64,000 nt of DNA from Dehalococcoidia bacterium (GCA_965221065.1 OZ244861.1:2867956-2931955); one strand, 5' to 3'; shown: positions 1 through 64,000, counted from the first letter of the stretch. Notes: generated by a model from the letters alone, not told the origin. A program made the numbers and translations.

Positions 1-13
1 TCCAGAGCGAAGG

Positions 14-50
14 TCAGTTCGAAGGTTCTTGCTTTTAGGAAGTTTGGTGG
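14..50 (+). repeat. Direct repeat R1 (~38 bp) of the att-like repeat family near the tRNA-Ala 3' end
   Basis: gtcaGttcgaaggttcttgcttttaggaagtttggtgg matches R4 (9292..9329) at 37/38 positions by eye, same orientation. Confidence 0.7.
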
Positions 51-348
51 GCTGTGCACGCTTGGCCGAGAAGCGAACGTAGCCGTCGCGGTCGCGCTTG
101 AGCGGACAGGCGTCTGGGATCACTTCGAATGGCCACACAGGAACCGAGCCAGTCTCTGCCTCCAGTGTTCAGCGATGCATGCCTCGGCTGCAACGTTGTC
201 GAGAGGCTCTTGAACAACCGCGCCGACCCAGAGGAGCAACAGGCAATACGGCGATGCGCTTAAGCTCGCTGTCCATAGAGCAGCCATTCAGCTTTACCCT
301 CGAAACTGCTTCAACCTGCAGGGCCCTTCCGCTGATAGCGTTGGGGGC

Positions 349-3300
349 ATGTCCGAGAACTCGGCCCACGACGCGTTCGCAAGCCTTGCAGGAGGACCGG
401 CCGCGAAGATCGCTGACCTGTTTGAGCGCGCCTGGACCGTCGGCAGCCTCCTCGATCTGATCTCAGGCGAGATTGTCGAGTTGCGCCTGGAAGAGCAGGA
501 CCCGGATGGACTCGGCGTCGAATTCTCTCGTGTCACGGTCGCTGGCAACCACGAATACCACTCAGTCAAGCGCCAGGCGCCCGACTCCGCGGGCCGCTGG
601 ACACCCTCAGAAATCACCAGGAAATCTGGGCCTCGGATGCGCTCGTTCCTAGGCGATCTCTTCGGCCATCTTGGGCGCGACGAGACTACGGCGGCCGTAT
701 TCGTCAGCCAGGACGCCGTCCAGCATCTACGGGAAGCGTCGGAACGCGCACGCCAGGCGGTGAACCTCAGCGAGTTCCACGGCTTACTCTCGGCAGCGCA
801 GCGCCGCGCTTGGGACAAGCATGTGGTGCCCCTAGCTGAACGCCCTGACGAGGCCTACGCAAAGTTCCGAACGTGCGAGTTCGTCAACATCGAGCATCGC
901 CAACTGGTCCGCTGGGTCGAGCAGCGAATCTCCGCCCTGATTGCCCGGGAGGACTCCGAGCCCGTGGATGCCGAGCAGTTGAGGACCCTGCTAGAAGGGT
1001 TCGCCTGGAGTCGATTAGGTCAGTCGATCAGCCACGAAGACCTGGCACACAAGCTTGCTGCGCACGGATATCGAACTCGGGCGCCCTTGGCGGGCAGTCA
1101 GGCCGGACAGCAACTGCGCGCGATTACTGATGCTTACATCGGCAGAATCGAGCGGACGCTAATCAACGGCGCAGCGATTCCCCGTTCGCAATCGGAGTCG
1201 GTCGCAAACGACGTTCTATCTGGCGACCGGTCTCTGCTGCTACTCGGCGAGGCAGGCGTAGGAAAGAGCTGCGTCATGGCTCAAGTAGTGCGTGCGCTCC
1301 GCCTGAAGGGGGTGGTTTGCTTCGCCTTTCCGGCCAGTGATCTGCGGGGCGCTATGTCTGCGAAGGAGGTTGGTCAACGGATGGGCCTGCGAGAGTCGCC
1401 GGTCGGCGAGTTGGCGCTGGCCGCTCGGGGGCGCCCTGCGGTCCTCTGTATCGATCAACTCGACGGGCTGGCCGCCGATACAGAGCGAAACGAGCTCGGG
1501 CACCGCGTCCTGCACGCGCTCGCGGACGAAGCCTCGCACCACCCAAATCTGCGCGTTCTCTTCGCTTGTCGCTCGTTCGACCTCGACGAGGCGTCGTCGC
1601 TCGCCTGGGTCCACAAAGGGGACTCTGCGATCGCTCGCAAGGTTGAAGTACTCGTCTTGACCGTCGGCGACGTGACGCTGGCCCTTGACGACGTAGGGAT
1701 CGCGTGGCAGCAACTGACCGCGGAACAGATCGAACTGTTGCGCGTGCCCCTGCACCTCTATCTGTTCATTGAAGCGGCACAGTCCCGACAGCATCGCTTC
1801 GCGACCGTTGATGATCTATTCGACGCCTATTGGAAAGAGAAGTCGACGAAGGTCAGCACGGCCTTGCCCGCGGCAAACAGCGGCTGGGCTGCTTCAGTGT
1901 CCAGGCTGTGTCATGCGCTCAGCGAGCACGAGGCGTACTCCGTTCCTGATTATGAACTGCTCGACTACTTTCCGGCAGAGGCGCTCGCGATGGCGTCCGA
2001 AGCGGTGATCTCTCTTGAACAAGGCGAGGTCGGCTTCTTCCACGACGCCTTCAGCGACTACGCCTTCGCTCGCACTTTCGCCACCGAACGGCGAGACCTG
2101 CTCAAATGGCTCGAGGACGACCGGCAGGACTACTACCGCCGTCGTCAGGTGATTGCCGTACTCACGTTCATTCGCCGCCGACCAGGGGACCGAGCCCGCT
2201 ACCTGCAGTCCGTAGAGAGGCTGTTGGCCGGTCCTGAACTGCATTTTCATATCAAGCGCCGGATTATCGATTGGCTGCGGTCGATCGCTGATCCGCTCGC
2301 TGAGGAGTGGTCAATCCTGGAGCAACTTGAAGGACAACTTGGCGATCACGTTTGGCGGGTCGTCAGCAACTCGGTGCCGTGGTTCGACTTACTAATGCAG
2401 ACCGGACATTGGAAACGCTGGTTGAGCGGCAGCGACGAATGGATCGACCTCGCCGTAGGCCTTCTGCAGTCGCCGCGCCTGCTAGATGAGCGAACCCCGG
2501 ACATCCTCGATCTAATCGAGCAGCATCAGGATGGTTCGGAGGGTTGGCGGAATAGGATGTGGAGCCTGGCCCGTTGGGAGTCGGGCTACAGGGAGCCGAG
2601 AAAGCGGGCATGGCTGCTGGAACTTCTGGCGAGTGAATCCCCAGATAGTCCAGTGCTGTCGCTGAACGGCGAACTGCTGATCCAGGTGCTGCACGGTGTT
2701 AGACAACACGCTCCCGAGTTCGCGACCAGGGTCATCGGTGCCTGGTTCGATCACGTTCTTGCCGAGTTGGCTCGTGTAGACGAACCGGAACCGTGCTACA
2801 GCGACCTCTATCTGGGTTCCACCGGGTGGGAGATGGAGCAGTGCGCGAAGGCTGCTCCGGTTGCGTTCGTGGAGGAATTGTTCCCTCGTCTTGTCCGGCT
2901 GGAACAGAACGCTCCCCTGCAGCTGTTGACAGCGCCCAGCGGGACGGACTCGCCGCGCCGGGGGCTGCGTGAACTCGTCGGCGAGGCAATGATCCTCGCG
3001 GCTCACTCCGAGCCGAAGGCACTCCACTTGCTGGCGGAGGACGTCGACCGCCGCGGCGATCGGTGGACGCGCTGGATGAATGCCGTGATGCTCGCAGCGA
3101 TGAGCGCTAACCCCGAAGAGTTCGCGGACGCGATTGTGCAGTTCCTGTTGGCCGATCCGGATCGGCGACTCGACTCGGGATATGACCACTCGAACGGCGC
3201 TGAGCTCTTCTTGTCGGTCAGCCGCAGGGCCGTTGCGGCTGCGGCGCTGCATTGCTCGGATCCGCTGCTACGAGACATCGAATGCGCCATACTTGAGATT

Positions 3301-4911
3301 CAGCCAACGCGACCGCTGGTCGACGAATCCAGGGAGAAGATCGAACTCGCGCTCCTCTGGTGCTTGCCTGAGGACCGGATCGGATCGTCGGTTCGGTCGC
3401 GAATCCAGGAACTTGAGGCGCAGTTGCCGGAGGTAAAACGTCGCGGCGCGCCCGAGCCGGTTGACTACGAAGAGGCATTCCAATACGCGGAGTCGCCGAT
3501 TCCTGAAGCGGAGGCGCTCAGCACATCGGACGATGAGTGGCTCGATGCGATGCGGAATGTCGGCGGTACAAGCGCGACGTTCCATGGAGATCGATTCATC
3601 GGTGGTGCGCATGAGCTATCGCGAACCTTGGAACGCGCTGCGCGGCGAGATCCGGCACGATTCGCCTCACTGGCTCTGCGATTGGAGGCCACGGACCGGC
3701 CCGAGTACTTCAGCGGCCTCCTGCTTGGCCTTACCGGCAGCGAACCGGACTCTCCTCGAGCCGGAACCCAGGACCAAGTCACAGGCGTGATTCGCCGGAT
3801 AGTCGCCTTGGGTGTGGACATGCCCAAGACCGAGATAGCACGAGCGATCGGCTCGCTCGCCGACGAGCCGATACCGAACGACATGATCCGCAGCTTGTGC
3901 CGAATCGCGAGCGAGGATCCCGATCCAGCGGAGGATGCCTGGATCGGGCCGGAAGGCTCGATGGCGGCGATCAATCAAGCTATCAACACGGCCCGAGGCG
4001 CGGCCGCGGAGGCCATCGCCAAACTTCTGTTCGCTGAACGCAACCGCTGGGACCTGGTCAAGGACACGGTGCACCGGCTGGCCGAGGATCCTGTGCTGGC
4101 GGTCCGAGCGACGACGGCGCATTGCTTGTTGGCAATTCTGCCCACGAACCAGGACGAGGCTCTCGAATGCTTCGCGCGACTCATTGAGGAGGGTGCGCCG
4201 ATCGCCGATTCGCACTACGTCCGGCATTTCGTCGCTCGCGCCGCCAACCGCGACTACACAGCGATACGGCCGATTCTGAAGGGCTTGGTCGCGTCGGATA
4301 CAGATGCGGCCGCGCGCGTCGGTGCGAGTGCAATCGTGGGTGCCTCCCTTGGCCCGGACAATCCTGACGCGCAGGAGGATGCGCGAATGGTCGCCGAAAT
4401 GGGCGAACAGCAGCGATCTGGAGCTGCCGAGGTGTACGCAACCCATGTCGCAGATGAACGGGTGGGCGCCATATGCGCAGCGCGTCTCAGCGCACTGTTC
4501 AGCGACGACAGCGAGTTAGTCCGAGAAGCCGCCGCCCGTTGCTGGTACCGTTTCACTCCCGACCAGGTTGCGGGGCAAGGCAGCCTGATCGGAGCGTTCG
4601 CCCAGTCAAAGGCCTTCGAGGAAGCTCGCATCTCCATCCTGCTCAACCCGCTTGAAAGGACAAACCTTGCGTTGCCCCTGCAGCTCTGCGACCTCACCGA
4701 GCGGGCTCTTGACTCGTTCGGAGAGAAAGCCTCGTCGATTCGCTTCGCCGAGGCGTTTGCCGCAAAGACGCTCGGCGTGTTGATGTTTCGGCTACTGGAC
4801 GGTGTTTCTGATCCCGACGGGCAGGCGCGCATACGCGCCCTCATCGATCGAATGATCGAAGCGAATTTCTACGGCGTGGCAGAGGAACTGGAACGCCGCC
4901 TTGGCGAATAG
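349..4911 (+). CDS. Giant STAND-like P-loop NTPase (1520 aa) with putative N-terminal nuclease-like region and long C-terminal helical-repeat region; Avs-like antiviral ATPase candidate
   Basis: Walker A LLLLGEAGVGKSC. About 60 aa later Walker B VLCIDQLD. About 25 aa later hhhhxCRS (RVLFACRS); this spacing is typical of STAND/NB-ARC. The N-terminal ~80 aa has a D..(E)..K-like motif (DPDGLGVEF..HEYHSVKRQ) that can be aligned with the second giant protein (35641..39726). The C-terminal ~900 aa is Leu/Ala-rich helical-repeat-like. Long uninterrupted ORF with ATG start. Confidence 0.6.
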   Translation: MSENSAHDAFASLAGGPAAKIADLFERAWTVGSLLDLISGEIVELRLEEQDPDGLGVEFSRVTVAGNHEYHSVKRQAPDSAGRWTPSEITRKSGPRMRSFLGDLFGHLGRDETTAAVFVSQDAVQHLREASERARQAVNLSEFHGLLSAAQRRAWDKHVVPLAERPDEAYAKFRTCEFVNIEHRQLVRWVEQRISALIAREDSEPVDAEQLRTLLEGFAWSRLGQSISHEDLAHKLAAHGYRTRAPLAGSQAGQQLRAITDAYIGRIERTLINGAAIPRSQSESVANDVLSGDRSLLLLGEAGVGKSCVMAQVVRALRLKGVVCFAFPASDLRGAMSAKEVGQRMGLRESPVGELALAARGRPAVLCIDQLDGLAADTERNELGHRVLHALADEASHHPNLRVLFACRSFDLDEASSLAWVHKGDSAIARKVEVLVLTVGDVTLALDDVGIAWQQLTAEQIELLRVPLHLYLFIEAAQSRQHRFATVDDLFDAYWKEKSTKVSTALPAANSGWAASVSRLCHALSEHEAYSVPDYELLDYFPAEALAMASEAVISLEQGEVGFFHDAFSDYAFARTFATERRDLLKWLEDDRQDYYRRRQVIAVLTFIRRRPGDRARYLQSVERLLAGPELHFHIKRRIIDWLRSIADPLAEEWSILEQLEGQLGDHVWRVVSNSVPWFDLLMQTGHWKRWLSGSDEWIDLAVGLLQSPRLLDERTPDILDLIEQHQDGSEGWRNRMWSLARWESGYREPRKRAWLLELLASESPDSPVLSLNGELLIQVLHGVRQHAPEFATRVIGAWFDHVLAELARVDEPEPCYSDLYLGSTGWEMEQCAKAAPVAFVEELFPRLVRLEQNAPLQLLTAPSGTDSPRRGLRELVGEAMILAAHSEPKALHLLAEDVDRRGDRWTRWMNAVMLAAMSANPEEFADAIVQFLLADPDRRLDSGYDHSNGAELFLSVSRRAVAAAALHCSDPLLRDIECAILEIQPTRPLVDESREKIELALLWCLPEDRIGSSVRSRIQELEAQLPEVKRRGAPEPVDYEEAFQYAESPIPEAEALSTSDDEWLDAMRNVGGTSATFHGDRFIGGAHELSRTLERAARRDPARFASLALRLEATDRPEYFSGLLLGLTGSEPDSPRAGTQDQVTGVIRRIVALGVDMPKTEIARAIGSLADEPIPNDMIRSLCRIASEDPDPAEDAWIGPEGSMAAINQAINTARGAAAEAIAKLLFAERNRWDLVKDTVHRLAEDPVLAVRATTAHCLLAILPTNQDEALECFARLIEEGAPIADSHYVRHFVARAANRDYTAIRPILKGLVASDTDAAARVGASAIVGASLGPDNPDAQEDARMVAEMGEQQRSGAAEVYATHVADERVGAICAARLSALFSDDSELVREAAARCWYRFTPDQVAGQGSLIGAFAQSKAFEEARISILLNPLERTNLALPLQLCDLTERALDSFGEKASSIRFAEAFAAKTLGVLMFRLLDGVSDPDGQARIRALIDRMIEANFYGVAEELERRLGE

Positions 4912-5296
4912 CCGTTCTGGCACACGAGAGGCCATTTCAACGATCACGGACCAACATGCGCCGAGCTACAGAGCGTGAATCGGAATCTGCCCGCGTTGAT
5001 TTTCGCAAGCGCCTTGTAGCACTCCCTTGAGCTGCCGCTAGGGCGATTGGTGCGGCGCCTCTGCCTGCTGTCGGTAGCTACATGCCAGACCTACGGCTGG
5101 AGGAGTTCGCGGAAGAAAGTTGCCCGCTCTCACAGAGAGAGGGGATAGGACGACCGAGTGTGCGATGCACGCGCCTCAGCAGGAGATCAAGTGACGAGGC
5201 CGGAGTGCGCGCCTGACTCAATCGGGACGACTCAATGCCTACCAATCAGGTGGATGGCAGCCCGGGCGGTTGTGAAGCTAAAGATCGAGGTGGAAC

Positions 5297-5335
5297 GTCA
5301 ACTCAAAAGCTCTTGCTCTTAGGAGTTTTGATGGG
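5297..5335 (+). repeat. Direct repeat R2 (diverged copy of the att-like repeat)
   Basis: gtcaactcaaaagctcttgctcttaggagttttgatggg; ~75% identical to R4; shares the acgtcaactc 5' flank with R4. Confidence 0.55.
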
Positions 5336-5467
5336 CTGGTCAGGTCTGACCGATTGATTGTGCCACGGCACGGCAGACACAGCCAGGCAAGGAGGCGAGG
5401 CCAAGCCAGACCGGGCTAACGCTGGCGGCACCGAGTCAAGACTCGCTCGACCTACGGCAGCGTTGGC

Positions 5468-5776
5468 CTATAGGTCTGGGTGTTCGATCTCTCGGAGCGC
5501 TCTCTTGATCCCCCGTCGAGTCAGTTCTAGGCGCATGTGGACGCAGGTTCGTCGCGTCTCCCGGTAGTCCTTCAAGGTGCCCTCCAGCCGGGAGGCATGG
5601 CGAACAGCCGTATCGAGCTCGACTTGCTGTCTCGGTAGAGACCCACCGATGATCTTGCTCGCCCTCTCGCCCTCCTTGGCTGCCCCCTTGAGCGAGCCGA
5701 GCAATCCATCTAGTTTGGACATTCCGCTCTCGAAATCAGTGATCAGCTTGAGCGTGTCGTCCTGTCGATTCGCCAC
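5468..5776 (-). CDS. Hypothetical small protein (102 aa), module B cargo
   Basis: GTG start at 5776 preceded by GGAGGA at a good spacing; protein-like, charged, helical composition; no recognisable domain. Confidence 0.45.
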   Translation of the reverse strand: MANRQDDTLKLITDFESGMSKLDGLLGSLKGAAKEGERASKIIGGSLPRQQVELDTAVRHASRLEGTLKDYRETRRTCVHMRLELTRRGIKRALREIEHPDL

Positions 5777-5969
5777 GACTTCCTCCGAATCTCGGTTGCG
5801 CCTGACCTCTCCCCGCGCGCCAACTCACCCATGCTATGCCATCACCAGAGGGACAGAGCGAGCGTCTTGGCCGTGACCATGGGGCCGATGTGGCATCCTC
5901 TGGCAGGCGATGCGTGACCGCTATTGCCAACCTCTCTCCCGGACTCCAGTGCAGAGCTGCAGCGGGAAG

Positions 5970-6008
5970 GTCAACTCAAAGGGTCTTGCTTTTGGGAAGT
6001 TCGGCGGG
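5970..6008 (+). repeat. Direct repeat R3 (diverged copy of the att-like repeat)
   Basis: gtcaactcaaagggtcttgcttttgggaagttcggcggg; same orientation and length as R1/R2/R4. Confidence 0.55.
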
Positions 6009-6148
6009 CCGCCGTTTCCTACACATGGGGCTCGAGGCGGTCCGGGCCGCGTGAACGCTGCTCGCCATCTCGTACAACCTGCGCCCCCTGGACAAGTGCT
6101 GACGCCACCTGCGGCGGTGCATCGCAGACCTGCGCGCGGCAGCCCGGC

Positions 6149-6574
6149 CTATCGCCTATTGGCGACGCGAAGGCGCTCAGGCGGCAGCTTCTCGATCGTT
6201 CCTTCTTGCACCAAGGCATTGCGCAGCTTCCTGGCGGCGTTTCTGTTGGGTCCTCTCAATTCGGCGTGGGCATCGGCGAGCGCCTCGTGAGGGTGGTCGG
6301 CGTGGCCATCCAGGACGACATCGAACTCGCCCGGCTTTCGCGCTCGGCGCAGAGCGCCGACCGAGATCCGGCCACGGCCGTAGTGCTTGAACCTGCAGAG
6401 ATGAAGCTGTTCACCGTCCTGGTTGGGTAGCCGACTCCGGATGAACACAGACGGCGGTTCCGAGCTGCTGAAGACGGCGCTCGACAAGTCGCCGTTGCGG
6501 TAGACAGCACCCGGCCAGAGAAGCCGAAACGCTTGCTCGTCATCGTCGAGGCGCGGAAACCGGCGGGCGCCCAT
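6149..6574 (-). CDS. Hypothetical protein (141 aa), third gene of coupled three-gene operon
   Basis: ATG at 6574 overlaps the upstream gene's TGA (ATGA overlap at 6574..6577); no recognisable domain. Confidence 0.5.
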   Translation of the reverse strand: MGARRFPRLDDDEQAFRLLWPGAVYRNGDLSSAVFSSSEPPSVFIRSRLPNQDGEQLHLCRFKHYGRGRISVGALRRARKPGEFDVVLDGHADHPHEALADAHAELRGPNRNAARKLRNALVQEGTIEKLPPERLRVANRR

Positions 6575-7290
6575 CAGCGAGCGGAAAGCTCAGATCGGGA
6601 GGCGCACGACTTGAGCAGGGCGGCCAGGGCCGACACACTCTCCACGGGGACATCGCGGTCGTCGTCGCTGTTGCACAGGGCAGCCTCGCCGGGGAACGGC
6701 GCGTCGTCCTCGATGTAGAACTCGACCGAAGCGCCATTGTCGAACTGCCACTCGAGGATGACGAAGCCGTCTTCGGTGGTGGCGACTAGCGGCACGGCGG
6801 CGGCGCGGGTCCGGTCGGAGATTTCGAGGACCTTCATCACAACTTCGGGTTTGGGGTGGCCCGCGCCGTCGCAGTCGGGGCTCCAGACAATGCGCCGGAC
6901 GACGTCCTCGAGTAGCTCGATGTCAAGCGTGAGAGCGGGCCGCTGCGGTTGAACGCGGGCCCACTCGAGGAGGTGGCGGCTCCAGTACGACTGCTTGCCC
7001 GACGGCTCCTGGGTGTTGAGTTGCATCAGATACATCGTTGTGAAAGCCGACGACGCGGAACCTCGTTCGAAGATCGCACGGTAGTGATCGGCAAAGTAGG
7101 CGTTGGGGTTAGCGGGTTCTGATGCGGGGGGTTCATTGCGGCGCAGGATCTCATCCAGTGCGTTGCGCACGGGAGCGTCGACGTTGAGCGGATCTGCGGT
7201 CCGTTGTTGGTGACCAGATATGCCGAGACCGCCCGCGTTGCCTGTGGATATCGACGTGTCGATAGGCACAAAGGAAGACTCGTGGCTCAT
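6574..7290 (-). CDS. Hypothetical protein (238 aa), second gene of coupled three-gene operon
   Basis: ATG at 7290 overlaps the upstream gene's stop (ATGA at 7287..7290); acidic C-terminal half; no recognisable domain. Confidence 0.55.
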   Translation of the reverse strand: MSHESSFVPIDTSISTGNAGGLGISGHQQRTADPLNVDAPVRNALDEILRRNEPPASEPANPNAYFADHYRAIFERGSASSAFTTMYLMQLNTQEPSGKQSYWSRHLLEWARVQPQRPALTLDIELLEDVVRRIVWSPDCDGAGHPKPEVVMKVLEISDRTRAAAVPLVATTEDGFVILEWQFDNGASVEFYIEDDAPFPGEAALCNSDDDRDVPVESVSALAALLKSCASRSELSAR

Positions 7291-7997
7291 TGCGATTCCT
7301 CTCGATCGAGCAGCTCGACGAAGCGCCGGGCTTTGTCCAGTGAGTCGTTGAGGTGGCCTTCTATCTCGGCTGCGCCGAGTGGTCCGACCTCGAATCGGTG
7401 CAGGTTGGCGGCGATGAAGACGCGCGGGGTGCCTTCTTCGCGGAAGCGCGGTTCGACGGTGAGATTGAAGGCGCCACCGTCCTCGGCCGAGAAGGAGAGC
7501 GTGCCGTCGCCACCCACGATGGGCCAGTCATCTATCGCATCCAGGCCGCGAAACATGCGGTGGGCTAGGTAGGCGGAGGCGGTCATTGCGGCGTCCTGTT
7601 CGTAGACGAGATGGATGTTGTAGCCGACGGCGTAGGGCTGGTCGGGCACCCTCCCGGTGATCTGCAGCGCCAGACCGATGACCTCGGCCAGCCGGCCAAT
7701 GTCACCAGGACGTGGGTACTCCTGGACGACGGCGGAGCCGCTGGGGGCGACGTTGAAGGTGATTCGATCACGTCCGATGGCGAACGAGCGCGGTTCGGTG
7801 AATGAGGCCTCGACGCCGGGGCCGAAGCCGATGTCGAGACTGAGGCCTTGGCGCATGGCTGGGCCGGCTCCCGGTGCAGGTATGACCTCGGCGCCGAGCG
7901 ACCGCCGGAACTCGGACTGCGTTGCATCGTCGTGCAACAGCTGTAGCCCGACTAGCACGACGCTAGCCTGGAGTACCTCTAGGTCGAGGATGGTCAT
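7287..7997 (-). CDS. Hypothetical protein (236 aa from the ATG at 7997; the ORF is open up to 8456), first gene of three-gene operon
   Basis: ATG at 7997 preceded by AAGGAAA RBS; the upstream in-frame extension to 8456 looks non-protein-like; no recognisable domain. Confidence 0.5.
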   Translation of the reverse strand: MTILDLEVLQASVVLVGLQLLHDDATQSEFRRSLGAEVIPAPGAGPAMRQGLSLDIGFGPGVEASFTEPRSFAIGRDRITFNVAPSGSAVVQEYPRPGDIGRLAEVIGLALQITGRVPDQPYAVGYNIHLVYEQDAAMTASAYLAHRMFRGLDAIDDWPIVGGDGTLSFSAEDGGAFNLTVEPRFREEGTPRVFIAANLHRFEVGPLGAAEIEGHLNDSLDKARRFVELLDREESQ

Positions 7998-8898
7998 GAT
8001 TTCCTTCGGGCGAGTTCGATGCGCCAAGGGCGAGGCGTAGCCAATCCAGTTGCCTCCATCTCTCAGGCGCGCAGCATACGACACGTTTTGCGCGGCCTGC
8101 ACAGTGTCTACGATATGTCGTCCAGATGGCAGCGGTATTGCCTGCCCGGCACGTGATGCGTGATGGCCAATCAGGGCCGTCGAGATCGCGGGTCTGTCTC
8201 TCTTGACAGCTCTCGCGGCGATGATCGCCCTGGTGGCCGCCCTGTTCGAGGTCATGCAGCCAGCCTCGGCGGCCAACACGGTGAGGAACATCTCTAACGC
8301 CTCGGACACGTCGAGAAGGCCGGCTCCGGCTACGCCGTCAAGAGCCTCATACTGGACGGCGCGTCCGACAACTTGGCTACCTTCACTAGCGAGTACGCGA
8401 GCGTCAGTACCGGCCTCCACCTGTCGAACATCCAGACGGAAGCACTGGAAGCCCAAGCCTCACTGGAAGCCACTGACCGGACTCCACGTCGGCCCCTCCG
8501 GCCGGTGCGTCTGCGGCGTACACCATCACCGTAGGGATCCTCGACGCGGTTGGCGGCGTGAACAGTATCCTCCTGCGACTCGTGGGAACACTCAACGTCA
8601 CCGTCGGCGACTTCGACAGGGACGTTTGGTTCAAGGTTGTTGGAGGCTAGATGGCTCATGCAGTGAAACGCCATGATCCGGTAGCACAGAACTCCTCAAT
8701 CTCCTCTGCATCATCACCTTCACACTCTGCCCTTGTCGTCAGGTCTCACTGGGTACGGTCTAACTGTGCCGCCTCACGCTGGTCACTGCGTCGACAAGAC
8801 TCCAACCATGTTTCCGGACGTAGCCTGAAGCAATGCGCCGATGCATCCGACGGCCAATTCTCGTGAGAAGCACTCTTTGAGAGTGGAGAGCATTAGGG

Positions 8899-8921
8899 GT
8901 TGACTCCGGTCAGGAGTCAAC
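8899..8921. other. Perfect 9-bp-stem inverted repeat (gttgactcc ggtca ggagtcaac) in a lower-GC apparently non-coding stretch
   Basis: Read directly from the sequence; lies in the gene-poor 8457..9291 segment of the islet. Confidence 0.5.
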
Positions 8922-9291
8922 GACTGGCGCTGACTGCTTCTGCGTACTCGAGTCCTCCGCTGACCGCCAACATTGCATGAACCAGCTTCAACATCGTGAC
9001 GTGGCCGGCGCGCACCAAACAATCGCTCTTGGGCGGAGCCGGCAAGAGTGCCAAGGTCAAGCGCTGCCACTGGGCAGATGGGGGGCTGCACAGGCAGAGC
9101 CTCTTCGCCGACGCCAACGTCGCGTGTCAGTCGCCTCCAGATAGCCGGAAGTGCCGCGAAGCTCCAGAGGACCCCAATCGAGCCTCGTCGCGCTTGCTCG
9201 GCATCCCTCCGTAGCGCCGAGCTATCGCAGCTTCGCCCATAGGTATCCGGAGACTTGGAACGGCACTCACAATCACAGGTCCAGCGGAAAC

Positions 9292-9323
9292 GTCAACTCG
9301 AAGGTTCTTGCTTTTAGGAAGTT

Positions 9324-9329
<6 letters not shown>
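9292..9329 (+). repeat. Direct repeat R4, abutting and overlapping the tRNA-Ala 3' end (attL-like)
   Basis: gtcaactcgaaggttcttgcttttaggaagtttggtgg; its last ~8 nt are the reverse complement of the tRNA-Ala CCA, discriminator and first acceptor bases. Confidence 0.7.
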
Positions 9330-9399
<70 letters not shown>

Positions 9400-9446
9400 A
9401 CGCAGATCTCCGGCTTCCCCAGCGTACAGGCCGCTCGGACTGCGGT

Positions 9447-10007
9447 TCAATCAACCGCTCCATCATCGACGATCAGGCCGTCCGGCAGATCGACGGTCAT
9501 TAGGCCTGCGTCGAGGTCAATCTCGACAACGACATCGCCGAGCGCCGGCACCAGCACATCGCGCAGTTCGCCGCGATCCACGATGTAGACATCGTTTGCC
9601 CCGGTGCGCAGGACTTCGCGAATCGACCCCAGCCGGTCGCCGTCGCGAGTCAGGACCTGCAGTCCCTCGATTTCATCGACGTACCAGAACGGCTCCTCCG
9701 TCTCGGGACGCTCGCCGTCCGGGACTTCAATCAGTTCGTTGCGCAGCGCTTCGGCCGATTCTCGATCACTGATCCCATCGAGGTACAGATACACGCGCCC
9801 CTTCTGCCAGGTACAGCGGGCCACGCGTCGAGGCTCACCGCCGATGAACACCCGCCCGCCGGGCTCGAAACGTTCCGGGAAGTCAGTCAGGGGGAGCGCC
9901 TTGAGCTCGCCCTTGAGTCCTCGCGGGCGCTCGATCAAGCCAACGGCGCGGAACCCCGCGCGCGGCATGCGGTCTTCAGGTTGGCGTTGTCCCAGCCGTC
10001 GAGGCAT
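9447..10007 (-). CDS. rimM: Ribosome maturation factor RimM
   Basis: GLKGELKALPLTDFPERF motif and PRC-barrel-like C-terminus; conserved ffh-rpsP-KH-rimM synteny; the true start may be the internal Met (MPRAGF). Confidence 0.85.
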   Translation of the reverse strand: MPRRLGQRQPEDRMPRAGFRAVGLIERPRGLKGELKALPLTDFPERFEPGGRVFIGGEPRRVARCTWQKGRVYLYLDGISDRESAEALRNELIEVPDGERPETEEPFWYVDEIEGLQVLTRDGDRLGSIREVLRTGANDVYIVDRGELRDVLVPALGDVVVEIDLDAGLMTVDLPDGLIVDDGAVD

Positions 10008-10015
10008 TGATTGCG

Positions 10016-10243
10016 TCAGCGAATGTCGAGAGAGGTATCCACCGCGCGAGCGTGACCGGCCACCGAGAGCAGCGTGCGCATGGCCATCGCCAGGCGCCCC
10101 TCCCGGCCAATGATCCGTCCCATGTCGTCCTCGTGCACATTGAGCTGAATGGCGACGTGGTCGCCGTTCTCCACGCGTTGCACGCTGACGGCGTCAGGGT
10201 CGTCGACCATCCACTTGGCCACGTATTCGATGAAGTCTTCCAT
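10016..10243 (-). CDS. KH-domain RNA-binding protein (YlqC-like)
   Basis: 75 aa with the GRIIGREGR KH GXXG motif; sits between rpsP and rimM. Confidence 0.8.
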   Translation of the reverse strand: MEDFIEYVAKWMVDDPDAVSVQRVENGDHVAIQLNVHEDDMGRIIGREGRLAMAMRTLLSVAGHARAVDTSLDIR

Positions 10244-10255
10244 CGCGTTGCTCGA

Positions 10256-10564
10256 CTATTCGGCAGTTGCGGCGGCGGCCCGCTTGGCGTCCGCTCGCTT
10301 GCTGCGCGGCTTGGGTTGCCACGGCTCGATCAGGCCTTCTTTGGCGAGGAAGCGGTGCACCGTCTCGCTCGGCTGAGCGCCGTGCGAGAGCCAGTATTTG
10401 ACGCGCTCGCCGTTGACCTCGAACGTGGCCGGGTCGCTCAGGGGGTCGTAATGGCCAAGGCTCTCGACGAAGCGCCCGTCTCGTGGCTTGCGCGAATCCT
10501 GGACGACCACTCGATAGAAGGGCCGCCCCTTGCGCCCGTGGCGGGCGAGTCGAATTTTCAGCAT
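10256..10564 (-). CDS. rpsP: 30S ribosomal protein S16
   Basis: MLKIRLARHGRKGRPFYRVVV..GHYDP is a canonical S16 N-terminus. Confidence 0.92.
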   Translation of the reverse strand: MLKIRLARHGRKGRPFYRVVVQDSRKPRDGRFVESLGHYDPLSDPATFEVNGERVKYWLSHGAQPSETVHRFLAKEGLIEPWQPKPRSKRADAKRAAAATAE

Positions 10565-10639
10565 GTGCTCAGATCTGCCTGCTTCTCACTTCACGCGTTG
10601 CATCCAGCCTAGACCGATCCGGCTGTTGGCGCTGTCTCG

Positions 10640-11989
10640 CTAGCGACGCCCGATCGCCGCCCTGGGGCTGGGCATGCCCGGCGTGCGGCCCGAGGCGATG
10701 TCCTTCATGATCCCTTTGGCTTGCTTGAACTGATTCAGCAACTGATTGACTTCCTGCGGCGATGTCCCGCTCCCTTTGGCAATCCGCCGGCGCCGCGAAC
10801 CATTAATCATGTCCGGCTTGCGCCGCTCTTCCGGCGTCATTGAGAGCACGATCGCTTCGAAGTGCATGAAGAAGTCGTCGTCGATCTCGTCAACCTGGAT
10901 CTGGTCCTTGATCGAGCTCAGGCCCGGAATCATGCTCACGATCTGCGAGATCGGGCCCATCTGGCGCACCTTGCCGATCTGCTCGATGAAGTCCTCAAGG
11001 TCGAACTCGCCATCCTGCAATCGGCGCCGCCAGACCTTGGCGTCCTGCTCGCCGAACTCTTCCGATGCGCGTTCGACCAGGGTTGACATGTCGCCGCGCC
11101 CGAGGATGCGGCTGGCGAGGCGATCCGGGCGAAACGGTTCCAGAGCGTCAGGTCGCTCGCCGATGCCGAGAAACTTGATCGGCGCACCGGTGACCGCGCG
11201 AATCGAGAGCGCTGCACCACCGCGGGCATCGCCGTCCATCTTCGAGAGCACCACACCGGTGATGCCCACAGCTTCGTCGAACGCTGAAGCCGCATTCACG
11301 GCGTCCTGACCCGACATTGCATCGGCCACCAGCAGGACCTCCGTGGGTTCGAAGCACGCTTGCAACTCCGTGATTTCGGTCATCATGTCTTCGTCGATGT
11401 GCAGTCGACCGGCTGTATCAACGATCACCGTGCCGGCGCCAATCTGTTCGGCGCGTTCCAATCCCTGCTCAACGATCCTGGCGGGGCGTTCGTGAGAGCC
11501 GAGTTCGAAGACCTCGATGTCGAGCTGCCGACCCAGCGCCTGCAGCTGATCGATCGCCGCGGGTCGATAGACATCAGCCGCGATCAACAGGGGACGATCG
11601 CCGGACTTTCGCGCTCGCAACGCCAGCTTGGCCGAGGTCGTCGTCTTACCGGAGCCCTGCAGCCCGACCATGAGGATGATGGTTGGCCCTTGCGAAGCTC
11701 GATGCAGACTCGGCGACTCGGTGCCGAGCAGTGAGATCAGTTCCTCGTTGATGATCTCGACGATGCGATTGAGCGGCGTGGGTGAGCGCATCACCTCGTC
11801 GGTGTTGGCTCTACCGCGCACCGCCTTGATGAAGTCGCGGGCGACCTTGTAGTTGACGTCGGCCTCGAGCAGCGCCAATCGGACTTCCCGCAGAGCGGCC
11901 TCGAGGTCCTTCTCCGAGATGGCGCCGCGCCGGCCAAGCGTCGCGAAGACGCCCTGTAATTTGCCACTCAATGCATCAAACATGGCCAT
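10640..11989 (-). CDS. ffh: Signal recognition particle protein Ffh
   Basis: NG-domain GTPase motifs GLQGSGKTTT and DTAGR; C-terminal Met-rich M-domain. Confidence 0.92.
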   Translation of the reverse strand: MAMFDALSGKLQGVFATLGRRGAISEKDLEAALREVRLALLEADVNYKVARDFIKAVRGRANTDEVMRSPTPLNRIVEIINEELISLLGTESPSLHRASQGPTIILMVGLQGSGKTTTSAKLALRARKSGDRPLLIAADVYRPAAIDQLQALGRQLDIEVFELGSHERPARIVEQGLERAEQIGAGTVIVDTAGRLHIDEDMMTEITELQACFEPTEVLLVADAMSGQDAVNAASAFDEAVGITGVVLSKMDGDARGGAALSIRAVTGAPIKFLGIGERPDALEPFRPDRLASRILGRGDMSTLVERASEEFGEQDAKVWRRRLQDGEFDLEDFIEQIGKVRQMGPISQIVSMIPGLSSIKDQIQVDEIDDDFFMHFEAIVLSMTPEERRKPDMINGSRRRRIAKGSGTSPQEVNQLLNQFKQAKGIMKDIASGRTPGMPSPRAAIGRR

Positions 11990-12108
11990 GACAGGTGTGT
12001 CCTCACCCTAACCCTCTCCCAGCGCGAGAGGGAACCAGCAGGGGACCGACCCGAGATTCCATTCCCTCCCCACGAGCGAGAGGGGCAGGGTGAGCGCCCG
12101 CGCAGACC

Positions 12109-13134
12109 CTACGACAACCCGGCCTCGGCCATGCGGACGCAGAGGTCGCCGACGCGAACGCTGTAGCCCCACTCGTTGTCGTACCAGCTCACGACCTTGA
12201 CCTGGGTGCCTTCCAGCACCATGGTCGAGAGCGCGTCGATGATCGACGAGGCGGGCGAACCCTTGAAGTCGCTGCTCACCAGCGGCTCATCGGTGTAGTC
12301 GAGGATGCCGTGCAGCGGCGATTCGAGATCGGTGGCGGCCTTCTCGAAGGCGGCGTTGAGTTCTTCCGCATCGGTGGCGCGTTCGGCGTCAATCACGAGG
12401 TCGACGACCGAGACGGTGCTGGTCGGCACCCGGTACGCCATGCCGTTGAGCTTGCCGTTGAGGTGCGGGAGCACCAGTCCGACCGCCTTGGCGGCGCCGG
12501 TGGTGGTCGGGATGATATTCATCGCCGCCGCGCGGGCACGGCGCAGGTCGCTGTGGACGGTGTCGAGGATGGCCTGGTCGTTGGTGTAGGCGTGAATCGT
12601 CGACATGATGCCGCTCTTGATCCCGACGGTGTCGTCGAGCACCTTGGCCATCGGCGCGAGGCAGTTGGTGGTGCAGGAGGCGTTCGAGACAACGTGGTGC
12701 GAGGCCGGGTCGTAGGCGTCGTCGTTGACCCCGAGCACGATCGTCAGGTCCTCGTTCTTCGCCGGCGCGGAGATCACGACCTTGGACGGCCCGTGGTTCA
12801 GGTGCCCGCGCGCTCGTTCCGCATCCGTGAAGATGCCTGTGCTCTCGACCACGATCTCCACGCCGTAGTCGCCCCAGGGAATCTGCCCTGGGTCACGCTC
12901 GGATATGACCGCGATCCGCTGCCCGTCGATAACGAGGTCGCCGTCAACCACATCGACGTCGCCCGGGTAGCGCCCGTAGTTGGTGTCGTACTTGAACAGG
13001 TGCGCGTTGGTCTCCGAGTCTGTCAGGTCGTTGATCGCCACGACCTTGAGGTCATCGCCATGGAAGTCGAGCATGCCCTTGAGCACCTGCCGACCGATTC
13101 GGCCGAAGCCGTTGATGCCAATGTTCGTCGTCAC
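12109..13134 (-). CDS. gap: Glyceraldehyde-3-phosphate dehydrogenase (type I)
   Basis: [12 protein letters not shown]-binding motif and the active-site [12 protein letters not shown]. Confidence 0.93.
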
Positions 13135-13252
13135 GAAGGTCTCCTGAGTGTGTAGGGATTGATCAGTTCCTCCGCAGGATCGCAGAGCAACGCAGTGCGC
13201 TCAAGCATTCAGCGGTCGATCGTGGGTATCGCGAGCATCCGTCGCTGCAGTA

Positions 13253-14149
13253 TCAGAGCAGAACGCGCTTCGGCGCGCCCGACGGCTGCCGCCGAAAGTT
13301 GTCGATCAGCAGGCGCTGCCGCCCCTGGTCAATGATCCACTGTCCCCGGCAGCGCCGTGGATCGTCGAGGATCGCCTGGCTCTGGCGGTGGAGGCGCTGG
13401 TACTCCTGTCGATCTTCTGACTCGACGCCGAACAGTCCGCTGCCGACGGCGAATCGGCATTGCCGGTCCTGGATCGTGATCTGCCAGCCAAGCAGCAGTT
13501 GGGCCCAGCCGAGATGGAATGCTTCGTCGGCCCAGTTGACGAGGAACCGCTTGTCGTGCGAACCATCCGCGCCGAGCAGGGCCGACGCCCCGAAGTGCGG
13601 ACGGGACAGCTCAGAGACGGCACGATACGCGTCGGCGGTTTCGGGCGCCATCGCGATCTGCTGTCCGGCCATGTACTGACCCATACCGATCTCGGTCGCG
13701 TGATGTTCGGCATTGTTGGACCACGCCTCGCGCAGCCAGGCTTCGAACTCGATCTGCTCGTCACCGACGACCGCCTGCTCTGCGCCGAGCCACTCCATCG
13801 TCGCCCGCAGCAACGGCAGCGCGGCCGAGTAACAGGCCCGAGCCGTCAGAGACCGGGCCTCCAGCCCGCCCGCGTACACGCGCGACCAGAACAACAACGC
13901 GGAGGCATAACGCCGGTTCCGGAACGATGATCCATAAGACTGCTCGACGATCGTTCGCTGGAGCGCGAACGCGTCCTGCAGCCAGCGCAGGTCCAGCGAC
14001 AGCGCGAACGCCGTCTCGCGAAAGGCGTCGCGGCGAGCCTGCGGCTCCTTGTCGCGAGGCTTCAGCAGCTCCGGGGTGGCAGATGGGAATGTGATCGGTG
14101 AGATTCGTTGCCTGGGCGGGTCAGGCGCTCCACTCGGCTCGACGGTCAT
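13253..14149 (-). CDS. Hypothetical protein (298 aa)
   Basis: Long ORF; its start overlaps the end of the upstream hypothetical gene by a few nt (operon-like); no recognisable domain. Confidence 0.45.
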   Translation of the reverse strand: MTVEPSGAPDPPRQRISPITFPSATPELLKPRDKEPQARRDAFRETAFALSLDLRWLQDAFALQRTIVEQSYGSSFRNRRYASALLFWSRVYAGGLEARSLTARACYSAALPLLRATMEWLGAEQAVVGDEQIEFEAWLREAWSNNAEHHATEIGMGQYMAGQQIAMAPETADAYRAVSELSRPHFGASALLGADGSHDKRFLVNWADEAFHLGWAQLLLGWQITIQDRQCRFAVGSGLFGVESEDRQEYQRLHRQSQAILDDPRRCRGQWIIDQGRQRLLIDNFRRQPSGAPKRVLL

Positions 14150-14154
14150 CGCAA

Positions 14155-14697
14155 TCAGGTTCCCGCGTCTCGGGAGGCCAGCAGCGCTTCAAGCCAGGAG
14201 AGCAGGCGCTCGCTCTGAGCCTCGACATACGGACGATCCGGATGCCAGGACCACAGTTCTCGCACGACCTCGATCGTTGACCAGGTGCTGCCCTCTCCGC
14301 CATTTGCGATCTGCACCAGCCGGGTCGCAACGTGATCCGCGCTCCAGACCAGCGGCCGCTCATAGTCAAGCATGCGAGTTGACTGCGTCAGCGCGCGGAT
14401 CCAGCGCTCGACCGTATCGAAGGCGACGCGGCGGTCCATGAGCAGGGCTCGGAGCGCCAACACCTCGGGCAGGTCGACGACTCGGGCAGGAGGTCGATCA
14501 GGCGGCGGGACCGGTTCCGGACCGTCGTCCTCTGGCAGTCGATCCAGCTCGGCCGTCCAGCGCTCGGCAGGGACTCGCCTGAGCTCGTTGTAGACCAGCG
14601 CCCCACCGGAACCGCCGTCCCACCAGTCTCGCAGCCGCTCGTGACGCGCGCTGCTGAGTTGGCCGACATCGGAATTGGGCGTGGTCGAGGGGGGCAC
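14155..14697 (-). CDS. Hypothetical protein (180 aa)
   Basis: ORF immediately upstream of 13253..14149 and co-oriented; no recognisable domain. Confidence 0.4.
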   Translation of the reverse strand: MPPSTTPNSDVGQLSSARHERLRDWWDGGSGGALVYNELRRVPAERWTAELDRLPEDDGPEPVPPPDRPPARVVDLPEVLALRALLMDRRVAFDTVERWIRALTQSTRMLDYERPLVWSADHVATRLVQIANGGEGSTWSTIEVVRELWSWHPDRPYVEAQSERLLSWLEALLASRDAGT

Positions 14698-14913
14698 GTC
14701 GCAAGGTTATCGCAGGTGCTTCTGTTGCGTGTCGGCGCCGAGTTCTGTTGACGGAGCGTTACGTGGAATAACTGATAACTGCGATTACCGATCGGCCACG
14801 CGTGTTCTGGCAAGCGCTTGCTAGAGCGGATCCAGCGCCGATACGTGTCGTCGGCGCCGCCAGTACCAGCAGACCGAACAGCACATGGGACCACGAAGGG
14901 GCAGCGCAGCGAC

Positions 14914-15840
14914 ATGGAACATGAAATCCAGCAGTTTCTCACCTACATGGCCGCCGAGCGGGGGGCCTCCGCGAACACCATCTCGGCGTATCGCAACGAT
15001 CTGGCCCAGTTGCGGGCCTACTTCGTCGAGCAGCACGCGAAGCTGCACGCGGATGATCCCTCCGCCACGACTCCGATCGAAGAGATCGACGCCGAGCAAC
15101 TGCAGGAGTACATCGTTCACCTGCGCGAGCAGCAGTACGCCGCGGCGACTGTTGCCCGCAAGGTCGCGGCGGTCAAGAGCCTGTTCAGCTACCTCCATGG
15201 CGAGAGCATCATCGACGTCAACCCCGCCGAGCAACTCAGTTCGCCCCGCGTCGGCCGCAGCCTGCCGCGCACATTGACCGTCCAGGAGGTCGACGCGCTG
15301 CTCGAGCAGCCCGGCCGCTGGAACACGCCGGAGGCGGCTCGCGATCAGGCGATGCTCGAGATGCTCTACGCCACCGGCATGCGCGTCTCCGAGTTTGTCT
15401 CGCTCGACCTTTCGTCGATCGAGTTGCAGGGTCAGCGGGCGTCGGTGCGCTGCGTCGGCAAGGGGCGACGCGAGCGTCTGATTCCGATTCACTCAGCCGC
15501 CGTAGCGGCGCTGCATCACTACCTGCAGGAGGCGCGGCCCAAGCTCGCTCGCGGGCGGCGCGAGGTTGCGCTGTTCATCAATCGACGGGGCGAGCGACTG
15601 ACCAGGCAGGGCGTCTGGCTGATCATCAAGCACTACGCCCAGGAGGCCGGGATCTCCGGCGTGACGCCGCACACCCTGCGCCACAGTTTCGCGACGCACC
15701 TGCTGCGTGGCGCTGCTCCGCTGCGCAACGTCCAGGAGCTGATGGGTCACGCCAACATCTCGACCACGCAGCTCTACACCCAGTTGACCGACGAGCATCT
15801 GCGGGACGTCTACGATCGGGCACATCCGCGCGCCAGCTAG
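14914..15840 (+). CDS. xerD: Tyrosine site-specific recombinase XerD/XerC family
   Basis: N-terminal SAM-like core-binding region (YMAAERGASANTISAYRNDL); catalytic HTLRHSFATHLL..GHANISTTQLYT with the Tyr nucleophile; start taken at the MEHEIQQ ATG. Confidence 0.85.
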   Translation: MEHEIQQFLTYMAAERGASANTISAYRNDLAQLRAYFVEQHAKLHADDPSATTPIEEIDAEQLQEYIVHLREQQYAAATVARKVAAVKSLFSYLHGESIIDVNPAEQLSSPRVGRSLPRTLTVQEVDALLEQPGRWNTPEAARDQAMLEMLYATGMRVSEFVSLDLSSIELQGQRASVRCVGKGRRERLIPIHSAAVAALHHYLQEARPKLARGRREVALFINRRGERLTRQGVWLIIKHYAQEAGISGVTPHTLRHSFATHLLRGAAPLRNVQELMGHANISTTQLYTQLTDEHLRDVYDRAHPRAS

Positions 15841-15878
15841 TCCAACCTCGTCAGCGGGGACGGTGCGTCCGAGCCTGA

Positions 15879-17189
<1,311 letters not shown>

Positions 17190-19130
17190 CTACAACTCCA
17201 GTTTGAGCTGCTCGGCCAGGCGCTGCGTCATACCCGGCGTTGAGGCGATCTCGGTCACGTCGGCGTCGCGGATTGCCTGCAGCGAGCCGAACTTGCGCAG
17301 CAGGGCCTTCTTGCGGCGCGGACCGATGCCCTTAATCCGGTCGAGCGTGCTCTGCGATGTTTGCCGAGCCCGGAGTCGGCGGTGATAGGAAATGGCGAAG
17401 CGATGCGCTTCGTCTCGGATGCGCTGGACCAGGTAGAGCCCCTGCGAGCGACGGTCGAGGCGGACCGGATCTGATGAGTCCACCTGGAACAGCAACTCCT
17501 CACGCTTGGCCAGGCCGGCGAGCGGGATGTCGTCAACGGCGAGGTTGCGCATCACGTCATGGGCGGCCGAAACCTGTCCCTTGCCTCCGTCAACGATGAC
17601 GAGGTCGGGGATAGCGCCCCAGCCTTCGGAGTCGGACTGATCGTCAGCATCGGCATTCGAAGACGACGGTTCGTCGGGCACATCGAAGCCCTTGGCTCGC
17701 TCTGCCCGTCGCTCCTCCCCCAGTCGTTTGAAACGACGCTGGATCACCTCCGCCATGGACGCGAAGTCGTTCGGACCGTCGCTGGTATCAACCGTCTTTA
17801 TCCGGAAGCGCCGATACTCGCTGGTGGCCGGTTGCCCGTCGAGGAACACAACCATGGAAGCGACGACGTTCGAGCCCTGGGTGTTCGAGATGTCGTAGCA
17901 CTCGATTCGCTTCGGCGGCGTGGGCAGGCTGAGCGCCTCTTCGAGCTCGGCCAGCGCCGCGTCGGTGCGACCGCGATCGGCCATCCAACGAACTCGAGAC
18001 ATGGCCAGCGTCTCCGATGCGTTCTCCGTCGCCATGGCGACGAGTCGGCGCTTGTCTCCGCGCTTCGGATGCCTGACCTCGACCCGCGTCCCGCGTTTGT
18101 CGGAGAGCCAATCCTGCAGCAGCCCGAGGTCCTCGATCTCGTCCGGGATCAGGACCAGTCTGGGCGGCTGGAGGCCGCCCTCGTAATGCTGACGCAGGAA
18201 CGATGAGATCACCGAACCCGCCGACTCATCCTTGACACCTGCGAGGTTGAAGTGGTCCGATCCGGCCATGTTCTGGCCACGAATGAAGAGCACCTGGACG
18301 ACGGCTTCGTCGCCGTCGACCGCCAGCCCGAAGACATCGATCTCCGCTGCCGCCGTGTCGGCGGTGAGTTGTGTTTCGGTGACCCGCTCGACCGAGGCGA
18401 TCTGGTCACGAAGCTGGGCGGCTCGCTCGAAGTTCAACTCCTCCGCCGCGTCGGTCATGGCGGTCTTGAGCTGTTTGACCACGGTCTCGCTCTTGCCGTC
18501 GAGGAAGAGCATGGTCTGGTCGATGACCTCCTTGTACTCGTCCGGCGTGCAGAACGAAGTGCAGGGCGCGATGCAGCGGCGGATGTAGTACTCGAGGCAC
18601 GGGCGTGGATCGGAGCCCGTGATCTCCTTGTCGCACGACCGCCAGGGGAAGAGTTTCTTGACCAGATCGAGCGTCGTCCGCACCGACTTGGCCGATGCGT
18701 AGGGTCCGAAATAGCGGCTGCCGTCGTTCGTCGCGCGACGGGTGATGGTCACCCTCGGCCACGGAGCGTCAACGTCGATCTTGAGATACGGATAGTGCTT
18801 GTCGTCTTTGAGCCTGACGTTGAAGAACGGCTGGTGCCGCTTGACGAGCGTCGCCTCGAGATGGAGGGCGTCCTGCTCAGTGTGAGTTGTGACGTACTCG
18901 AGCTGCGCGATCCGTGATGCGAGGATGCGCGTCTTGCCCTCGAGCGAACGCGGCGAACCGAAGTAACTGCGCACTCTGGACTTGAGATTGGCCGCCTTGC
19001 CGATGTAAATCACCCGGCCATTGGCGTCGCGGAAGGTATAGACGCCGGGCTTCGCCGGCATCGCAGAGACCTGTGCCTGGAGCTGGGCGCGGATCTGGTC
19101 GGGTGAGGAGGGGGCCGCGTCGGTGGTCAC
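17190..19130 (-). CDS. uvrC: Excinuclease ABC subunit C
   Basis: GIY-YIG N-terminus (GVYTFRDANGRVIYIGKAANLKSR); UvrC homology region; C-terminal HhH (IKGIGPRRKKALL). Confidence 0.92.
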   Translation of the reverse strand: MTTDAAPSSPDQIRAQLQAQVSAMPAKPGVYTFRDANGRVIYIGKAANLKSRVRSYFGSPRSLEGKTRILASRIAQLEYVTTHTEQDALHLEATLVKRHQPFFNVRLKDDKHYPYLKIDVDAPWPRVTITRRATNDGSRYFGPYASAKSVRTTLDLVKKLFPWRSCDKEITGSDPRPCLEYYIRRCIAPCTSFCTPDEYKEVIDQTMLFLDGKSETVVKQLKTAMTDAAEELNFERAAQLRDQIASVERVTETQLTADTAAAEIDVFGLAVDGDEAVVQVLFIRGQNMAGSDHFNLAGVKDESAGSVISSFLRQHYEGGLQPPRLVLIPDEIEDLGLLQDWLSDKRGTRVEVRHPKRGDKRRLVAMATENASETLAMSRVRWMADRGRTDAALAELEEALSLPTPPKRIECYDISNTQGSNVVASMVVFLDGQPATSEYRRFRIKTVDTSDGPNDFASMAEVIQRRFKRLGEERRAERAKGFDVPDEPSSSNADADDQSDSEGWGAIPDLVIVDGGKGQVSAAHDVMRNLAVDDIPLAGLAKREELLFQVDSSDPVRLDRRSQGLYLVQRIRDEAHRFAISYHRRLRARQTSQSTLDRIKGIGPRRKKALLRKFGSLQAIRDADVTEIASTPGMTQRLAEQLKLEL

Positions 19131-19236
19131 GGATTCAGATTAGCGAAGCGATGACTGAGGGGAGGTCTGGGCCCCGCATCAAGTGCGGGGCATCGGGTGA
19201 GGGGGACTTGGGTATGGGATGGAAGTGTGACAGTGG

Positions 19237-19313
19237 TGGCGCGCCCGGCAGGACTTGAACCTGCGACCTCTGCCTCCGCAGGGCAGCGCTCTAATCCGCT
19301 GAGCTACGGGCGC
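19237..19313 (-). tRNA. tRNA-Arg (anticodon reads GCG in my manual fold; backbone close to Arg-CCG tRNAs)
   Basis: GCGCCCGTAGCTCAGCGGATTAGAGCG..CTGCC-CTGCGGA-GGCAG..GGTTCAAGTCCTGCCGGGCGCGCCA; clean cloverleaf, 77 nt; the anticodon reading is unusual and should be verified. Confidence 0.7.
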
Positions 19314-19354
19314 ATTGAAATCGGCTTGAGTCGTGGTTGGAATGATTGGAGCGT

Positions 19355-19441
<87 letters not shown>

Positions 19442-19519
19442 AACGAGCCGGGGCCTCTCAGGCCCCGCATCACTCCGGTTGACGGCCAACCTCCCCAAGC
19501 GTATCCGCTGATCGTCTGC

Positions 19520-19596
19520 TGGTGGGCGATGCAGGACTTGAACCTGCGGCCTCTCGGATGTGAACCGAACGCTCTAGCCAGCTGAGCTAATCGCCC
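19520..19596 (-). tRNA. tRNA-Val (anticodon CAC)
   Basis: GGGCGATTAGCTCAGCTGGCTAGAGCG, anticodon loop TTCACAT, GGTTCAAGTCCTGCATCGCCCACCA; 77 nt. Confidence 0.8.
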
Positions 19597-19636
19597 CACT
19601 CGATTGCACGTCGATTGACGCACCCCGAGGTGCTGG

Positions 19637-19712
19637 TGGTAGCAGCGGCAGGACTCGAACCTGCGACACGGGGCTTATGAGTCCCCTGCTCTGCCAACTG
19701 AGCTACGCTGCC
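19637..19712 (-). tRNA. tRNA with CAT anticodon (elongator Met, or Ile2 if lysidinylated)
   Basis: GGCAGCGTAGCTCAGTTGGCAGAGCA, anticodon loop CTCATAA, GGTTCGAGTCCTGCCGCTGCTACCA; G1:U72 pair, so not an initiator. Confidence 0.75.
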
Positions 19713-19843
19713 ACGTTTTCTCAGGGTATCGCACACTATCGGGCAGCGCCGTTGTCGTCAAAGCTCCGGGCCCGGCCTAAGCCTGGCCAATCGCATACTC
19801 TGACGCAGATATCCGAGGCCGACCGAATCGAAGGGCAAGGCCC

Positions 19844-20440
19844 GTGGCGATCGAGTGGCGTCCCAACGATCCGGACTTCTCGCTATCCGGTCAACTCCTG
19901 GTCGCCTCGCGCCATCTGGCCGATCCGAACTTCTTTCGCACGGTCGTCCTGATCCTCGAACAGCAGGAAGGCACGCTGGGCGTCGTCCTCAACCGACCCA
20001 CCGCCGTGGCCATCGCGGACGTAGTCCCCGATTGGATCGAGCTGGCCGCGCAACCGGCGGTCATCTTCCAGGGCGGCCCGGTCGAGCGAACAGCGGCGAT
20101 CGGGCTCGCTCGACCGGACGGTCCTTTCGACTCCGAACAGAGCTGGTTCACCCTGTCAATCACTGAAGCTGGCCAGGAACTGGGAATCGTCAACCTGAGC
20201 GCACAGCCCAGCGACCTGGTCGGCGTCGTCCGCGATCTGCGGATCTACTCGGGATACGCTGGATGGAGCGCAGGCCAACTCGAGAGCGAGATTCAAGCTG
20301 GAGGCTGGTTGGTACTCGATCACGCCGGATTCGATCCGCTGACGAGCGATCCGGCCACGCTCTGGAACCAGGCGTCCAGCGCAGCCGCCAGTGGGCAAGG
20401 AGTCAGGGCCATCGACGGGCCAACAGTCGAGAACAACTGA
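19844..20440 (+). CDS. yqgE: YqgE/AlgH family protein (UPF0301)
   Basis: LLVASRHLADPNFFRTVVLILEQQEGTLGVVLNRP is the signature N-terminus of the YqgE/AlgH family. Confidence 0.8.
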   Translation: MAIEWRPNDPDFSLSGQLLVASRHLADPNFFRTVVLILEQQEGTLGVVLNRPTAVAIADVVPDWIELAAQPAVIFQGGPVERTAAIGLARPDGPFDSEQSWFTLSITEAGQELGIVNLSAQPSDLVGVVRDLRIYSGYAGWSAGQLESEIQAGGWLVLDHAGFDPLTSDPATLWNQASSAAASGQGVRAIDGPTVENN

Positions 20441-20490
20441 CAGGGTCCGGAGGGCGCTGCTGTTGGCAACAGGACAGGGAGGATTGAGCG

Positions 20491-21669
20491 ATGGCCGATA
20501 ACTTCCTCAGTCGACTGCGCCAGAAGCAACAGTCCTACGTGCTGTTCACCTTCCTCCGCAGGCCCTATTCGCGGCGCGACGCCATCAACCGAGTTCTGGT
20601 CGTTGCCGCGATTGCCACGGCGATCGTCGCGCCGATTTTCCTCGGGCGCGGCGGCGGCGACGCCACCGAGGGCGCCAGCGCCGAGTACGCCGCGCAACTC
20701 GCTGAGCTGGAAGAGGCACGAGCGGAACGCGACGAGCAAGGCTCGTCAGGCGATCTGGATGCGCGCATCGCGCAACTTGAGGAAGAGACACGCCTCGGCT
20801 ACCTCGAGCGCGACGGCGACGCGTCGGACAAGGGCGCGCTCGCGCCCGATTTCCGGCTGCTGGACCTTGAAGGCAATCCCCACCGGCTCTCCGAGATCGG
20901 CGGGCCGATCGTGCTCAATTTCTGGGCGAGCTGGTGCGAGCCGTGCATCGAGGAGATGCCCGAGTTCGAACTCGTCAACCAGGAGGCGCTGGGCAGGGTG
21001 ACCTTCGTTGGCGTCAACGACGGTGAGGACCTGGCCACGGCTCGTGAGTTCGCCTATGAGGTCACCGGGGTGACGTATCTCGTCCTGCTCGACCCGACCA
21101 AGTCGATGACCGACGGGCCGTACCCGCTGGTCGGCCGTCCGACCACCTACTTCATCGGCGCGGACGGGATCATCAAGGAGCTGCGTGTTGGCATCGTCGA
21201 CCTCGAGACGCTGCGCGAGCTGGTTGGTGAGTTGATCGGCGAGGATGTCGGAACGGCTGACCAGGAAGCGGTGCCCGCGGACTACGGAGAAGCGGCGATC
21301 AACATTCTCGATTCCGCGCGAGCGAACTACGCTGCGGCGGCCGAACTGATCGAGCGCTGGCGCGAGCAGCCCCAGGTGCTGACCGATCCCGGCTGGCAGC
21401 GCAACATGCAGGCGCAGACTCGCGCCTGGTCCGATCTCTCCGAGCAGGTTGCGGCCCTCGCGGCGCCGGAGCGATGGAGTGATTTGCACGAACGCGTCTC
21501 GGATTCGATGGCGCAGATTGCCAATGCGGCCGGTCCACTGGTCCGCGACGCGCTCGAAGCCGGCAACGCGGACGGGATGCAAACCGCCACGACTCTCTTC
21601 GACACCTTCCGCGACCTCTTCGACCTCGCCGCAGACAATCTCCAGGGCGTCATCGAAACTCAGCAGTAA
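20491..21669 (+). CDS. Thiol-disulfide oxidoreductase (TlpA/ResA-like thioredoxin fold) with N-terminal TM segment and extra C-terminal region
   Basis: LNFWASWCEPCIEEMPEF thioredoxin CxxC motif; N-terminal hydrophobic helix; ~150-aa C-terminal extension of unknown function. Confidence 0.75.
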   Translation: MADNFLSRLRQKQQSYVLFTFLRRPYSRRDAINRVLVVAAIATAIVAPIFLGRGGGDATEGASAEYAAQLAELEEARAERDEQGSSGDLDARIAQLEEETRLGYLERDGDASDKGALAPDFRLLDLEGNPHRLSEIGGPIVLNFWASWCEPCIEEMPEFELVNQEALGRVTFVGVNDGEDLATAREFAYEVTGVTYLVLLDPTKSMTDGPYPLVGRPTTYFIGADGIIKELRVGIVDLETLRELVGELIGEDVGTADQEAVPADYGEAAINILDSARANYAAAAELIERWREQPQVLTDPGWQRNMQAQTRAWSDLSEQVAALAAPERWSDLHERVSDSMAQIANAAGPLVRDALEAGNADGMQTATTLFDTFRDLFDLAADNLQGVIETQQ

Positions 21670-21688
21670 GCTCAGAGCGAGGCGCAGT

Positions 21689-21765
21689 GGGCGATTAGCT
21701 CAGGTGGCTAGAGCGTCCGGTTTACACCCGGGAGGTCGGAGGTTCGAGTCCTCCATCGCCCACCA
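21689..21765 (+). tRNA. tRNA-Val (anticodon TAC)
   Basis: GGGCGATTAGCTCAGGTGGCTAGAGCG, anticodon loop TTTACAC, GGTTCGAGTCCTCCATCGCCCACCA; 77 nt. Confidence 0.8.
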
Positions 21766-21799
21766 TTCTTCCCGGAAGCATTTGCGGAGGCAGGTTGCA

Positions 21800-22219
21800 A
21801 TGCGTGTGATGGTGCTGGTCAAGGCGACCGAAGACAGCGAAGCAGGCGTCATGCCCACGACCGAGATGTTCGACGCGATGGGCGCCTTCAACGAGGAACT
21901 CGTCAACGCCGGCATCATGCAGACGGGTGAGGGCCTGAAGCCGACATCCGCCGGCAAGCGCGTCGCGTTCGACGGCGATTCGCGCACCGTGATCGACGGC
22001 CCATTCGGCGTCACCAACGAGCTCGTTGCGGGATTCTGGATCTGGGAGGTCAAGGATCTCGAAGAGGCGGTCGAATGGGCCAAACGAGCGCCCAACCCGA
22101 TGCCGGGACCGAGCGAGATCGAGATTCGCCCGTTCTACGAGTATGAGGACTTCGGCGATGCCATGTCGCCGGAGCAAGTCGAACACGAAGAAGGACTGCG
22201 AGAGCGTCTCGGGGAGTAG
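21800..22219 (+). CDS. YciI-like (DGPF domain) protein
   Basis: MRVMVLVKATEDSEAG..DGPF..WIWEVKDLEEAVEWAKRAP is typical of the YCII-related family; ATG at 21800 (the tracked ORF is longer only for lack of an upstream stop). Confidence 0.7.
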   Translation: MRVMVLVKATEDSEAGVMPTTEMFDAMGAFNEELVNAGIMQTGEGLKPTSAGKRVAFDGDSRTVIDGPFGVTNELVAGFWIWEVKDLEEAVEWAKRAPNPMPGPSEIEIRPFYEYEDFGDAMSPEQVEHEEGLRERLGE

Positions 22220-22225
22220 GCGCGG

Positions 22226-22741
22226 CTAGTCTCGAACCATTGCATAGAGCAAGGCATCGATGACCTGGCCGCCCTTGACGATGCTCTTGCGTAGTCGCCC
22301 CTCGAGTTCGTAGCCGGCCTTCTCCAACACTCGGCCCGAGGCAGGGTTCCACTCAAAGACCTCGCCGTACAACCTGACCAGGTCAAACTCGGAAAAGGCC
22401 CAATCCGAGGTCGCCTTCAGCGCAGCGGTCGCGATGCCCTGACCCCAGTGCGGCTCGCCCAGCCAGTAGCCGATCTCGGCCGAGCGTCGATTGACGTCGG
22501 ACTGGAGCGTGATCCCGATGCCGCCTATCAACTCCGTGTCGTCGGCAATCGCGAAGTTGGTCTCGGGCGACTGTGTGGTCGCGAACTCAATCCACTCGTG
22601 GGCGTTCGAGAGCTCATAGGGGTAGGGGAACGTGTCGCGCATGTTTCGCGACACGTTGCGGTTGTTGGCGTTGCGGGCCAGCGCTTCGGCGTCATCGGGG
22701 CGGAAGCTTCTGACCTGCCATTGACCGATCTCGATTCGCAT
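22226..22741 (-). CDS. GNAT family N-acetyltransferase (RimJ/RimL-like)
   Basis: GQGIATAALKATSDWAFSEFDLVRLYGEVFEWNPASGRVLEKAGYELEG matches GNAT motifs A/B. Confidence 0.8.
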   Translation of the reverse strand: MRIEIGQWQVRSFRPDDAEALARNANNRNVSRNMRDTFPYPYELSNAHEWIEFATTQSPETNFAIADDTELIGGIGITLQSDVNRRSAEIGYWLGEPHWGQGIATAALKATSDWAFSEFDLVRLYGEVFEWNPASGRVLEKAGYELEGRLRKSIVKGGQVIDALLYAMVRD

Positions 22742-22841
22742 GCCATTGGCTTACCAATCGCGTGGGCGTTTGACAAGGTTCCGGCTGTCACACGGCCTAT
22801 GCTCGCTGCAACGAGTAGCGAAGCGGGGATCGGACCCAGAC

Positions 22842-23501
22842 ATGGAACAACTCGAACCAGACCTCTGGCAGACATCGCCGCGCGCCGTCGCCGATGGCGT
22901 GTCGACACGGGCGTATCTGCTGACCAGGCCCTCGGGCAATCTGCTGATCTACAACCTCGGCGAGGACCAGGACGACGATCTGCAGGCGATCGAGCACCTG
23001 GGCGGCGTCTCGATCCAGGTGCTCAGTCACCGCGACGAGGCGAGTCCCGCGCTGCACAGGGTTCGCGAGCGGTTCGCTTCGCGGCTCGCGTATCACGACG
23101 CCGACGCTCACGCGATTCGCGATCAGGCCGACGCCGACCTGTCCATCGCCCCGGGTTGCAGCGACCCGGCGCTGGCAGGCATCGAGGTCTTGCACACCCC
23201 CGGGCACACGCCGGGCAGCGTCACGCTGCGTTACGAGTCGCCGCACGGCAAGACCTACCTGTTTACCGGCGACACAATCGTGCCGGTGTCCGGAGGCTGG
23301 GCGACTGCGGTGTACCCGGAGCTTGAAAGCGATGCGGCAGCGCTGGTCGAGAGCCTGACTGTCCTCAGGGAAATGGATGCCGACTTGCTTGTCAGCAGCG
23401 CCTTCGTGGGCGATACCGGAACGGTCGCGTTGACTCCCGATGCCTGGCATGAGGCCATTGATGGTCGAATCGAGAGTCTCAGGCGGCGGTTCAACTGCTG
23501 A
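22842..23501 (+). CDS. MBL-fold metallo-hydrolase
   Basis: HxHxDH-type region (VLHTPGHTPGSVTL..TGDTI); start taken at the MEQLEPDLW ATG. Confidence 0.75.
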   Translation: MEQLEPDLWQTSPRAVADGVSTRAYLLTRPSGNLLIYNLGEDQDDDLQAIEHLGGVSIQVLSHRDEASPALHRVRERFASRLAYHDADAHAIRDQADADLSIAPGCSDPALAGIEVLHTPGHTPGSVTLRYESPHGKTYLFTGDTIVPVSGGWATAVYPELESDAAALVESLTVLREMDADLLVSSAFVGDTGTVALTPDAWHEAIDGRIESLRRRFNC

Positions 23502-23912
23502 TTGCGGTGAACGGATTGATCACGCGCAGACCGCCGTAGTCCTGTTGGTCGCTGAGGTCTTCCGAGTAGACCGCATCGCAGTCCATGGCGTGCGCGGCGG
23601 CGAGGATCGCCGCATCCCAGTAGGAAAGCTGGAAGCGCCGGCAGAAGTCCAGCGCCAACTGAAACAGCTCCACCGTTACCGGTTGGACTGGGAACTCAGC
23701 GATCAACGGCGTGAGGAAGCGGACCGCTTCGTCAGCGCTCAACGGATACGGACGAGAGGGCCGTGTCGACTGGTGGTAAAGCTCCTGCAGCACTTGCGTG
23801 GAGAGTGCCAGATCGTCGGTTCTCGGAGCTGCACAGCGATTCGATGCTTCTCAGCCTCCTCCGGCACGGGTAGCGCTGCGTAGAGGAGGACGTTCGTATC
23901 AACGAGACGCAT
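23491..23912 (-). pseudogene. vapC: PIN-domain toxin vapC, apparently frameshifted
   Basis: The N-terminal MRLVDTNVLLYAALPV..IAVQL reads in one frame from the ATG at 23912. The C-terminal ..DDLALSTQVLQELYHQ..SYWDAAILAAAHAMDCDAVYSEDL..LRVINPF continues in another frame. A single-nt indel lies near 23800..23815. Confidence 0.6.
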
Positions 23913-24174
23913 GACGGTCATACAGCTCTTCGCGAGGCACGTTGTCGGACATCTTGAAGTTGGGGTTGTTTCGGCCAATTTCCTCGATGACATTGAGGAG
24001 CTTGCGCATGCGACGCTCGGACGCGGTCTCCAGTTTCTGGAACTCAGGACTAGCGTCGGACAAGCTCTGCAGGTACTCGCGCACGAGCGCCGAGACGGAG
24101 GTGTCCAGCTCGGCCGCTCGGATGCGAGCCTGGCGATAGGTCTCGTCGTCGACGGAGACTGTGATGTTTCTCAT
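23899..24174 (-). CDS. vapB: Ribbon-helix-helix (CopG/VapB-like) antitoxin
   Basis: MRNITVSVDDETYRQARIRAAELDTSVSALVREYL is an RHH fold; GGGAG RBS; the stop overlaps the vapC start. Confidence 0.65.
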   Translation of the reverse strand: MRNITVSVDDETYRQARIRAAELDTSVSALVREYLQSLSDASPEFQKLETASERRMRKLLNVIEEIGRNNPNFKMSDNVPREELYDRHASR

Positions 24175-24360
24175 TGCCAGTACTCCCGCCCACAGGTCCA
24201 CGGTATCTGTGATTCACAGTATCCGGCGTCCATCGGATCGTCAACGCGAGGCTGCGGGCAGCATCTCCTGGAATCGCGAGGTCCGACCCGAATCGGCGGC
24301 GTTGACCCGCTGACGGGGTCTACGTAGCCTCTGAGTATCCGCGATCGCGGAGGGAGCGTT

Positions 24361-26043
24361 GTGATGTCATCGAAACTCCAGGATTGGTTGGACGGGCCCT
24401 ACGCCAAAGCAACCGGTCGGTTCCCCGAGCGCCGCGAGGAGTTTCGGCGATCATCCGGAGATCCGCTTGACCCGATCTATGTGAACGGCGACAACGGCGA
24501 GCTGGGCCCGCTGCCGGGCGAGTATCCCTACACCCGCGGCATCCAGCCGACGATGTATCGCGGCCGACTCTGGACGATGCGTCAATATGCCGGGCAGGAG
24601 GACGCCGAAGCGTCCAACCGCCGCTACCGGTTCCTGCTTGACCAGGGTCAGACCGGTCTGTCGGTCGCCTTCGACCTGCCCACACAGATCGGCTACGACT
24701 CCGACGCGAACATGTCGGAGGGAGAAGTGGGCAAGGTTGGTGTGGCGATCGACTCGATTGAAGACATGCGGACGCTCTTCGACCAGATTCCGCTCGACCG
24801 TGTGACCACGTCGATGACGATCAACTCGACTGCGAACATCCTGCTGTCGCTCTATGCCGCGGTCGCGGAAGAGCAGGGCGTCGGCCGCGACAAGATCGGC
24901 GGCACCGTTCAAAACGACATCCTGAAGGAATACATCGCTCGCGGAACGTACATCTACCCGCCACAGGCGTCGATGCGGCTAATCACCGACAGCTTCGACT
25001 ACTGCACCCGTGAAGTGCCGCGCTGGAACACGATCTCGATTTCCGGCTATCACATGCGCGAGGCCGGCTGCACGGCTGCGCAGGAGATTGGATTCACGCT
25101 GGCCAACGCCATCGCGTACGTCGAGGCGGCGCTTGCGCAGGGGATGGAGTTCGACAGCTTCGGACCGCGACTCTCATTTTTCTTCGCCTGTCACAGCAAC
25201 TTCCTCGAAGAGATCGGCAAATTCCGCGCTGCGCGACGGCTCTGGGCCGGCATCGCCAGGGATCGCTTCGGCTCCGAGAACCAACGCGCGCAGATGCTGC
25301 GCTTCCACACCCAGACCGGCGGCGTGACGTTGACCGCTCAACAGCCCGACAACAACGTCATCCGCACGACCCTGCAGGCGCTCGCCGCCGTGCTGGGCGG
25401 GACCCAGTCGCTGCATACCAATTCGCTCGACGAGGCGCTGGGCCTGCCATCCGAGCACGCGGTCGAGGTCGCGCTGCGGACCCAGCAGGTGATCGGCTAT
25501 GAATCGGGCGTCGCAGATGTCATCGATCCGCTTGGCGGCTCCTACTACATCGAGCAGACCACCGACCAACTTGAGGAAGAAGCACGCAACTACATCGAAC
25601 AGATCGACGCGCTCGGAGGAGCGGTTGCGGCGATCGAACAGGGTTACCAACAGGCTGAGATTCTCGAGGCTTCCTCGCAGTTCCAGCGCGAGGTAGAGAC
25701 CGAATCCGAGGCGGCGCGCGCCGGAGACCGCGCCGCTGGCAAACAGGGACGCGTGATCGTCGGCGTGAACCGCTTCGAAACCGACGAGGAAACGGATGTG
25801 GAGATCGTTCGCGTCGATCCCTCTGTCCGAGAGCGCCAGGTCGAGAAGCTTGAGCGCCTGCGCGACAGTCGGGATGGCTCGGCAGTGAGCGCTTCACTCG
25901 ATGCGATCCAGCAGGCCGCTTCGACCGACGAGAACCTGGTCCCGCTGATGTTGGATGCGGTCAAGCGCTCGGCTACGTTGGGCGAGATCTCGGACGCACT
26001 GCGTGAGGTCTGGGGCGAGTACCGCGAGCGGATCGTCGTTTAG
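24361..26043 (+). CDS. Methylmalonyl-CoA mutase, catalytic (substrate-binding) subunit without fused B12 domain
   Basis: [23 protein letters not shown]..; MCM TIM-barrel core; 560 aa; the B12-binding domain is a separate gene at 27455..27901. Confidence 0.88.
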
Positions 26044-26053
26044 GGACGGCAAA

Positions 26054-26593
26054 GTGCCTTTCGGAAGACGAGTGGTGGGACGAGGGTCGGCGGGCGACCC
26101 CGAAGGTCGCTCCGACAACGGTTGGTCGGACGCGCAGCGTCTGCGCTACTGGTGGCAGGCCGAGCGCGAGTTGCTCCTCACCGCCCTGTCTGCGGTGCCG
26201 GACGACTTGGTTCACGACCCGCTGTCGGATGACGCGTGGTCGCCGAACGGGATGGCCGCGCATCGATTGTTCTGGGAGGCGGAGGAGCGGGCGGCGATCG
26301 AGGAACACCTCGGCGGAGCGTTTCCTTCGTTGCTGGACTTTCCGACACGCCGCATTGATTCAACCAACGCGGCTGCCGTCGCGTCACTTGGCGATCGGCG
26401 TCTGCCGGCGCTGGTCCGAGCACTGCGAGACTTGCGGGAGCGCACCGCGACGCTGGTGGAACGCGTTCCTGACGTCGACCTCAACACGCCCGGCAATCCG
26501 GCTCGGATTCTGCTCGGCGTAGCGTTGGAACATGACCGCGAACATCGGCGTGAGTTACAGGCCCGATTCGGCGCAGCCCGCAGCGACGCCTGA
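26054..26593 (+). CDS. DinB/mycothiol-dependent maleylpyruvate isomerase N-terminal-domain-like protein (start uncertain)
   Basis: Helical-bundle-like sequence with HRLFWEAEE..EHDREH His residues; GTG candidates at 26054, 26072 and 26075. Confidence 0.4.
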   Translation: MPFGRRVVGRGSAGDPEGRSDNGWSDAQRLRYWWQAERELLLTALSAVPDDLVHDPLSDDAWSPNGMAAHRLFWEAEERAAIEEHLGGAFPSLLDFPTRRIDSTNAAAVASLGDRRLPALVRALRDLRERTATLVERVPDVDLNTPGNPARILLGVALEHDREHRRELQARFGAARSDA

Positions 26594-26611
26594 CTCAACG
26601 TCCCGGAGCGA

Positions 26612-27439
26612 ATGGGGAGCGACATGACCCTGACTCACGTGCACCACATCGGTATGGTCGTCCGCGATGCGGACAAGGCAGCCGAACTCTGGCGCGACAC
26701 GTTTGGTCTGACCAAAGCGGTGGACCGTGTCGTTGAGGACCAGGGCGTGCGCGGCATCGTCTTCCCATTGGACAACTCCGAGATCGAACTGCTCCAGCCG
26801 ATCCGTGAGGGAACGGGCATCGCCAAGTTTCTCGAGACCAACGGCGAAGGATTCCACCACCTCTGCCTCGGCACGAATAACGTGGCCAACGAGCTGCGAA
26901 CCGCTGAAGCCAACGGCATGGCCATGATCGACACCGAGCCGCGCGAGGGCCTGGCCGGCATGATTGGCTTCATCCACCCGCGTTCCAATCATGGCGTGCT
27001 GATCGAGCTGGCCCAACCGCCCGACGACGCGCCCGTCCACGACGGCCCCGCCGAAGGCCCGTATCCGCATGCATTGCACCACATGACGATCGCCGTCAAA
27101 GAGATTGCTCCCGTCGTCGACGAGTGGACCGAACGATTCGGTTTCAGCGTCGACCGCCACATCGAGTCAGAGGCGCTCGGCCTTGAAGCGCAGTTCCTGA
27201 GGCTCGGCGCGACCGACGTTGAACTCGTGCGCCCGTTCGAGGGCAGCGGCGGGCCGTTACCGCGCAAACTGGAGACGTCGGGCGAGGGGATGTTCATGCT
27301 CGCCCTCACGGTCCGCGACGCGGCAGCGACCGTCGACCACCTGCGCGACCTGGGCTGGACGGTCACCGACGCCAACGCCGGCGCGTTCATTTCGCCCAAG
27401 CACACTTATGGTGCACGGCTGCGCCTGTCTGAGGCATAA
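26612..27439 (+). CDS. Tandem VOC/glyoxalase-fold protein (methylmalonyl-CoA epimerase-like)
   Basis: VHHIGMVVRD..FHHLCL and a second HHMTIAVKE..VELV half give two betaalphabetabetabeta modules; located in the MCM cluster. Confidence 0.7.
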   Translation: MGSDMTLTHVHHIGMVVRDADKAAELWRDTFGLTKAVDRVVEDQGVRGIVFPLDNSEIELLQPIREGTGIAKFLETNGEGFHHLCLGTNNVANELRTAEANGMAMIDTEPREGLAGMIGFIHPRSNHGVLIELAQPPDDAPVHDGPAEGPYPHALHHMTIAVKEIAPVVDEWTERFGFSVDRHIESEALGLEAQFLRLGATDVELVRPFEGSGGPLPRKLETSGEGMFMLALTVRDAAATVDHLRDLGWTVTDANAGAFISPKHTYGARLRLSEA

Positions 27440-27454
27440 ACTGATCGATGCTGA

Positions 27455-27901
27455 TTGAAAGCTGAGATCATGAGCAATACCTCAACAATGACTGAACAGA
27501 TTCGAGTCCTGGTCGCGAAGCCCGGACTCGATGGACACGATCGGGGCGCAAAGATTGTCGCCCGGGCCCTGCGCGACGCCGGCATGGAAGTGATCTACAC
27601 GGGCATTCGGCAGACCCCCGACATGATCGCCGAGGCGGCTCTCCAGGAAGACGTCCACGTGGTTGCGCTCTCGGTGCTCTCGGGGGCTCACCTCGAGTTG
27701 TTCCCGCGCGTGGTCGACGCCTGCCGCCAGCGCGGCATCACTCCCGATAACACGCTGTTCCTCGGCGGCGGCATCATTCCCGACGAGGATGCGGACGCGC
27801 TCAAGGAGACGGGCTTCTCCGCCGTCTTCGGACCCGGTGCGCACACCGGCGACATCGCCGAGTACGTGCGTGCCCACGTGCCCGAGCTCGACCGTTCGTG
27901 A
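27455..27901 (+). CDS. Methylmalonyl-CoA mutase B12-binding subunit
   Basis: [35 protein letters not shown] is the canonical DxHxxG cobalamin-binding domain. Confidence 0.88.
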
Positions 27902-28875
27902 CGACTGAGACGGTTCGCCCTGCGAACGCGCAACTCACAGGCCGACTGGCCGAACTTGAGCAGCGGATGCTGGCCAAGGATCGACGCGCGCTGGCGCGAG
28001 TTCTGAGCTGGGTCGAAAGTGGCGACCAGCGCGGGCGCGACATGCTCAGCGCCCTCTACCCGCGCAGCGGCCGCGCACGCACGATCGGCCTGACCGGATC
28101 GCCCGGCGCCGGCAAGAGCACCGTGACCAACGAACTGGCCAAGGCGTTTCGACAGCGCGGCCAGAGCGTCGGCATCGTCGCCATCGACCCGTCGTCGCCC
28201 TACACCATGGGCGCCATCCTCGGCGACCGCGTGCGAATGACGGAGCTCTATTCCGACCCAGACGTGTTTATCCGCTCGCTCGCGTCCCGGGGAGCGCTCG
28301 GAGGCCTCTCGGCCGCGACGCAGGACGTGGTTCACGTACTCGATGCCTACGGCAAGGATGTGATCCTGATCGAGACCGTCGGCGCGGGACAGGACGAGGT
28401 CGACATCGCCGGCGCCGCTCAGACGACGGTCCTCGTCAACACCCCGAACATGGGGGACGAGGTGCAGACGCTCAAGGCCGGGATCATGGAGATCGCCGAC
28501 GTGCTCGCCGTGAACAAATCCGACTTGCCTGGCGCAGACCGGATGGTCTCGGCGCTCAAAGCGTTGCTCTCGCTCAATCCCGACCGCGGCTGGGATCCGC
28601 CCGTCGTCAGGGTCGTCGCGACGCAGGGCGAAGGAACCGACAAGCTGGTCGAAGCCTGCGACGCGCACTTCGACGAGTTGCAGTCGTCGGGCAGGCTGGA
28701 GTCGGCCGAGCTCGAGCGAGCGCGCCAGCAGATCACCGCGTTGGCGCGAGCCAACGTGCTCAACCAGTTGCACACAGATGCGGGCGAGGAACGCCTGAAC
28801 CGCTTAGCCAACGACGTCGCCTCGCGCGTCGCCGATCCGCACACCGCCGCGGCGGCCTGGCTGGCCGGATCATGA
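27898..28875 (+). CDS. meaB: Methylmalonyl-CoA mutase-associated GTPase MeaB/ArgK
   Basis: [19 protein letters not shown]-loop, [15 protein letters not shown]; overlaps the upstream gene's stop. Confidence 0.88.
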
Positions 28876-29549
28876 GTCAGTCCGACTCCGTCCAGCGCCT
28901 ACAGATTCGCTTCGCGGCCGAAGGTCCCTTGAAGTACGTCTCGCATCTCGACCTGATGCGAGTCTGGGAACGGGTCTGCAAACGCGCTGGTCTGCCGCTT
29001 GCGACATCGCGGGGCTTCTCACCGAGGCCCAAGATCGCCCTGGCCGCGCCGCTAGCCGTCGGGGCGACCTCGGAAGCGGAGATCCTCGACCTCCTGCTCA
29101 CTAGCCGCGTCGACTTGCAGTCAACGATGCGTGATCTGTCGGCAGAGCTCACACCCGGACTCCAGATCATCGATATCCGCGAGGGGCCACTTAAGCAGGC
29201 ATCTCTGCAATCGATGCTCCGCGCGGCCTGCTACGAGGTTGAAGTGCCTGACGGGCGCTCGCCCGAAGCATGGCGGCGGGCGATTGACGATTTGCTCGCT
29301 CGTGAGGAGATCCCCTGGAGTCACCGACGCGGCAAAGACACGAAGTCCTACGACCTGCGCCCGCTGATCCTCGCAATCGAGCTGTTGGGTGTGCAGGAAG
29401 GGACGGCCCGATTGGACATGAGGCTGCGCAACGATGAGCGCGGCGCCGGACGCCCGGAGCAGGTCACACTCGCCCTCGGCGTGGCCGAGGAACCGACGCG
29501 CATTCATCGCACGGCCATCGAGTTGGCTGCGGAGCCGGTGACGGCATGA
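28872..29549 (+). CDS. Hypothetical protein (225 aa), possibly the DUF often found near MCM/radical-SAM genes
   Basis: LKYVSHLDLMRVWERVCKRAGLPLATSRGFSPRPKIALAAPLAVG; translationally coupled to meaB (overlap). Confidence 0.5.
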   Translation: MSQSDSVQRLQIRFAAEGPLKYVSHLDLMRVWERVCKRAGLPLATSRGFSPRPKIALAAPLAVGATSEAEILDLLLTSRVDLQSTMRDLSAELTPGLQIIDIREGPLKQASLQSMLRAACYEVEVPDGRSPEAWRRAIDDLLAREEIPWSHRRGKDTKSYDLRPLILAIELLGVQEGTARLDMRLRNDERGAGRPEQVTLALGVAEEPTRIHRTAIELAAEPVTA

Positions 29550-30160
29550 AGCGGATACTGCTCCTGCGTCACGTGGAGTCGGAAGCGAACAAGGCCGGCG
29601 TCGGCCTCGGCCGCACCGACTCCCCGCCGACCGAGCTTGGACTGTGCCAGATGGACGCGACCGTGGCGGCGCTGCGCGACCAGAAGATCACTCGCGTCAT
29701 AACCAGTCCGCTCTCCCGAGCGAGACTGCTCGCCGAGGCGATCGCCGCATCGCACGGTGTCGAAGCGGTTGCCTGCGACGATCTGCTGGAGCTTGATGTC
29801 GGCGACATGGAGGGCCTCGAGTGGCCCGTTGCCCGCGCACGGTATGGCAAGTTCCTCGATGCCTGGCGCAGCGACGATTCGATCAACGTCACCATGCCGG
29901 GCGGCGAATCGCTCGCCGATGTCTACCGCAGATCGCACGGCGTCTTCGATGCGCTCGTCGCTGATCCCGCCGACGGAGCCGGCCTGATCGTGACGCACAA
30001 CTTCGTCGTCAAACTGCTGGCTGTCCACGCCCTCGCCATGCCGCTCGACGCCTGGCGTCGAATCGACACGTCGTTGGCTGCGATCACCTCGTTCCGCATC
30101 GACGATGGCACACCGGCCCTGGAGCGCCTCAACGATCGGCATCACGTCGCTGGCCTGTAG
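29546..30160 (+). CDS. Histidine phosphatase family protein (phosphoglycerate mutase-like)
   Basis: LLLRHVESEANKAG is an RHG-type catalytic motif; 204 aa. Confidence 0.8.
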   Translation: MKRILLLRHVESEANKAGVGLGRTDSPPTELGLCQMDATVAALRDQKITRVITSPLSRARLLAEAIAASHGVEAVACDDLLELDVGDMEGLEWPVARARYGKFLDAWRSDDSINVTMPGGESLADVYRRSHGVFDALVADPADGAGLIVTHNFVVKLLAVHALAMPLDAWRRIDTSLAAITSFRIDDGTPALERLNDRHHVAGL

Positions 30161-30210
30161 CCGATCGCAGAGGTGTACAGTGCCTACGGCGGCGGCGCAG
30201 CTCGCGCAGC

Positions 30211-30618
30211 ATGGACGACACTTCGGCTGACCCCTCGACCGCGCCCAGGCGCCGGACCGAACCCAGGCCGGCCGCGCTGCCCTGGATCGTTCGCCGCATC
30301 GCATTCGTCGGCTCGCTGTTGCTGGTCGGTTTCGTCGTCTTTAGTGGAGTCGAAGGACTCGTCCAGGCCAACAGCCTCGACGACCGCATCGCCAGCACAA
30401 CGGCGGAGATCGAGGAGCTACGGCGCGACGCGGATCAGCTCGCCGCGCTCGTCGCCTGGTTGGATTCCGATGCCTACATCGAACGCATCGCACGCGAGGA
30501 TCTCGGTATGGTCCGTCCCGGCGAGGAGTCCTTCGCTGTTCATGCGCCGCACCGCGGTCAGCTCGAGATCAACAGCTCTCCCTGGTGGGCCAATCTCCTC
30601 CCCGAGGACGCCGAGTAG
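30211..30618 (+). CDS. ftsB: Septum formation initiator FtsB/DivIC-like
   Basis: N-terminal TM segment then a coiled-coil (IEELRRDADQLAALVAWL..AYIERIAREDLGMVRPGE), typical of FtsB/DivIC. Confidence 0.7.
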   Translation: MDDTSADPSTAPRRRTEPRPAALPWIVRRIAFVGSLLLVGFVVFSGVEGLVQANSLDDRIASTTAEIEELRRDADQLAALVAWLDSDAYIERIAREDLGMVRPGEESFAVHAPHRGQLEINSSPWWANLLPEDAE

Positions 30619-30639
30619 GTCCCGCGCCCGGAGCGTCCG

Positions 30640-31665
30640 GTGATGCATCCGAGCGACCGTGCAATCCGCGAAATCGGACGCCGCGCCGCGCGAGGCGTGG
30701 TTGAGCTACTCGGCGTCGGATACGAGCGTCCGTTGATCGCTGCGGTGTCGGGAGGCGCAGACTCTTCGGCAATGCTGCTGCTGCTCGCTGATACCACCGC
30801 CCGGCACGGTTGGAGCATGCGCGCCGCACACATCGATCACCTGATTCAGTCGGATTCAGTGCGCCGGACGTTTCGATCGTCCAGCCGGGAGCTTGCCGAT
30901 CTGGTCGGCGTGCCATACCACGTGGCCCAAGCAGACGCGCCGTCGGAGGCCGAACGTGCGTCCGCAGGCCTCGAAGCAGCGGCCCGCGCGGTTCGTTATC
31001 GAGCGTTGAAGCAGCTGGCGCTGGACTGTGGTGCGCCGGCCATCGTGGTCGCCCACACCCGGGACGACCAGGCGGAGACGGTCCTGCTGCACATGATCCG
31101 CGGCTCAGGCCTCGATGGCCTGAGTGGGATGCCGCAAGTCCGCGATCTGGGCGACGGTGTGCGTCTGGCCCGTCCGCTGCTGGACGTAACCAGAGCCGAA
31201 ACCGTGGCCGTATGCGAGGCCTACGGTGTGACGCCGGTCGACGATCCGTCCAACGACGAGCCGATCTACACCCGAAACCGCGTGAGGCAGTCGTTGCTGC
31301 CCATGCTCGAATCCTTCAATCCCAACATCTCGGAACGACTGGCCGAGCTGGCGAAGTCGGTCGGCGCCGATCGTGAGCTCCTGGAGCTGGTCGGCAGCCA
31401 GACCCTGCAGCAGCTCCGTGGAGCGAGCGGCAAACTCGCCCGTCGCCAGTTCCTGGCGCTCCCCGGGCAACTCCAGGTGCGCGTGATCAGGGCGTTCTGC
31501 GCCGAGCAGGGCATCACGTTGACGGCGGAGCGCACCGCTGCGGCGCTGCAGGTGATTCTGCATGGTCATGGCCTGGTGGAGCTGTCTGGTCGACATAACT
31601 TGACTGTGGCGAGGGGCACAATTGCACTTGCTCCACCGTGCCCACCGCAGGATGTCGCTGGTTGA
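30640..31665 (+). CDS. tilS: tRNA(Ile)-lysidine synthetase
   Basis: PP-loop SGGADSSAMLLLL, HIDHLIQ, and the VAHTRDDQAETVLLHMIRGSGLDGLSGM motif. Confidence 0.88.
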   Translation: MMHPSDRAIREIGRRAARGVVELLGVGYERPLIAAVSGGADSSAMLLLLADTTARHGWSMRAAHIDHLIQSDSVRRTFRSSSRELADLVGVPYHVAQADAPSEAERASAGLEAAARAVRYRALKQLALDCGAPAIVVAHTRDDQAETVLLHMIRGSGLDGLSGMPQVRDLGDGVRLARPLLDVTRAETVAVCEAYGVTPVDDPSNDEPIYTRNRVRQSLLPMLESFNPNISERLAELAKSVGADRELLELVGSQTLQQLRGASGKLARRQFLALPGQLQVRVIRAFCAEQGITLTAERTAAALQVILHGHGLVELSGRHNLTVARGTIALAPPCPPQDVAG

Positions 31666-31897
31666 CATCGCGGATCGCGCCGGGCTACTATTGACGTCTG
31701 CGCAAATGCAGGGCGCACCAGATGGTCAAGCGCCAGGCGCCCCGCATCGGCCAGGCCTTAACAATTGGAGAGCGGAAGTCCAGTGTGCTTGGGGAGCCCC
31801 CCAAGTCCGGAATCGCGCCGTTTCGACGCCTTCGGGCGGAAGAATGGCGGCGATGTCCGAACAATCTCTACCTTTGCAGCCGACTCGATCGGCTGAT

Positions 31898-33400
<1,503 letters not shown>

Positions 33401-33640
33401 AGGGAGATTTCCTCGCACACGATGCGGGGAATGCCTGCCGATGATCCCATCATCGGTTGAGCTCCCAGGTCGATCCGCCAGCCCACTCAGTAATGAGGCG
33501 GGCGCTCCGAGGCCGAAGCCCCTAACCCGGGCCCAGGCCGACGGGTCAACGGCGTGATTTGGCTTCTCAAATGCACTGACTTCCGCTCTCCAACGGTTAA
33601 GGCCAACCACCTCCGATGTGTATAGGCCGGAGACCATCCC

Positions 33641-33717
33641 GGGCCATTAGCTCAGCAGGTTAGAGCGCAGTCCTGATAAGACTGAGGTCCCTGGTTCGAG
33701 TCCAGGATGGCCCACCA
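33641..33717 (+). tRNA. tRNA-Ile (anticodon GAT), rrn-spacer type
   Basis: GGGCCATTAGCTCAGCAGGTTAGAGCG, anticodon loop CTGATAA, GGTTCGAGTCCAGGATGGCCCACCA; 240 nt after the 16S. Confidence 0.88.
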
Positions 33718-35294
33718 TCATGTACCGAATTGCGAACTCCTTCGGCGAGCGCTACTTCAGCAGCATCTTTGCGGCCGATCGGGCTGTCTTCCGGCATCGG
33801 GATCGTGTAGTTGATCACAGCCCGTCCGGGCTCGACGTCGATCCGCTTGATGAACGTGCGCAGGAACGCCTTCGACTCGGTGATGTCGCTGGTGCGCAAG
33901 AAGTCGGCCATGTCGGCGGCGAACTCAGCCACCACCTCAGCCTTGTCCAGCAGCGTGCGCCGTTCGGCCAGAGCCTTCCTGGCCTGCTCGGCGGCTGTCT
34001 CTAACTGCTCCTTGCGCGCCATGTGCTCGCGGATGCGCGGCGCCGCGTCATCGATTTCCAGGTCGGTCTTCTCGATCACGCGCCAGATGCGGTCCAGCAT
34101 CTGGCGGATCTCGCGCAACTCCGCCTCAATCATCTCCAATCGCTCGCGCTCCTGGTGTGCGGCGCCGTCCATCTCCTCGTCCAGCATCTTGACCAACTCG
34201 CGGATGTTGCTCTCGGTCAGCACGTGGTCGCGGAGTTGGTTGAGGATCAGGGTCTCGAACCGCTTGGCGTTGAGCCGGGGCGTCTCGCAACTGCCTGAGC
34301 CGCGCTTGAGCAGCGAGCCGCAGACGTAGTAGGAGTAGCGCCCGCCCTTGGCCTCGGACGCCGTCAACTGCTTGCCGCAGAGCGCGCAAGCGACCAGACC
34401 GGAGAGCAAGTAAGGGCTGGACGCGCGGCGCGGGTTGGACTTGGCCGGCGCCCGCGCTTCGAGCATGGTTCCCACCTGCTCGAACTCTTCCTTTGAGACG
34501 ATCGCCGGCACCGCATCCTCGACTCGGACCGGCTCAGATCCGTCGGTCGCCTTCAGTCCCCAGACCAGGGTGCCCATGTAGACCTCGTTGGAGAGGATCT
34601 TGTGCACCGCGGTCTTGAGCCAGCGCTTGCCCGTGGCCGAGGGAATGCCCTCTGAGTTGAGCGTCTTCACGATCTCGAGGATGCTCTGGCCGCGCAGCGC
34701 CATCTCGAAGATGCGCCGCACGACGGCGTCCCGGGGCGGGTCGAGTTCGAGCCGAGGTCGCTGCTTGCCGCCGTCCGTGACGTAGACCTTGCGGTAGCCG
34801 AGCGGCGCGTGCGAGGCCAGGTAGAAGCCGCGCGAGGCCGACTCGCGCATCCCGCGGCGGACCTCCTGGGCGAGGTTCTCGGAGTAGAACTCGTCCACGC
34901 TCTCGATGATCGCTTCCATCAGCTTGCCGGTCGGGGTGTCGTCGGCGTGCTCGGTGATCGAGGTGACGCGGATCCCTCTGCGTCTGAGCATCGACTTGAA
35001 GGCGACCGCGTGTTCTCGCTTGCGCGTGAACCGAGAGAACTTCCAGACCAGGATCTCCTGGAACGGCGCATCCGTCCGCTGGGCTTCGTCGAGCATCTTC
35101 TGGAATTGCGGCCGGTCGGCGACGCGGCCCGACTCCGCTTCATCGACGTACTCCCGCACGACGCGGTAGCCGTTGCGCCCGGCGAAGTCGCGCAAGGCGC
35201 GCAGTTGAGCGGCGACGGAGAGGTCGACGTCCTGGCGGTCTGAAGAGACGCGGGCGTACAGCGCCGCTGGAATCTGATCGAGTGGTTGTTTCAT
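33660..35294 (-). CDS. Large serine recombinase (integrase) of integrated mobile element
   Basis: N-terminal resolvase domain ALYARVSSDRQ with catalytic Ser; recombinase domain; zinc ribbon CALCGK..YYVCGS..GSCE; long coiled-coil. AGGAG RBS. The last ~19 codons lie antisense within tRNA-Ile. Confidence 0.88.
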   Translation of the reverse strand: MKQPLDQIPAALYARVSSDRQDVDLSVAAQLRALRDFAGRNGYRVVREYVDEAESGRVADRPQFQKMLDEAQRTDAPFQEILVWKFSRFTRKREHAVAFKSMLRRRGIRVTSITEHADDTPTGKLMEAIIESVDEFYSENLAQEVRRGMRESASRGFYLASHAPLGYRKVYVTDGGKQRPRLELDPPRDAVVRRIFEMALRGQSILEIVKTLNSEGIPSATGKRWLKTAVHKILSNEVYMGTLVWGLKATDGSEPVRVEDAVPAIVSKEEFEQVGTMLEARAPAKSNPRRASSPYLLSGLVACALCGKQLTASEAKGGRYSYYVCGSLLKRGSGSCETPRLNAKRFETLILNQLRDHVLTESNIRELVKMLDEEMDGAAHQERERLEMIEAELREIRQMLDRIWRVIEKTDLEIDDAAPRIREHMARKEQLETAAEQARKALAERRTLLDKAEVVAEFAADMADFLRTSDITESKAFLRTFIKRIDVEPGRAVINYTIPMPEDSPIGRKDAAEVALAEGVRNSVHDGGPSWTRTRDLSLIRTAL

Positions 35295-35640
35295 CGGAGG
35301 TGTCCTTATCTCCTGGCCGTCTGACGGAATTGTGGCAGTTCAATGTTCGAAACATCGTAGCCGGATCAGCAGGCAGTGATCCGAGATTCTTCACCTCGCC
35401 CGGTCTGGACCTGCCTTGTTGTTGGGAGTGCTATGTCAGCGGTGACCGACCGAGGCGTCAGGCCGTGTTAGACAAAGGCTGCAACCATGCCGTTCCCTAG
35501 TGAATAGGATCTGAAGATGCGGTGAGTTTGACTCCCTTGAGCGCAGAAGGCGGCGCACGGCGGTGCTCTCACTCTGGATGGCCGACGATTGCCATACGCT
35601 GGACTCCATGTGACGAAAGGGTGGAGGAGTCAGACGCATC

Positions 35641-38600
35641 GTGAGGGGAAAGCGGAAGTCGAAGGGCAGACGAAGGAACGAGCAGAAGAGAAGTCGTCGG
35701 TCTGAATCGCCTGCAACTCCGATCCCGCGTCCTCGGCGCCAGAGTGGGCCGGCGAGGAAGGGCGCGGAACTAGAGGTACTGCAACCCAGTCCGGCGGTAG
35801 GTGACGAGTCATGGCTACCTGCAGCCTGGGAGATATCCCGCTCAGGCGCGACAGCAGGACGAGGGTTCCACTTCCAGGATGTGGTCGGTGCGTGGCTGGC
35901 TTCGCGTCTGGCATCGGGTGGCCTGAGCGCCGACAGCCTGATCCCTGAAGGTATCGACGACCTGCAAGTTGAAGGGCCTGAACCGATCCAGCTGGAGGTT
36001 AAGTCGCGTCAGACGCGAGTCGGACCATTTCCGGTCAAGGATGGCGCGCCGGTGATCTATGAGTCCCTGGTTCGGCACTCAGAGCGCTTTGGGAGCGGGC
36101 GAAAGCTGAAGGTCGTCCTCGAACAAGGATTGGTCGGCCTCGATGCTCAGGAGGACGACGGGATCAGAGCACTCCCGCTAGCCAAGGTACTTGAGGGCGT
36201 CCCAGCCCTCGGCAAGTCCGTCGCGAAGCGAATCGACGGAAGCGAACTCTCCACGGCGGAATTCGAGACCCTCACCTCACTCACTGAAGTGATCATCGGC
36301 ACTTGGGGCCAATTCCTTCAGGACACTGAGCACCACATTCGGCAGTTGGTGGCGCTCCCTCCAGCCGCCCTAGGCAGCATCTCACTCTCAATTCGGTCGA
36401 TGGTGGCCGACGCGGCCGACGCCAACGCCGACCCGGAGTTCGGGCGCCGAGTCGAACTGGACAAGACCGCTGTCATCGATCGGATAAGTGAGGCGGCAGC
36501 GTTGTTGGACATCGACTCAATTGAGACTGCGCTGAGTCGAGGAATCTGCAGTCCGCTGGACGCGACGCCGGTGGAGACTGGTGATGCGTATTACGAGGGC
36601 GTCTCCACTCAGCCGGGACACGTTGCTGCGGGGCTGGTCGTGCCACGGCCTGATCTGAGCGGGAGGGTGGTCCATGGATTGCGGGCAGAGAAGGCCGTCC
36701 TGTTGACGGGGCCATCGGGCGTGGGCAAGTCGGCGGCGATGTGGTCGCTGCCGTCAGCACTCCCTGGAGTCGTCTGGTTTCGCCTTATCCGCGTCACAGA
36801 CGCGGATCTCGCCGATATCGAGCGATTGGTTCAGGCCTACTCCACGTCATCGAGGTGGTCGGTTGGCCTGTTAGCGGACGCGGTCGGGCGGGGAGAGTTT
36901 GAAGCCTGGTCTCGATTGCGCGAGAGAATCGCCGCTATCCCTGGCGCTCTCTTGGTCGGCACGGTGCGCCGCGAGGACTTGTGCACGCTTGGTGAGCTTG
37001 CCGATTGCCACCTTGTGACCGTCGCGCTCGACGAACCAGCGGCCGAGGTCATCCATGCCGGACTGCTTCGTCGAGGTGCCACCTCTGTCCCCTATTGGCG
37101 AGAGGCGTATGAAAAATCGGACGGTCTCACGATGGAGTTCACGTATCTACTGACACGCGGTGCACGGCTGCGCGATGTCGTTGCCGATCAGGTCGGCGAC
37201 CGGGTACGACAGGGTCGCGAACTCGAGCTGCAAGTTCTTGCGCTCGTGTCGACCGCTGATCGCTGGTCTGCCTCGGTGCCCACCCCTGAACTGCAAGAGC
37301 GGCTTCAAGTCGATGCTTTTGAGCTCAAGGCCGCCATGGCACGCCTCGTCGAGGAGCATCTCGTCGTCGACCGCGGCGGCAGCGTCAGCGGCGTGCACCA
37401 GGTCAGATCTGAAGCGATTTCAGAAGCGATTCATGAGTACCCGCCCCCGCTTCTGAGCGATACTGTCTCCGCCGCCCTGAAGATGCTCCGAGTCGAGGAG
37501 CTCTCTCGCTTCGCGTATGAGGCGCTGCGCGATGTGCCAGATCTGGAATCCCTCGTGCTAGGGACCCTACGAGACATGGGTCAGGAGGACATTGAACAGT
37601 TGCTAGCCGGTCTTCGGGCCTTGGAGATGGTCGACTTTCACCGACAAGCGTCGGCGTGGGCCGAAATCACGGAGCGGCACGAAGTGCCGCCGGCGCATCG
37701 TCCACTCGTGTTGGAATTCACCGCAGCCAGCTTGGACTTTCCGGATCTCTTTCCGCAGTCGCTTGTCTCGGCAAGCGAAGAGATCCGCGAGCTGCCAGTG
37801 CAAAGCACGATGCGCGACAACTTGCTTGAGATGTTTGGGTTGGAGCAGATCGCTATTGCATTGAACACGGTGTCTGACCCGAAGGAATGCGCCCGTCTGC
37901 TCAGAGCGGCGCGGGGCACGTCTGTGGATTGGGCTCCATTGGTTGAGTCGCTAGAGAGTTCCTCAACCCTGCCTAGCGCCCTCGAACACGCCGAAACCAG
38001 TGAACTGAGCGAGTGTGTTGAGGCGGCGCGCGATGTGTCCGTGAGTCTGGCGGAAGCGGTTGTGCATGCTGCCGGCGGCGTAGAGGCCGTGATGCAACGG
38101 ATTCGCATAGGAGATCCATGGCTCCGTGAGCTGAAGATCGAGCGCGTAGAGGGCCGAACAATAGGTTTAGCTCGATACCTCCACGTCTCGTATGACCAGC
38201 AGGACGATGCCCGTGATCGCTCCGTCGCCCTTGGACGCCAACTGCTGAGGCTCTTGCCATCAATCGACCAAGTCGACATCAAACCCTTGGGTCCAGACGG
38301 CGAGGTTCTCAAGATAGGAGGTCAGGAAGTCGCATCCTCTGGATTGCTGCGTCGTTACGATCATGGTTCGGTGGCGATCAGCTGGAATCGTCAGCGGTTC
38401 CAACTCGCACAGTCGTTGCTCGGTGTTTCCGAGACCGAAAGACTGAGCGAACTGGCCAGGCTTCTCGGAGAAACTGCGGCACTTTGTCGAGATTACGGTG
38501 CGGAGTTGGTTAGGCCTTCTGGTCAGTTGAGCGAGACTGAGCGCCTGAATGAGCGTCGGATGCGCATTGACGCGCAAGCTAGAGCGATTCCCCCTCCGCG

Positions 38601-39726
38601 AGGAGACGATCAATTCGATGAGCCCCAAAGGGAGGACCAGGTTGGCGACGCGCCGGACGGGGATCTGTCGTCCTTCATTACGAACATCACGGATAAGAGC
38701 CTGCCCAGACTCCATCACCCCCAACAATGGACCGCACTTTCGGCCTGGCTCAGCGACACCGTGCTGCGGAAGAACGTGGACCACTTCGGTGAGTTGGACT
38801 GGCGGCTGGTCGGCCTCGACGGCCCGCCAGATGCACTAGGTGAGATCTCAGAAACCTTGGATCATATTGACGCTGTGTTGCGCGCAGTTGTCGCAGATCC
38901 GACTGCCATCAGCGCGATTCTGAACGAAGCACGGCGGGGCAATCGGAGGAATGCACTCGCACGCGCTGCTGACGTAGCAAGGCGAGTGTCCCAGAAACAG
39001 ACAAGGCAACGACTCTTGGTGATCGAGACGGCATTGCGCTCGGTCGTGGAGGACGTCGACCTCTATTGGCTCGACAGCGATCGGCGCAGAGGGCTATCCG
39101 AAAGCTTCGCGGTCGGAGTCTCTGTCAGCTCATTGGTCGAATGGAATGCCGCGCTGGAATTGCTTCTTGAAGAAGTTGGCGAGCTTCGCAAGCCAGCCGA
39201 GACTCCGATCATCGCGCCAATCCTAAGGGGCAAGACGGCTTGGAGATTCGCGGTTCAGCTGGTGCCTCAGCCCTGGCCGGTAACAGAGCCCGGCGAGTTT
39301 GAGCGACTGCTGCCTGCACCGATCGAGGAGCGTTTGACTGAACAAGTCGTCAAGTGCCACTCGGCGCTTCAGGTTTTGTCTGGGATCTCGGTTCTGGGTG
39401 TCGATGGGGAGATAGACACGAGACTGAGTCCCGTTGTGGAGCAGGCAGTTCAGGAAGTTACTAAGGCCAATGCGTTGATTCTGGAACTAGGTTCTGATGA
39501 CGTGATCTTGGAGATCGGCATGTGGTTGCGAGAAATTGCCAATCAAGTGAACGCTGAGCTAAAGGGGGACGCCGAACCGGGTGAGTACGCGGCAAATGTC
39601 TGGTCGGGTGCATTTGCCGCCCCATCGCCGGATAGCGAGACATTGAACACTGTTCTCGCCCTCAGCCTGGAGTGGGATGCTAGTCCCGACGGGGCTTTGG
39701 CTCTACTAGAGACGTTGATTCCGTAG
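35641..39726 (+). CDS. Giant STAND-like P-loop NTPase (1361 aa) with putative N-terminal PD-(D/E)xK-like nuclease region; Avs-like antiviral ATPase candidate
   Basis: Walker A VLLTGPSGVGKSAAMW. About 50 aa later hhhhD (SVGLLADAVG). About 25 aa later LLVGTVRRE (TxR). The N-terminal IDDLQVEG..IQLEVKSRQ is a D..E-x-K-like motif. GTG start with GGAGGAG RBS, immediately next to the integrase. Confidence 0.6.
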   Translation: MRGKRKSKGRRRNEQKRSRRSESPATPIPRPRRQSGPARKGAELEVLQPSPAVGDESWLPAAWEISRSGATAGRGFHFQDVVGAWLASRLASGGLSADSLIPEGIDDLQVEGPEPIQLEVKSRQTRVGPFPVKDGAPVIYESLVRHSERFGSGRKLKVVLEQGLVGLDAQEDDGIRALPLAKVLEGVPALGKSVAKRIDGSELSTAEFETLTSLTEVIIGTWGQFLQDTEHHIRQLVALPPAALGSISLSIRSMVADAADANADPEFGRRVELDKTAVIDRISEAAALLDIDSIETALSRGICSPLDATPVETGDAYYEGVSTQPGHVAAGLVVPRPDLSGRVVHGLRAEKAVLLTGPSGVGKSAAMWSLPSALPGVVWFRLIRVTDADLADIERLVQAYSTSSRWSVGLLADAVGRGEFEAWSRLRERIAAIPGALLVGTVRREDLCTLGELADCHLVTVALDEPAAEVIHAGLLRRGATSVPYWREAYEKSDGLTMEFTYLLTRGARLRDVVADQVGDRVRQGRELELQVLALVSTADRWSASVPTPELQERLQVDAFELKAAMARLVEEHLVVDRGGSVSGVHQVRSEAISEAIHEYPPPLLSDTVSAALKMLRVEELSRFAYEALRDVPDLESLVLGTLRDMGQEDIEQLLAGLRALEMVDFHRQASAWAEITERHEVPPAHRPLVLEFTAASLDFPDLFPQSLVSASEEIRELPVQSTMRDNLLEMFGLEQIAIALNTVSDPKECARLLRAARGTSVDWAPLVESLESSSTLPSALEHAETSELSECVEAARDVSVSLAEAVVHAAGGVEAVMQRIRIGDPWLRELKIERVEGRTIGLARYLHVSYDQQDDARDRSVALGRQLLRLLPSIDQVDIKPLGPDGEVLKIGGQEVASSGLLRRYDHGSVAISWNRQRFQLAQSLLGVSETERLSELARLLGETAALCRDYGAELVRPSGQLSETERLNERRMRIDAQARAIPPPRGDDQFDEPQREDQVGDAPDGDLSSFITNITDKSLPRLHHPQQWTALSAWLSDTVLRKNVDHFGELDWRLVGLDGPPDALGEISETLDHIDAVLRAVVADPTAISAILNEARRGNRRNALARAADVARRVSQKQTRQRLLVIETALRSVVEDVDLYWLDSDRRRGLSESFAVGVSVSSLVEWNAALELLLEEVGELRKPAETPIIAPILRGKTAWRFAVQLVPQPWPVTEPGEFERLLPAPIEERLTEQVVKCHSALQVLSGISVLGVDGEIDTRLSPVVEQAVQEVTKANALILELGSDDVILEIGMWLREIANQVNAELKGDAEPGEYAANVWSGAFAAPSPDSETLNTVLALSLEWDASPDGALALLETLIP

Positions 39727-39851
39727 TCAGGTTGAGACTTTCGTGGCACCGTCATCATCCTTGGACACGGCAGCAGGGGGCACCATCGCGCAGAAGTCCC
39801 AAATCTGGACCGAGGCAATGCGCTCTTCGGAGGCTCTGGAGACCAAGCCGA

Positions 39852-40778
39852 CTAGGCGGACGAGCGCCTCCGCATGATTGGATCGGCCCCTCGAAGCACC
39901 TCAATGGCGTCTTTCACGCTGCCGAAGACGAGAGCCGTGAGATGACAGATCATCAAGGCTTCGCATTGCCATCGAAGCCGGTACAGATCAGCCCCTCGAA
40001 CGACAAACTGCTCATGGCGCTCAGTGTGATGGACGTTGAAGTTTCGCGTTGCCTGCACGCGCTTGGCAAAGTCGGCGCAGTCCCCATTGAGTTCCAAGAG
40101 ATCCGCGAAGGGTTCACACAGCCGCCGGATGCGACTCGGAAGGCCTGCGCTCACCCCGATCCCGAAAGCTGGAGCATAGGTGTCAAGGGCTTCCACGACC
40201 TTAAGGAACTGAAGGTCGCCAGGCAGTACGCCATCGCCATATCGGGCGTCGAAGAACAGGCCGAACGGCTGTGGCCACCCGCGATAAGCAGCAATCCAGT
40301 TGGCCAGCGCGGCTGAGAGGCCGCCGGGAAGGTCTTGATGGGAAAACGTCGCTAGCCAGTGCTTGACGTTCGGCCCTTCGGTGCTGTGTTGCCTGGACTC
40401 GAAGAAAATCTGCACTTGAGTTCGATGGTCTTGGTTGGTGTCGATTGTGTTGTCGTGGGCGGCGAGATAGCCATCGAGTGACGTGATCGCAACCGGATTG
40501 TCCGTGGCCAAGCAAAGGAAGTCGCGCAGACGTGCGGCCCAATCAATCAAGTCATCGATGTCCCACGAGTCGGAGGTCGAGAGGGTGAAGTGTGCCCGCT
40601 GAGTCACCTGTGCTTCGGTGGACCATGGTGAGGGACTCGGAATCGAGTACCCGAACCCGACCTTGCCTTCTACAAATGATCTATCCGCAACGGCACGGGT
40701 GCAGGAGCCTTGAACGTGATCGTGGCCTGACCTACATCGATGTCGTGCTGAGCGGAGATGCCTGACATGCCGAGCCAT
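39852..40778 (-). CDS. Hypothetical protein (308-aa ORF; possibly the 3' part of a frameshifted gene with 40670..41194)
   Basis: Only one in-frame Met, at the ORF start; overlaps the upstream ORF by ~108 nt in a different frame; no recognisable domain. Confidence 0.4.
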   Translation of the reverse strand: MARHVRHLRSARHRCRSGHDHVQGSCTRAVADRSFVEGKVGFGYSIPSPSPWSTEAQVTQRAHFTLSTSDSWDIDDLIDWAARLRDFLCLATDNPVAITSLDGYLAAHDNTIDTNQDHRTQVQIFFESRQHSTEGPNVKHWLATFSHQDLPGGLSAALANWIAAYRGWPQPFGLFFDARYGDGVLPGDLQFLKVVEALDTYAPAFGIGVSAGLPSRIRRLCEPFADLLELNGDCADFAKRVQATRNFNVHHTERHEQFVVRGADLYRLRWQCEALMICHLTALVFGSVKDAIEVLRGADPIMRRRSSA

Positions 40779-41194
40779 TCATCGAGACCTTCTATCCGGC
40801 AGGTCAATCGTTCGAAGCGGGGGCCGAGCTTGCCGAAGTGTCCGCCCACCAACAGAACATTGGCGAATATCCTGGCGGTGGCGAAAATCGCCCCACTAAC
40901 CGGTGCCTGAAGCCCGCTATCTGCTCGGAGACAACCGATTAGAGTCACTGCTCCGTGTTGCTGCGTGTATCCGAAGACTCGTCCAATCTCAGCGCCAGCC
41001 CCATGCAGCGACTCGCTGGCCAACGAAAGCAGGTCCGTGCTCATGTAACCAAAGGTCTCGAGAATGACGACGCCGCTTGTTGAGACGGTCAAGGAACCTG
41101 GCACCTGACTGGCCCGAGTACGGTCTGCCGGCAGCCAGAAGAAGCCGGAGTCACTGAACTCTGTTGTTCTCATGAATACGAGCCTAGGTGCCAC
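40670..41194 (-). CDS. Hypothetical protein (174 aa; possibly the 5' part of a frameshifted ~450-aa gene)
   Basis: ATG start; protein-like sequence; its 3' end overlaps 39852..40778. Confidence 0.4.
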   Translation of the reverse strand: MAPRLVFMRTTEFSDSGFFWLPADRTRASQVPGSLTVSTSGVVILETFGYMSTDLLSLASESLHGAGAEIGRVFGYTQQHGAVTLIGCLRADSGLQAPVSGAIFATARIFANVLLVGGHFGKLGPRFERLTCRIEGLDEWLGMSGISAQHDIDVGQATITFKAPAPVPLRIDHL

Positions 41195-41447
41195 TGTTCA
41201 TGGAGACTCGCCTTTCCTGATATGGAAGCGACTACTCCTCTGCCCGTTGACCCCAGAGCCGTTCATACGGCTTCTGAGCGTCCGTTGTGCTCCATGCACC
41301 GGACCCAGCAACGGTTGGTCCTTGCCGCTCGGCGGCCAGCGACGTTGTAGGGAAGCCAAGAGTACCGTTGTGGTAGGAATGCAATCTGAATCGGCAACCA
41401 CTTTGGCTTTGCAGCGTCAACGGGAATCTCAGGATCTGCCCTGAACT

Positions 41448-42227
41448 TCACTCCCTGACTATCCCCGTTCCAGCCTGTCGCCACTCGGCATGCACGATGC
41501 AGGCGTCAAGCCGAACGCGGCGTACCGTGACCTTGGCGTCAGAGCGATCCAAGGCGACGACAGCTGCCTCCGCGCCATTGACGAGACAGGGAATGGCGGG
41601 GGCGTCGCTGGCAAACGCCTCAATCGGAGAATCGTGAATCGAGTCGAAGATGCTGGTCGGCACTTCGACCAGCTGATAGTGGTGCGGCACGGCGTCTGCC
41701 GCCTCGCGAAACGCGCGCAGCATGACGATCTGCGTCACGTGCTCCTGGTATTCGCGGAAGAGCGCCTGGGTGCGCTGACGCCGATCTCTCGCGGACCTGA
41801 CGTCCTGAATCCAAGCCGCTTCGGTCAGTTTGGAGATGTGCAGGAACGTAGGCGACAGTCTCCTGGCGGCGGTTGATTTGAGCGAGAGTCGCCGCACAGG
41901 CTCGTCACCTGGATAGACGGCGAGGTCCAGGAAGCGATGGGTGGCCGACTCCGGCGTTTCGACTCGCCAGCCGATGTGCTCGCAGGCGTTCTGGAAGACC
42001 GACTCGAAAGACTTGAGACCGAGCGGAACCGTAGTCGCGCTGTGGTGAACCGAAAGCGCCAACCCAAAGTACTCGATCCAGTCCGGCTGCTCTGTGAGCC
42101 AGGTGCCGCGCGCCTTGATCTCCGCCTGTGGTGCATCGGACAACGAGTCGACGACCTGGGCGACGAACTCGATCTGCACCGGCGAGAACGTCTCAAGCGT
42201 GGCCTTGAGTTCTTCCAGCGTCAGCAT
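41448..42227 (-). CDS. Putative Type II restriction endonuclease (assigned by position only)
   Basis: Its start overlaps the methyltransferase stop (ATGCTGA at 42221..42227); 259 aa; weak D..(S/E)xK-like stretch FLDLAVYPGDEPVRRLSLKS; no database support. Confidence 0.4.
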   Translation of the reverse strand: MLTLEELKATLETFSPVQIEFVAQVVDSLSDAPQAEIKARGTWLTEQPDWIEYFGLALSVHHSATTVPLGLKSFESVFQNACEHIGWRVETPESATHRFLDLAVYPGDEPVRRLSLKSTAARRLSPTFLHISKLTEAAWIQDVRSARDRRQRTQALFREYQEHVTQIVMLRAFREAADAVPHHYQLVEVPTSIFDSIHDSPIEAFASDAPAIPCLVNGAEAAVVALDRSDAKVTVRRVRLDACIVHAEWRQAGTGIVRE

Positions 42228-43168
42228 GCGCCTGCCAGTCTTCGCTCGATTAGGTCCACGAAGGCGCGCTTCAACTCAATCCCCACCCACTTACGGTTCA
42301 ATTCGTCCGCGGCCAGGAGCGTGGTTCCGGAGCCTGCGTACGGGTCAAGGACGACGCTGCCCATCTGACTGGTGATCGCGATGCATCGCCGCGCCAGGGA
42401 GAGCGGCATCATGGCTGGATGATCGTCCGTGTCTCCGTTGGGCCGCTGCAGCGGTTCGGTCGGAATCTCCCAGACGCTGCGCAGTCGCCTGCCTCGCGGA
42501 CCCTTCACAGCGTCGATGTCGTAGTAGTAGTCCTGGGACTTGGATAGCAGGAAAATCGTTTCGTGCGCCTTGGTCGGACGGTCGCGGACTGACTCCGGGT
42601 GCGCGTTCGGCTTGGACCAGATCACTTCCGCACGGACCCACCAACCGGCGTCCTGGAGCGCGAGCGCCAACCGCCAGGGCACTCCGATCAGGTCCTTTGG
42701 CTTGAGTCCCTCGGGTGTCGGCGGGCGGACGCTCATCGCGCGCGCCCGGTTCTTGCGATCGGGCGCACGGTAGCGGCGGTTGCCAGAGGTATAGGAATCG
42801 CCCACGTTGAGCCAGACGGTTCCGTCGTCGCGCAGCACGCGCTTGACCTGCTCGAATGCGGAGACGATGCTGCAGACGTAGGCGTGCAGGCTTTCGTCCC
42901 TTCCAATCTGTTCGTCAACGCCATAATCTCGCAGCGACCAATACGGCGGCGATGTCAATACCGTCTGCACCGATCTGTCGGGCAGTGACTGCAGCGCCTG
43001 TTCTGCGTCGCCGTGCAGGAGCGTCGATTGGCAGATGTCGTCGAAACGCGAGTGCTCGAAGTCGTCAATGCGTCTGTAAGGGCTGCGACGGTTGGTGGCG
43101 AGTCGGGTACCGCGCGAGCTGAACTCTGCGACTTGTTTGGCCCCGATGGCTGTCTGGTCGTCTTTCAC
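42221..43168 (-). CDS. DNA methyltransferase, beta-class (N6-adenine or N4-cytosine)
   Basis: Motif IV VLTSPPYW precedes motif I VLDPYAGSGTT; this order is characteristic of beta-class amino-MTases; 315 aa. Confidence 0.8.
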   Translation of the reverse strand: MKDDQTAIGAKQVAEFSSRGTRLATNRRSPYRRIDDFEHSRFDDICQSTLLHGDAEQALQSLPDRSVQTVLTSPPYWSLRDYGVDEQIGRDESLHAYVCSIVSAFEQVKRVLRDDGTVWLNVGDSYTSGNRRYRAPDRKNRARAMSVRPPTPEGLKPKDLIGVPWRLALALQDAGWWVRAEVIWSKPNAHPESVRDRPTKAHETIFLLSKSQDYYYDIDAVKGPRGRRLRSVWEIPTEPLQRPNGDTDDHPAMMPLSLARRCIAITSQMGSVVLDPYAGSGTTLLAADELNRKWVGIELKRAFVDLIERRLAGAC

Positions 43169-43328
43169 TCGTATTCTCCGTCAGGCCCGTTCCAACCGGA
43201 ATCGAAGCAAGCCAATCTGTCCCGCCCCCTGCGGCTACACCGCCGCCGATCCAGGGATAGTCCTATCTGGGGCCAGCTTCGGCCTTAGGTCTGCAGATTA
43301 GCCGAACTGGTTACGTTGCTCGGCCAAG

Positions 43329-44072
43329 TCAGGAGCGCTCAGTACGGTTCTGGCAACCGGGAGAACAGCGAGAGGACTGGGGCGACAGGCCGCACCACTC
43401 ATCTGCTTCGCCGCTGAGTCTCCCTTCGATCCTGCGACCGTCGGGACGGCGTGAATGGACTCGATCGCAGGCCGCCGGTCTGGGCTCCCCGAATCCCGAC
43501 CCCGAGCTGTCTCGTTTCGCAGTGGGCCAAACGGCGCATACTGGGCCGTCGCGAGCCAGCGTGCGACGGCCGGTGACGTGGACCGGCAAGTTGTAGCGGC
43601 TGTTCCCTAGGTCCTCTGGAACCGCCCGCAGTAGCCGTTCAACCGCTAGGGAACCATCGAACTTGATCAGTTCGAGCGGGTGCGCTCTTTGGTCATCCTT
43701 AGGCCGCCGCGTACCGTGGTAGCGCAGGTAGGGAGCGTTTCGAGTGGTCATGATCGTGACCCGGACCAGGCGGTCCTCCCATCGAGGAGGAACGGCTGGT
43801 CGCGGCCATCGCGGTGCAGCACGCGGACGGCGTCGGGCGGGATCGAACAGAGCCTTGTCATCGAGGCGGGACTGGCGCAAGGCTCGGTGGGGCGGATTGA
43901 GCTGAGTAAGTTCCCAGCCATTTGAGAGAGCCCGCTCGGTCAGCGCCGCCGGTGTCCCGTGCGAGCCTCCGGTGTGGGTGAGATGACGCAGCGGAAGCGC
44001 GACCAAATGATCGAGCTGCAACCAGGACCATTCGGCCAGCGGACCAAGCATGCGTATATCGGGCTGTTTCAA
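43329..44072 (-). CDS. Hypothetical protein (247 aa), Arg/Pro-rich
   Basis: ORF in the element; no recognisable domain; some overlap with a plus-strand shadow ORF. Confidence 0.35.
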   Translation of the reverse strand: MKQPDIRMLGPLAEWSWLQLDHLVALPLRHLTHTGGSHGTPAALTERALSNGWELTQLNPPHRALRQSRLDDKALFDPARRRPRAAPRWPRPAVPPRWEDRLVRVTIMTTRNAPYLRYHGTRRPKDDQRAHPLELIKFDGSLAVERLLRAVPEDLGNSRYNLPVHVTGRRTLARDGPVCAVWPTAKRDSSGSGFGEPRPAACDRVHSRRPDGRRIEGRLSGEADEWCGLSPQSSRCSPGCQNRTERS

Positions 44073-44349
44073 GGGGCGGGCAATATCGGGTCCGCCGGAT
44101 GTCGGGAGGCTGCGACCTCGATTGGACCTGAGACCCGGGGCCAGCGGGCGTCCGACCGCCTAGGTCCTATCGGACGCCGGGTGGCCCTGCGCCTTGCGCA
44201 GGCTGAATCTGCATCAACAGGCGGGACTGCGCCAAGTCTCCACATCCGTTGTCATGTAGGCGGCCTCCCGCTCGAGGCCAGAGCCTCAACCGGGTGGCGC
44301 ACCGCCGCGCGACCAGCCACACAGCGCCATCAAGTCCATCTGGTCGAAC

Positions 44350-46920
44350 TCACTCGGACGGCTTCTGGCGCTTGGTTCGCGGCCTATTGCGTTTCTTCTT
44401 GAGCGGCGCATCGTCGGGCGTCTCCGCCTGCTCCTGGGCCTGTTCGGCCTCAGCAGCGAACTGCTTGGCCCGCTTGCGGCGCTCGGCTTGCTGCTTCTCG
44501 ATGTCCTCGGCCGAGGTCAGATAGGCGGCCGCCGCCTGGCGGATCTGCTCCTCCCGCTCCGGATGGCCGAGGTCCGGCCTGCGCACAGTCATCGAGAACG
44601 TCGGCAGGGTGTCCGTGCCGACCGAGGCGCGGACGTAGCAGTGGTGCCGCGGCTGGAGCACGAGGTCGTCTTCCGAGATCCGCTGTCGGCCCAGCTCCCA
44701 GAGCAGCTCGCGCGCGTCGGCGCCGGCCACCTGGAACACGGCCAGGCAGCCGATGTTGGCCAGCAGGGTGTGGCGCATCGTGGGCGAGAGCGCGTCCAGC
44801 TTGGCCAGGCTCTGGGTGGCGAGCAGGAACGAGGCGCCGTACTTGCCCAGTTCGGAGAGCATCGACTCGAAGTCGACGCCGGGGATCGTCTGCATCTCGT
44901 CGACCACGACCAGCGCGCCGCGGCGCTGCGCCTGGGGCAACCGCTCCTGCTCTCGGATGGTCGCGTCGACCAGGTTGAGTACCGAAGCGCCGACCAGGGC
45001 GGCCACGTCGCGGCCGACCGCACCCTGGGCCGTGGAGACCAGAAGGATGCCGCCCTCGAGGATGGTCCGCCTGAGGTCGACGGTCGAGCGCGGCTGGCCC
45101 AGGATCGCCCGCGCCCGCTCCGAGGAGGCGTAGTAGGTGAGGCGGGTCTGGACCGGGGCCAGGGCTTCCGCCTGGTATTCGGTGCGCCAGCCGCCGAAGT
45201 CGCGCGCCCACCATTCGAGCAGGTAGGGGTCGCGCAGCTTCTTCAGCACGTCCCCGCGGAACCCCTTGTGCGTGAGCAGCCGTAGGGCGTCGAGGATCGT
45301 GTACTGCTCGTGCTCCTCGGTCGAGGGATGCGCGTTGGCCTCGTGCAGGGTCTTGACCGTCTGCTCCAGGATCGACTGCATTCTCGGACCCCACTGTTCC
45401 CACAGCCCGCGAGCGACGCGGACGACCGAGTCGGCGGTCCGGTCGCGGTCCGAGAAGATGCGCGTATCGAGCAGGTTGATGCCGACCGCGCCGCGCTGGT
45501 CGGCCAGGTCGATCAGCCGGACCTCCGAGACGAGCGACTCGGGCACCTGCTCCAGGATGTCGGAGACGAGGTCGGCGTGCGGGTCGACCACGACGATCGC
45601 GTCGCGGTCGCGGCCGGTCGCCTTCTCGCTGAGCTTGTGGGCGACGATATGGCGCATCAGGGTCGATTTGCCCATCCGGGTGCGGGCCACGTAGAGGTGG
45701 TGGCGGCGCAAGAGATCGTCGGGGAGGCGGATCTCGCGGGGCAGGTCGGCGGTCGTGTCGCCGACCACTGCGCCCTCCCTCAGCGCCTGGCGGGGCGGCA
45801 AGAGCAGCTTGGAGCGGGAGCGCTCCAGCTCGTGCGTCTCGTCCGAGGGACCGGGCGGATGCCAGAGCGCGGCCGCCTCGCGCACGCCGAGCACGCTGTG
45901 GCGTCCGAACAGGCCCGCCCCGGCCGGCTCCAGCGTGATCGCCTCGGGCGGGAGCGGGCGGACCTTGCCCCGCTTGAACTGCGCGCCGGCGGGATGGTCG
46001 TAGTGCGCGTAGGCGGCCGCGACCCGCTCCAGCAGCTGCGTCGCCCGGGTCCGGCCCAGCTCCTCGGGTTCGCCCTTCTTGGCGGGCAGCACGCAGACCA
46101 GTTCGACCTCGCCCAGGAAGGCTGAGCGCTCGCACTTCTCGCGAACGAGGCGCGGGTCGAAGACGCGCTTGCGGGAGCCCTTCCAGCGCCTCCTGATCCA
46201 GGTGAGCACGGCCAGCGCGCCGACCACGGCCACCACGAGTGCGACCACGTTTCCGATCTCGCCGGCCTGCCACCACGTGACGCCCAGGGCCGTGCCGCCC
46301 CCGAACAGGACGAGCACGGTGATCGCGAAGGGATCGAGGCCGCTCATCAGCGCCGGCGCGCCGGCCGGCGGCGGAGGCGGCGGGCGCTCGGCTTCGTAGA
46401 GCCGGGCCAGGTGATGTTGCGACCAGTCCGGGCGCAGCGCGCGCAGCTTGAGCCGGGCCACGAGGCGCTCGTCCGGCTCGGCCTCGGCCAGCGCCCCGAT
46501 CAGGGCGAGCAAGGGGTCGGAGCCGGGGTCGACGAGGTCGCGGTCCTGGAATGTGCGCAAGGGGACCTGCTCGGGGCCTGAGGCGCGCAGGGTCAGTGAC
46601 CAGGCTTGCTCGTCCTCCGCCAGCTGGAGCGGATCCTCCGCCTCGTCCAGCTGGCGCACCCGCGCCTGCGGGTAGTGGGCCGCGATCTGGCCGCGCACGG
46701 TCTCGCCCCGGAGGCAGCGGACCATCAGCCCGACCCCCGACTGGCCCGCGGCCAACTCGAGGGAGAAGGGCTCCGGCACGGCGATCGAGCCGAGCAGGTT
46801 CTCAACGCCCAGGAGCGTGCGTTCGCCCGTGCGCGGCGGGGTCACAGCGAGCAGCAGCGGCCCGGCCGGACCGCGACGGAAGCGGCGGAAGGGATTAGGG
46901 ATGGATGGTGTCATGGTCAA
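44350..46920 (-). CDS. FtsK/HerA-superfamily DNA-translocase-like ATPase with N-terminal TM region (conjugative coupling protein TraD/VirD4/TcpA-like)
   Basis: TM helices near residues 180..240; Walker A HLYVARTRMGKSTLM; Walker B ALVVVDEMQ; 856 aa. Confidence 0.55.
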   Translation of the reverse strand: MTMTPSIPNPFRRFRRGPAGPLLLAVTPPRTGERTLLGVENLLGSIAVPEPFSLELAAGQSGVGLMVRCLRGETVRGQIAAHYPQARVRQLDEAEDPLQLAEDEQAWSLTLRASGPEQVPLRTFQDRDLVDPGSDPLLALIGALAEAEPDERLVARLKLRALRPDWSQHHLARLYEAERPPPPPPAGAPALMSGLDPFAITVLVLFGGGTALGVTWWQAGEIGNVVALVVAVVGALAVLTWIRRRWKGSRKRVFDPRLVREKCERSAFLGEVELVCVLPAKKGEPEELGRTRATQLLERVAAAYAHYDHPAGAQFKRGKVRPLPPEAITLEPAGAGLFGRHSVLGVREAAALWHPPGPSDETHELERSRSKLLLPPRQALREGAVVGDTTADLPREIRLPDDLLRRHHLYVARTRMGKSTLMRHIVAHKLSEKATGRDRDAIVVVDPHADLVSDILEQVPESLVSEVRLIDLADQRGAVGINLLDTRIFSDRDRTADSVVRVARGLWEQWGPRMQSILEQTVKTLHEANAHPSTEEHEQYTILDALRLLTHKGFRGDVLKKLRDPYLLEWWARDFGGWRTEYQAEALAPVQTRLTYYASSERARAILGQPRSTVDLRRTILEGGILLVSTAQGAVGRDVAALVGASVLNLVDATIREQERLPQAQRRGALVVVDEMQTIPGVDFESMLSELGKYGASFLLATQSLAKLDALSPTMRHTLLANIGCLAVFQVAGADARELLWELGRQRISEDDLVLQPRHHCYVRASVGTDTLPTFSMTVRRPDLGHPEREEQIRQAAAAYLTSAEDIEKQQAERRKRAKQFAAEAEQAQEQAETPDDAPLKKKRNRPRTKRQKPSE

Positions 46921-46959
46921 GGTCCGTTCATCAGTGGGAAGCCGATCGGCTCGGGCGGC

Positions 46960-47478
46960 TCAGGGGAGTGGGATCTGGCCGGTACTGCTCAGCAGCCGCA
47001 GGACCTGGGCGGCGGCGATCGTCACCACGCCGAAGCCGATCCAGGCCAGGGACTCGCAGAGCCGATCGCCCGTCCACTCCCGGTAGCGGCGCCGCAGCTG
47101 CTCGCCGCCCCAGTAGAGGCCGTAGACGGTGATGACGGCCCCGAACGCGGTCATGAGGGCCAGCGCGTCTCCCAGCGCCTGGACGGGGCTGAATGTCTCG
47201 ACCCGATGGACGATCATCGCGGCCACTAACGCCAGGCTCAGGCAGAGCAGGAACAGATCGCGGCCGACGCCCCGCGCTCGCGCACGCAGACTTGGTCGCC
47301 CGCGCGGCGAGCGGGGCGGAAGCGGTTCAAGCCGCGGCGCCGAGCCGCTGGCAGGCTGAGCTGCACGGCCGAGGGGCGCGATCAGCCAGATCAGGGCCCG
47401 GCCTCCGGGCCGGGCCGGGTCGTGTGGCTGGTAGGGGTCTCGTGAATACATGTGGGTACTCCGTTCGTAAGGGTTCAC
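46960..47478 (-). CDS. Hypothetical membrane protein
   Basis: Several hydrophobic helices (FLLCLSLALVAAMIV, AFGAVITVYGLYW, GFGVVTIAAAQVL); start uncertain. Confidence 0.4.
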   Translation of the reverse strand: MNPYERSTHMYSRDPYQPHDPARPGGRALIWLIAPLGRAAQPASGSAPRLEPLPPRSPRGRPSLRARARGVGRDLFLLCLSLALVAAMIVHRVETFSPVQALGDALALMTAFGAVITVYGLYWGGEQLRRRYREWTGDRLCESLAWIGFGVVTIAAAQVLRLLSSTGQIPLP

Positions 47479-47750
47479 GGGATCAGGCCGACCGGCGGCG
47501 GCGCCAGCGGCAGGGCGGGCTGGGCGGCCGCGCCGATGACGAGTTCGGCCGAGCCGAAGCCGGCCACGGCGATCGCGACCGCCAATAGCGCGGTCAGCAT
47601 CGCCCGCTTGCCGCTCTCGGCCTGGCCGCTCGCGCCTGCGGCGGTCACGTAGAGCGTGGCGCCGAAGGCGAAGTAGCCGGCGCCGAATGCCCCGGCCAGG
47701 GCGACCAGCAGCGCGGTGAACAGGGGGATGGATTGGACGAGTTCAGACAT
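47475..47750 (-). CDS. Small hydrophobic protein (91 aa), possibly pilin/VirB2-like
   Basis: Two long Ala/Gly/Leu-rich hydrophobic segments; its stop overlaps the start of 46960..47478; lies between the coupling ATPase and the 553-aa gene. Confidence 0.4.
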   Translation of the reverse strand: MSELVQSIPLFTALLVALAGAFGAGYFAFGATLYVTAAGASGQAESGKRAMLTALLAVAIAVAGFGSAELVIGAAAQPALPLAPPPVGLIP

Positions 47751-48143
47751 ACGAGGTGCTCCATTCAGGATTGGATCCGGTGGCGGCGTCCCGTACGGGA
47801 CGCGTGACGGTTCAGCACATGGCCCTCCTCCGTTCTCGCAGCTCAGACGGCGCCGCTAGAGCGCGGGTCCGAGCCGCGTTGACGCTCAGCGAGCGGTGCG
47901 CTGCCGGAGACGGGCGCCCGCCTGTGCGCTTGATTCGAAGCGGCGTTCTCAGATCCATCACAGCACATCCGTTCTCTCAACGAGAGAGAACTAGTGTTCC
48001 CTATTCAGAGGGCGGTTGCAATGACGTCGAAGGCCGACGGTCCACATATCCCGCCGCCTCGGGAGGGCCAATCTGTCGCGAAGTTTGCAGAACGGGCCGG
48101 TCTGGGGACACCTGCGAGCGCGCACCGGAGGGCCTGACGCCGT

Positions 48144-49805
48144 TCAGTCCCAAGCGAACGGATCCATCTGCGCCCAGCCGCCCGGGCCACGCCAGGCCGG
48201 GCCCAGGGGACCGAGCGTTTCGATCCGCTCGCGGTCGGAGACCAGCAGCGGCAGTTCGACCCGCGCCCGCGCCAGCTCCGAGCGGGCAACTGTCAGGAAG
48301 CGGTCGGCGGCCAGCGGGTCGTCGAACACCACCCAGAGCTGCGGTTGGGCGCCGTGATCGTCGACCGGGCGGCGGCTGGCGAAGTAGCACAGGTAGGGCG
48401 CCAGCCGGGTTCTCATCGTCCGTGGCCGGATCGCGCGCCGCTCCCATTCGAGGAAGGCCGGCCTCAGCTCGCCGCCCGAGCGCAGCAGGATGAAGGCGTC
48501 CGGGTGGATCGAGCGCAGGCCGCCCTCATGACGGAAGTAGCGCGAGGCCCGGTGGGGCGGGTCGAGCTGGCTCAGCTCCAGACCCAGTCCGAGGGCCTGA
48601 GCGGCCAGCGCCGCGGCGAAGCCGTGCACGGCCTCGGTGTGATCCAGGTGGCGCAGCAGCTGGCGCGAGCGGCGGCCGGGCACGTCGCGCCAGTCGAAGG
48701 CTGCGCCAGACTCGTTGGAGCCCGAGCTCCAGCGCCGGCGTGCGTCGGCGGCCGAGGAGCGGTCCCGGCGCGCGAGCATCACCAGCGCCCGGTCCGTGAG
48801 CGCCAGCCGGCGGCGGCCCTCCAGGCGCGGGGCGCGGACCAACTCCAGCTCCTCCAGGGAGCGGGTCAGCTGCGAGACCCGGCGGCGGCCGACGCCCAGG
48901 AGCCCCTCAAGCTGATCGGGCCCAAGCCAGGGCCAGTCGGCGATCAAGTCGAGGGTCCGCTTCTCGGCCGGCCCCAGCCGGCTGGGCAGCAGTCGGCCCT
49001 GGGCGGCGTGTTCACTGAGCGGACGCGGCAAGGAACGCCTGAGCGGCAGACGCTCGCGGGCCCACTCGCCCGGCGTGCGGATGAACCCGAGCGCGTCGGC
49101 GAGGCTCAGGGCCGGCCCGCCCGCGGCCGGGATCCAGACCGCGTCGTCGGCCGAGGCTCGCGCGGCATGCCGCTCAAGCGCGAGGAGGCAGCTGAACGGC
49201 AGACCCCGCGCGATCCGGCGCAGATGGCGCAGGCGGGTCCCATCCGAAACGAGGAACAGCGCGGCCGAGTAGCGCGGACCCTCGCCCAGGCGGCGCAGAC
49301 GCTGGGCAGCCGCGGTCCGCTCGACGCCCCGGCCCAGTCGCAGCAGCGCCAGCGTGCGCCCGTCGGCCAGCGCCGCGGCAGCATCGGGTGGAGACGAGCG
49401 GTACCAGCGCAGACGGATCGGGTAGGCGGCCTCGGCCAGCGCGGACGCGAGCCGGTAAATCACAGCCGCCCCGTCCAAGCGGACGATCAGGTTGCGGCGC
49501 CACTCCTCCGAGACCGGAAGCTCGGCCAGCAGTTCCTTCAGGCTGGCGCCGCGCTCACGGGCGAGACGCTCCAGGCCGGCTGAACTGAGCAGGAAGCGGC
49601 GGGCGCCGGAGACGAACTCGCCGGCGTGCGGGAGCGACTCGACCAGACCCTGCTCAGACAGCGCACCCAGGCCCAGATAGACCCCGGCGGTCGAGCGGCC
49701 CGAGAGCGACGCCAGCTCGATCCGATCGACGAGCGGCGTCACGGCCAGCTGCCCCAGCAGATCGATCTGCCCGGGACTCAACCCCCGCTCCATCTCCCGC
49801 TCCAA
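48144..49805 (-). CDS. Hypothetical protein (553 aa) with repeated winged-helix-like segments
   Basis: Long ORF with ATG start, Leu/Arg-rich; no confident domain; could be a replication-relaxation or relaxase-like function (speculative). Confidence 0.4.
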   Translation of the reverse strand: MEREMERGLSPGQIDLLGQLAVTPLVDRIELASLSGRSTAGVYLGLGALSEQGLVESLPHAGEFVSGARRFLLSSAGLERLARERGASLKELLAELPVSEEWRRNLIVRLDGAAVIYRLASALAEAAYPIRLRWYRSSPPDAAAALADGRTLALLRLGRGVERTAAAQRLRRLGEGPRYSAALFLVSDGTRLRHLRRIARGLPFSCLLALERHAARASADDAVWIPAAGGPALSLADALGFIRTPGEWARERLPLRRSLPRPLSEHAAQGRLLPSRLGPAEKRTLDLIADWPWLGPDQLEGLLGVGRRRVSQLTRSLEELELVRAPRLEGRRRLALTDRALVMLARRDRSSAADARRRWSSGSNESGAAFDWRDVPGRRSRQLLRHLDHTEAVHGFAAALAAQALGLGLELSQLDPPHRASRYFRHEGGLRSIHPDAFILLRSGGELRPAFLEWERRAIRPRTMRTRLAPYLCYFASRRPVDDHGAQPQLWVVFDDPLAADRFLTVARSELARARVELPLLVSDRERIETLGPLGPAWRGPGGWAQMDPFAWD

Positions 49806-49877
49806 CCCGGCCCCGACGGGCCCAACGGCGGCCCTCGTCCGGCCTGCTGCGCTTACAGGAACACTTGTACTACGATG

Positions 49878-51089
49878 AGCCCAGAGATGCGAGTTGTCCG
49901 AGTTTTGTCCGGGGTTTGTCCAGGGTTCGAGGCCCTACCCGTGTACAGGAAGATGGACTGGACAACTCCTGGACAAGTGGGGGCGGGAGCCAGTGTTTTA
50001 CCGGGCGAAGTCCGTGCGGCGAGCGGGATCGGGCAAGCAACTTGTGCGCGTGCTGGTTCTAGTGGCCGTTGGACAGTTGGAACGGCGGGGGCGGTCGTGA
50101 TGGAGGGGCAAGAGGCGCTGAGCGAGGGCGGGGCGGGGGGTGCAACACCTCGGTCCCCTCAGGACGGCGGGGCGGTTACGGCCGGTCCCCGAGCGGGGCG
50201 GCTGGGCGGCCTCCTACAGGACCTCCTCGCCGCCCGCGGCCGCCTCAGGACGTCCGAGTTGCTGGGCGTCAGCGAGCGCACGCTCCAGCGGGCTGAGGCG
50301 GAGGGGCGTCTGACGGAGCAGCTCTGCCGGACCTTGGAGCGCTACGAGGCGGGGTTGCTCGAGTCCCGTGAACAGCCTGTGGATACCGTGGACAACGCGC
50401 AAGAACTGGCGCGTCTCAGGCGGCGTCTGGACAAGCTGGAGCGGGTGCAGCAAGCAGTGTCGGACGACCTGCCCGAGGTGCCCGAGGCGCTGGCGCGACT
50501 TGAGGCTTCCGTGGGAGACCTGCAGCAGCGAGTGGCTGCGCTAGAACATGGCGGCGATGGCGGGGATGGCGGGCGTCCGGCTGGGTTGGTGGGCGCTTCG
50601 GCGCGAGCGACATCGACGGGATTGACGGCGTCGACAGCGTCGACGAGGTCAAGCTCGCGGGCAACCAGGGCTCCCCACCGCCGCTACCCCGAGCTGGTCA
50701 CGGTTGAGGCGGAAGCGGAGGAGGAGCGGTTCTACGGCGCGGCGATGGAGGACATCGTCCAGTGGCGTCTGGCGCGGCTGCGACGGGAGCAAGTGGCGGC
50801 GACGACGGGCAAGACGGACAGGACGGGCAAGATGGGCAAGACGGGCGCCACCCTGGAGCGTCTGCGGGCCGACGAGCGGCTGCTGGAGTTGGAACAGGCG
50901 TTGGTGGGCGAACACGGCCTGACCCTGCCTCCCGCCGACCGCCCCTGGGACGGGATCCGGCGGCAGTCGGAACTGCGCGTGCTCGACCAGGCCATCGGCC
51001 GGCTGCGGCGCGACCGGCGCGGGGCCCAGCTCGCGCACTGGAGCTTGCGGCTGCTGACGTTGGGGTTGTGGGGACGACGGCGAGGTTAG
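49878..51089 (+). CDS. Hypothetical coiled-coil protein (start uncertain)
   Basis: The C-terminal 250 aa are clearly helical/coiled-coil ([34 protein letters not shown]); the N-terminal region is of doubtful coding quality. Confidence 0.35.
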   Translation, partial: SPEMRVVRVLSGVCPGFEALPVYRKMDWTTPGQVGAGASVLPGEVRAASGIGQATCARAGSSGRWTVGTAGAVVMEGQEALSEGGAGGATPRSPQDGGAVTAGPRAGRLGGLLQDLLAARGRLRTSELLGVSERTLQRAEAEGRLTEQLCRTLERYEAGLLESREQPVDTVDNAQELARLRRRLDKLERVQQAVSDDLPEVPEALARLEASVGDLQQRVAALEHGGDGGDGGRPAGLVGASARATSTGLTASTASTRSSSRATRAPHRRYPELVTVEAEAEEERFYGAAMEDIVQWRLARLRREQVAATTGKTDRTGKMGKTGATLERLRADERLLELEQALVGEHGLTLPPADRPWDGIRRQSELRVLDQAIGRLRRDRRGAQLAHWSLRLLTLGLWGRRRG

Positions 51090-51143
51090 GTGCGGTGCTC
51101 AGGCGATCTCTCCACGATGCAGGGCATCATCAGGTGATGCGAC

Positions 51144-52067
51144 TCACCGAGGTCGTCTTCGACCCGCTTGCCGTCGCCCCCGGTCACGATGCGGGTCGTC
51201 CGACACCGCAGCCCGTCGTAGCCGGGCTCGACCACGATCTCCTCGCCAGGCGCCAGGCGCCAGGTTCGGGTCGGTCACCCATGTGGTGCTGAACGGCTCG
51301 CGTGCCGGTTCACTCACACGCAGCTCGACCGTGAACTCTCGCGGCCGGGCTGCGCTCACGCTCGCCTGCACACCGTCCGCGTCGGCCGCCACGCCCAGCC
51401 GGACGGCGTAAGCGAAGGGATTGCGGAAGCGCAGGTCTCGGTAGCCGTAGACGATCGCCGCGTCGCGGCCGAGTTCGAAGTAGCGCTTGTCGCCGTAGGT
51501 GTCGACGCTGTGACACCAGCGCTCTGCAATCTCTAACCCCGCCAGCAGCGCCGCGTTGTAGACCACGGTCGAGAGCAGGCAGGTCGCCCCGCCCAGTTCG
51601 GTCACGAGCCGACCCGCCCGGATCGCGGCCGCCTCGGCGTAGCCCGCCTCGATCGTCGGTGGACCGGCCCGCCGCCAGAGGGAGAACGTCTCGCCCGGCC
51701 CCAGCACGGCCCCATCCAGCGCAGCCGCCAGCAGGCGCTGGTTGCGGCGCTTGGCGCGGGCCAGTCGCCGCTGGCCCGGGTAGTCGATCATCGGTCCGCG
51801 GTAGGCGCTGTGCTCGTAGGGCCACGGATCCGCCAGCGACGTTTCGGCGAAGGCGACGCCCGAGCGGCGGTCGCGCAGCGCCCGGCGCAGCAGCGCGATC
51901 CGAACGCGCGGCTCGTCGGGCAGGTAGCGCCGTGCTAGCGCTCGCAGTCTGAGTGCGGTTCTGGTTGAGACTTGGCGGTTCATGCTGGCGTCGGCCCGTC
52001 CCGCGCATCGGGAATCGGGCGGGACGCTCCTTTCACTCAGACGAGGGTGAGCCCGCGCAAGTTCCAT
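51144..52067 (-). CDS. VanW-like domain protein
   Basis: ETFSLWRRAGPPTIEAGYAEAAAIRAGRLVTELGGATCLLSTVVYNAALLAGLEI resembles the VanW core (GGG(V/T)CQ.S..LYNA); alternative ATG at 51983. Confidence 0.55.
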   Translation of the reverse strand: MELARAHPRLSERSVPPDSRCAGRADASMNRQVSTRTALRLRALARRYLPDEPRVRIALLRRALRDRRSGVAFAETSLADPWPYEHSAYRGPMIDYPGQRRLARAKRRNQRLLAAALDGAVLGPGETFSLWRRAGPPTIEAGYAEAAAIRAGRLVTELGGATCLLSTVVYNAALLAGLEIAERWCHSVDTYGDKRYFELGRDAAIVYGYRDLRFRNPFAYAVRLGVAADADGVQASVSAARPREFTVELRVSEPAREPFSTTWVTDPNLAPGAWRGDRGRARLRRAAVSDDPHRDRGRRQAGRRRPR

Positions 52068-52189
52068 GCTGCGCTGCGTCGTGCGCCCACGGAGGGCACG
52101 GACCTATGCTGATAGCGGCGCGCAGATGACGGCTGCCCGGTCGCCGGGTTGCGCGCGCCGTTGGCGCAATCAGCGAGAGGGACACCCGC

Positions 52190-52726
52190 ATGGCCGACTT
52201 GTTCGCCGATCAACTGCGCGCCGAACTCGACGGCATCCAGACGGAGTTGGAGCGCCTCGCCGCAAGACGCCGGCTGGTCGAGGAGTTGCTGAGCCTGGAG
52301 TCCGGCGGCCCCGTCCCGAGCGCGGCCGCCCAGCCGCGGAACCAAGCTGCGGTCAGGAAACCCGCGCCACCGGCCCAGCGCCGGCGGCTGCCGCGCGGGC
52401 TGGTCTCGGGCAAGATCCGCGAGTTCCTCGGTCAGCAGCGCGATCCGGTCCACGCCACCGGAATCCTGGCCTACCTGGAGCAGCACGATGCGGCGCCGCG
52501 CTCAGCCAAGCCGATGGCCAACCTGCAATCCGCCCTGCAGCGGCTCAAGGAGATGGGCGAAGTTGAGAACACGGGCCGCAACCACTGGCGGCTGCGCTCC
52601 GCCGAGCCCGAGGCGGCCGCGCCGAGTGCGCCGGTGTCGGCTGCGGCTCCGCCCGTTTCGGCTCCCGCCCCGCCGGTCGTCACCTCGACCACGAGGTTCG
52701 GCTCAGCGCCGTCGGCCAACCGCTGA
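52190..52726 (+). CDS. Hypothetical protein, possible winged-helix regulator
   Basis: N-terminal coiled segment then KIREFLGQQRDPVHATGILAYLEQ (wHTH-like); Ala/Pro-rich low-complexity tail. Confidence 0.45.
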   Translation: MADLFADQLRAELDGIQTELERLAARRRLVEELLSLESGGPVPSAAAQPRNQAAVRKPAPPAQRRRLPRGLVSGKIREFLGQQRDPVHATGILAYLEQHDAAPRSAKPMANLQSALQRLKEMGEVENTGRNHWRLRSAEPEAAAPSAPVSAAAPPVSAPAPPVVTSTTRFGSAPSANR

Positions 52727-52964
52727 TCGCGAGCCTGGCAGCCGCCCCATTCGGGCGCCAGTCCAGCTGAGTGAGCCGCGCCCCACCCGAGGCTCCGCTC
52801 CGACTGAACGCCGTCTTCGCCCTACCGGTCTTCCTTTCCACGCCGCACCTGAAATCGACGACATGGCGAGAGAGAGAGAGAGGGCTTGAGGGCGATCGCT
52901 CTGATCCCGAACCAGACGACCGATGGCCTGAGTTCTCGACCAGCGCTCGGGATACCTCCGCTTG

Positions 52965-54287
52965 TCACCCGCCAGCAGAACGCGGCGAAGGACGCCACAA
53001 GCCGGATTCGGCCTCGATCAACTGCTGAGCAACGTCGACTGCACTGCGCTTGCCCTGCTTGACCGATCTCCACTGCTGGTACAGGTCGGTCGTCAACACG
53101 CACACGGCGCCAACGACCTGAGCGGTGTCCTCGACGTTCTTGTCGGGGGCCGGTCGGATTGACGGGTCCATCTCGCGGTGTGGGTTGACGACCCACAGGG
53201 TCAGATCCGGCTCTCGACCCCTTTCAGATTGGTAGTGGTCTCGGTGCATCCGAACCTGCCGGGCGTGATTGGTCTTGACGCCCTTGGCGTAACCCTTGAT
53301 CTCGACGATGGCTTCCCATCCGGGCCGGTCAGCGAGCGTGAGCCGAAGGTCTTCATGCTTCGCTTCGCTTGGCTGCTTCTCCTGGTCCATCTCCACGACC
53401 GTGAAGCCGATCTCCTCCAGTATCCCGCAGACTGCGGCCACCAGTTCGTCGCCGTCGTTCCAAATGGCGCGCCGGACGCTCGCGTCGGCGACGTTTCTTG
53501 CTCGGACCTGTTCCTCTTCGACCTGTGCGTGTTCGTCTCTCAACCGCTCCATCTGGCGCTCGATTTCCGCGAGTCGCTCCGCGAGAGCGCTCTCCTCCGG
53601 CGTGTACCAGGCCGACAGGTCCCCGAGCCGGCCGGGCGGCTCCGGGACCCGTTCGGGGTCGAACTCGCTGATGTCGGCCAGGAACGCCCTGAACCACTGT
53701 GAGAGATCTGATACCTCGGGTAGGAACAGGGCGATCGTGTCGACACCTGCAGCCGCAGGGCGTTCGCCCCAATCTCGCTCGGCCCACTGCAGTCGCAACG
53801 CCACCGGATTGTCGATCGAGGTCACGACCAGGGGCTGTCGAAGCAACTCGCCCGCATTCGTCGCGACGACCGTTGGCGGCGGCAGTTCGGCGGCACTCAG
53901 CTCCTTGATGAGCTGCTCCACCAAGTCCCAGTACATCGGCAGAGACTGAGGGGAAATGCTCAACTCTCGCTCCCGATTACGCTCGTCCATCCTCACGAGT
54001 TCTCGAAACTCAGGCGGCGGTCGATCAAAGATCGGGTGCCGGAAGCCCAGCGACACCTGTCCCATCGTGATGAGATGCACGCCAGCATCGATCTCGAGCC
54101 GATCGGGGCGGCTCGCCACGACGACATCCGTTTCGGACCAGCTGTAGCGCTGCAGATACGCTTCCACCGTGTGTGCCGGCCTGAGGTCGCCGCAGTACGG
54201 GCGGATCGCCTCTAGCGGAGACTCGTTGAGTCCGAGCGCCGCAACTCTCAGGCGGTTCGTTTTCGTCGTCGACCATCTCGCGGTCAT
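52965..54287 (-). CDS. Hypothetical 440-aa protein with C-terminal PD-(D/E)xK-like nuclease motif
   Basis: ELVAAVCGILEEIGFTVVEMD..DLRLTLADRPGWEAIVEIKGYAKG gives E..D..E-I-K spacing like restriction-endonuclease-fold (NERD/Shedu-like) domains; the N-terminal 250 aa are unassigned. Confidence 0.5.
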   Translation of the reverse strand: MTARWSTTKTNRLRVAALGLNESPLEAIRPYCGDLRPAHTVEAYLQRYSWSETDVVVASRPDRLEIDAGVHLITMGQVSLGFRHPIFDRPPPEFRELVRMDERNRERELSISPQSLPMYWDLVEQLIKELSAAELPPPTVVATNAGELLRQPLVVTSIDNPVALRLQWAERDWGERPAAAGVDTIALFLPEVSDLSQWFRAFLADISEFDPERVPEPPGRLGDLSAWYTPEESALAERLAEIERQMERLRDEHAQVEEEQVRARNVADASVRRAIWNDGDELVAAVCGILEEIGFTVVEMDQEKQPSEAKHEDLRLTLADRPGWEAIVEIKGYAKGVKTNHARQVRMHRDHYQSERGREPDLTLWVVNPHREMDPSIRPAPDKNVEDTAQVVGAVCVLTTDLYQQWRSVKQGKRSAVDVAQQLIEAESGLWRPSPRSAGG

Positions 54288-54594
54288 TGCTCAGGCGGGC
54301 CATTCCTCGGATGCCGGCGCTCAGACGTACGGGCGGCCGGATCGAGTCCACCATGGTGTTGGTCAAACCGGAACACCGGCAGACTCCCCAGGTTTAGGCT
54401 ATCGCCTCTCCATGCCCGGAGGCTCCGACTTCCACGCACTCCTGCCGTCTTGCGCCCGTGTCGGCGCGGACAACAGGGGCCTCCACCAGCTCGCACCGAG
54501 CCGGACTCGGCCGGGCGCGCAATCCGGCCAGCGCGCAGACGACGCTCTCCGTACCCGCCATCGTCGCAACGTGCGCCTGACTGGTCCGGCGCGG

Positions 54595-54864
54595 CTAGTC
54601 GTGTGGCTCGGCCAGCCGGGCGAATAGCCAGAGCTTGCAGGTCTCGCACCAGAACAGGCCGCGCTCAACCGGGGCGTCGCTGCGGGGCGCGACCAATCGC
54701 TGCAGCAAGACGAGATGGCCGGCCTGTCCCCAGTCATCCAGATCGGCCGAGACGCTGCGCTCGACGTGCACCTGCGCGTCCAGCGCGCGCTGCGCGGCCA
54801 CTGCCGCCGTTCCCGGCTCCGGCCCGGCGTCGGTCACGGAATCGTTCAGCTTCATCCTCAGCAC
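54595..54864 (-). CDS. Small protein (89 aa) with LFWCETC motif; paralog of 54995..55219
   Basis: Shares LFWCE(T/S)C and the nucleotide stretch ctcgcaccagaacag with the neighbouring small ORF. Confidence 0.45.
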   Translation of the reverse strand: MLRMKLNDSVTDAGPEPGTAAVAAQRALDAQVHVERSVSADLDDWGQAGHLVLLQRLVAPRSDAPVERGLFWCETCKLWLFARLAEPHD

Positions 54865-54994
54865 CTCCGCGCCGCACGATAGCGCCGGGCGCCGCTACAG
54901 ACTGCGGATCGAACCGGCCGGCCGATCGCTCAGGTCGTCCCCACCCGGTTCGCCTGCCGCGCTCGGGCTGACCCGCGACCCGCCCGCCCTCGTC

Positions 54995-55219
54995 CTACCG
55001 GACCCCCGCCTCGCTCAGCACCAGCAGTTGCGAGACGTGGCAGCTCTCGCACCAGAACAGACAGCTGAGCGAGTTCGGCGCGCCGGACTTGCGGCGGACC
55101 CATTCCAGCTGGACGTCGCAGTCGGAGTGGCCCCAGCGCTGCAGTTCAAGCGCGGCCGCGCGCGCCAGACCCCGCAGCCTCGCCTCGTCGCCCGCGAGTT
55201 CGGGCCGGGCCCGCGCCAA
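54995..55219 (-). CDS. Small protein (74 aa) with LFWCESCH motif; paralog of 54595..54864
   Basis: Tandem paralog with a CxxC-containing C-terminus. Confidence 0.45.
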   Translation of the reverse strand: MARARPELAGDEARLRGLARAAALELQRWGHSDCDVQLEWVRRKSGAPNSLSCLFWCESCHVSQLLVLSEAGVR

Positions 55220-55984
55220 TGCATCCGCAAGTCGCTCGCTCGCGTTCGCGCGCCGCGCCGCCTCTCCAGTCTCAGGATGAGGAGGATACCCAGACCCGCC
55301 GGCGCGGATCTCGGCTGCAACAGTGTCGTCTGTTGAACATTCGTGCGGGCACAGGCCCCGCGAACCTGCCTAGCGCCGTTGCGATCCGCAGTCGAGCGGG
55401 GTACTACTGGAGGTGGTTTCCGGCTTTTGCCAGTCGTTCTTCCTGAGAAAACTGGAGGGTTCGTCCTCGACCCGGCACCGCATCTCGGCATTCGAGCCTT
55501 GCTCATCTGAGACGCGGCGCCACTGAGGGACAAGCGCGGCTCCCGCTGCGCGGACCGGCCTCTGCGATCGAGCCTTGCTCTCCAGAACGCCAGTCCAGAA
55601 CGCGGGAACTGACCCCTGGCGGTCGTGCAAGAAACGATGCGCACCGACCGACCGCTCAAGAGCTGAGCCGACGCTCACCCGACCGGACTGCGCTCAACGG
55701 GCAGCCCGGTTGCTTCGTGTTCGCGCCGCCAACGGAATCACGCCGATCCGAGCCGAACGGCGCTTCGGCGGAGGCTCCCCTCCCCATCACACGCACCCCT
55801 TCCTGCGCGCCTCACGGCATCCGGCCCTGGGCGGAGTGCGTCCATCACCCAACACCACCATCACAACGGCAACCACGATGACCCGCGCTCCGGATGCCGG
55901 CGCCGGTCGCCACGCCCATCCACAACCCAGCACCAGAGTCCCACCACCGCACGCACGCGCACTCGCCAATGAAAGGAGCGCAGC

Positions 55985-56551
55985 ATGAGGGACACGAACG
56001 CACACACGTCGAAGGCGACGACCACGAGAACGAGGAGCCGCTACAGCGGCCCCTCGGCCGCCCGGATCGCCGAGATGATCGCGCCGACCCAACGAGTCCG
56101 CTTCGAGCGCGGCTGGTTCTGGACGGCGGCGGTCTGCCACGACTCGGAGCAGGACCTCTTGGCCTTCCGTCAGCGGCCGGACGGCGACGGGATCGATGTC
56201 CGCTGCAAGTCCGCCGGCTGCCGGCGCGAACGGATCATCGAACGACTGGAGACGCTCGCCGGCGAGTCGATCTGGTCCGCCTACGGCGCCGGCGCAGACA
56301 GGTCGAACAGGTCCGAGACGACGAACAAGCCTGATGCGGCGGCGCCCGAACCAAACGAGGGCCGCGAGCGCAACAGGAGCGTCATGCTCCTGCCGCTCGC
56401 GCTGCTGCTGCTGGCAGCGCCGCTGGCGATGGGCTTCGACCTGCATGTCGTCGCCCTCAACGCCTTCGGTCTCTGCTGGGCGGGCGGGCTCGTCCGCCGC
56501 GTCGTCCTCGTCCGACGCGTCGCGCTGGCGAAAGCGGCCCGCCGCCGCTGA
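55985..56551 (+). CDS. Hypothetical protein (188 aa) with Cys-rich segment and C-terminal TM helix
   Basis: CHDSEQD..CKSAGCRRERIIERL; hydrophobic LLPLALLLLAAPLAMGF; start of the plus-strand gene block. Confidence 0.4.
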   Translation: MRDTNAHTSKATTTRTRSRYSGPSAARIAEMIAPTQRVRFERGWFWTAAVCHDSEQDLLAFRQRPDGDGIDVRCKSAGCRRERIIERLETLAGESIWSAYGAGADRSNRSETTNKPDAAAPEPNEGRERNRSVMLLPLALLLLAAPLAMGFDLHVVALNAFGLCWAGGLVRRVVLVRRVALAKAARRR

Positions 56552-56673
56552 GCGCTCGCACCCGTTCAGACCACTCAAAGGGCCGCCCCCGCCGGGCGGC
56601 CCTTCTTCGTCGCCATCGGGCGACCCACCACCGCAGAGACGCAGTCACACGTCCAAAGCGAAAGGAGACCAAC

Positions 56674-57135
56674 ATGACTGCAGCAACCACCGCGACCGCT
56701 ATCTCGATCCCTCCCAGCCCGACGCTGGAGGAACTGGTCGACCGGCTGATCGACGCCGTCTTCGGCCTCGACCCCGCCGTTCCCGCCCGCACATCGCCGG
56801 CACGCGCGATCCACGAGGCGAGACGCCTCCGGCAGACCGGCGAACTCGACCAGGCGCTCGCCGTCTTCGCCGAGCTCGACCTGGCGGAGGCGACCGAGGG
56901 CGAAATGCGCTGGACCACCGCCGAGTTCCTCGACCTGGCCCGGCGACGCTTCGGCGGCGAAGACGCCCGGCTCTACCGCCAGGGCACGGGACGGGCCGCC
57001 ATCCTCACACCGCTCGACGACGACGAGATGTTCGAAGTCTGCGCCGTCATGGGCATGCGCTGGCGGCCGGGCAAGCTCGTCTCGCGGCGCAGCCTCAGAG
57101 GACTGAGACCCCTGCGTAAAGGCGGTCCCGGATGA
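56674..57135 (+). CDS. Hypothetical protein (153 aa)
   Basis: ATG with a GGAGA-like upstream; its stop overlaps the primase start (ATGA at 57132). Confidence 0.45.
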   Translation: MTAATTATAISIPPSPTLEELVDRLIDAVFGLDPAVPARTSPARAIHEARRLRQTGELDQALAVFAELDLAEATEGEMRWTTAEFLDLARRRFGGEDARLYRQGTGRAAILTPLDDDEMFEVCAVMGMRWRPGKLVSRRSLRGLRPLRKGGPG

Positions 57136-58202
57136 CCACCGCGCACGTCAACGTCGACATCCCGGCGCTCAAGCGACGCCACCCGCTCGGCCCGGTGGTC
57201 GAGGCGGCCGGCGTCGAACTGCGCGGCCGGGGCCGCGTGCGCCAGGGCCTCTGCCCCTTCCACGAGGAGACGGAGGGCAGCTTCACCGTCTACGCCGATA
57301 CGCAGCGTTGGTATTGCTTCGGCTGCGGTCTGGGCGGCGACGTGCTGGACTTCATCCAGCGCACAGACGGCGTCGACCTGCCCGAGGCGATCCGGCGGTT
57401 GGACGCCTCCCCTGAGCGACCAGCAACGACGGCCGCTCCGCCGCCAGCGCCGAGTGCGCCCGAGCCGGTGCCGCTGCGCGACACGGCTCTGCTGACGGCT
57501 GCGTTGCGTTGCTACGCGCGGCAGTTGCAGCTCTGCGAGCCGGCCCAGGCCTACCTCGCTTCGCGCGGGATCTCAGCCGACGCCGGGCGGCGCCTGGGGC
57601 TGGGCTACTCAAGCGGGCATGGGTTGCACTCGTGGCTGACGGACGCCGGCTTCGACGGACGGCGGGTGCTCGACAGCGGCCTGGTCTCGGAGGGCCGCGA
57701 GCGGTTCCGAGGCATGATCGTCGTCCCTGAGTTCGTTGGCGCCTGCCCCGTGCTCAGACACGGGGGTCGCGTCCACTGGCTCGCCGGCCGAGCCCTCCAT
57801 CCCCAGGCAAGGCCGCGCTTCCAGGCGCTGCCCGGATCCAAGCCGGTGCTCGGACTCTCGCGGCTGCCCGCGGCGTCGCCCTGGATCGTCGTCACGGAAG
57901 GCCTGTTCGACTGGCTGCTGCTGGCCGGCTGGGGCCTGCCCGCCGTGGCCGCGCTCGGTACCCAAAGGATGGACCGTCTGGCTTCCTCCCTACAGGACCA
58001 GGCCCGCCTCTTCCTCGCCTTCGACGCCGACGAGGCGGGAGGCGCAGCCGCGAACCAGCTCTCGGACCTGCTCGGCCATCACCGGACCGCGCTCGTGACG
58101 TTGCCTCGGGGCGTGTCCGATGTCGGCGAACTGGGCCGAGACCACCACGGCCGTGCGGTCTTCCTCAGCCTGCTCAACCGAGCGGCGCGCGGCGCGCGCT
58201 AA
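57132..58202 (+). CDS. DNA primase (DnaG-type CHC2 zinc finger plus TOPRIM)
   Basis: CPFHEETEGSFTVYADTQRWYCFGCGLGGDVLDF zinc finger; TOPRIM WIVVTEGLFDWLLLAGWGLPAVAALGTQ..FLAFDADEAG. Confidence 0.8.
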   Translation: MTTAHVNVDIPALKRRHPLGPVVEAAGVELRGRGRVRQGLCPFHEETEGSFTVYADTQRWYCFGCGLGGDVLDFIQRTDGVDLPEAIRRLDASPERPATTAAPPPAPSAPEPVPLRDTALLTAALRCYARQLQLCEPAQAYLASRGISADAGRRLGLGYSSGHGLHSWLTDAGFDGRRVLDSGLVSEGRERFRGMIVVPEFVGACPVLRHGGRVHWLAGRALHPQARPRFQALPGSKPVLGLSRLPAASPWIVVTEGLFDWLLLAGWGLPAVAALGTQRMDRLASSLQDQARLFLAFDADEAGGAAANQLSDLLGHHRTALVTLPRGVSDVGELGRDHHGRAVFLSLLNRAARGAR

Positions 58203-58376
58203 CAGCGACCACCCGGACCGGATTCGTCCCGCCTCCACTCAACAACTCTCCCCACCCACCCACCGAATAGGAGGGCCGCCTATGGCCTCTGGCCGACCGT
58301 GCTCCCGCACGGCTTCACGGTCGCCGGACTCGGCGACCGCAACCACCCGAACCCACCATCCGAACAGGAGCAAGAG

Positions 58377-59345
58377 ATGAACAACGGCAACGGAACTCAC
58401 CGCAACGGAAATGGAACCGCGACGGCGGTTCGACGGAACAGCCCGCCCCCGACTCGATCAGGGAGTAACGGCACGGCGCGAACGGGAGGAAACGGGACCC
58501 GTCCGCGAACGTCCTCGCCCACGCCGGCTGAGCGCGACCTCGCCCCGGCCTCGGTCGAGGCGCTGCACTGGGACGCGCTGGCGCCCCGTGTGACCGAGGC
58601 GCTGGGCCAGCCACTGGACCCCCAGCTGGTCTCCCAGCGCAAGGGCCGCGGCGGGCGCAAGTTCGATTACATAGAAGGCCACACCGCGATCGACCAGGCC
58701 AACCGGATCTTCGGTTTTGGCGGATGGGGCTATGAGCTGGTCGGCGACGTGAGTCTGCGCCCGATCGAGCAGACCGACTCCCGCACGGGCGAAGTGACCA
58801 GCACGCCGGCCTACGCGGCGGTCGTGCGGGTCAGCGTGCCGGGCGCGCCCCCGCGCACCGATGTCGGCTTCCAACCGGTCGCGGAGGAGTCGCCCGAAGG
58901 TCACGAAACGGCGTTCAAAGGTGCGGTCACGGACGCGCTCAAGCGCGCGTTGCGCAGCTTCGGCGACCGCTTCGGCAACGGCCTCTACGGCGACTCGCCG
59001 ACCAACAGCGGGAATCGCCGCGAATCCTCGCGACCGACCGAACGCCAACCGCAGTCCACGGCTGAACGGGAGAGCCAGCCAGCGGAGCGCCGCGGGCCGG
59101 CGCGGCGGGTCGTCCAGCCGGAACACAACGCGGCGCCCCAGCCCGGATCGGACGACGCCCAGATCCTGCGGGGGCAGCTGATCGAGCTGAGCGCCCAGCA
59201 GGGCTTCTCCGAGCAGCAGCTGCGCGACGCCGTCGAGGCCAAGACCGGACGGCCGCTGGACGAACTCGGCCCGGTCGAACTCAACCCGCTGATCGCCTCG
59301 GCCGCGGACAAGCTCGAACGCCGGCGCGCGGCCGAACTGGGCTGA
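58377..59345 (+). CDS. Rad52/Sak-family single-strand annealing protein
   Basis: DYIEGHTAIDQANRIFGFGGWGYE and KGAVTDALKRALRSFGDRFGNGLYGD closely mirror the Rad52 N-terminal domain signature (..AVTDGLKRALRSFGNALGN..); GGAG RBS. Confidence 0.75.
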   Translation: MNNGNGTHRNGNGTATAVRRNSPPPTRSGSNGTARTGGNGTRPRTSSPTPAERDLAPASVEALHWDALAPRVTEALGQPLDPQLVSQRKGRGGRKFDYIEGHTAIDQANRIFGFGGWGYELVGDVSLRPIEQTDSRTGEVTSTPAYAAVVRVSVPGAPPRTDVGFQPVAEESPEGHETAFKGAVTDALKRALRSFGDRFGNGLYGDSPTNSGNRRESSRPTERQPQSTAERESQPAERRGPARRVVQPEHNAAPQPGSDDAQILRGQLIELSAQQGFSEQQLRDAVEAKTGRPLDELGPVELNPLIASAADKLERRRAAELG

Positions 59346-59388
59346 GCCAACCCCTCCCTCCCTACCGGAATCCGGAAAGGAATCCACC

Positions 59389-60450
59389 ATGACCCTGAGC
59401 AACCCCACCCCGGCCCGCAGCCGCTCCTCGGCCTACGACCGGCCGGCGGCGCGGTTCACCGACAACGGCGGCCTGGACATCCGCGCCTCGGCGCTCGGCC
59501 AGTGCCGCCGCGCGCTCTGGTACGCGGCCACCGGGCAGCTCCAGACCAACCCGATGACGGACGAGACCAGGCTCGTGCTCGAAGCCGGACAGGCGCTCGA
59601 ACCAGTCGTCGTGCGGGCCATGCAGCGCACGTTCTGGACGGTCACCCCGTCCGACCCCGAGCAGCCCTGGCGGGTCGAAGTCGAGGCCGGAGCGGGCCTG
59701 GTCGTCAGCGGCCACCCGGACGCGGTTGGCGCGGTCGAGCTGTTCGGCGAGGAACGCGTGATCGAGGTCAAGACGCGCGGCTCGGAAGCGTTCAAGCGCT
59801 GGCGCACCCTGGGGGCCGAGCGCAGCCACCCCGAGTCGGTCGCGCAGGCGGCCTGCTACTCACTGGGCATGTTCGGCGAGTGCCGCGACGTGGTGATCGC
59901 GACCCTCGACACCGGCTCGCGGCAATGGGACTACGAGGTGGTCCCGGCCGCCCGGGCCGAACGCGCCTGGGAGGCGGCCTGCCGCAGGCTGTCGGCCCTG
60001 GCCGAGCACCACGAGGCCTGCGGCCCCGACCCGGAAGCGCTGCCCGAGCGCGACTTCGATGCCTCCGACTGGCAGTGCCAACGCTGTCCCTATCTGAACC
60101 TCTGCCAACCGGGCGAGGCGGCCAACCAGGCCGAGGAGGACCAGGACGAGGCCGAACCGGTCTCGGACGAGGCGGCGCAGACGGCGCTGCGCGAGTACGA
60201 GCAGGCCCAGTCTCAAATCAAGGCGTCCGACGCCGATAAGCGCACGGCGCTCAAGACCCTCCAGCAGTGGCTCGAAACGAAAGGAGAACCCAAGGCCAGG
60301 CTGGAGGGCTCGGCCAAGACCCGCACCGTCGGGATGGTCGCCAGCCGGCGCTACGCGGTCGACCACAAACGGCTCAACGCGCTGCTCGACCCCGAACAGC
60401 GGGCCGAGATCGTGACCGAGCAGGTCTCCGAATACCTGCGGGTCAGCTGA
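59389..60450 (+). CDS. PD-(D/E)xK exonuclease, Cas4/YqaJ-like with C-terminal Cys cluster
   Basis: GHPDAVGAVELFGEERVIEVKTRG gives D..E-x-K; C-terminal CGPD..WQCQRCPYLNLC is a 4-Cys motif like the Cas4/AddB Fe-S clusters; adjacent to the SSAP gene. Confidence 0.65.
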   Translation: MTLSNPTPARSRSSAYDRPAARFTDNGGLDIRASALGQCRRALWYAATGQLQTNPMTDETRLVLEAGQALEPVVVRAMQRTFWTVTPSDPEQPWRVEVEAGAGLVVSGHPDAVGAVELFGEERVIEVKTRGSEAFKRWRTLGAERSHPESVAQAACYSLGMFGECRDVVIATLDTGSRQWDYEVVPAARAERAWEAACRRLSALAEHHEACGPDPEALPERDFDASDWQCQRCPYLNLCQPGEAANQAEEDQDEAEPVSDEAAQTALREYEQAQSQIKASDADKRTALKTLQQWLETKGEPKARLEGSAKTRTVGMVASRRYAVDHKRLNALLDPEQRAEIVTEQVSEYLRVS

Positions 60451-60495
60451 CCTAACACCCCATCGAATCGACGCCCGCTCGACGGGCGCTTCCCA

Positions 60496-60526
60496 GGGCC
60501 GTCTTCCCGCTATCGGAAGACGGCCC
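60496..60526. other. Perfect 12-bp-stem hairpin (gggccgtcttcc cgctatc ggaagacggccc) upstream of ssb copy 1
   Basis: Read directly; preceded by a second small hairpin cgcccg-ctcga-cgggcg; a near-identical copy lies at 61013..61043. Confidence 0.6.
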
Positions 60527-60590
60527 TGCTGGTTCTCTCAATCGGCGCGAACAGTTCGCGCCACCCACGCTCTTCGAAAGGAGCACTCCG

Positions 60591-60962
60591 ATGTCACGCA
60601 CGATCAACCGAGTCGAACTCTTGGGCCGGGTCGGGAGCGATCCCGAGCTGCGCAAGACCCAGAACGGCACCGCCGTCGTCCAGCTGCGGCTGGCGACCGA
60701 CCGCCGCAGCCGGGACGAGTCGGGCGAGAGCCAGACCGACTGGCACACGGTCGTCTGCTGGGACAAGCAGGCCGAGGCCGTGGCCCAGTACGTCCACAAA
60801 GGCGAGCGGGTCTACGTCGCCGGCCGCCTGAACCACCACACCTGGGAGACCGATTCCGGCGAACGCCGCAGCCGCACCGAGGTGCACGCCTCCGAGGTGA
60901 TCTTCCTCGGCTCGTCCAACGGGCGTGGCTCCGAGAACGGAACGGAGGACTCCCCCGTCTAA
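60591..60962 (+). CDS. ssb: Single-stranded DNA-binding protein (copy 1)
   Basis: MSRTINRVELLGRVGSDPELRKTQNGTAV..WHTVVCW..AEAVAQYV.KGERVYVAGRL..W is an OB-fold SSB; AAAGGAG RBS. Confidence 0.88.
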   Translation: MSRTINRVELLGRVGSDPELRKTQNGTAVVQLRLATDRRSRDESGESQTDWHTVVCWDKQAEAVAQYVHKGERVYVAGRLNHHTWETDSGERRSRTEVHASEVIFLGSSNGRGSENGTEDSPV

Positions 60963-61012
60963 CCGACTTTCCACCACGGCAATCCGACGCCCGCGCGACG
61001 GGCGCACAGCCA

Positions 61013-61043
61013 GGGCCGTCTTCCGCCTATCGGATGACGGCCC
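61013..61043. other. Hairpin copy 2 (one stem mismatch) upstream of ssb copy 2
   Basis: gggccgtcttcc gcctatc ggatgacggccc; part of a ~520-bp tandem duplication. Confidence 0.55.
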
Positions 61044-61110
61044 TGCTCGTTCTCTCTACAGGCGCGGGCAAGACCGCGCCAAACACGCTCTTCGAAAGGA
61101 GCACATTCCG

Positions 61111-61482
61111 ATGTCACGCACGATCAACCGAGTCGAACTGCTGGGCCGGGTCGGGAGCGACCCCGAGCTGCGCAAGACACAGAACGGGACCGCCGTCGTC
61201 CAGGTGCGGTTGGCCACCGACCGCCGCAGCCGGGACGAGTCGGGCGAGACCCAGACCGACTGGCACACCGTCGTCTGCTGGGACAAGCAGGCCGAGGCCG
61301 TCGCCCAGTACGTCCAGAAGGGCGAGCGGCTCTACGTCGCCGGTCGCCTCAACCACCACACCTGGGAGACCGACTCTGGCGAACGCCGCAGCCGCACCGA
61401 GGTTCACGCCTCGGAGGTGATCTTCCTCGGTTCCTCGAACGGAACCGGCAGCCGCCCGGCGGCTGGCGAACAGCCCTTCTAG
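61111..61482 (+). CDS. ssb: Single-stranded DNA-binding protein (copy 2, tandem duplicate)
   Basis: Near-identical to copy 1 over the OB-fold domain (a handful of substitutions) and with a different C-terminal tail; same RBS context. Confidence 0.85.
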   Translation: MSRTINRVELLGRVGSDPELRKTQNGTAVVQVRLATDRRSRDESGETQTDWHTVVCWDKQAEAVAQYVQKGERLYVAGRLNHHTWETDSGERRSRTEVHASEVIFLGSSNGTGSRPAAGEQPF

Positions 61483-61615
61483 TCCCCTCCGGCGAACCGA
61501 CGCCTCTCCGCGAGGCGCACCACCCCGCATCAAGTGCGGGGCAGGCGGGGCCGCGCTCCCTCACGGGACGCGGCCCCGCTTCACCTCCAGGCCAACTCAC
61601 GAACGGACACACCCG

Positions 61616-62146
61616 ATGACCACCGCAACCCAACCCGCTTTGATCCCCTCGACCGACGACGACGAGCGCCAGGCGCTGCTCAACGCCCTGCGCCGCAACT
61701 TCAGCCTCTTGAGCGAACTCGCCATCCGCTACGAGGTCGAGACCCGGCCCGAGCGACCCGAGGACATGCCGATCATCTACCGGCCCCGGACGGTCTACGA
61801 CCTGCTGGGCGAGGAGATGTCGCGCCTCGCCCAGGAACAGGTCCGCGTACTGCTGCTCGACCGCAAGAACCGCGTCGTCGGCCAGCGCACGATCTACCAG
61901 GGCAACGGCTACTGCGCCCTGGTGCGACCGGCCGAGGTCTTCCGCCCCGCCATCGTCGAAGCGGTCCCGCACATCGTCGTCGTCCACAACCATCCTTCGG
62001 GGGCGCCGGAACCGAGCCGCGACGACATCAGGTTGACCAAGGAACTGGCCGAAGTCGGCCGGCTGCTCGCGATCGAGCTGCTCGACCACGTCGTGATCGG
62101 CTCCGACGGCTGGGTCTCGCTCAAGGAACAGGGCCTCTTCGACTGA
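61616..62146 (+). CDS. radC: RadC-like JAB/MPN domain protein
   Basis: HIVVVHNHPSGAPEPSRDD is the JAMM motif (HxHPSG..S..D); 176 aa. Confidence 0.8.
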   Translation: MTTATQPALIPSTDDDERQALLNALRRNFSLLSELAIRYEVETRPERPEDMPIIYRPRTVYDLLGEEMSRLAQEQVRVLLLDRKNRVVGQRTIYQGNGYCALVRPAEVFRPAIVEAVPHIVVVHNHPSGAPEPSRDDIRLTKELAEVGRLLAIELLDHVVIGSDGWVSLKEQGLFD

Positions 62147-62192
62147 CCCCTGAACCCCGCTCACCTCCCGAATCAACCGAAAGGAACGAGCC

Positions 62193-62891
62193 ATGCTCGA
62201 CAGCCCAACCACGCCTCCTTCGGGAGACGACGAAGCCCCCGCATCAAGTGCGGGGCAGGCTCCCGCATCAAGCGAGGGGCCGACAACCCAGCTCTACACG
62301 ATCACGGCGGGCGGCTTCTCCGCCACCTGCGACGCGTTCGCCTCCGACCCCGAAGAGCACCACTTGTGGTTCGTCTCGATGGTCGGCGCCCAGACCTCGC
62401 TCAAGGCGATCTGGGCGGCGCTGCTCAACTCGCCGCCCCAACCCGCCTTCCTGATCAAGGGCGTAGCCGACGACGTGCACGAGGGCGGCTACGAACGCTG
62501 CCAGATTCCCGAGAGCAGCATCGGCACCTGGAAGACCAAGCTGGCCCGGCTGCCGCAAGCCGGCGCCTGGCAGGCGATGGTCTACACGCAGATGGCGGAG
62601 CTCTCGTTTGAGCGCGACGCCTTCCTCTTGCTCACGCCGGACGCGGGCGAGGCGCCGGCCCTGCACTGGCGCTTCCTCAACCAGCGCACCGAGCTGCCCT
62701 TGCACCGCAGCTGGGCCAGCTGGCTCTGGGAGCAGGGACTGGAGAGCGAAGCGATCCGCCCGCTCAAGGCCGAGGGCCTCCACGCCTGGTACTGCTACCA
62801 CGCCCCGGACCAGCTCGAAATCGAACTCTCGGCCGCGGTCAAGTACGGCGCGCTCGGGCTGCCGCGCGAGCTGAACGGAGCGGCGGCATGA
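62193..62891 (+). CDS. Hypothetical protein (232 aa)
   Basis: ATG with AAAGGAACGAG upstream; no recognisable domain. Confidence 0.45.
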   Translation: MLDSPTTPPSGDDEAPASSAGQAPASSEGPTTQLYTITAGGFSATCDAFASDPEEHHLWFVSMVGAQTSLKAIWAALLNSPPQPAFLIKGVADDVHEGGYERCQIPESSIGTWKTKLARLPQAGAWQAMVYTQMAELSFERDAFLLLTPDAGEAPALHWRFLNQRTELPLHRSWASWLWEQGLESEAIRPLKAEGLHAWYCYHAPDQLEIELSAAVKYGALGLPRELNGAAA

Positions 62892-63079
62892 GTCACCGAT
62901 TCGTCACCGTCACGGTCGAGACCCGCGCCGGAGAAGACGAGATCTGCGGAGAGGAGATCACCGCGATCTACAACTTCGACCTCGCCGAAGACGGACCTGA
63001 GATCGAAGGGCGCTTCCACGAGGACATCCACGACCACCTGCTCCACCTGCTGGAGCAGTACGGGGAGGAATCCGAGTGA
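62888..63079 (+). CDS. Hypothetical small acidic protein (63 aa)
   Basis: Overlaps the upstream stop (ATGA) and is overlapped by the next gene; highly acidic. Confidence 0.4.
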   Translation: MSHRFVTVTVETRAGEDEICGEEITAIYNFDLAEDGPEIEGRFHEDIHDHLLHLLEQYGEESE

Positions 63080-63261
63080 CCGAAGCACCCGACGACAACG
63101 AGATCATCGTCACGGTCCGCCTGGGCATAGACGAAACGGCCCGCTGGTGGCTCCAACCCCAGCAGTCCAGCTGGCAGATCGCCCAGATCGCGGAAGACCT
63201 CGAAGACCACCTACTCGACCTCGTTGAGGCCGACAACGAACGAAAGGACAACACCGAATGA
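63076..63261 (+). CDS. Hypothetical small acidic protein (61 aa)
   Basis: Translationally coupled chain (overlaps on both sides); acidic. Confidence 0.4.
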   Translation: MTEAPDDNEIIVTVRLGIDETARWWLQPQQSSWQIAQIAEDLEDHLLDLVEADNERKDNTE

Positions 63262-64000
63262 GACTCGCAGGCCAACTGAAGGGCGGGTTCTACCCCACGC
63301 CGCCGCGCGTGGTCGACTACGTGCGCAAGCTGCTCGCGCCCTACCCCACCTGGGGACGGGCCAACCGCGGCAACGTGATGCGCTTGCTCGACCCCTGCTG
63401 CGGCCCGGGCGACGCCCTGCGCCAGCTGGCGGACTCGATGGGGCGCAGCGTCCCGGTCGAGACCTACGGGGTCGAACTGCACGCGGAGCGCGCGCAGCAG
63501 GCGGCGGAACAGCTCGACCACGTGCTGTCGAGCGACCTCTTCCGCTGCTCCATAGCCAACCGCACGTTCAACCTGCTCTGGCTCAACCCGCCGTACGACC
63601 ACGACAAGGAGGACAAGCGGGTCGAGCACGCGTTCTTGACGCACTGTTCCAGGTACCTGGAGCCCCAGGGAGTGCTCGTGTTCATCATCCCGAGAGCGCA
63701 GATCGCGCGGTCGGCGCGCTTCCTGACCACCAACTACGGGGAGGTCCAGGCCTGGGCCTTCCCCGAACCCGAGGTCGAGCTGTTCGACCAGGTCGTCGTC
63801 CTGGGCGAGCGCAAGGAGCATCCCAGCCCCGACGCGCGGGCGATGAACGCGCTGCTTGGGGGCATCGACGATCTGTCGCCATTGCGCTCCGACCTTCGGC
63901 CCGCCTACGACGTGCGCCACTCGCCGCCCGGCGCGGCGATGTTCACGACCCGGGTGATCGACTTCGGGAAGGCGGTCGCCGAAGCCCGCGCGCGCGGCCT
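63258..64000 (+). CDS. DNA N6-adenine methyltransferase, gamma-class (partial; continues beyond the window)
   Basis: Motif I LLDPCCGPGDAL then motif IV WLNPPYD; open to the window end. Confidence 0.7.
   Translation, partial: MRLAGQLKGGFYPTPPRVVDYVRKLLAPYPTWGRANRGNVMRLLDPCCGPGDALRQLADSMGRSVPVETYGVELHAERAQQAAEQLDHVLSSDLFRCSIANRTFNLLWLNPPYDHDKEDKRVEHAFLTHCSRYLEPQGVLVFIIPRAQIARSARFLTTNYGEVQAWAFPEPEVELFDQVVVLGERKEHPSPDARAMNALLGGIDDLSPLRSDLRPAYDVRHSPPGAAMFTTRVIDFGKAVAEARARG

Follow-up and report, generated by a model that had tools for sequence, protein, structure and literature searches.

The gene at 35641..39726 on the plus strand probably encodes a stand-alone pattern-recognition nuclease of the Avs (antiviral STAND) type, a putative single-gene anti-phage sensor. 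It lies in a stretch of 64,000 nucleotides from a Dehalococcoidia bacterium (GCA_965221065.1 OZ244861.1:2867956-2931955), hereafter the window, to which all positions refer. The predicted Cap4-nuclease/STAND NTPase/sensor protein has the tripartite layout of Avs proteins, with an N-terminal effector, a STAND NTPase and a C-terminal region of 760 aa, well beyond the minimum of 400 aa. Its ORF is intact and, stop codon included, runs from a GTG start through 1361 aa; compared with its homologues (full-length form ~1340 aa), it spans the entire length of the family. A Shine-Dalgarno-like GGAGGAG is read at 35623..35629 (+), 11 nt 5' of the GTG at 35641, while the public gene call P0001 comprises 1281 aa and omits the nearly invariant segment W63-Q79. 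Both observations favour the long GTG start. Judged from sequence, the start of the family thus appears to be wrongly placed in P0001, the single public gene call examined.

Nuclease core and STAND NTPase

The protein begins with a variable, very basic and disordered tail (aa 1-55, 35641..35805, +), for which pLDDT is 30-36 (model residues 1-36) and mean pairwise identity 0.18; the AF2 model of the N-terminal part as a whole reaches a pLDDT of 82.5 and a pTM of 0.73. The tail is followed by a core of the Cap4/LmuA-type PD-(D/E)xK nucleases (aa 56-180, 35806..36180, +), which comprises the RGFHFQ helix, P102-E103, D107, E119-V-K121-S-R123 and E161 and includes the motif D107...E119-V-K121-S-R-Q. 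E103, D107, K121, S122, R123 and E161 are invariant among 33 family members. The AF2 model and the fold search assign a Cap4/LmuA-like fold to this domain, and the fold match together with the invariant E103, D107, K121 and E161 indicates an effector of defence-associated type with intact active-site residues. The N-terminal domain is therefore a predicted DNA nuclease of the Cap4/LmuA-type PD-(D/E)xK class with a complete set of catalytic residues. Pfam Cap4_nuclease (PF14130) has no match in the protein itself and matches 3 of the 33 members at E<=0.1, distant members scoring 24.5-24.9 bits, slightly under the gathering cut-off of 26.2 (best E 2.7e-5). Distant members also match PADLOC LmuA (E 1.7e-5), and a homologue on a plasmid is annotated as 'dsDNA nuclease domain-containing protein'. 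A helical linker (aa 181-340, 36181..36660, +; AF2 secondary structure) leads to the NTPase and carries a YEG..TQPxH motif, in which Y318, G320, T323, Q324, P325 and H327 are invariant in the 33 members. By strict regular expression, the main motifs of the protein occur in 168-206 of 206 full-length members, and the accessory motifs RGFxFQ and YEG..TQP in 155 and 112, respectively.

The nucleotide-binding domain (NBD; aa 341-462, 36661..37026, +) is supported by invariant residues, Foldseek and Pfam. It contains Walker A (G357-PSGVGKS-364, 36709..36732, +), Walker B (VGLLAD413, 36862..36879, +, ending in D413) and sensor-1 (T441-V-R443-R-E445-D, 36961..36978, +), and G357, P358, S359, G360, G362, K363, S364, D413, R443 and E445 are invariant across the 33 members. 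Helical domain 1 (HD1; 463-545) and a winged-helix domain (WHD; 546-600) follow at aa 463-600 (37027..37440, +), as defined by AF2 elements. In the WHD region E572, H573, L574, G584, H586, R589 and S590 are invariant in the same 33 members; H586 (37396..37398, +), within G-x-H-Q-x-R-S, is presumably the phosphate-contacting histidine, a role that we assume from STAND proteins generally. The full STAND signature is thus present, and the central part of the protein is a STAND NTPase switch composed of NBD, HD1 and WHD, in which Walker A, Walker B, the sensor-1 Arg and the WHD His are all intact. The Walker B Asp is followed by Ala instead of a second acidic residue, suggesting that the switch might be driven by binding, with little hydrolysis.

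Structural comparison supports this assignment. The best Foldseek match in the PDB is the SeAvs3-terminase complex (8dgc, E 4.7e-11, 693 columns), followed by SAMD9, EfAvs5, RPP1, CED-4, MalT (8bob), NOD2 and Cap4 (6vm5, 6wan). In Pfam, the protein gives sub-threshold matches to AAA_16 and nSTAND3 and is not listed for nSTAND_NTPase5 (PF25199), which 12 of the 33 members match at E<=0.1 (30.2 bits for P0337; best E 4.5e-7 among distant members) and which the remote relative P0383 matches with 34.2 bits (gathering cut-off 34). A literature search for 'nSTAND5' returned no relevant paper. Against PDB sequences, the family profile gave P-loop matches to guanylate kinases and nothing else.

C-terminal region and protein family

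The putative sensor occupies aa 601-1361 (37441..39723, +). These C-terminal 760 aa have a confident predicted fold, helical with two small alpha/beta inserts (about aa 826-912 and 1136-1225), and the fold search found no meaningful structural relative among PDB folds. Neither a TPR-like fold nor another sensor fold of a characterised Avs (Avs1-Avs5, Avs7) was found in this region. The first-pass annotation had described a nuclease-STAND-repeat protein; fold and motifs bear out the nuclease and the STAND module, but the 'repeat' label is unsupported since internal repeats were not detected by hhalign, either in a self-comparison or half against half. Sequence divergence in the C-terminal part outpaces that in the NTPase (mean pairwise identity 0.32-0.48 versus 0.57-0.62). 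Used as a query for the same sensor behind other effectors, it retrieves nearly exclusively members of the same family; the few exceptions are shorter and remote, among them P0383 (977 aa, with about 120 aa ahead of the NTPase; E 4.9e-20 to the C-terminal region). It is possible, if rather doubtful, that the 760-aa region represents a new class of STAND sensor, built of non-repeat helical bundles into which two alpha/beta domains are inserted and lacking a solved relative, that its trigger lies outside the mapped Avs set (e.g., an actinophage, Chloroflexota phage or conjugative-element protein) and that it has spread horizontally among Dehalococcoidia, Acidimicrobiia and Actinomycetes, of which many live as symbionts of sponges.

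An exhaustive search with a 600-aa N-terminal profile defines a family of 1477 clusters at 50% identity (E<=1e-3); nearly all of its best matches measure 1250-1400 aa. The family is distributed patchily across phyla, and conjugative plasmids account for most records of its distant homologues (7 of 12). The database searches made gave no functional name for any member, and for the protein itself Pfam, PADLOC, NCBIfam and PDB sequences yield no match above threshold. In PADLOC, it has no match at E<=1, the Avs1-Avs5 models included, and seven distant members do not match the Avs models at E<=0.1. Assignment to the named families Avs1-Avs5 was rejected, as their PADLOC HMMs match neither the protein nor these seven members.

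Genomic context

In the window, the gene order is tRNA-Ile, serine recombinase, the gene described here, a frameshifted ApeA-HEPN gene, a SmaI-like restriction-modification (R-M) pair and conjugation/replication genes. The large serine recombinase (33660..35294, -; Pfam Resolvase 5.7e-33, Recombinase 5.9e-24, Zn_ribbon_recom 7.1e-12) is divergent from the gene, and its 3' end overlaps tRNA-Ile(GAT) (33641..33717, +; ARAGORN) by 57 nt. The tRNA is the probable integration site of the element; a second copy of its 3' end (attR) was not found within the window. Downstream, the ApeA-like HEPN gene (39852..41194, -) is split by a frameshift into the overlapping ORFs 40670..41194 (Pfam ApeA_NTD1, 1.9e-18) and 39852..40778 (ApeA_NTD1 and HEPN_Apea). 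The Type II R-M pair (41448..43168, -) consists of a SmaI-like REase (41448..42227; SmaI 3.6e-7) and an N4/N6 DNA methylase (42221..43168; N6_N4_Mtase 5e-48). The GC profile places the start of a mobile-element backbone of 70-73% GC at a TraG/VirD4-like coupling ATPase (44350..46920, -; Pfam TrwB_AAD_bind, TraG-D_C), beyond which lie a primase, a Rad52-like SSAP and a PDDEXK gene. The earlier description of a 1361-aa ORF that adjoins an integrase and heads a defence-like block is therefore confirmed; the integrase is of the large serine recombinase type, and the block downstream holds ApeA-HEPN, REase and MTase.

Among the homologues, clustering of 568 ORFs from 41 loci revealed no conserved partner gene, every neighbour family being limited to 6 of the 41 loci or fewer. 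Integrases and transposases are the commonest neighbours, and homologues also adjoin CBASS, Gabija, SIR2, TIR and R-M genes. Within two ORFs lie a CBASS cyclase, GajA, PtuA-like ATPases, HmaC, type I and IIG R-M, SIR2 and HEPN genes, with CBASS upstream in 3 of the 41 loci only. In a qualitative view of the +-2 neighbours at about 40 loci, defence genes were encountered, as they were in the window and at L001, L003 and L004. One homologue adjoins dnaA, amid housekeeping genes. The gene is stand-alone, in defence or mobile contexts. These contexts, and a C-terminal part less conserved than the NTPase, agree with the first-pass view of a mobile, diversifying family.

Alternative readings and known systems

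The window encodes a second giant protein of 1520 aa (349..4911, +), in which Pfam finds AAA, HEAT and nSTAND5 and PADLOC a match to PDC-M54A (1.9e-8), and whose family members carry PF14130, PF20703, PF25199 and PF05729. It likewise combines a Cap4-type nuclease motif, a helical linker and an nSTAND5-like NBD (H-S-V-K74-R-Q, GEAGVGK306S, LCID369Q, ACR408). As proposed earlier, Walker A, the Walker B Asp and the sensor Arg follow in the same order in both giants and at similar distances (present protein versus 349..4911): 242 versus 232 aa from nuclease K to Walker A K, 50 versus 63 aa from there to Walker B D, and 30 versus 39 aa from Walker B D to the sensor Arg. Common domain order and similar spacing would fit recent paralogues diversified in this genome, as would a collinear profile alignment of 447 columns (E 6.8e-5) and a single 129,695-bp contig from a related organism that carries relatives of both. 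However, BLASTP aligns solely a 52-aa P-loop stretch (E 0.003), and hhalign relates the two families through the NBD (E 2.3e-5) at a profile identity of 17%. The nuclease segments score E 0.051 versus 0.038 for the reversed control, so that the nuclease alignment claimed in the first-pass annotation exists at motif level only; the linkers likewise do not exceed their reversed control. The C-termini show no relationship (E 0.27 versus 0.23 for the control) and are unlike in kind, with HEAT repeats in 349..4911 and a non-repeat alpha/beta-plus-helical region in the present protein. Moreover, each protein belongs to a large family of its own with full-length orthologues in other taxa at 35-70% identity, so the split long predates this genome. 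Recent paralogy is largely refuted and most improbable, and the earlier notion of paralogous copies of one giant architecture overstates the link. Even so, the outcome named in the first-pass annotation as refuting, no similarity past the P-loop and no STAND match, did not occur: both families give hits to STAND profiles (nSTAND5, nSTAND1/3), and profile comparison shows similarity extending past the P-loop. They are two separate, very distantly related families of one architectural class. Different phage triggers for the two proteins are plausible. The 'tRNA-Ala islet' as mobile context of 349..4911 was not confirmed: three ORFs examined between 4911 and tRNA-Ala (9324..9399) have no Pfam match, integrases included.

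With regard to function, the protein might be a STAND-gated nuclease of integrative or conjugative elements that does not respond to a phage protein but senses a protein of a rival plasmid or ICE, a nucleic acid or a small molecule, and serves inter-element competition or element maintenance. Its location on the margin of an integrative element with coupling ATPase, primase and SSAP would agree with such a role, as would the plasmid location of most distant homologues (7/12 records), the frequent integrases and transposases next to homologues, and a sensor fold that differs from the known phage-protein-sensing Avs sensors. Yet defence genes are common cargo of such elements, and context does not discriminate between the two roles for this reason. 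Since chromosomal defence islands that hold CBASS, Gabija, SIR2 or TIR account for many loci, and every characterised Cap4-STAND protein senses a phage protein (PMC12803255), we regard this role as unlikely. Less probable still is a non-immune, MalT/AfsR-like signalling or regulatory ATPase whose N-terminal module binds rather than cuts DNA. Non-defence STAND clades are intermingled with defence clades (PMC12803255), MalT (8bob) is among the fold matches, and the homologue next to dnaA may be counted in its favour. Weak GntR-type matches in 10 of 33 members could be as well, but they fall on the STAND winged-helix domain, and there is no HTH output domain. Family-wide invariance of the acidic residues and the lysine in the PD-(D/E)xK site would be unexpected in a pure binding module, the neighbourhood is not conserved in a regulon-like manner, and the patchy spread across phyla is typical of mobile defence genes.

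Points against the Avs-type reading are the lack of a match above threshold to PADLOC (Avs1-Avs5 models included), NCBIfam or Pfam models, a C-terminal domain that is neither TPR-like nor similar to a solved sensor, and the homologue next to dnaA. For the favoured Avs-type nuclease, a mechanism can be proposed by analogy with SeAvs3 and SeAvs7, drawing on the title of the Avs3 structure and on the mechanism described for SeAvs7 (PMC12803255). At rest, the nuclease would be kept off by the C-terminal domain together with the NTPase in its ADP-bound form. Binding of a foreign protein, most likely from a phage, to the C-terminal sensor would open the NTPase, and ATP binding would drive oligomerisation, with tetramers as the probable product. 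Cap4 domains brought together in this way might then cut double-stranded DNA indiscriminately, stopping phage replication at the expense of the cell. If so, the family would constitute a widespread single-gene immune receptor, with about 1500 clusters at 50% identity, that occurs in Chloroflexota, Acidimicrobiia and Actinomycetes, in which hardly any defence system has been tested so far, and escapes PADLOC 2.0, NCBIfam and Pfam. As the sensor is without a solved relative, its trigger would widen the catalogue of patterns recognised by bacterial NLR-like proteins.

The concept itself would remain unchanged, as Cap4-STAND receptors are well established and known to be diverse (PMC12803255). The 2026 preprint by Lee et al. 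gives a minimum of 90 Avs families, 198 STAND clades associated with defence, and 589 clades and 684 sensor clusters in all (PMC12803255). A Lamassu LmuA or CBASS Cap4 effector (DUF4297/Cap4_nuclease, PF14130) was rejected, as the protein lacks a SAVED domain, an LmuB/SMC partner and a conserved neighbour; its activation would run via the fused STAND module, whereas Lamassu and CBASS act via an SMC complex and a cyclic oligonucleotide, respectively. EfAvs5/AVAST5 and SAMD9 assemble as filaments and carry a SIR2 effector and an effector of SAMD9's own, respectively, in contrast to the Cap4 nuclease found here. SeAvs3 (PDB 8DGC) is about 2000 aa long, shares ~11% identity with the protein and has a sensor without structural similarity to its C-terminal region. 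In SeAvs7 and other Cap4-bearing Avs, a Cap4 nuclease is fused to a STAND NTPase as in the present protein, and for SeAvs7, sensor binding is proposed to cause ADP release, formation of an ATP-stabilised tetramer and DNA cleavage by Cap4 (PMC12803255). While most characterised Avs sensors are TPR-like and Avs7 has a two-lobed TPR sensor with an EF-Tu scaffold (PMC12803255), the sensor described here is not a repeat domain.

Domain anatomy and family of the target protein

The target gene, annotated at first pass as encoding a giant nuclease-STAND-repeat protein, is a real ORF (35641..39726, + strand; ORF list and translation) with a GTG start and 1361 codons for amino acids. GGAGGAG is found in the sequence 11 nt 5' of the GTG. 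The public gene call of the same protein (P0001, 1281 aa) begins 80 codons after the GTG at 35641, leaving out window positions 35641..35880. According to the family alignment, this deletes the nearly invariant residues W63, R67, G69, R74-G75-F76, F78 and Q79 of the nuclease domain, and hence we prefer the long GTG start. All motifs initially read from the sequence are present in the product, namely G357-PSGVGKS, VGLLAD413, T441-V-R443 and D107...E119-V-K121-S-R-Q.

Searched directly, the target protein yields sub-threshold Pfam matches only (AAA_16 and nSTAND3) and no match to PADLOC, NCBIfam or PDB sequences. A confident AF2 model of aa 41-640 based on 33 family sequences (pLDDT 82.5, pTM 0.73) has the SeAvs3-terminase complex as its top Foldseek match in the PDB (8dgc, E 4.7e-11, 693 columns), followed by SAMD9, EfAvs5, the plant NLR RPP1, CED-4, archaeal STAND-like ATPases, MalT, NOD2 and Cap4 receptors. 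These fold matches agree with sequence bridges provided by distant family members, which match Pfam Cap4_nuclease (E 2.7e-5, 24.9 bits versus a cut-off of 26.2), nSTAND_NTPase5 (E 4.5e-7) and PADLOC LmuA (E 1.7e-5). Across 33 diverse members, the nuclease residues E103, D107, K121 and E161, the Walker A motif G357-S364, the Walker B residue D413, the sensor-1 residues R443 and E445 and the winged-helix residue H586 are invariant. By strict regular expressions, the main motifs occur in 168-206 of the 206 full-length members and the accessory motifs RGFxFQ and YEG..TQP in fewer (155/206 and 112/206, respectively). The Walker B motif of the target consists of hhhhD followed by Ala and has no second acidic residue; therefore, it suggests a nucleotide-binding switch with presumably weak hydrolysis.

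The C-terminal half (aa 620-1361) is confidently modeled as a largely helical region with two small alpha/beta inserts (pLDDT 87.7, pTM 0.76). Its mean pairwise identity within the family is 0.32-0.48 versus 0.57 in the nucleotide-binding domain (NBD, aa 341-462) and 0.62 in helical domain 1 (HD1, aa 463-545), i.e., the C-terminal region changes faster than the NTPase. Used alone in a sequence search, it matches almost exclusively members of the same family. A profile self-comparison detects no internal repeat in this region and, for this reason, the "repeat" label finds no support; the supported description is that of a large, faster-evolving, sensor-like domain. The same C-terminal sensor region is found in P0383, a remote relative of 977 aa (E 4.9e-20), which contains an nSTAND5 NTPase at gathering score preceded by only ~120 aa and may represent a variant with another effector or none.

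The target belongs to a large, length-conserved family, in which the searches turned up no functionally named member. With a word-indexed search, we retrieved 274 relatives with 35-71% identity, mostly ~1340 aa long, among which the precomputed Pfam domains amount to a single AAA_16 (PF13191) match. An exhaustive search with a profile of the N-terminal 600 aa retrieved 1477 clusters at 50% identity (E<=1e-3), 484 of them at E<=1e-30, and nearly all of the best 150 of the 1477 comprise 1250-1400 aa. In species-representative genomes, 39 target-family loci were found. The closest (72%) are from Dehalococcoidia MAGs, and the Acidimicrobiia are represented by a number of MAGs of Candidatus Poriferisodalis, Poriferisocius and Spongiisociaceae, which, to judge from these names, are sponge symbionts. 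Further hosts are Kocuria, Cryobacterium, Kribbella, Leucobacter, Acidobacteriota, Rhodothermales, Solirubrobacteraceae and the alphaproteobacterium Pelagivirga. Distant homologs (27-31% identity) are plasmid-borne in mostly alphaproteobacterial hosts, with 7 of 12 predicted to be conjugative; one plasmid homolog is annotated as "dsDNA nuclease domain-containing protein." This patchy occurrence across phyla fits horizontal transfer.

Relation to the first giant protein of the window

The target had been proposed to share a paralogous architecture with protein 1 (349..4911, + strand, 1520 aa), the other giant protein of the window. Protein 1 displays the motifs H-S-V-K74-R-Q, GEAGVGK306S, LCID369Q and ACR408, and the motif spacing is indeed alike in both proteins. 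BLASTP aligns the pair over 52 aa around the P-loop only (E 0.003). Alignment of the whole families with hhalign is collinear from EVKSRQ/SVKRQ to the winged helix (446 columns, 17% identity, E 4.9e-4, probability 32%). We further compared the two family profiles domain by domain, each with a reversed-sequence control. Both the NBD (E 2.3e-5, probability 76%; control 0.29) and the N-module as a whole (E 6.8e-5; control 0.16) match, whereas the nuclease segment (E 0.051; control 0.038), the linker segment (E 0.020; control 0.017) and the C-terminus (E 0.27; control 0.23) score no better than their reversed controls.

Protein 1 has an orthologous family of its own (108 matches) with Cap4_nuclease, nSTAND1, nSTAND5, NACHT and HEAT-repeat domains, and it matches the PADLOC candidate PDC-M54A (E 1.9e-8). 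It is a Cap4-nuclease/STAND/HEAT-repeat protein. The two giant proteins share an architectural class, defined by a Cap4 nuclease and an nSTAND5-like NTPase, but they are members of different families with unrelated sensors and not diverged duplicates. In the putative tRNA-Ala islet, none of the three ORFs tested between protein 1 and the tRNA gene (9324..9399) matches a Pfam family. Relatives of the target (P0003, 67% identity) and of protein 1 (P0128, 54%) each lie on a contig of 129,695 bp, suggesting that a related organism carries relatives of both; the P0003 contig is ENA ERZ24894576:ctg48872l (L004), and the two genes would be separated by >10 kb if the contig is the same.

Genomic context of the target gene and its homologs

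In the window, tRNA-Ile(GAT) (33641..33717, +) is followed by a large serine recombinase (33660..35294, -), the target, an ApeA-N/HEPN gene, a restriction-modification (R-M) pair and a high-GC block. The recombinase is the integrase noted at first pass; its last 57 nt overlap the complement of the tRNA, so that its C-terminus is encoded within the tRNA-Ile(GAT) gene. The ApeA-N/HEPN gene (39852..41194, -) is split by a frameshift: ApeA_NTD1 positions 4-149 map to ORF 40670..41194, and positions 160-271 together with HEPN_Apea map to ORF 39852..40778. The ORFs share 109 nt but are read in different frames, so this ApeA-like HEPN defense gene is broken, either as a frameshift pseudogene or by an assembly error. 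A SmaI-like REase and an N4/N6 DNA methylase (41448..43168, -), whose genes overlap by 7 nt, resemble a compact operon of a type II R-M system.

From 44000 to 53000 and on to 64000 the GC content is 70-73% versus 58-66% elsewhere in the window. This block encodes a TraG/VirD4-like coupling ATPase (44350..46920), VanW (51144..52067), a DnaG-type primase (57132..58202), a Rad52-like SSAP (58299..59345) and a PD-(D/E)xK protein (59389..60450), and probably constitutes the backbone of a foreign integrative conjugative or mobilizable element. A second copy of the tRNA-Ile 3' end, which would mark the right end of the element, is not found within the window. The target region is defense cargo at the margin of this integrative mobile element.

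Outside the window, the target-family gene stands alone: clustering of 568 neighboring ORFs from 41 loci reveals no conserved partner gene, and no family occurs in more than 6 of the 41. Within two ORFs, the neighbors include CBASS cyclases, GajA, PtuA-like ATPases, HmaC, SIR2, HEPN, type I and IIG R-M, MADS components, tyrosine integrases and transposases. Individual homologs are accompanied by IS elements and SIR2, by two ThsB-TIR/8xMP pairs, or by a complete CBASS with Mrr and toxin-antitoxin genes; one adjoins dnaA amid housekeeping genes. From these inspected neighbors, the defense association of the family is clear in qualitative terms. At 3 of the 41 loci, a shared CBASS block with patatin, CD-NTase and E2 plus a 1237-aa Upx-like protein immediately precedes the gene (L003, 1400..7811; L029, about 4300..9735; L039, about 3400..9742), and the two may form a recurrent two-system island.

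Proposed mechanism and known Cap4-STAND receptors

The target unites its domain anatomy with intact catalytic and switch residues, a single-gene organization and a defense/mobile context. By analogy with SeAvs3 (PDB 8DGC) and SeAvs7 (PMC12803255), the resting protein would be autoinhibited and ADP-bound. Binding of a foreign protein to the C-terminal sensor would then allow the NTPase to open and take up ATP, and an oligomer, probably a tetramer, would form. In this assembly the Cap4 domains would come together as an active dsDNA nuclease, leading to abortive infection.

The target represents a receptor family of considerable size that has gone unannotated and occurs in little-studied phyla; its sensor lacks a solved structural relative. 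Conceptually, the family is no surprise, and Cap4-STAND receptors such as Avs3, Avs7 and others are already established (PMC12803255). A 2026 survey distinguishes 589 STAND clades, 198 of them defense-associated, and 684 sensor structural clusters (PMC12803255). Most sensors in this survey are TPR-like (PMC12803255), unlike that of the target. The Avs1-5 models of PADLOC give no match for the target or for seven distant members of its family. The family fits the Cap4-STAND class outside these models and may already be among the clades of the survey.
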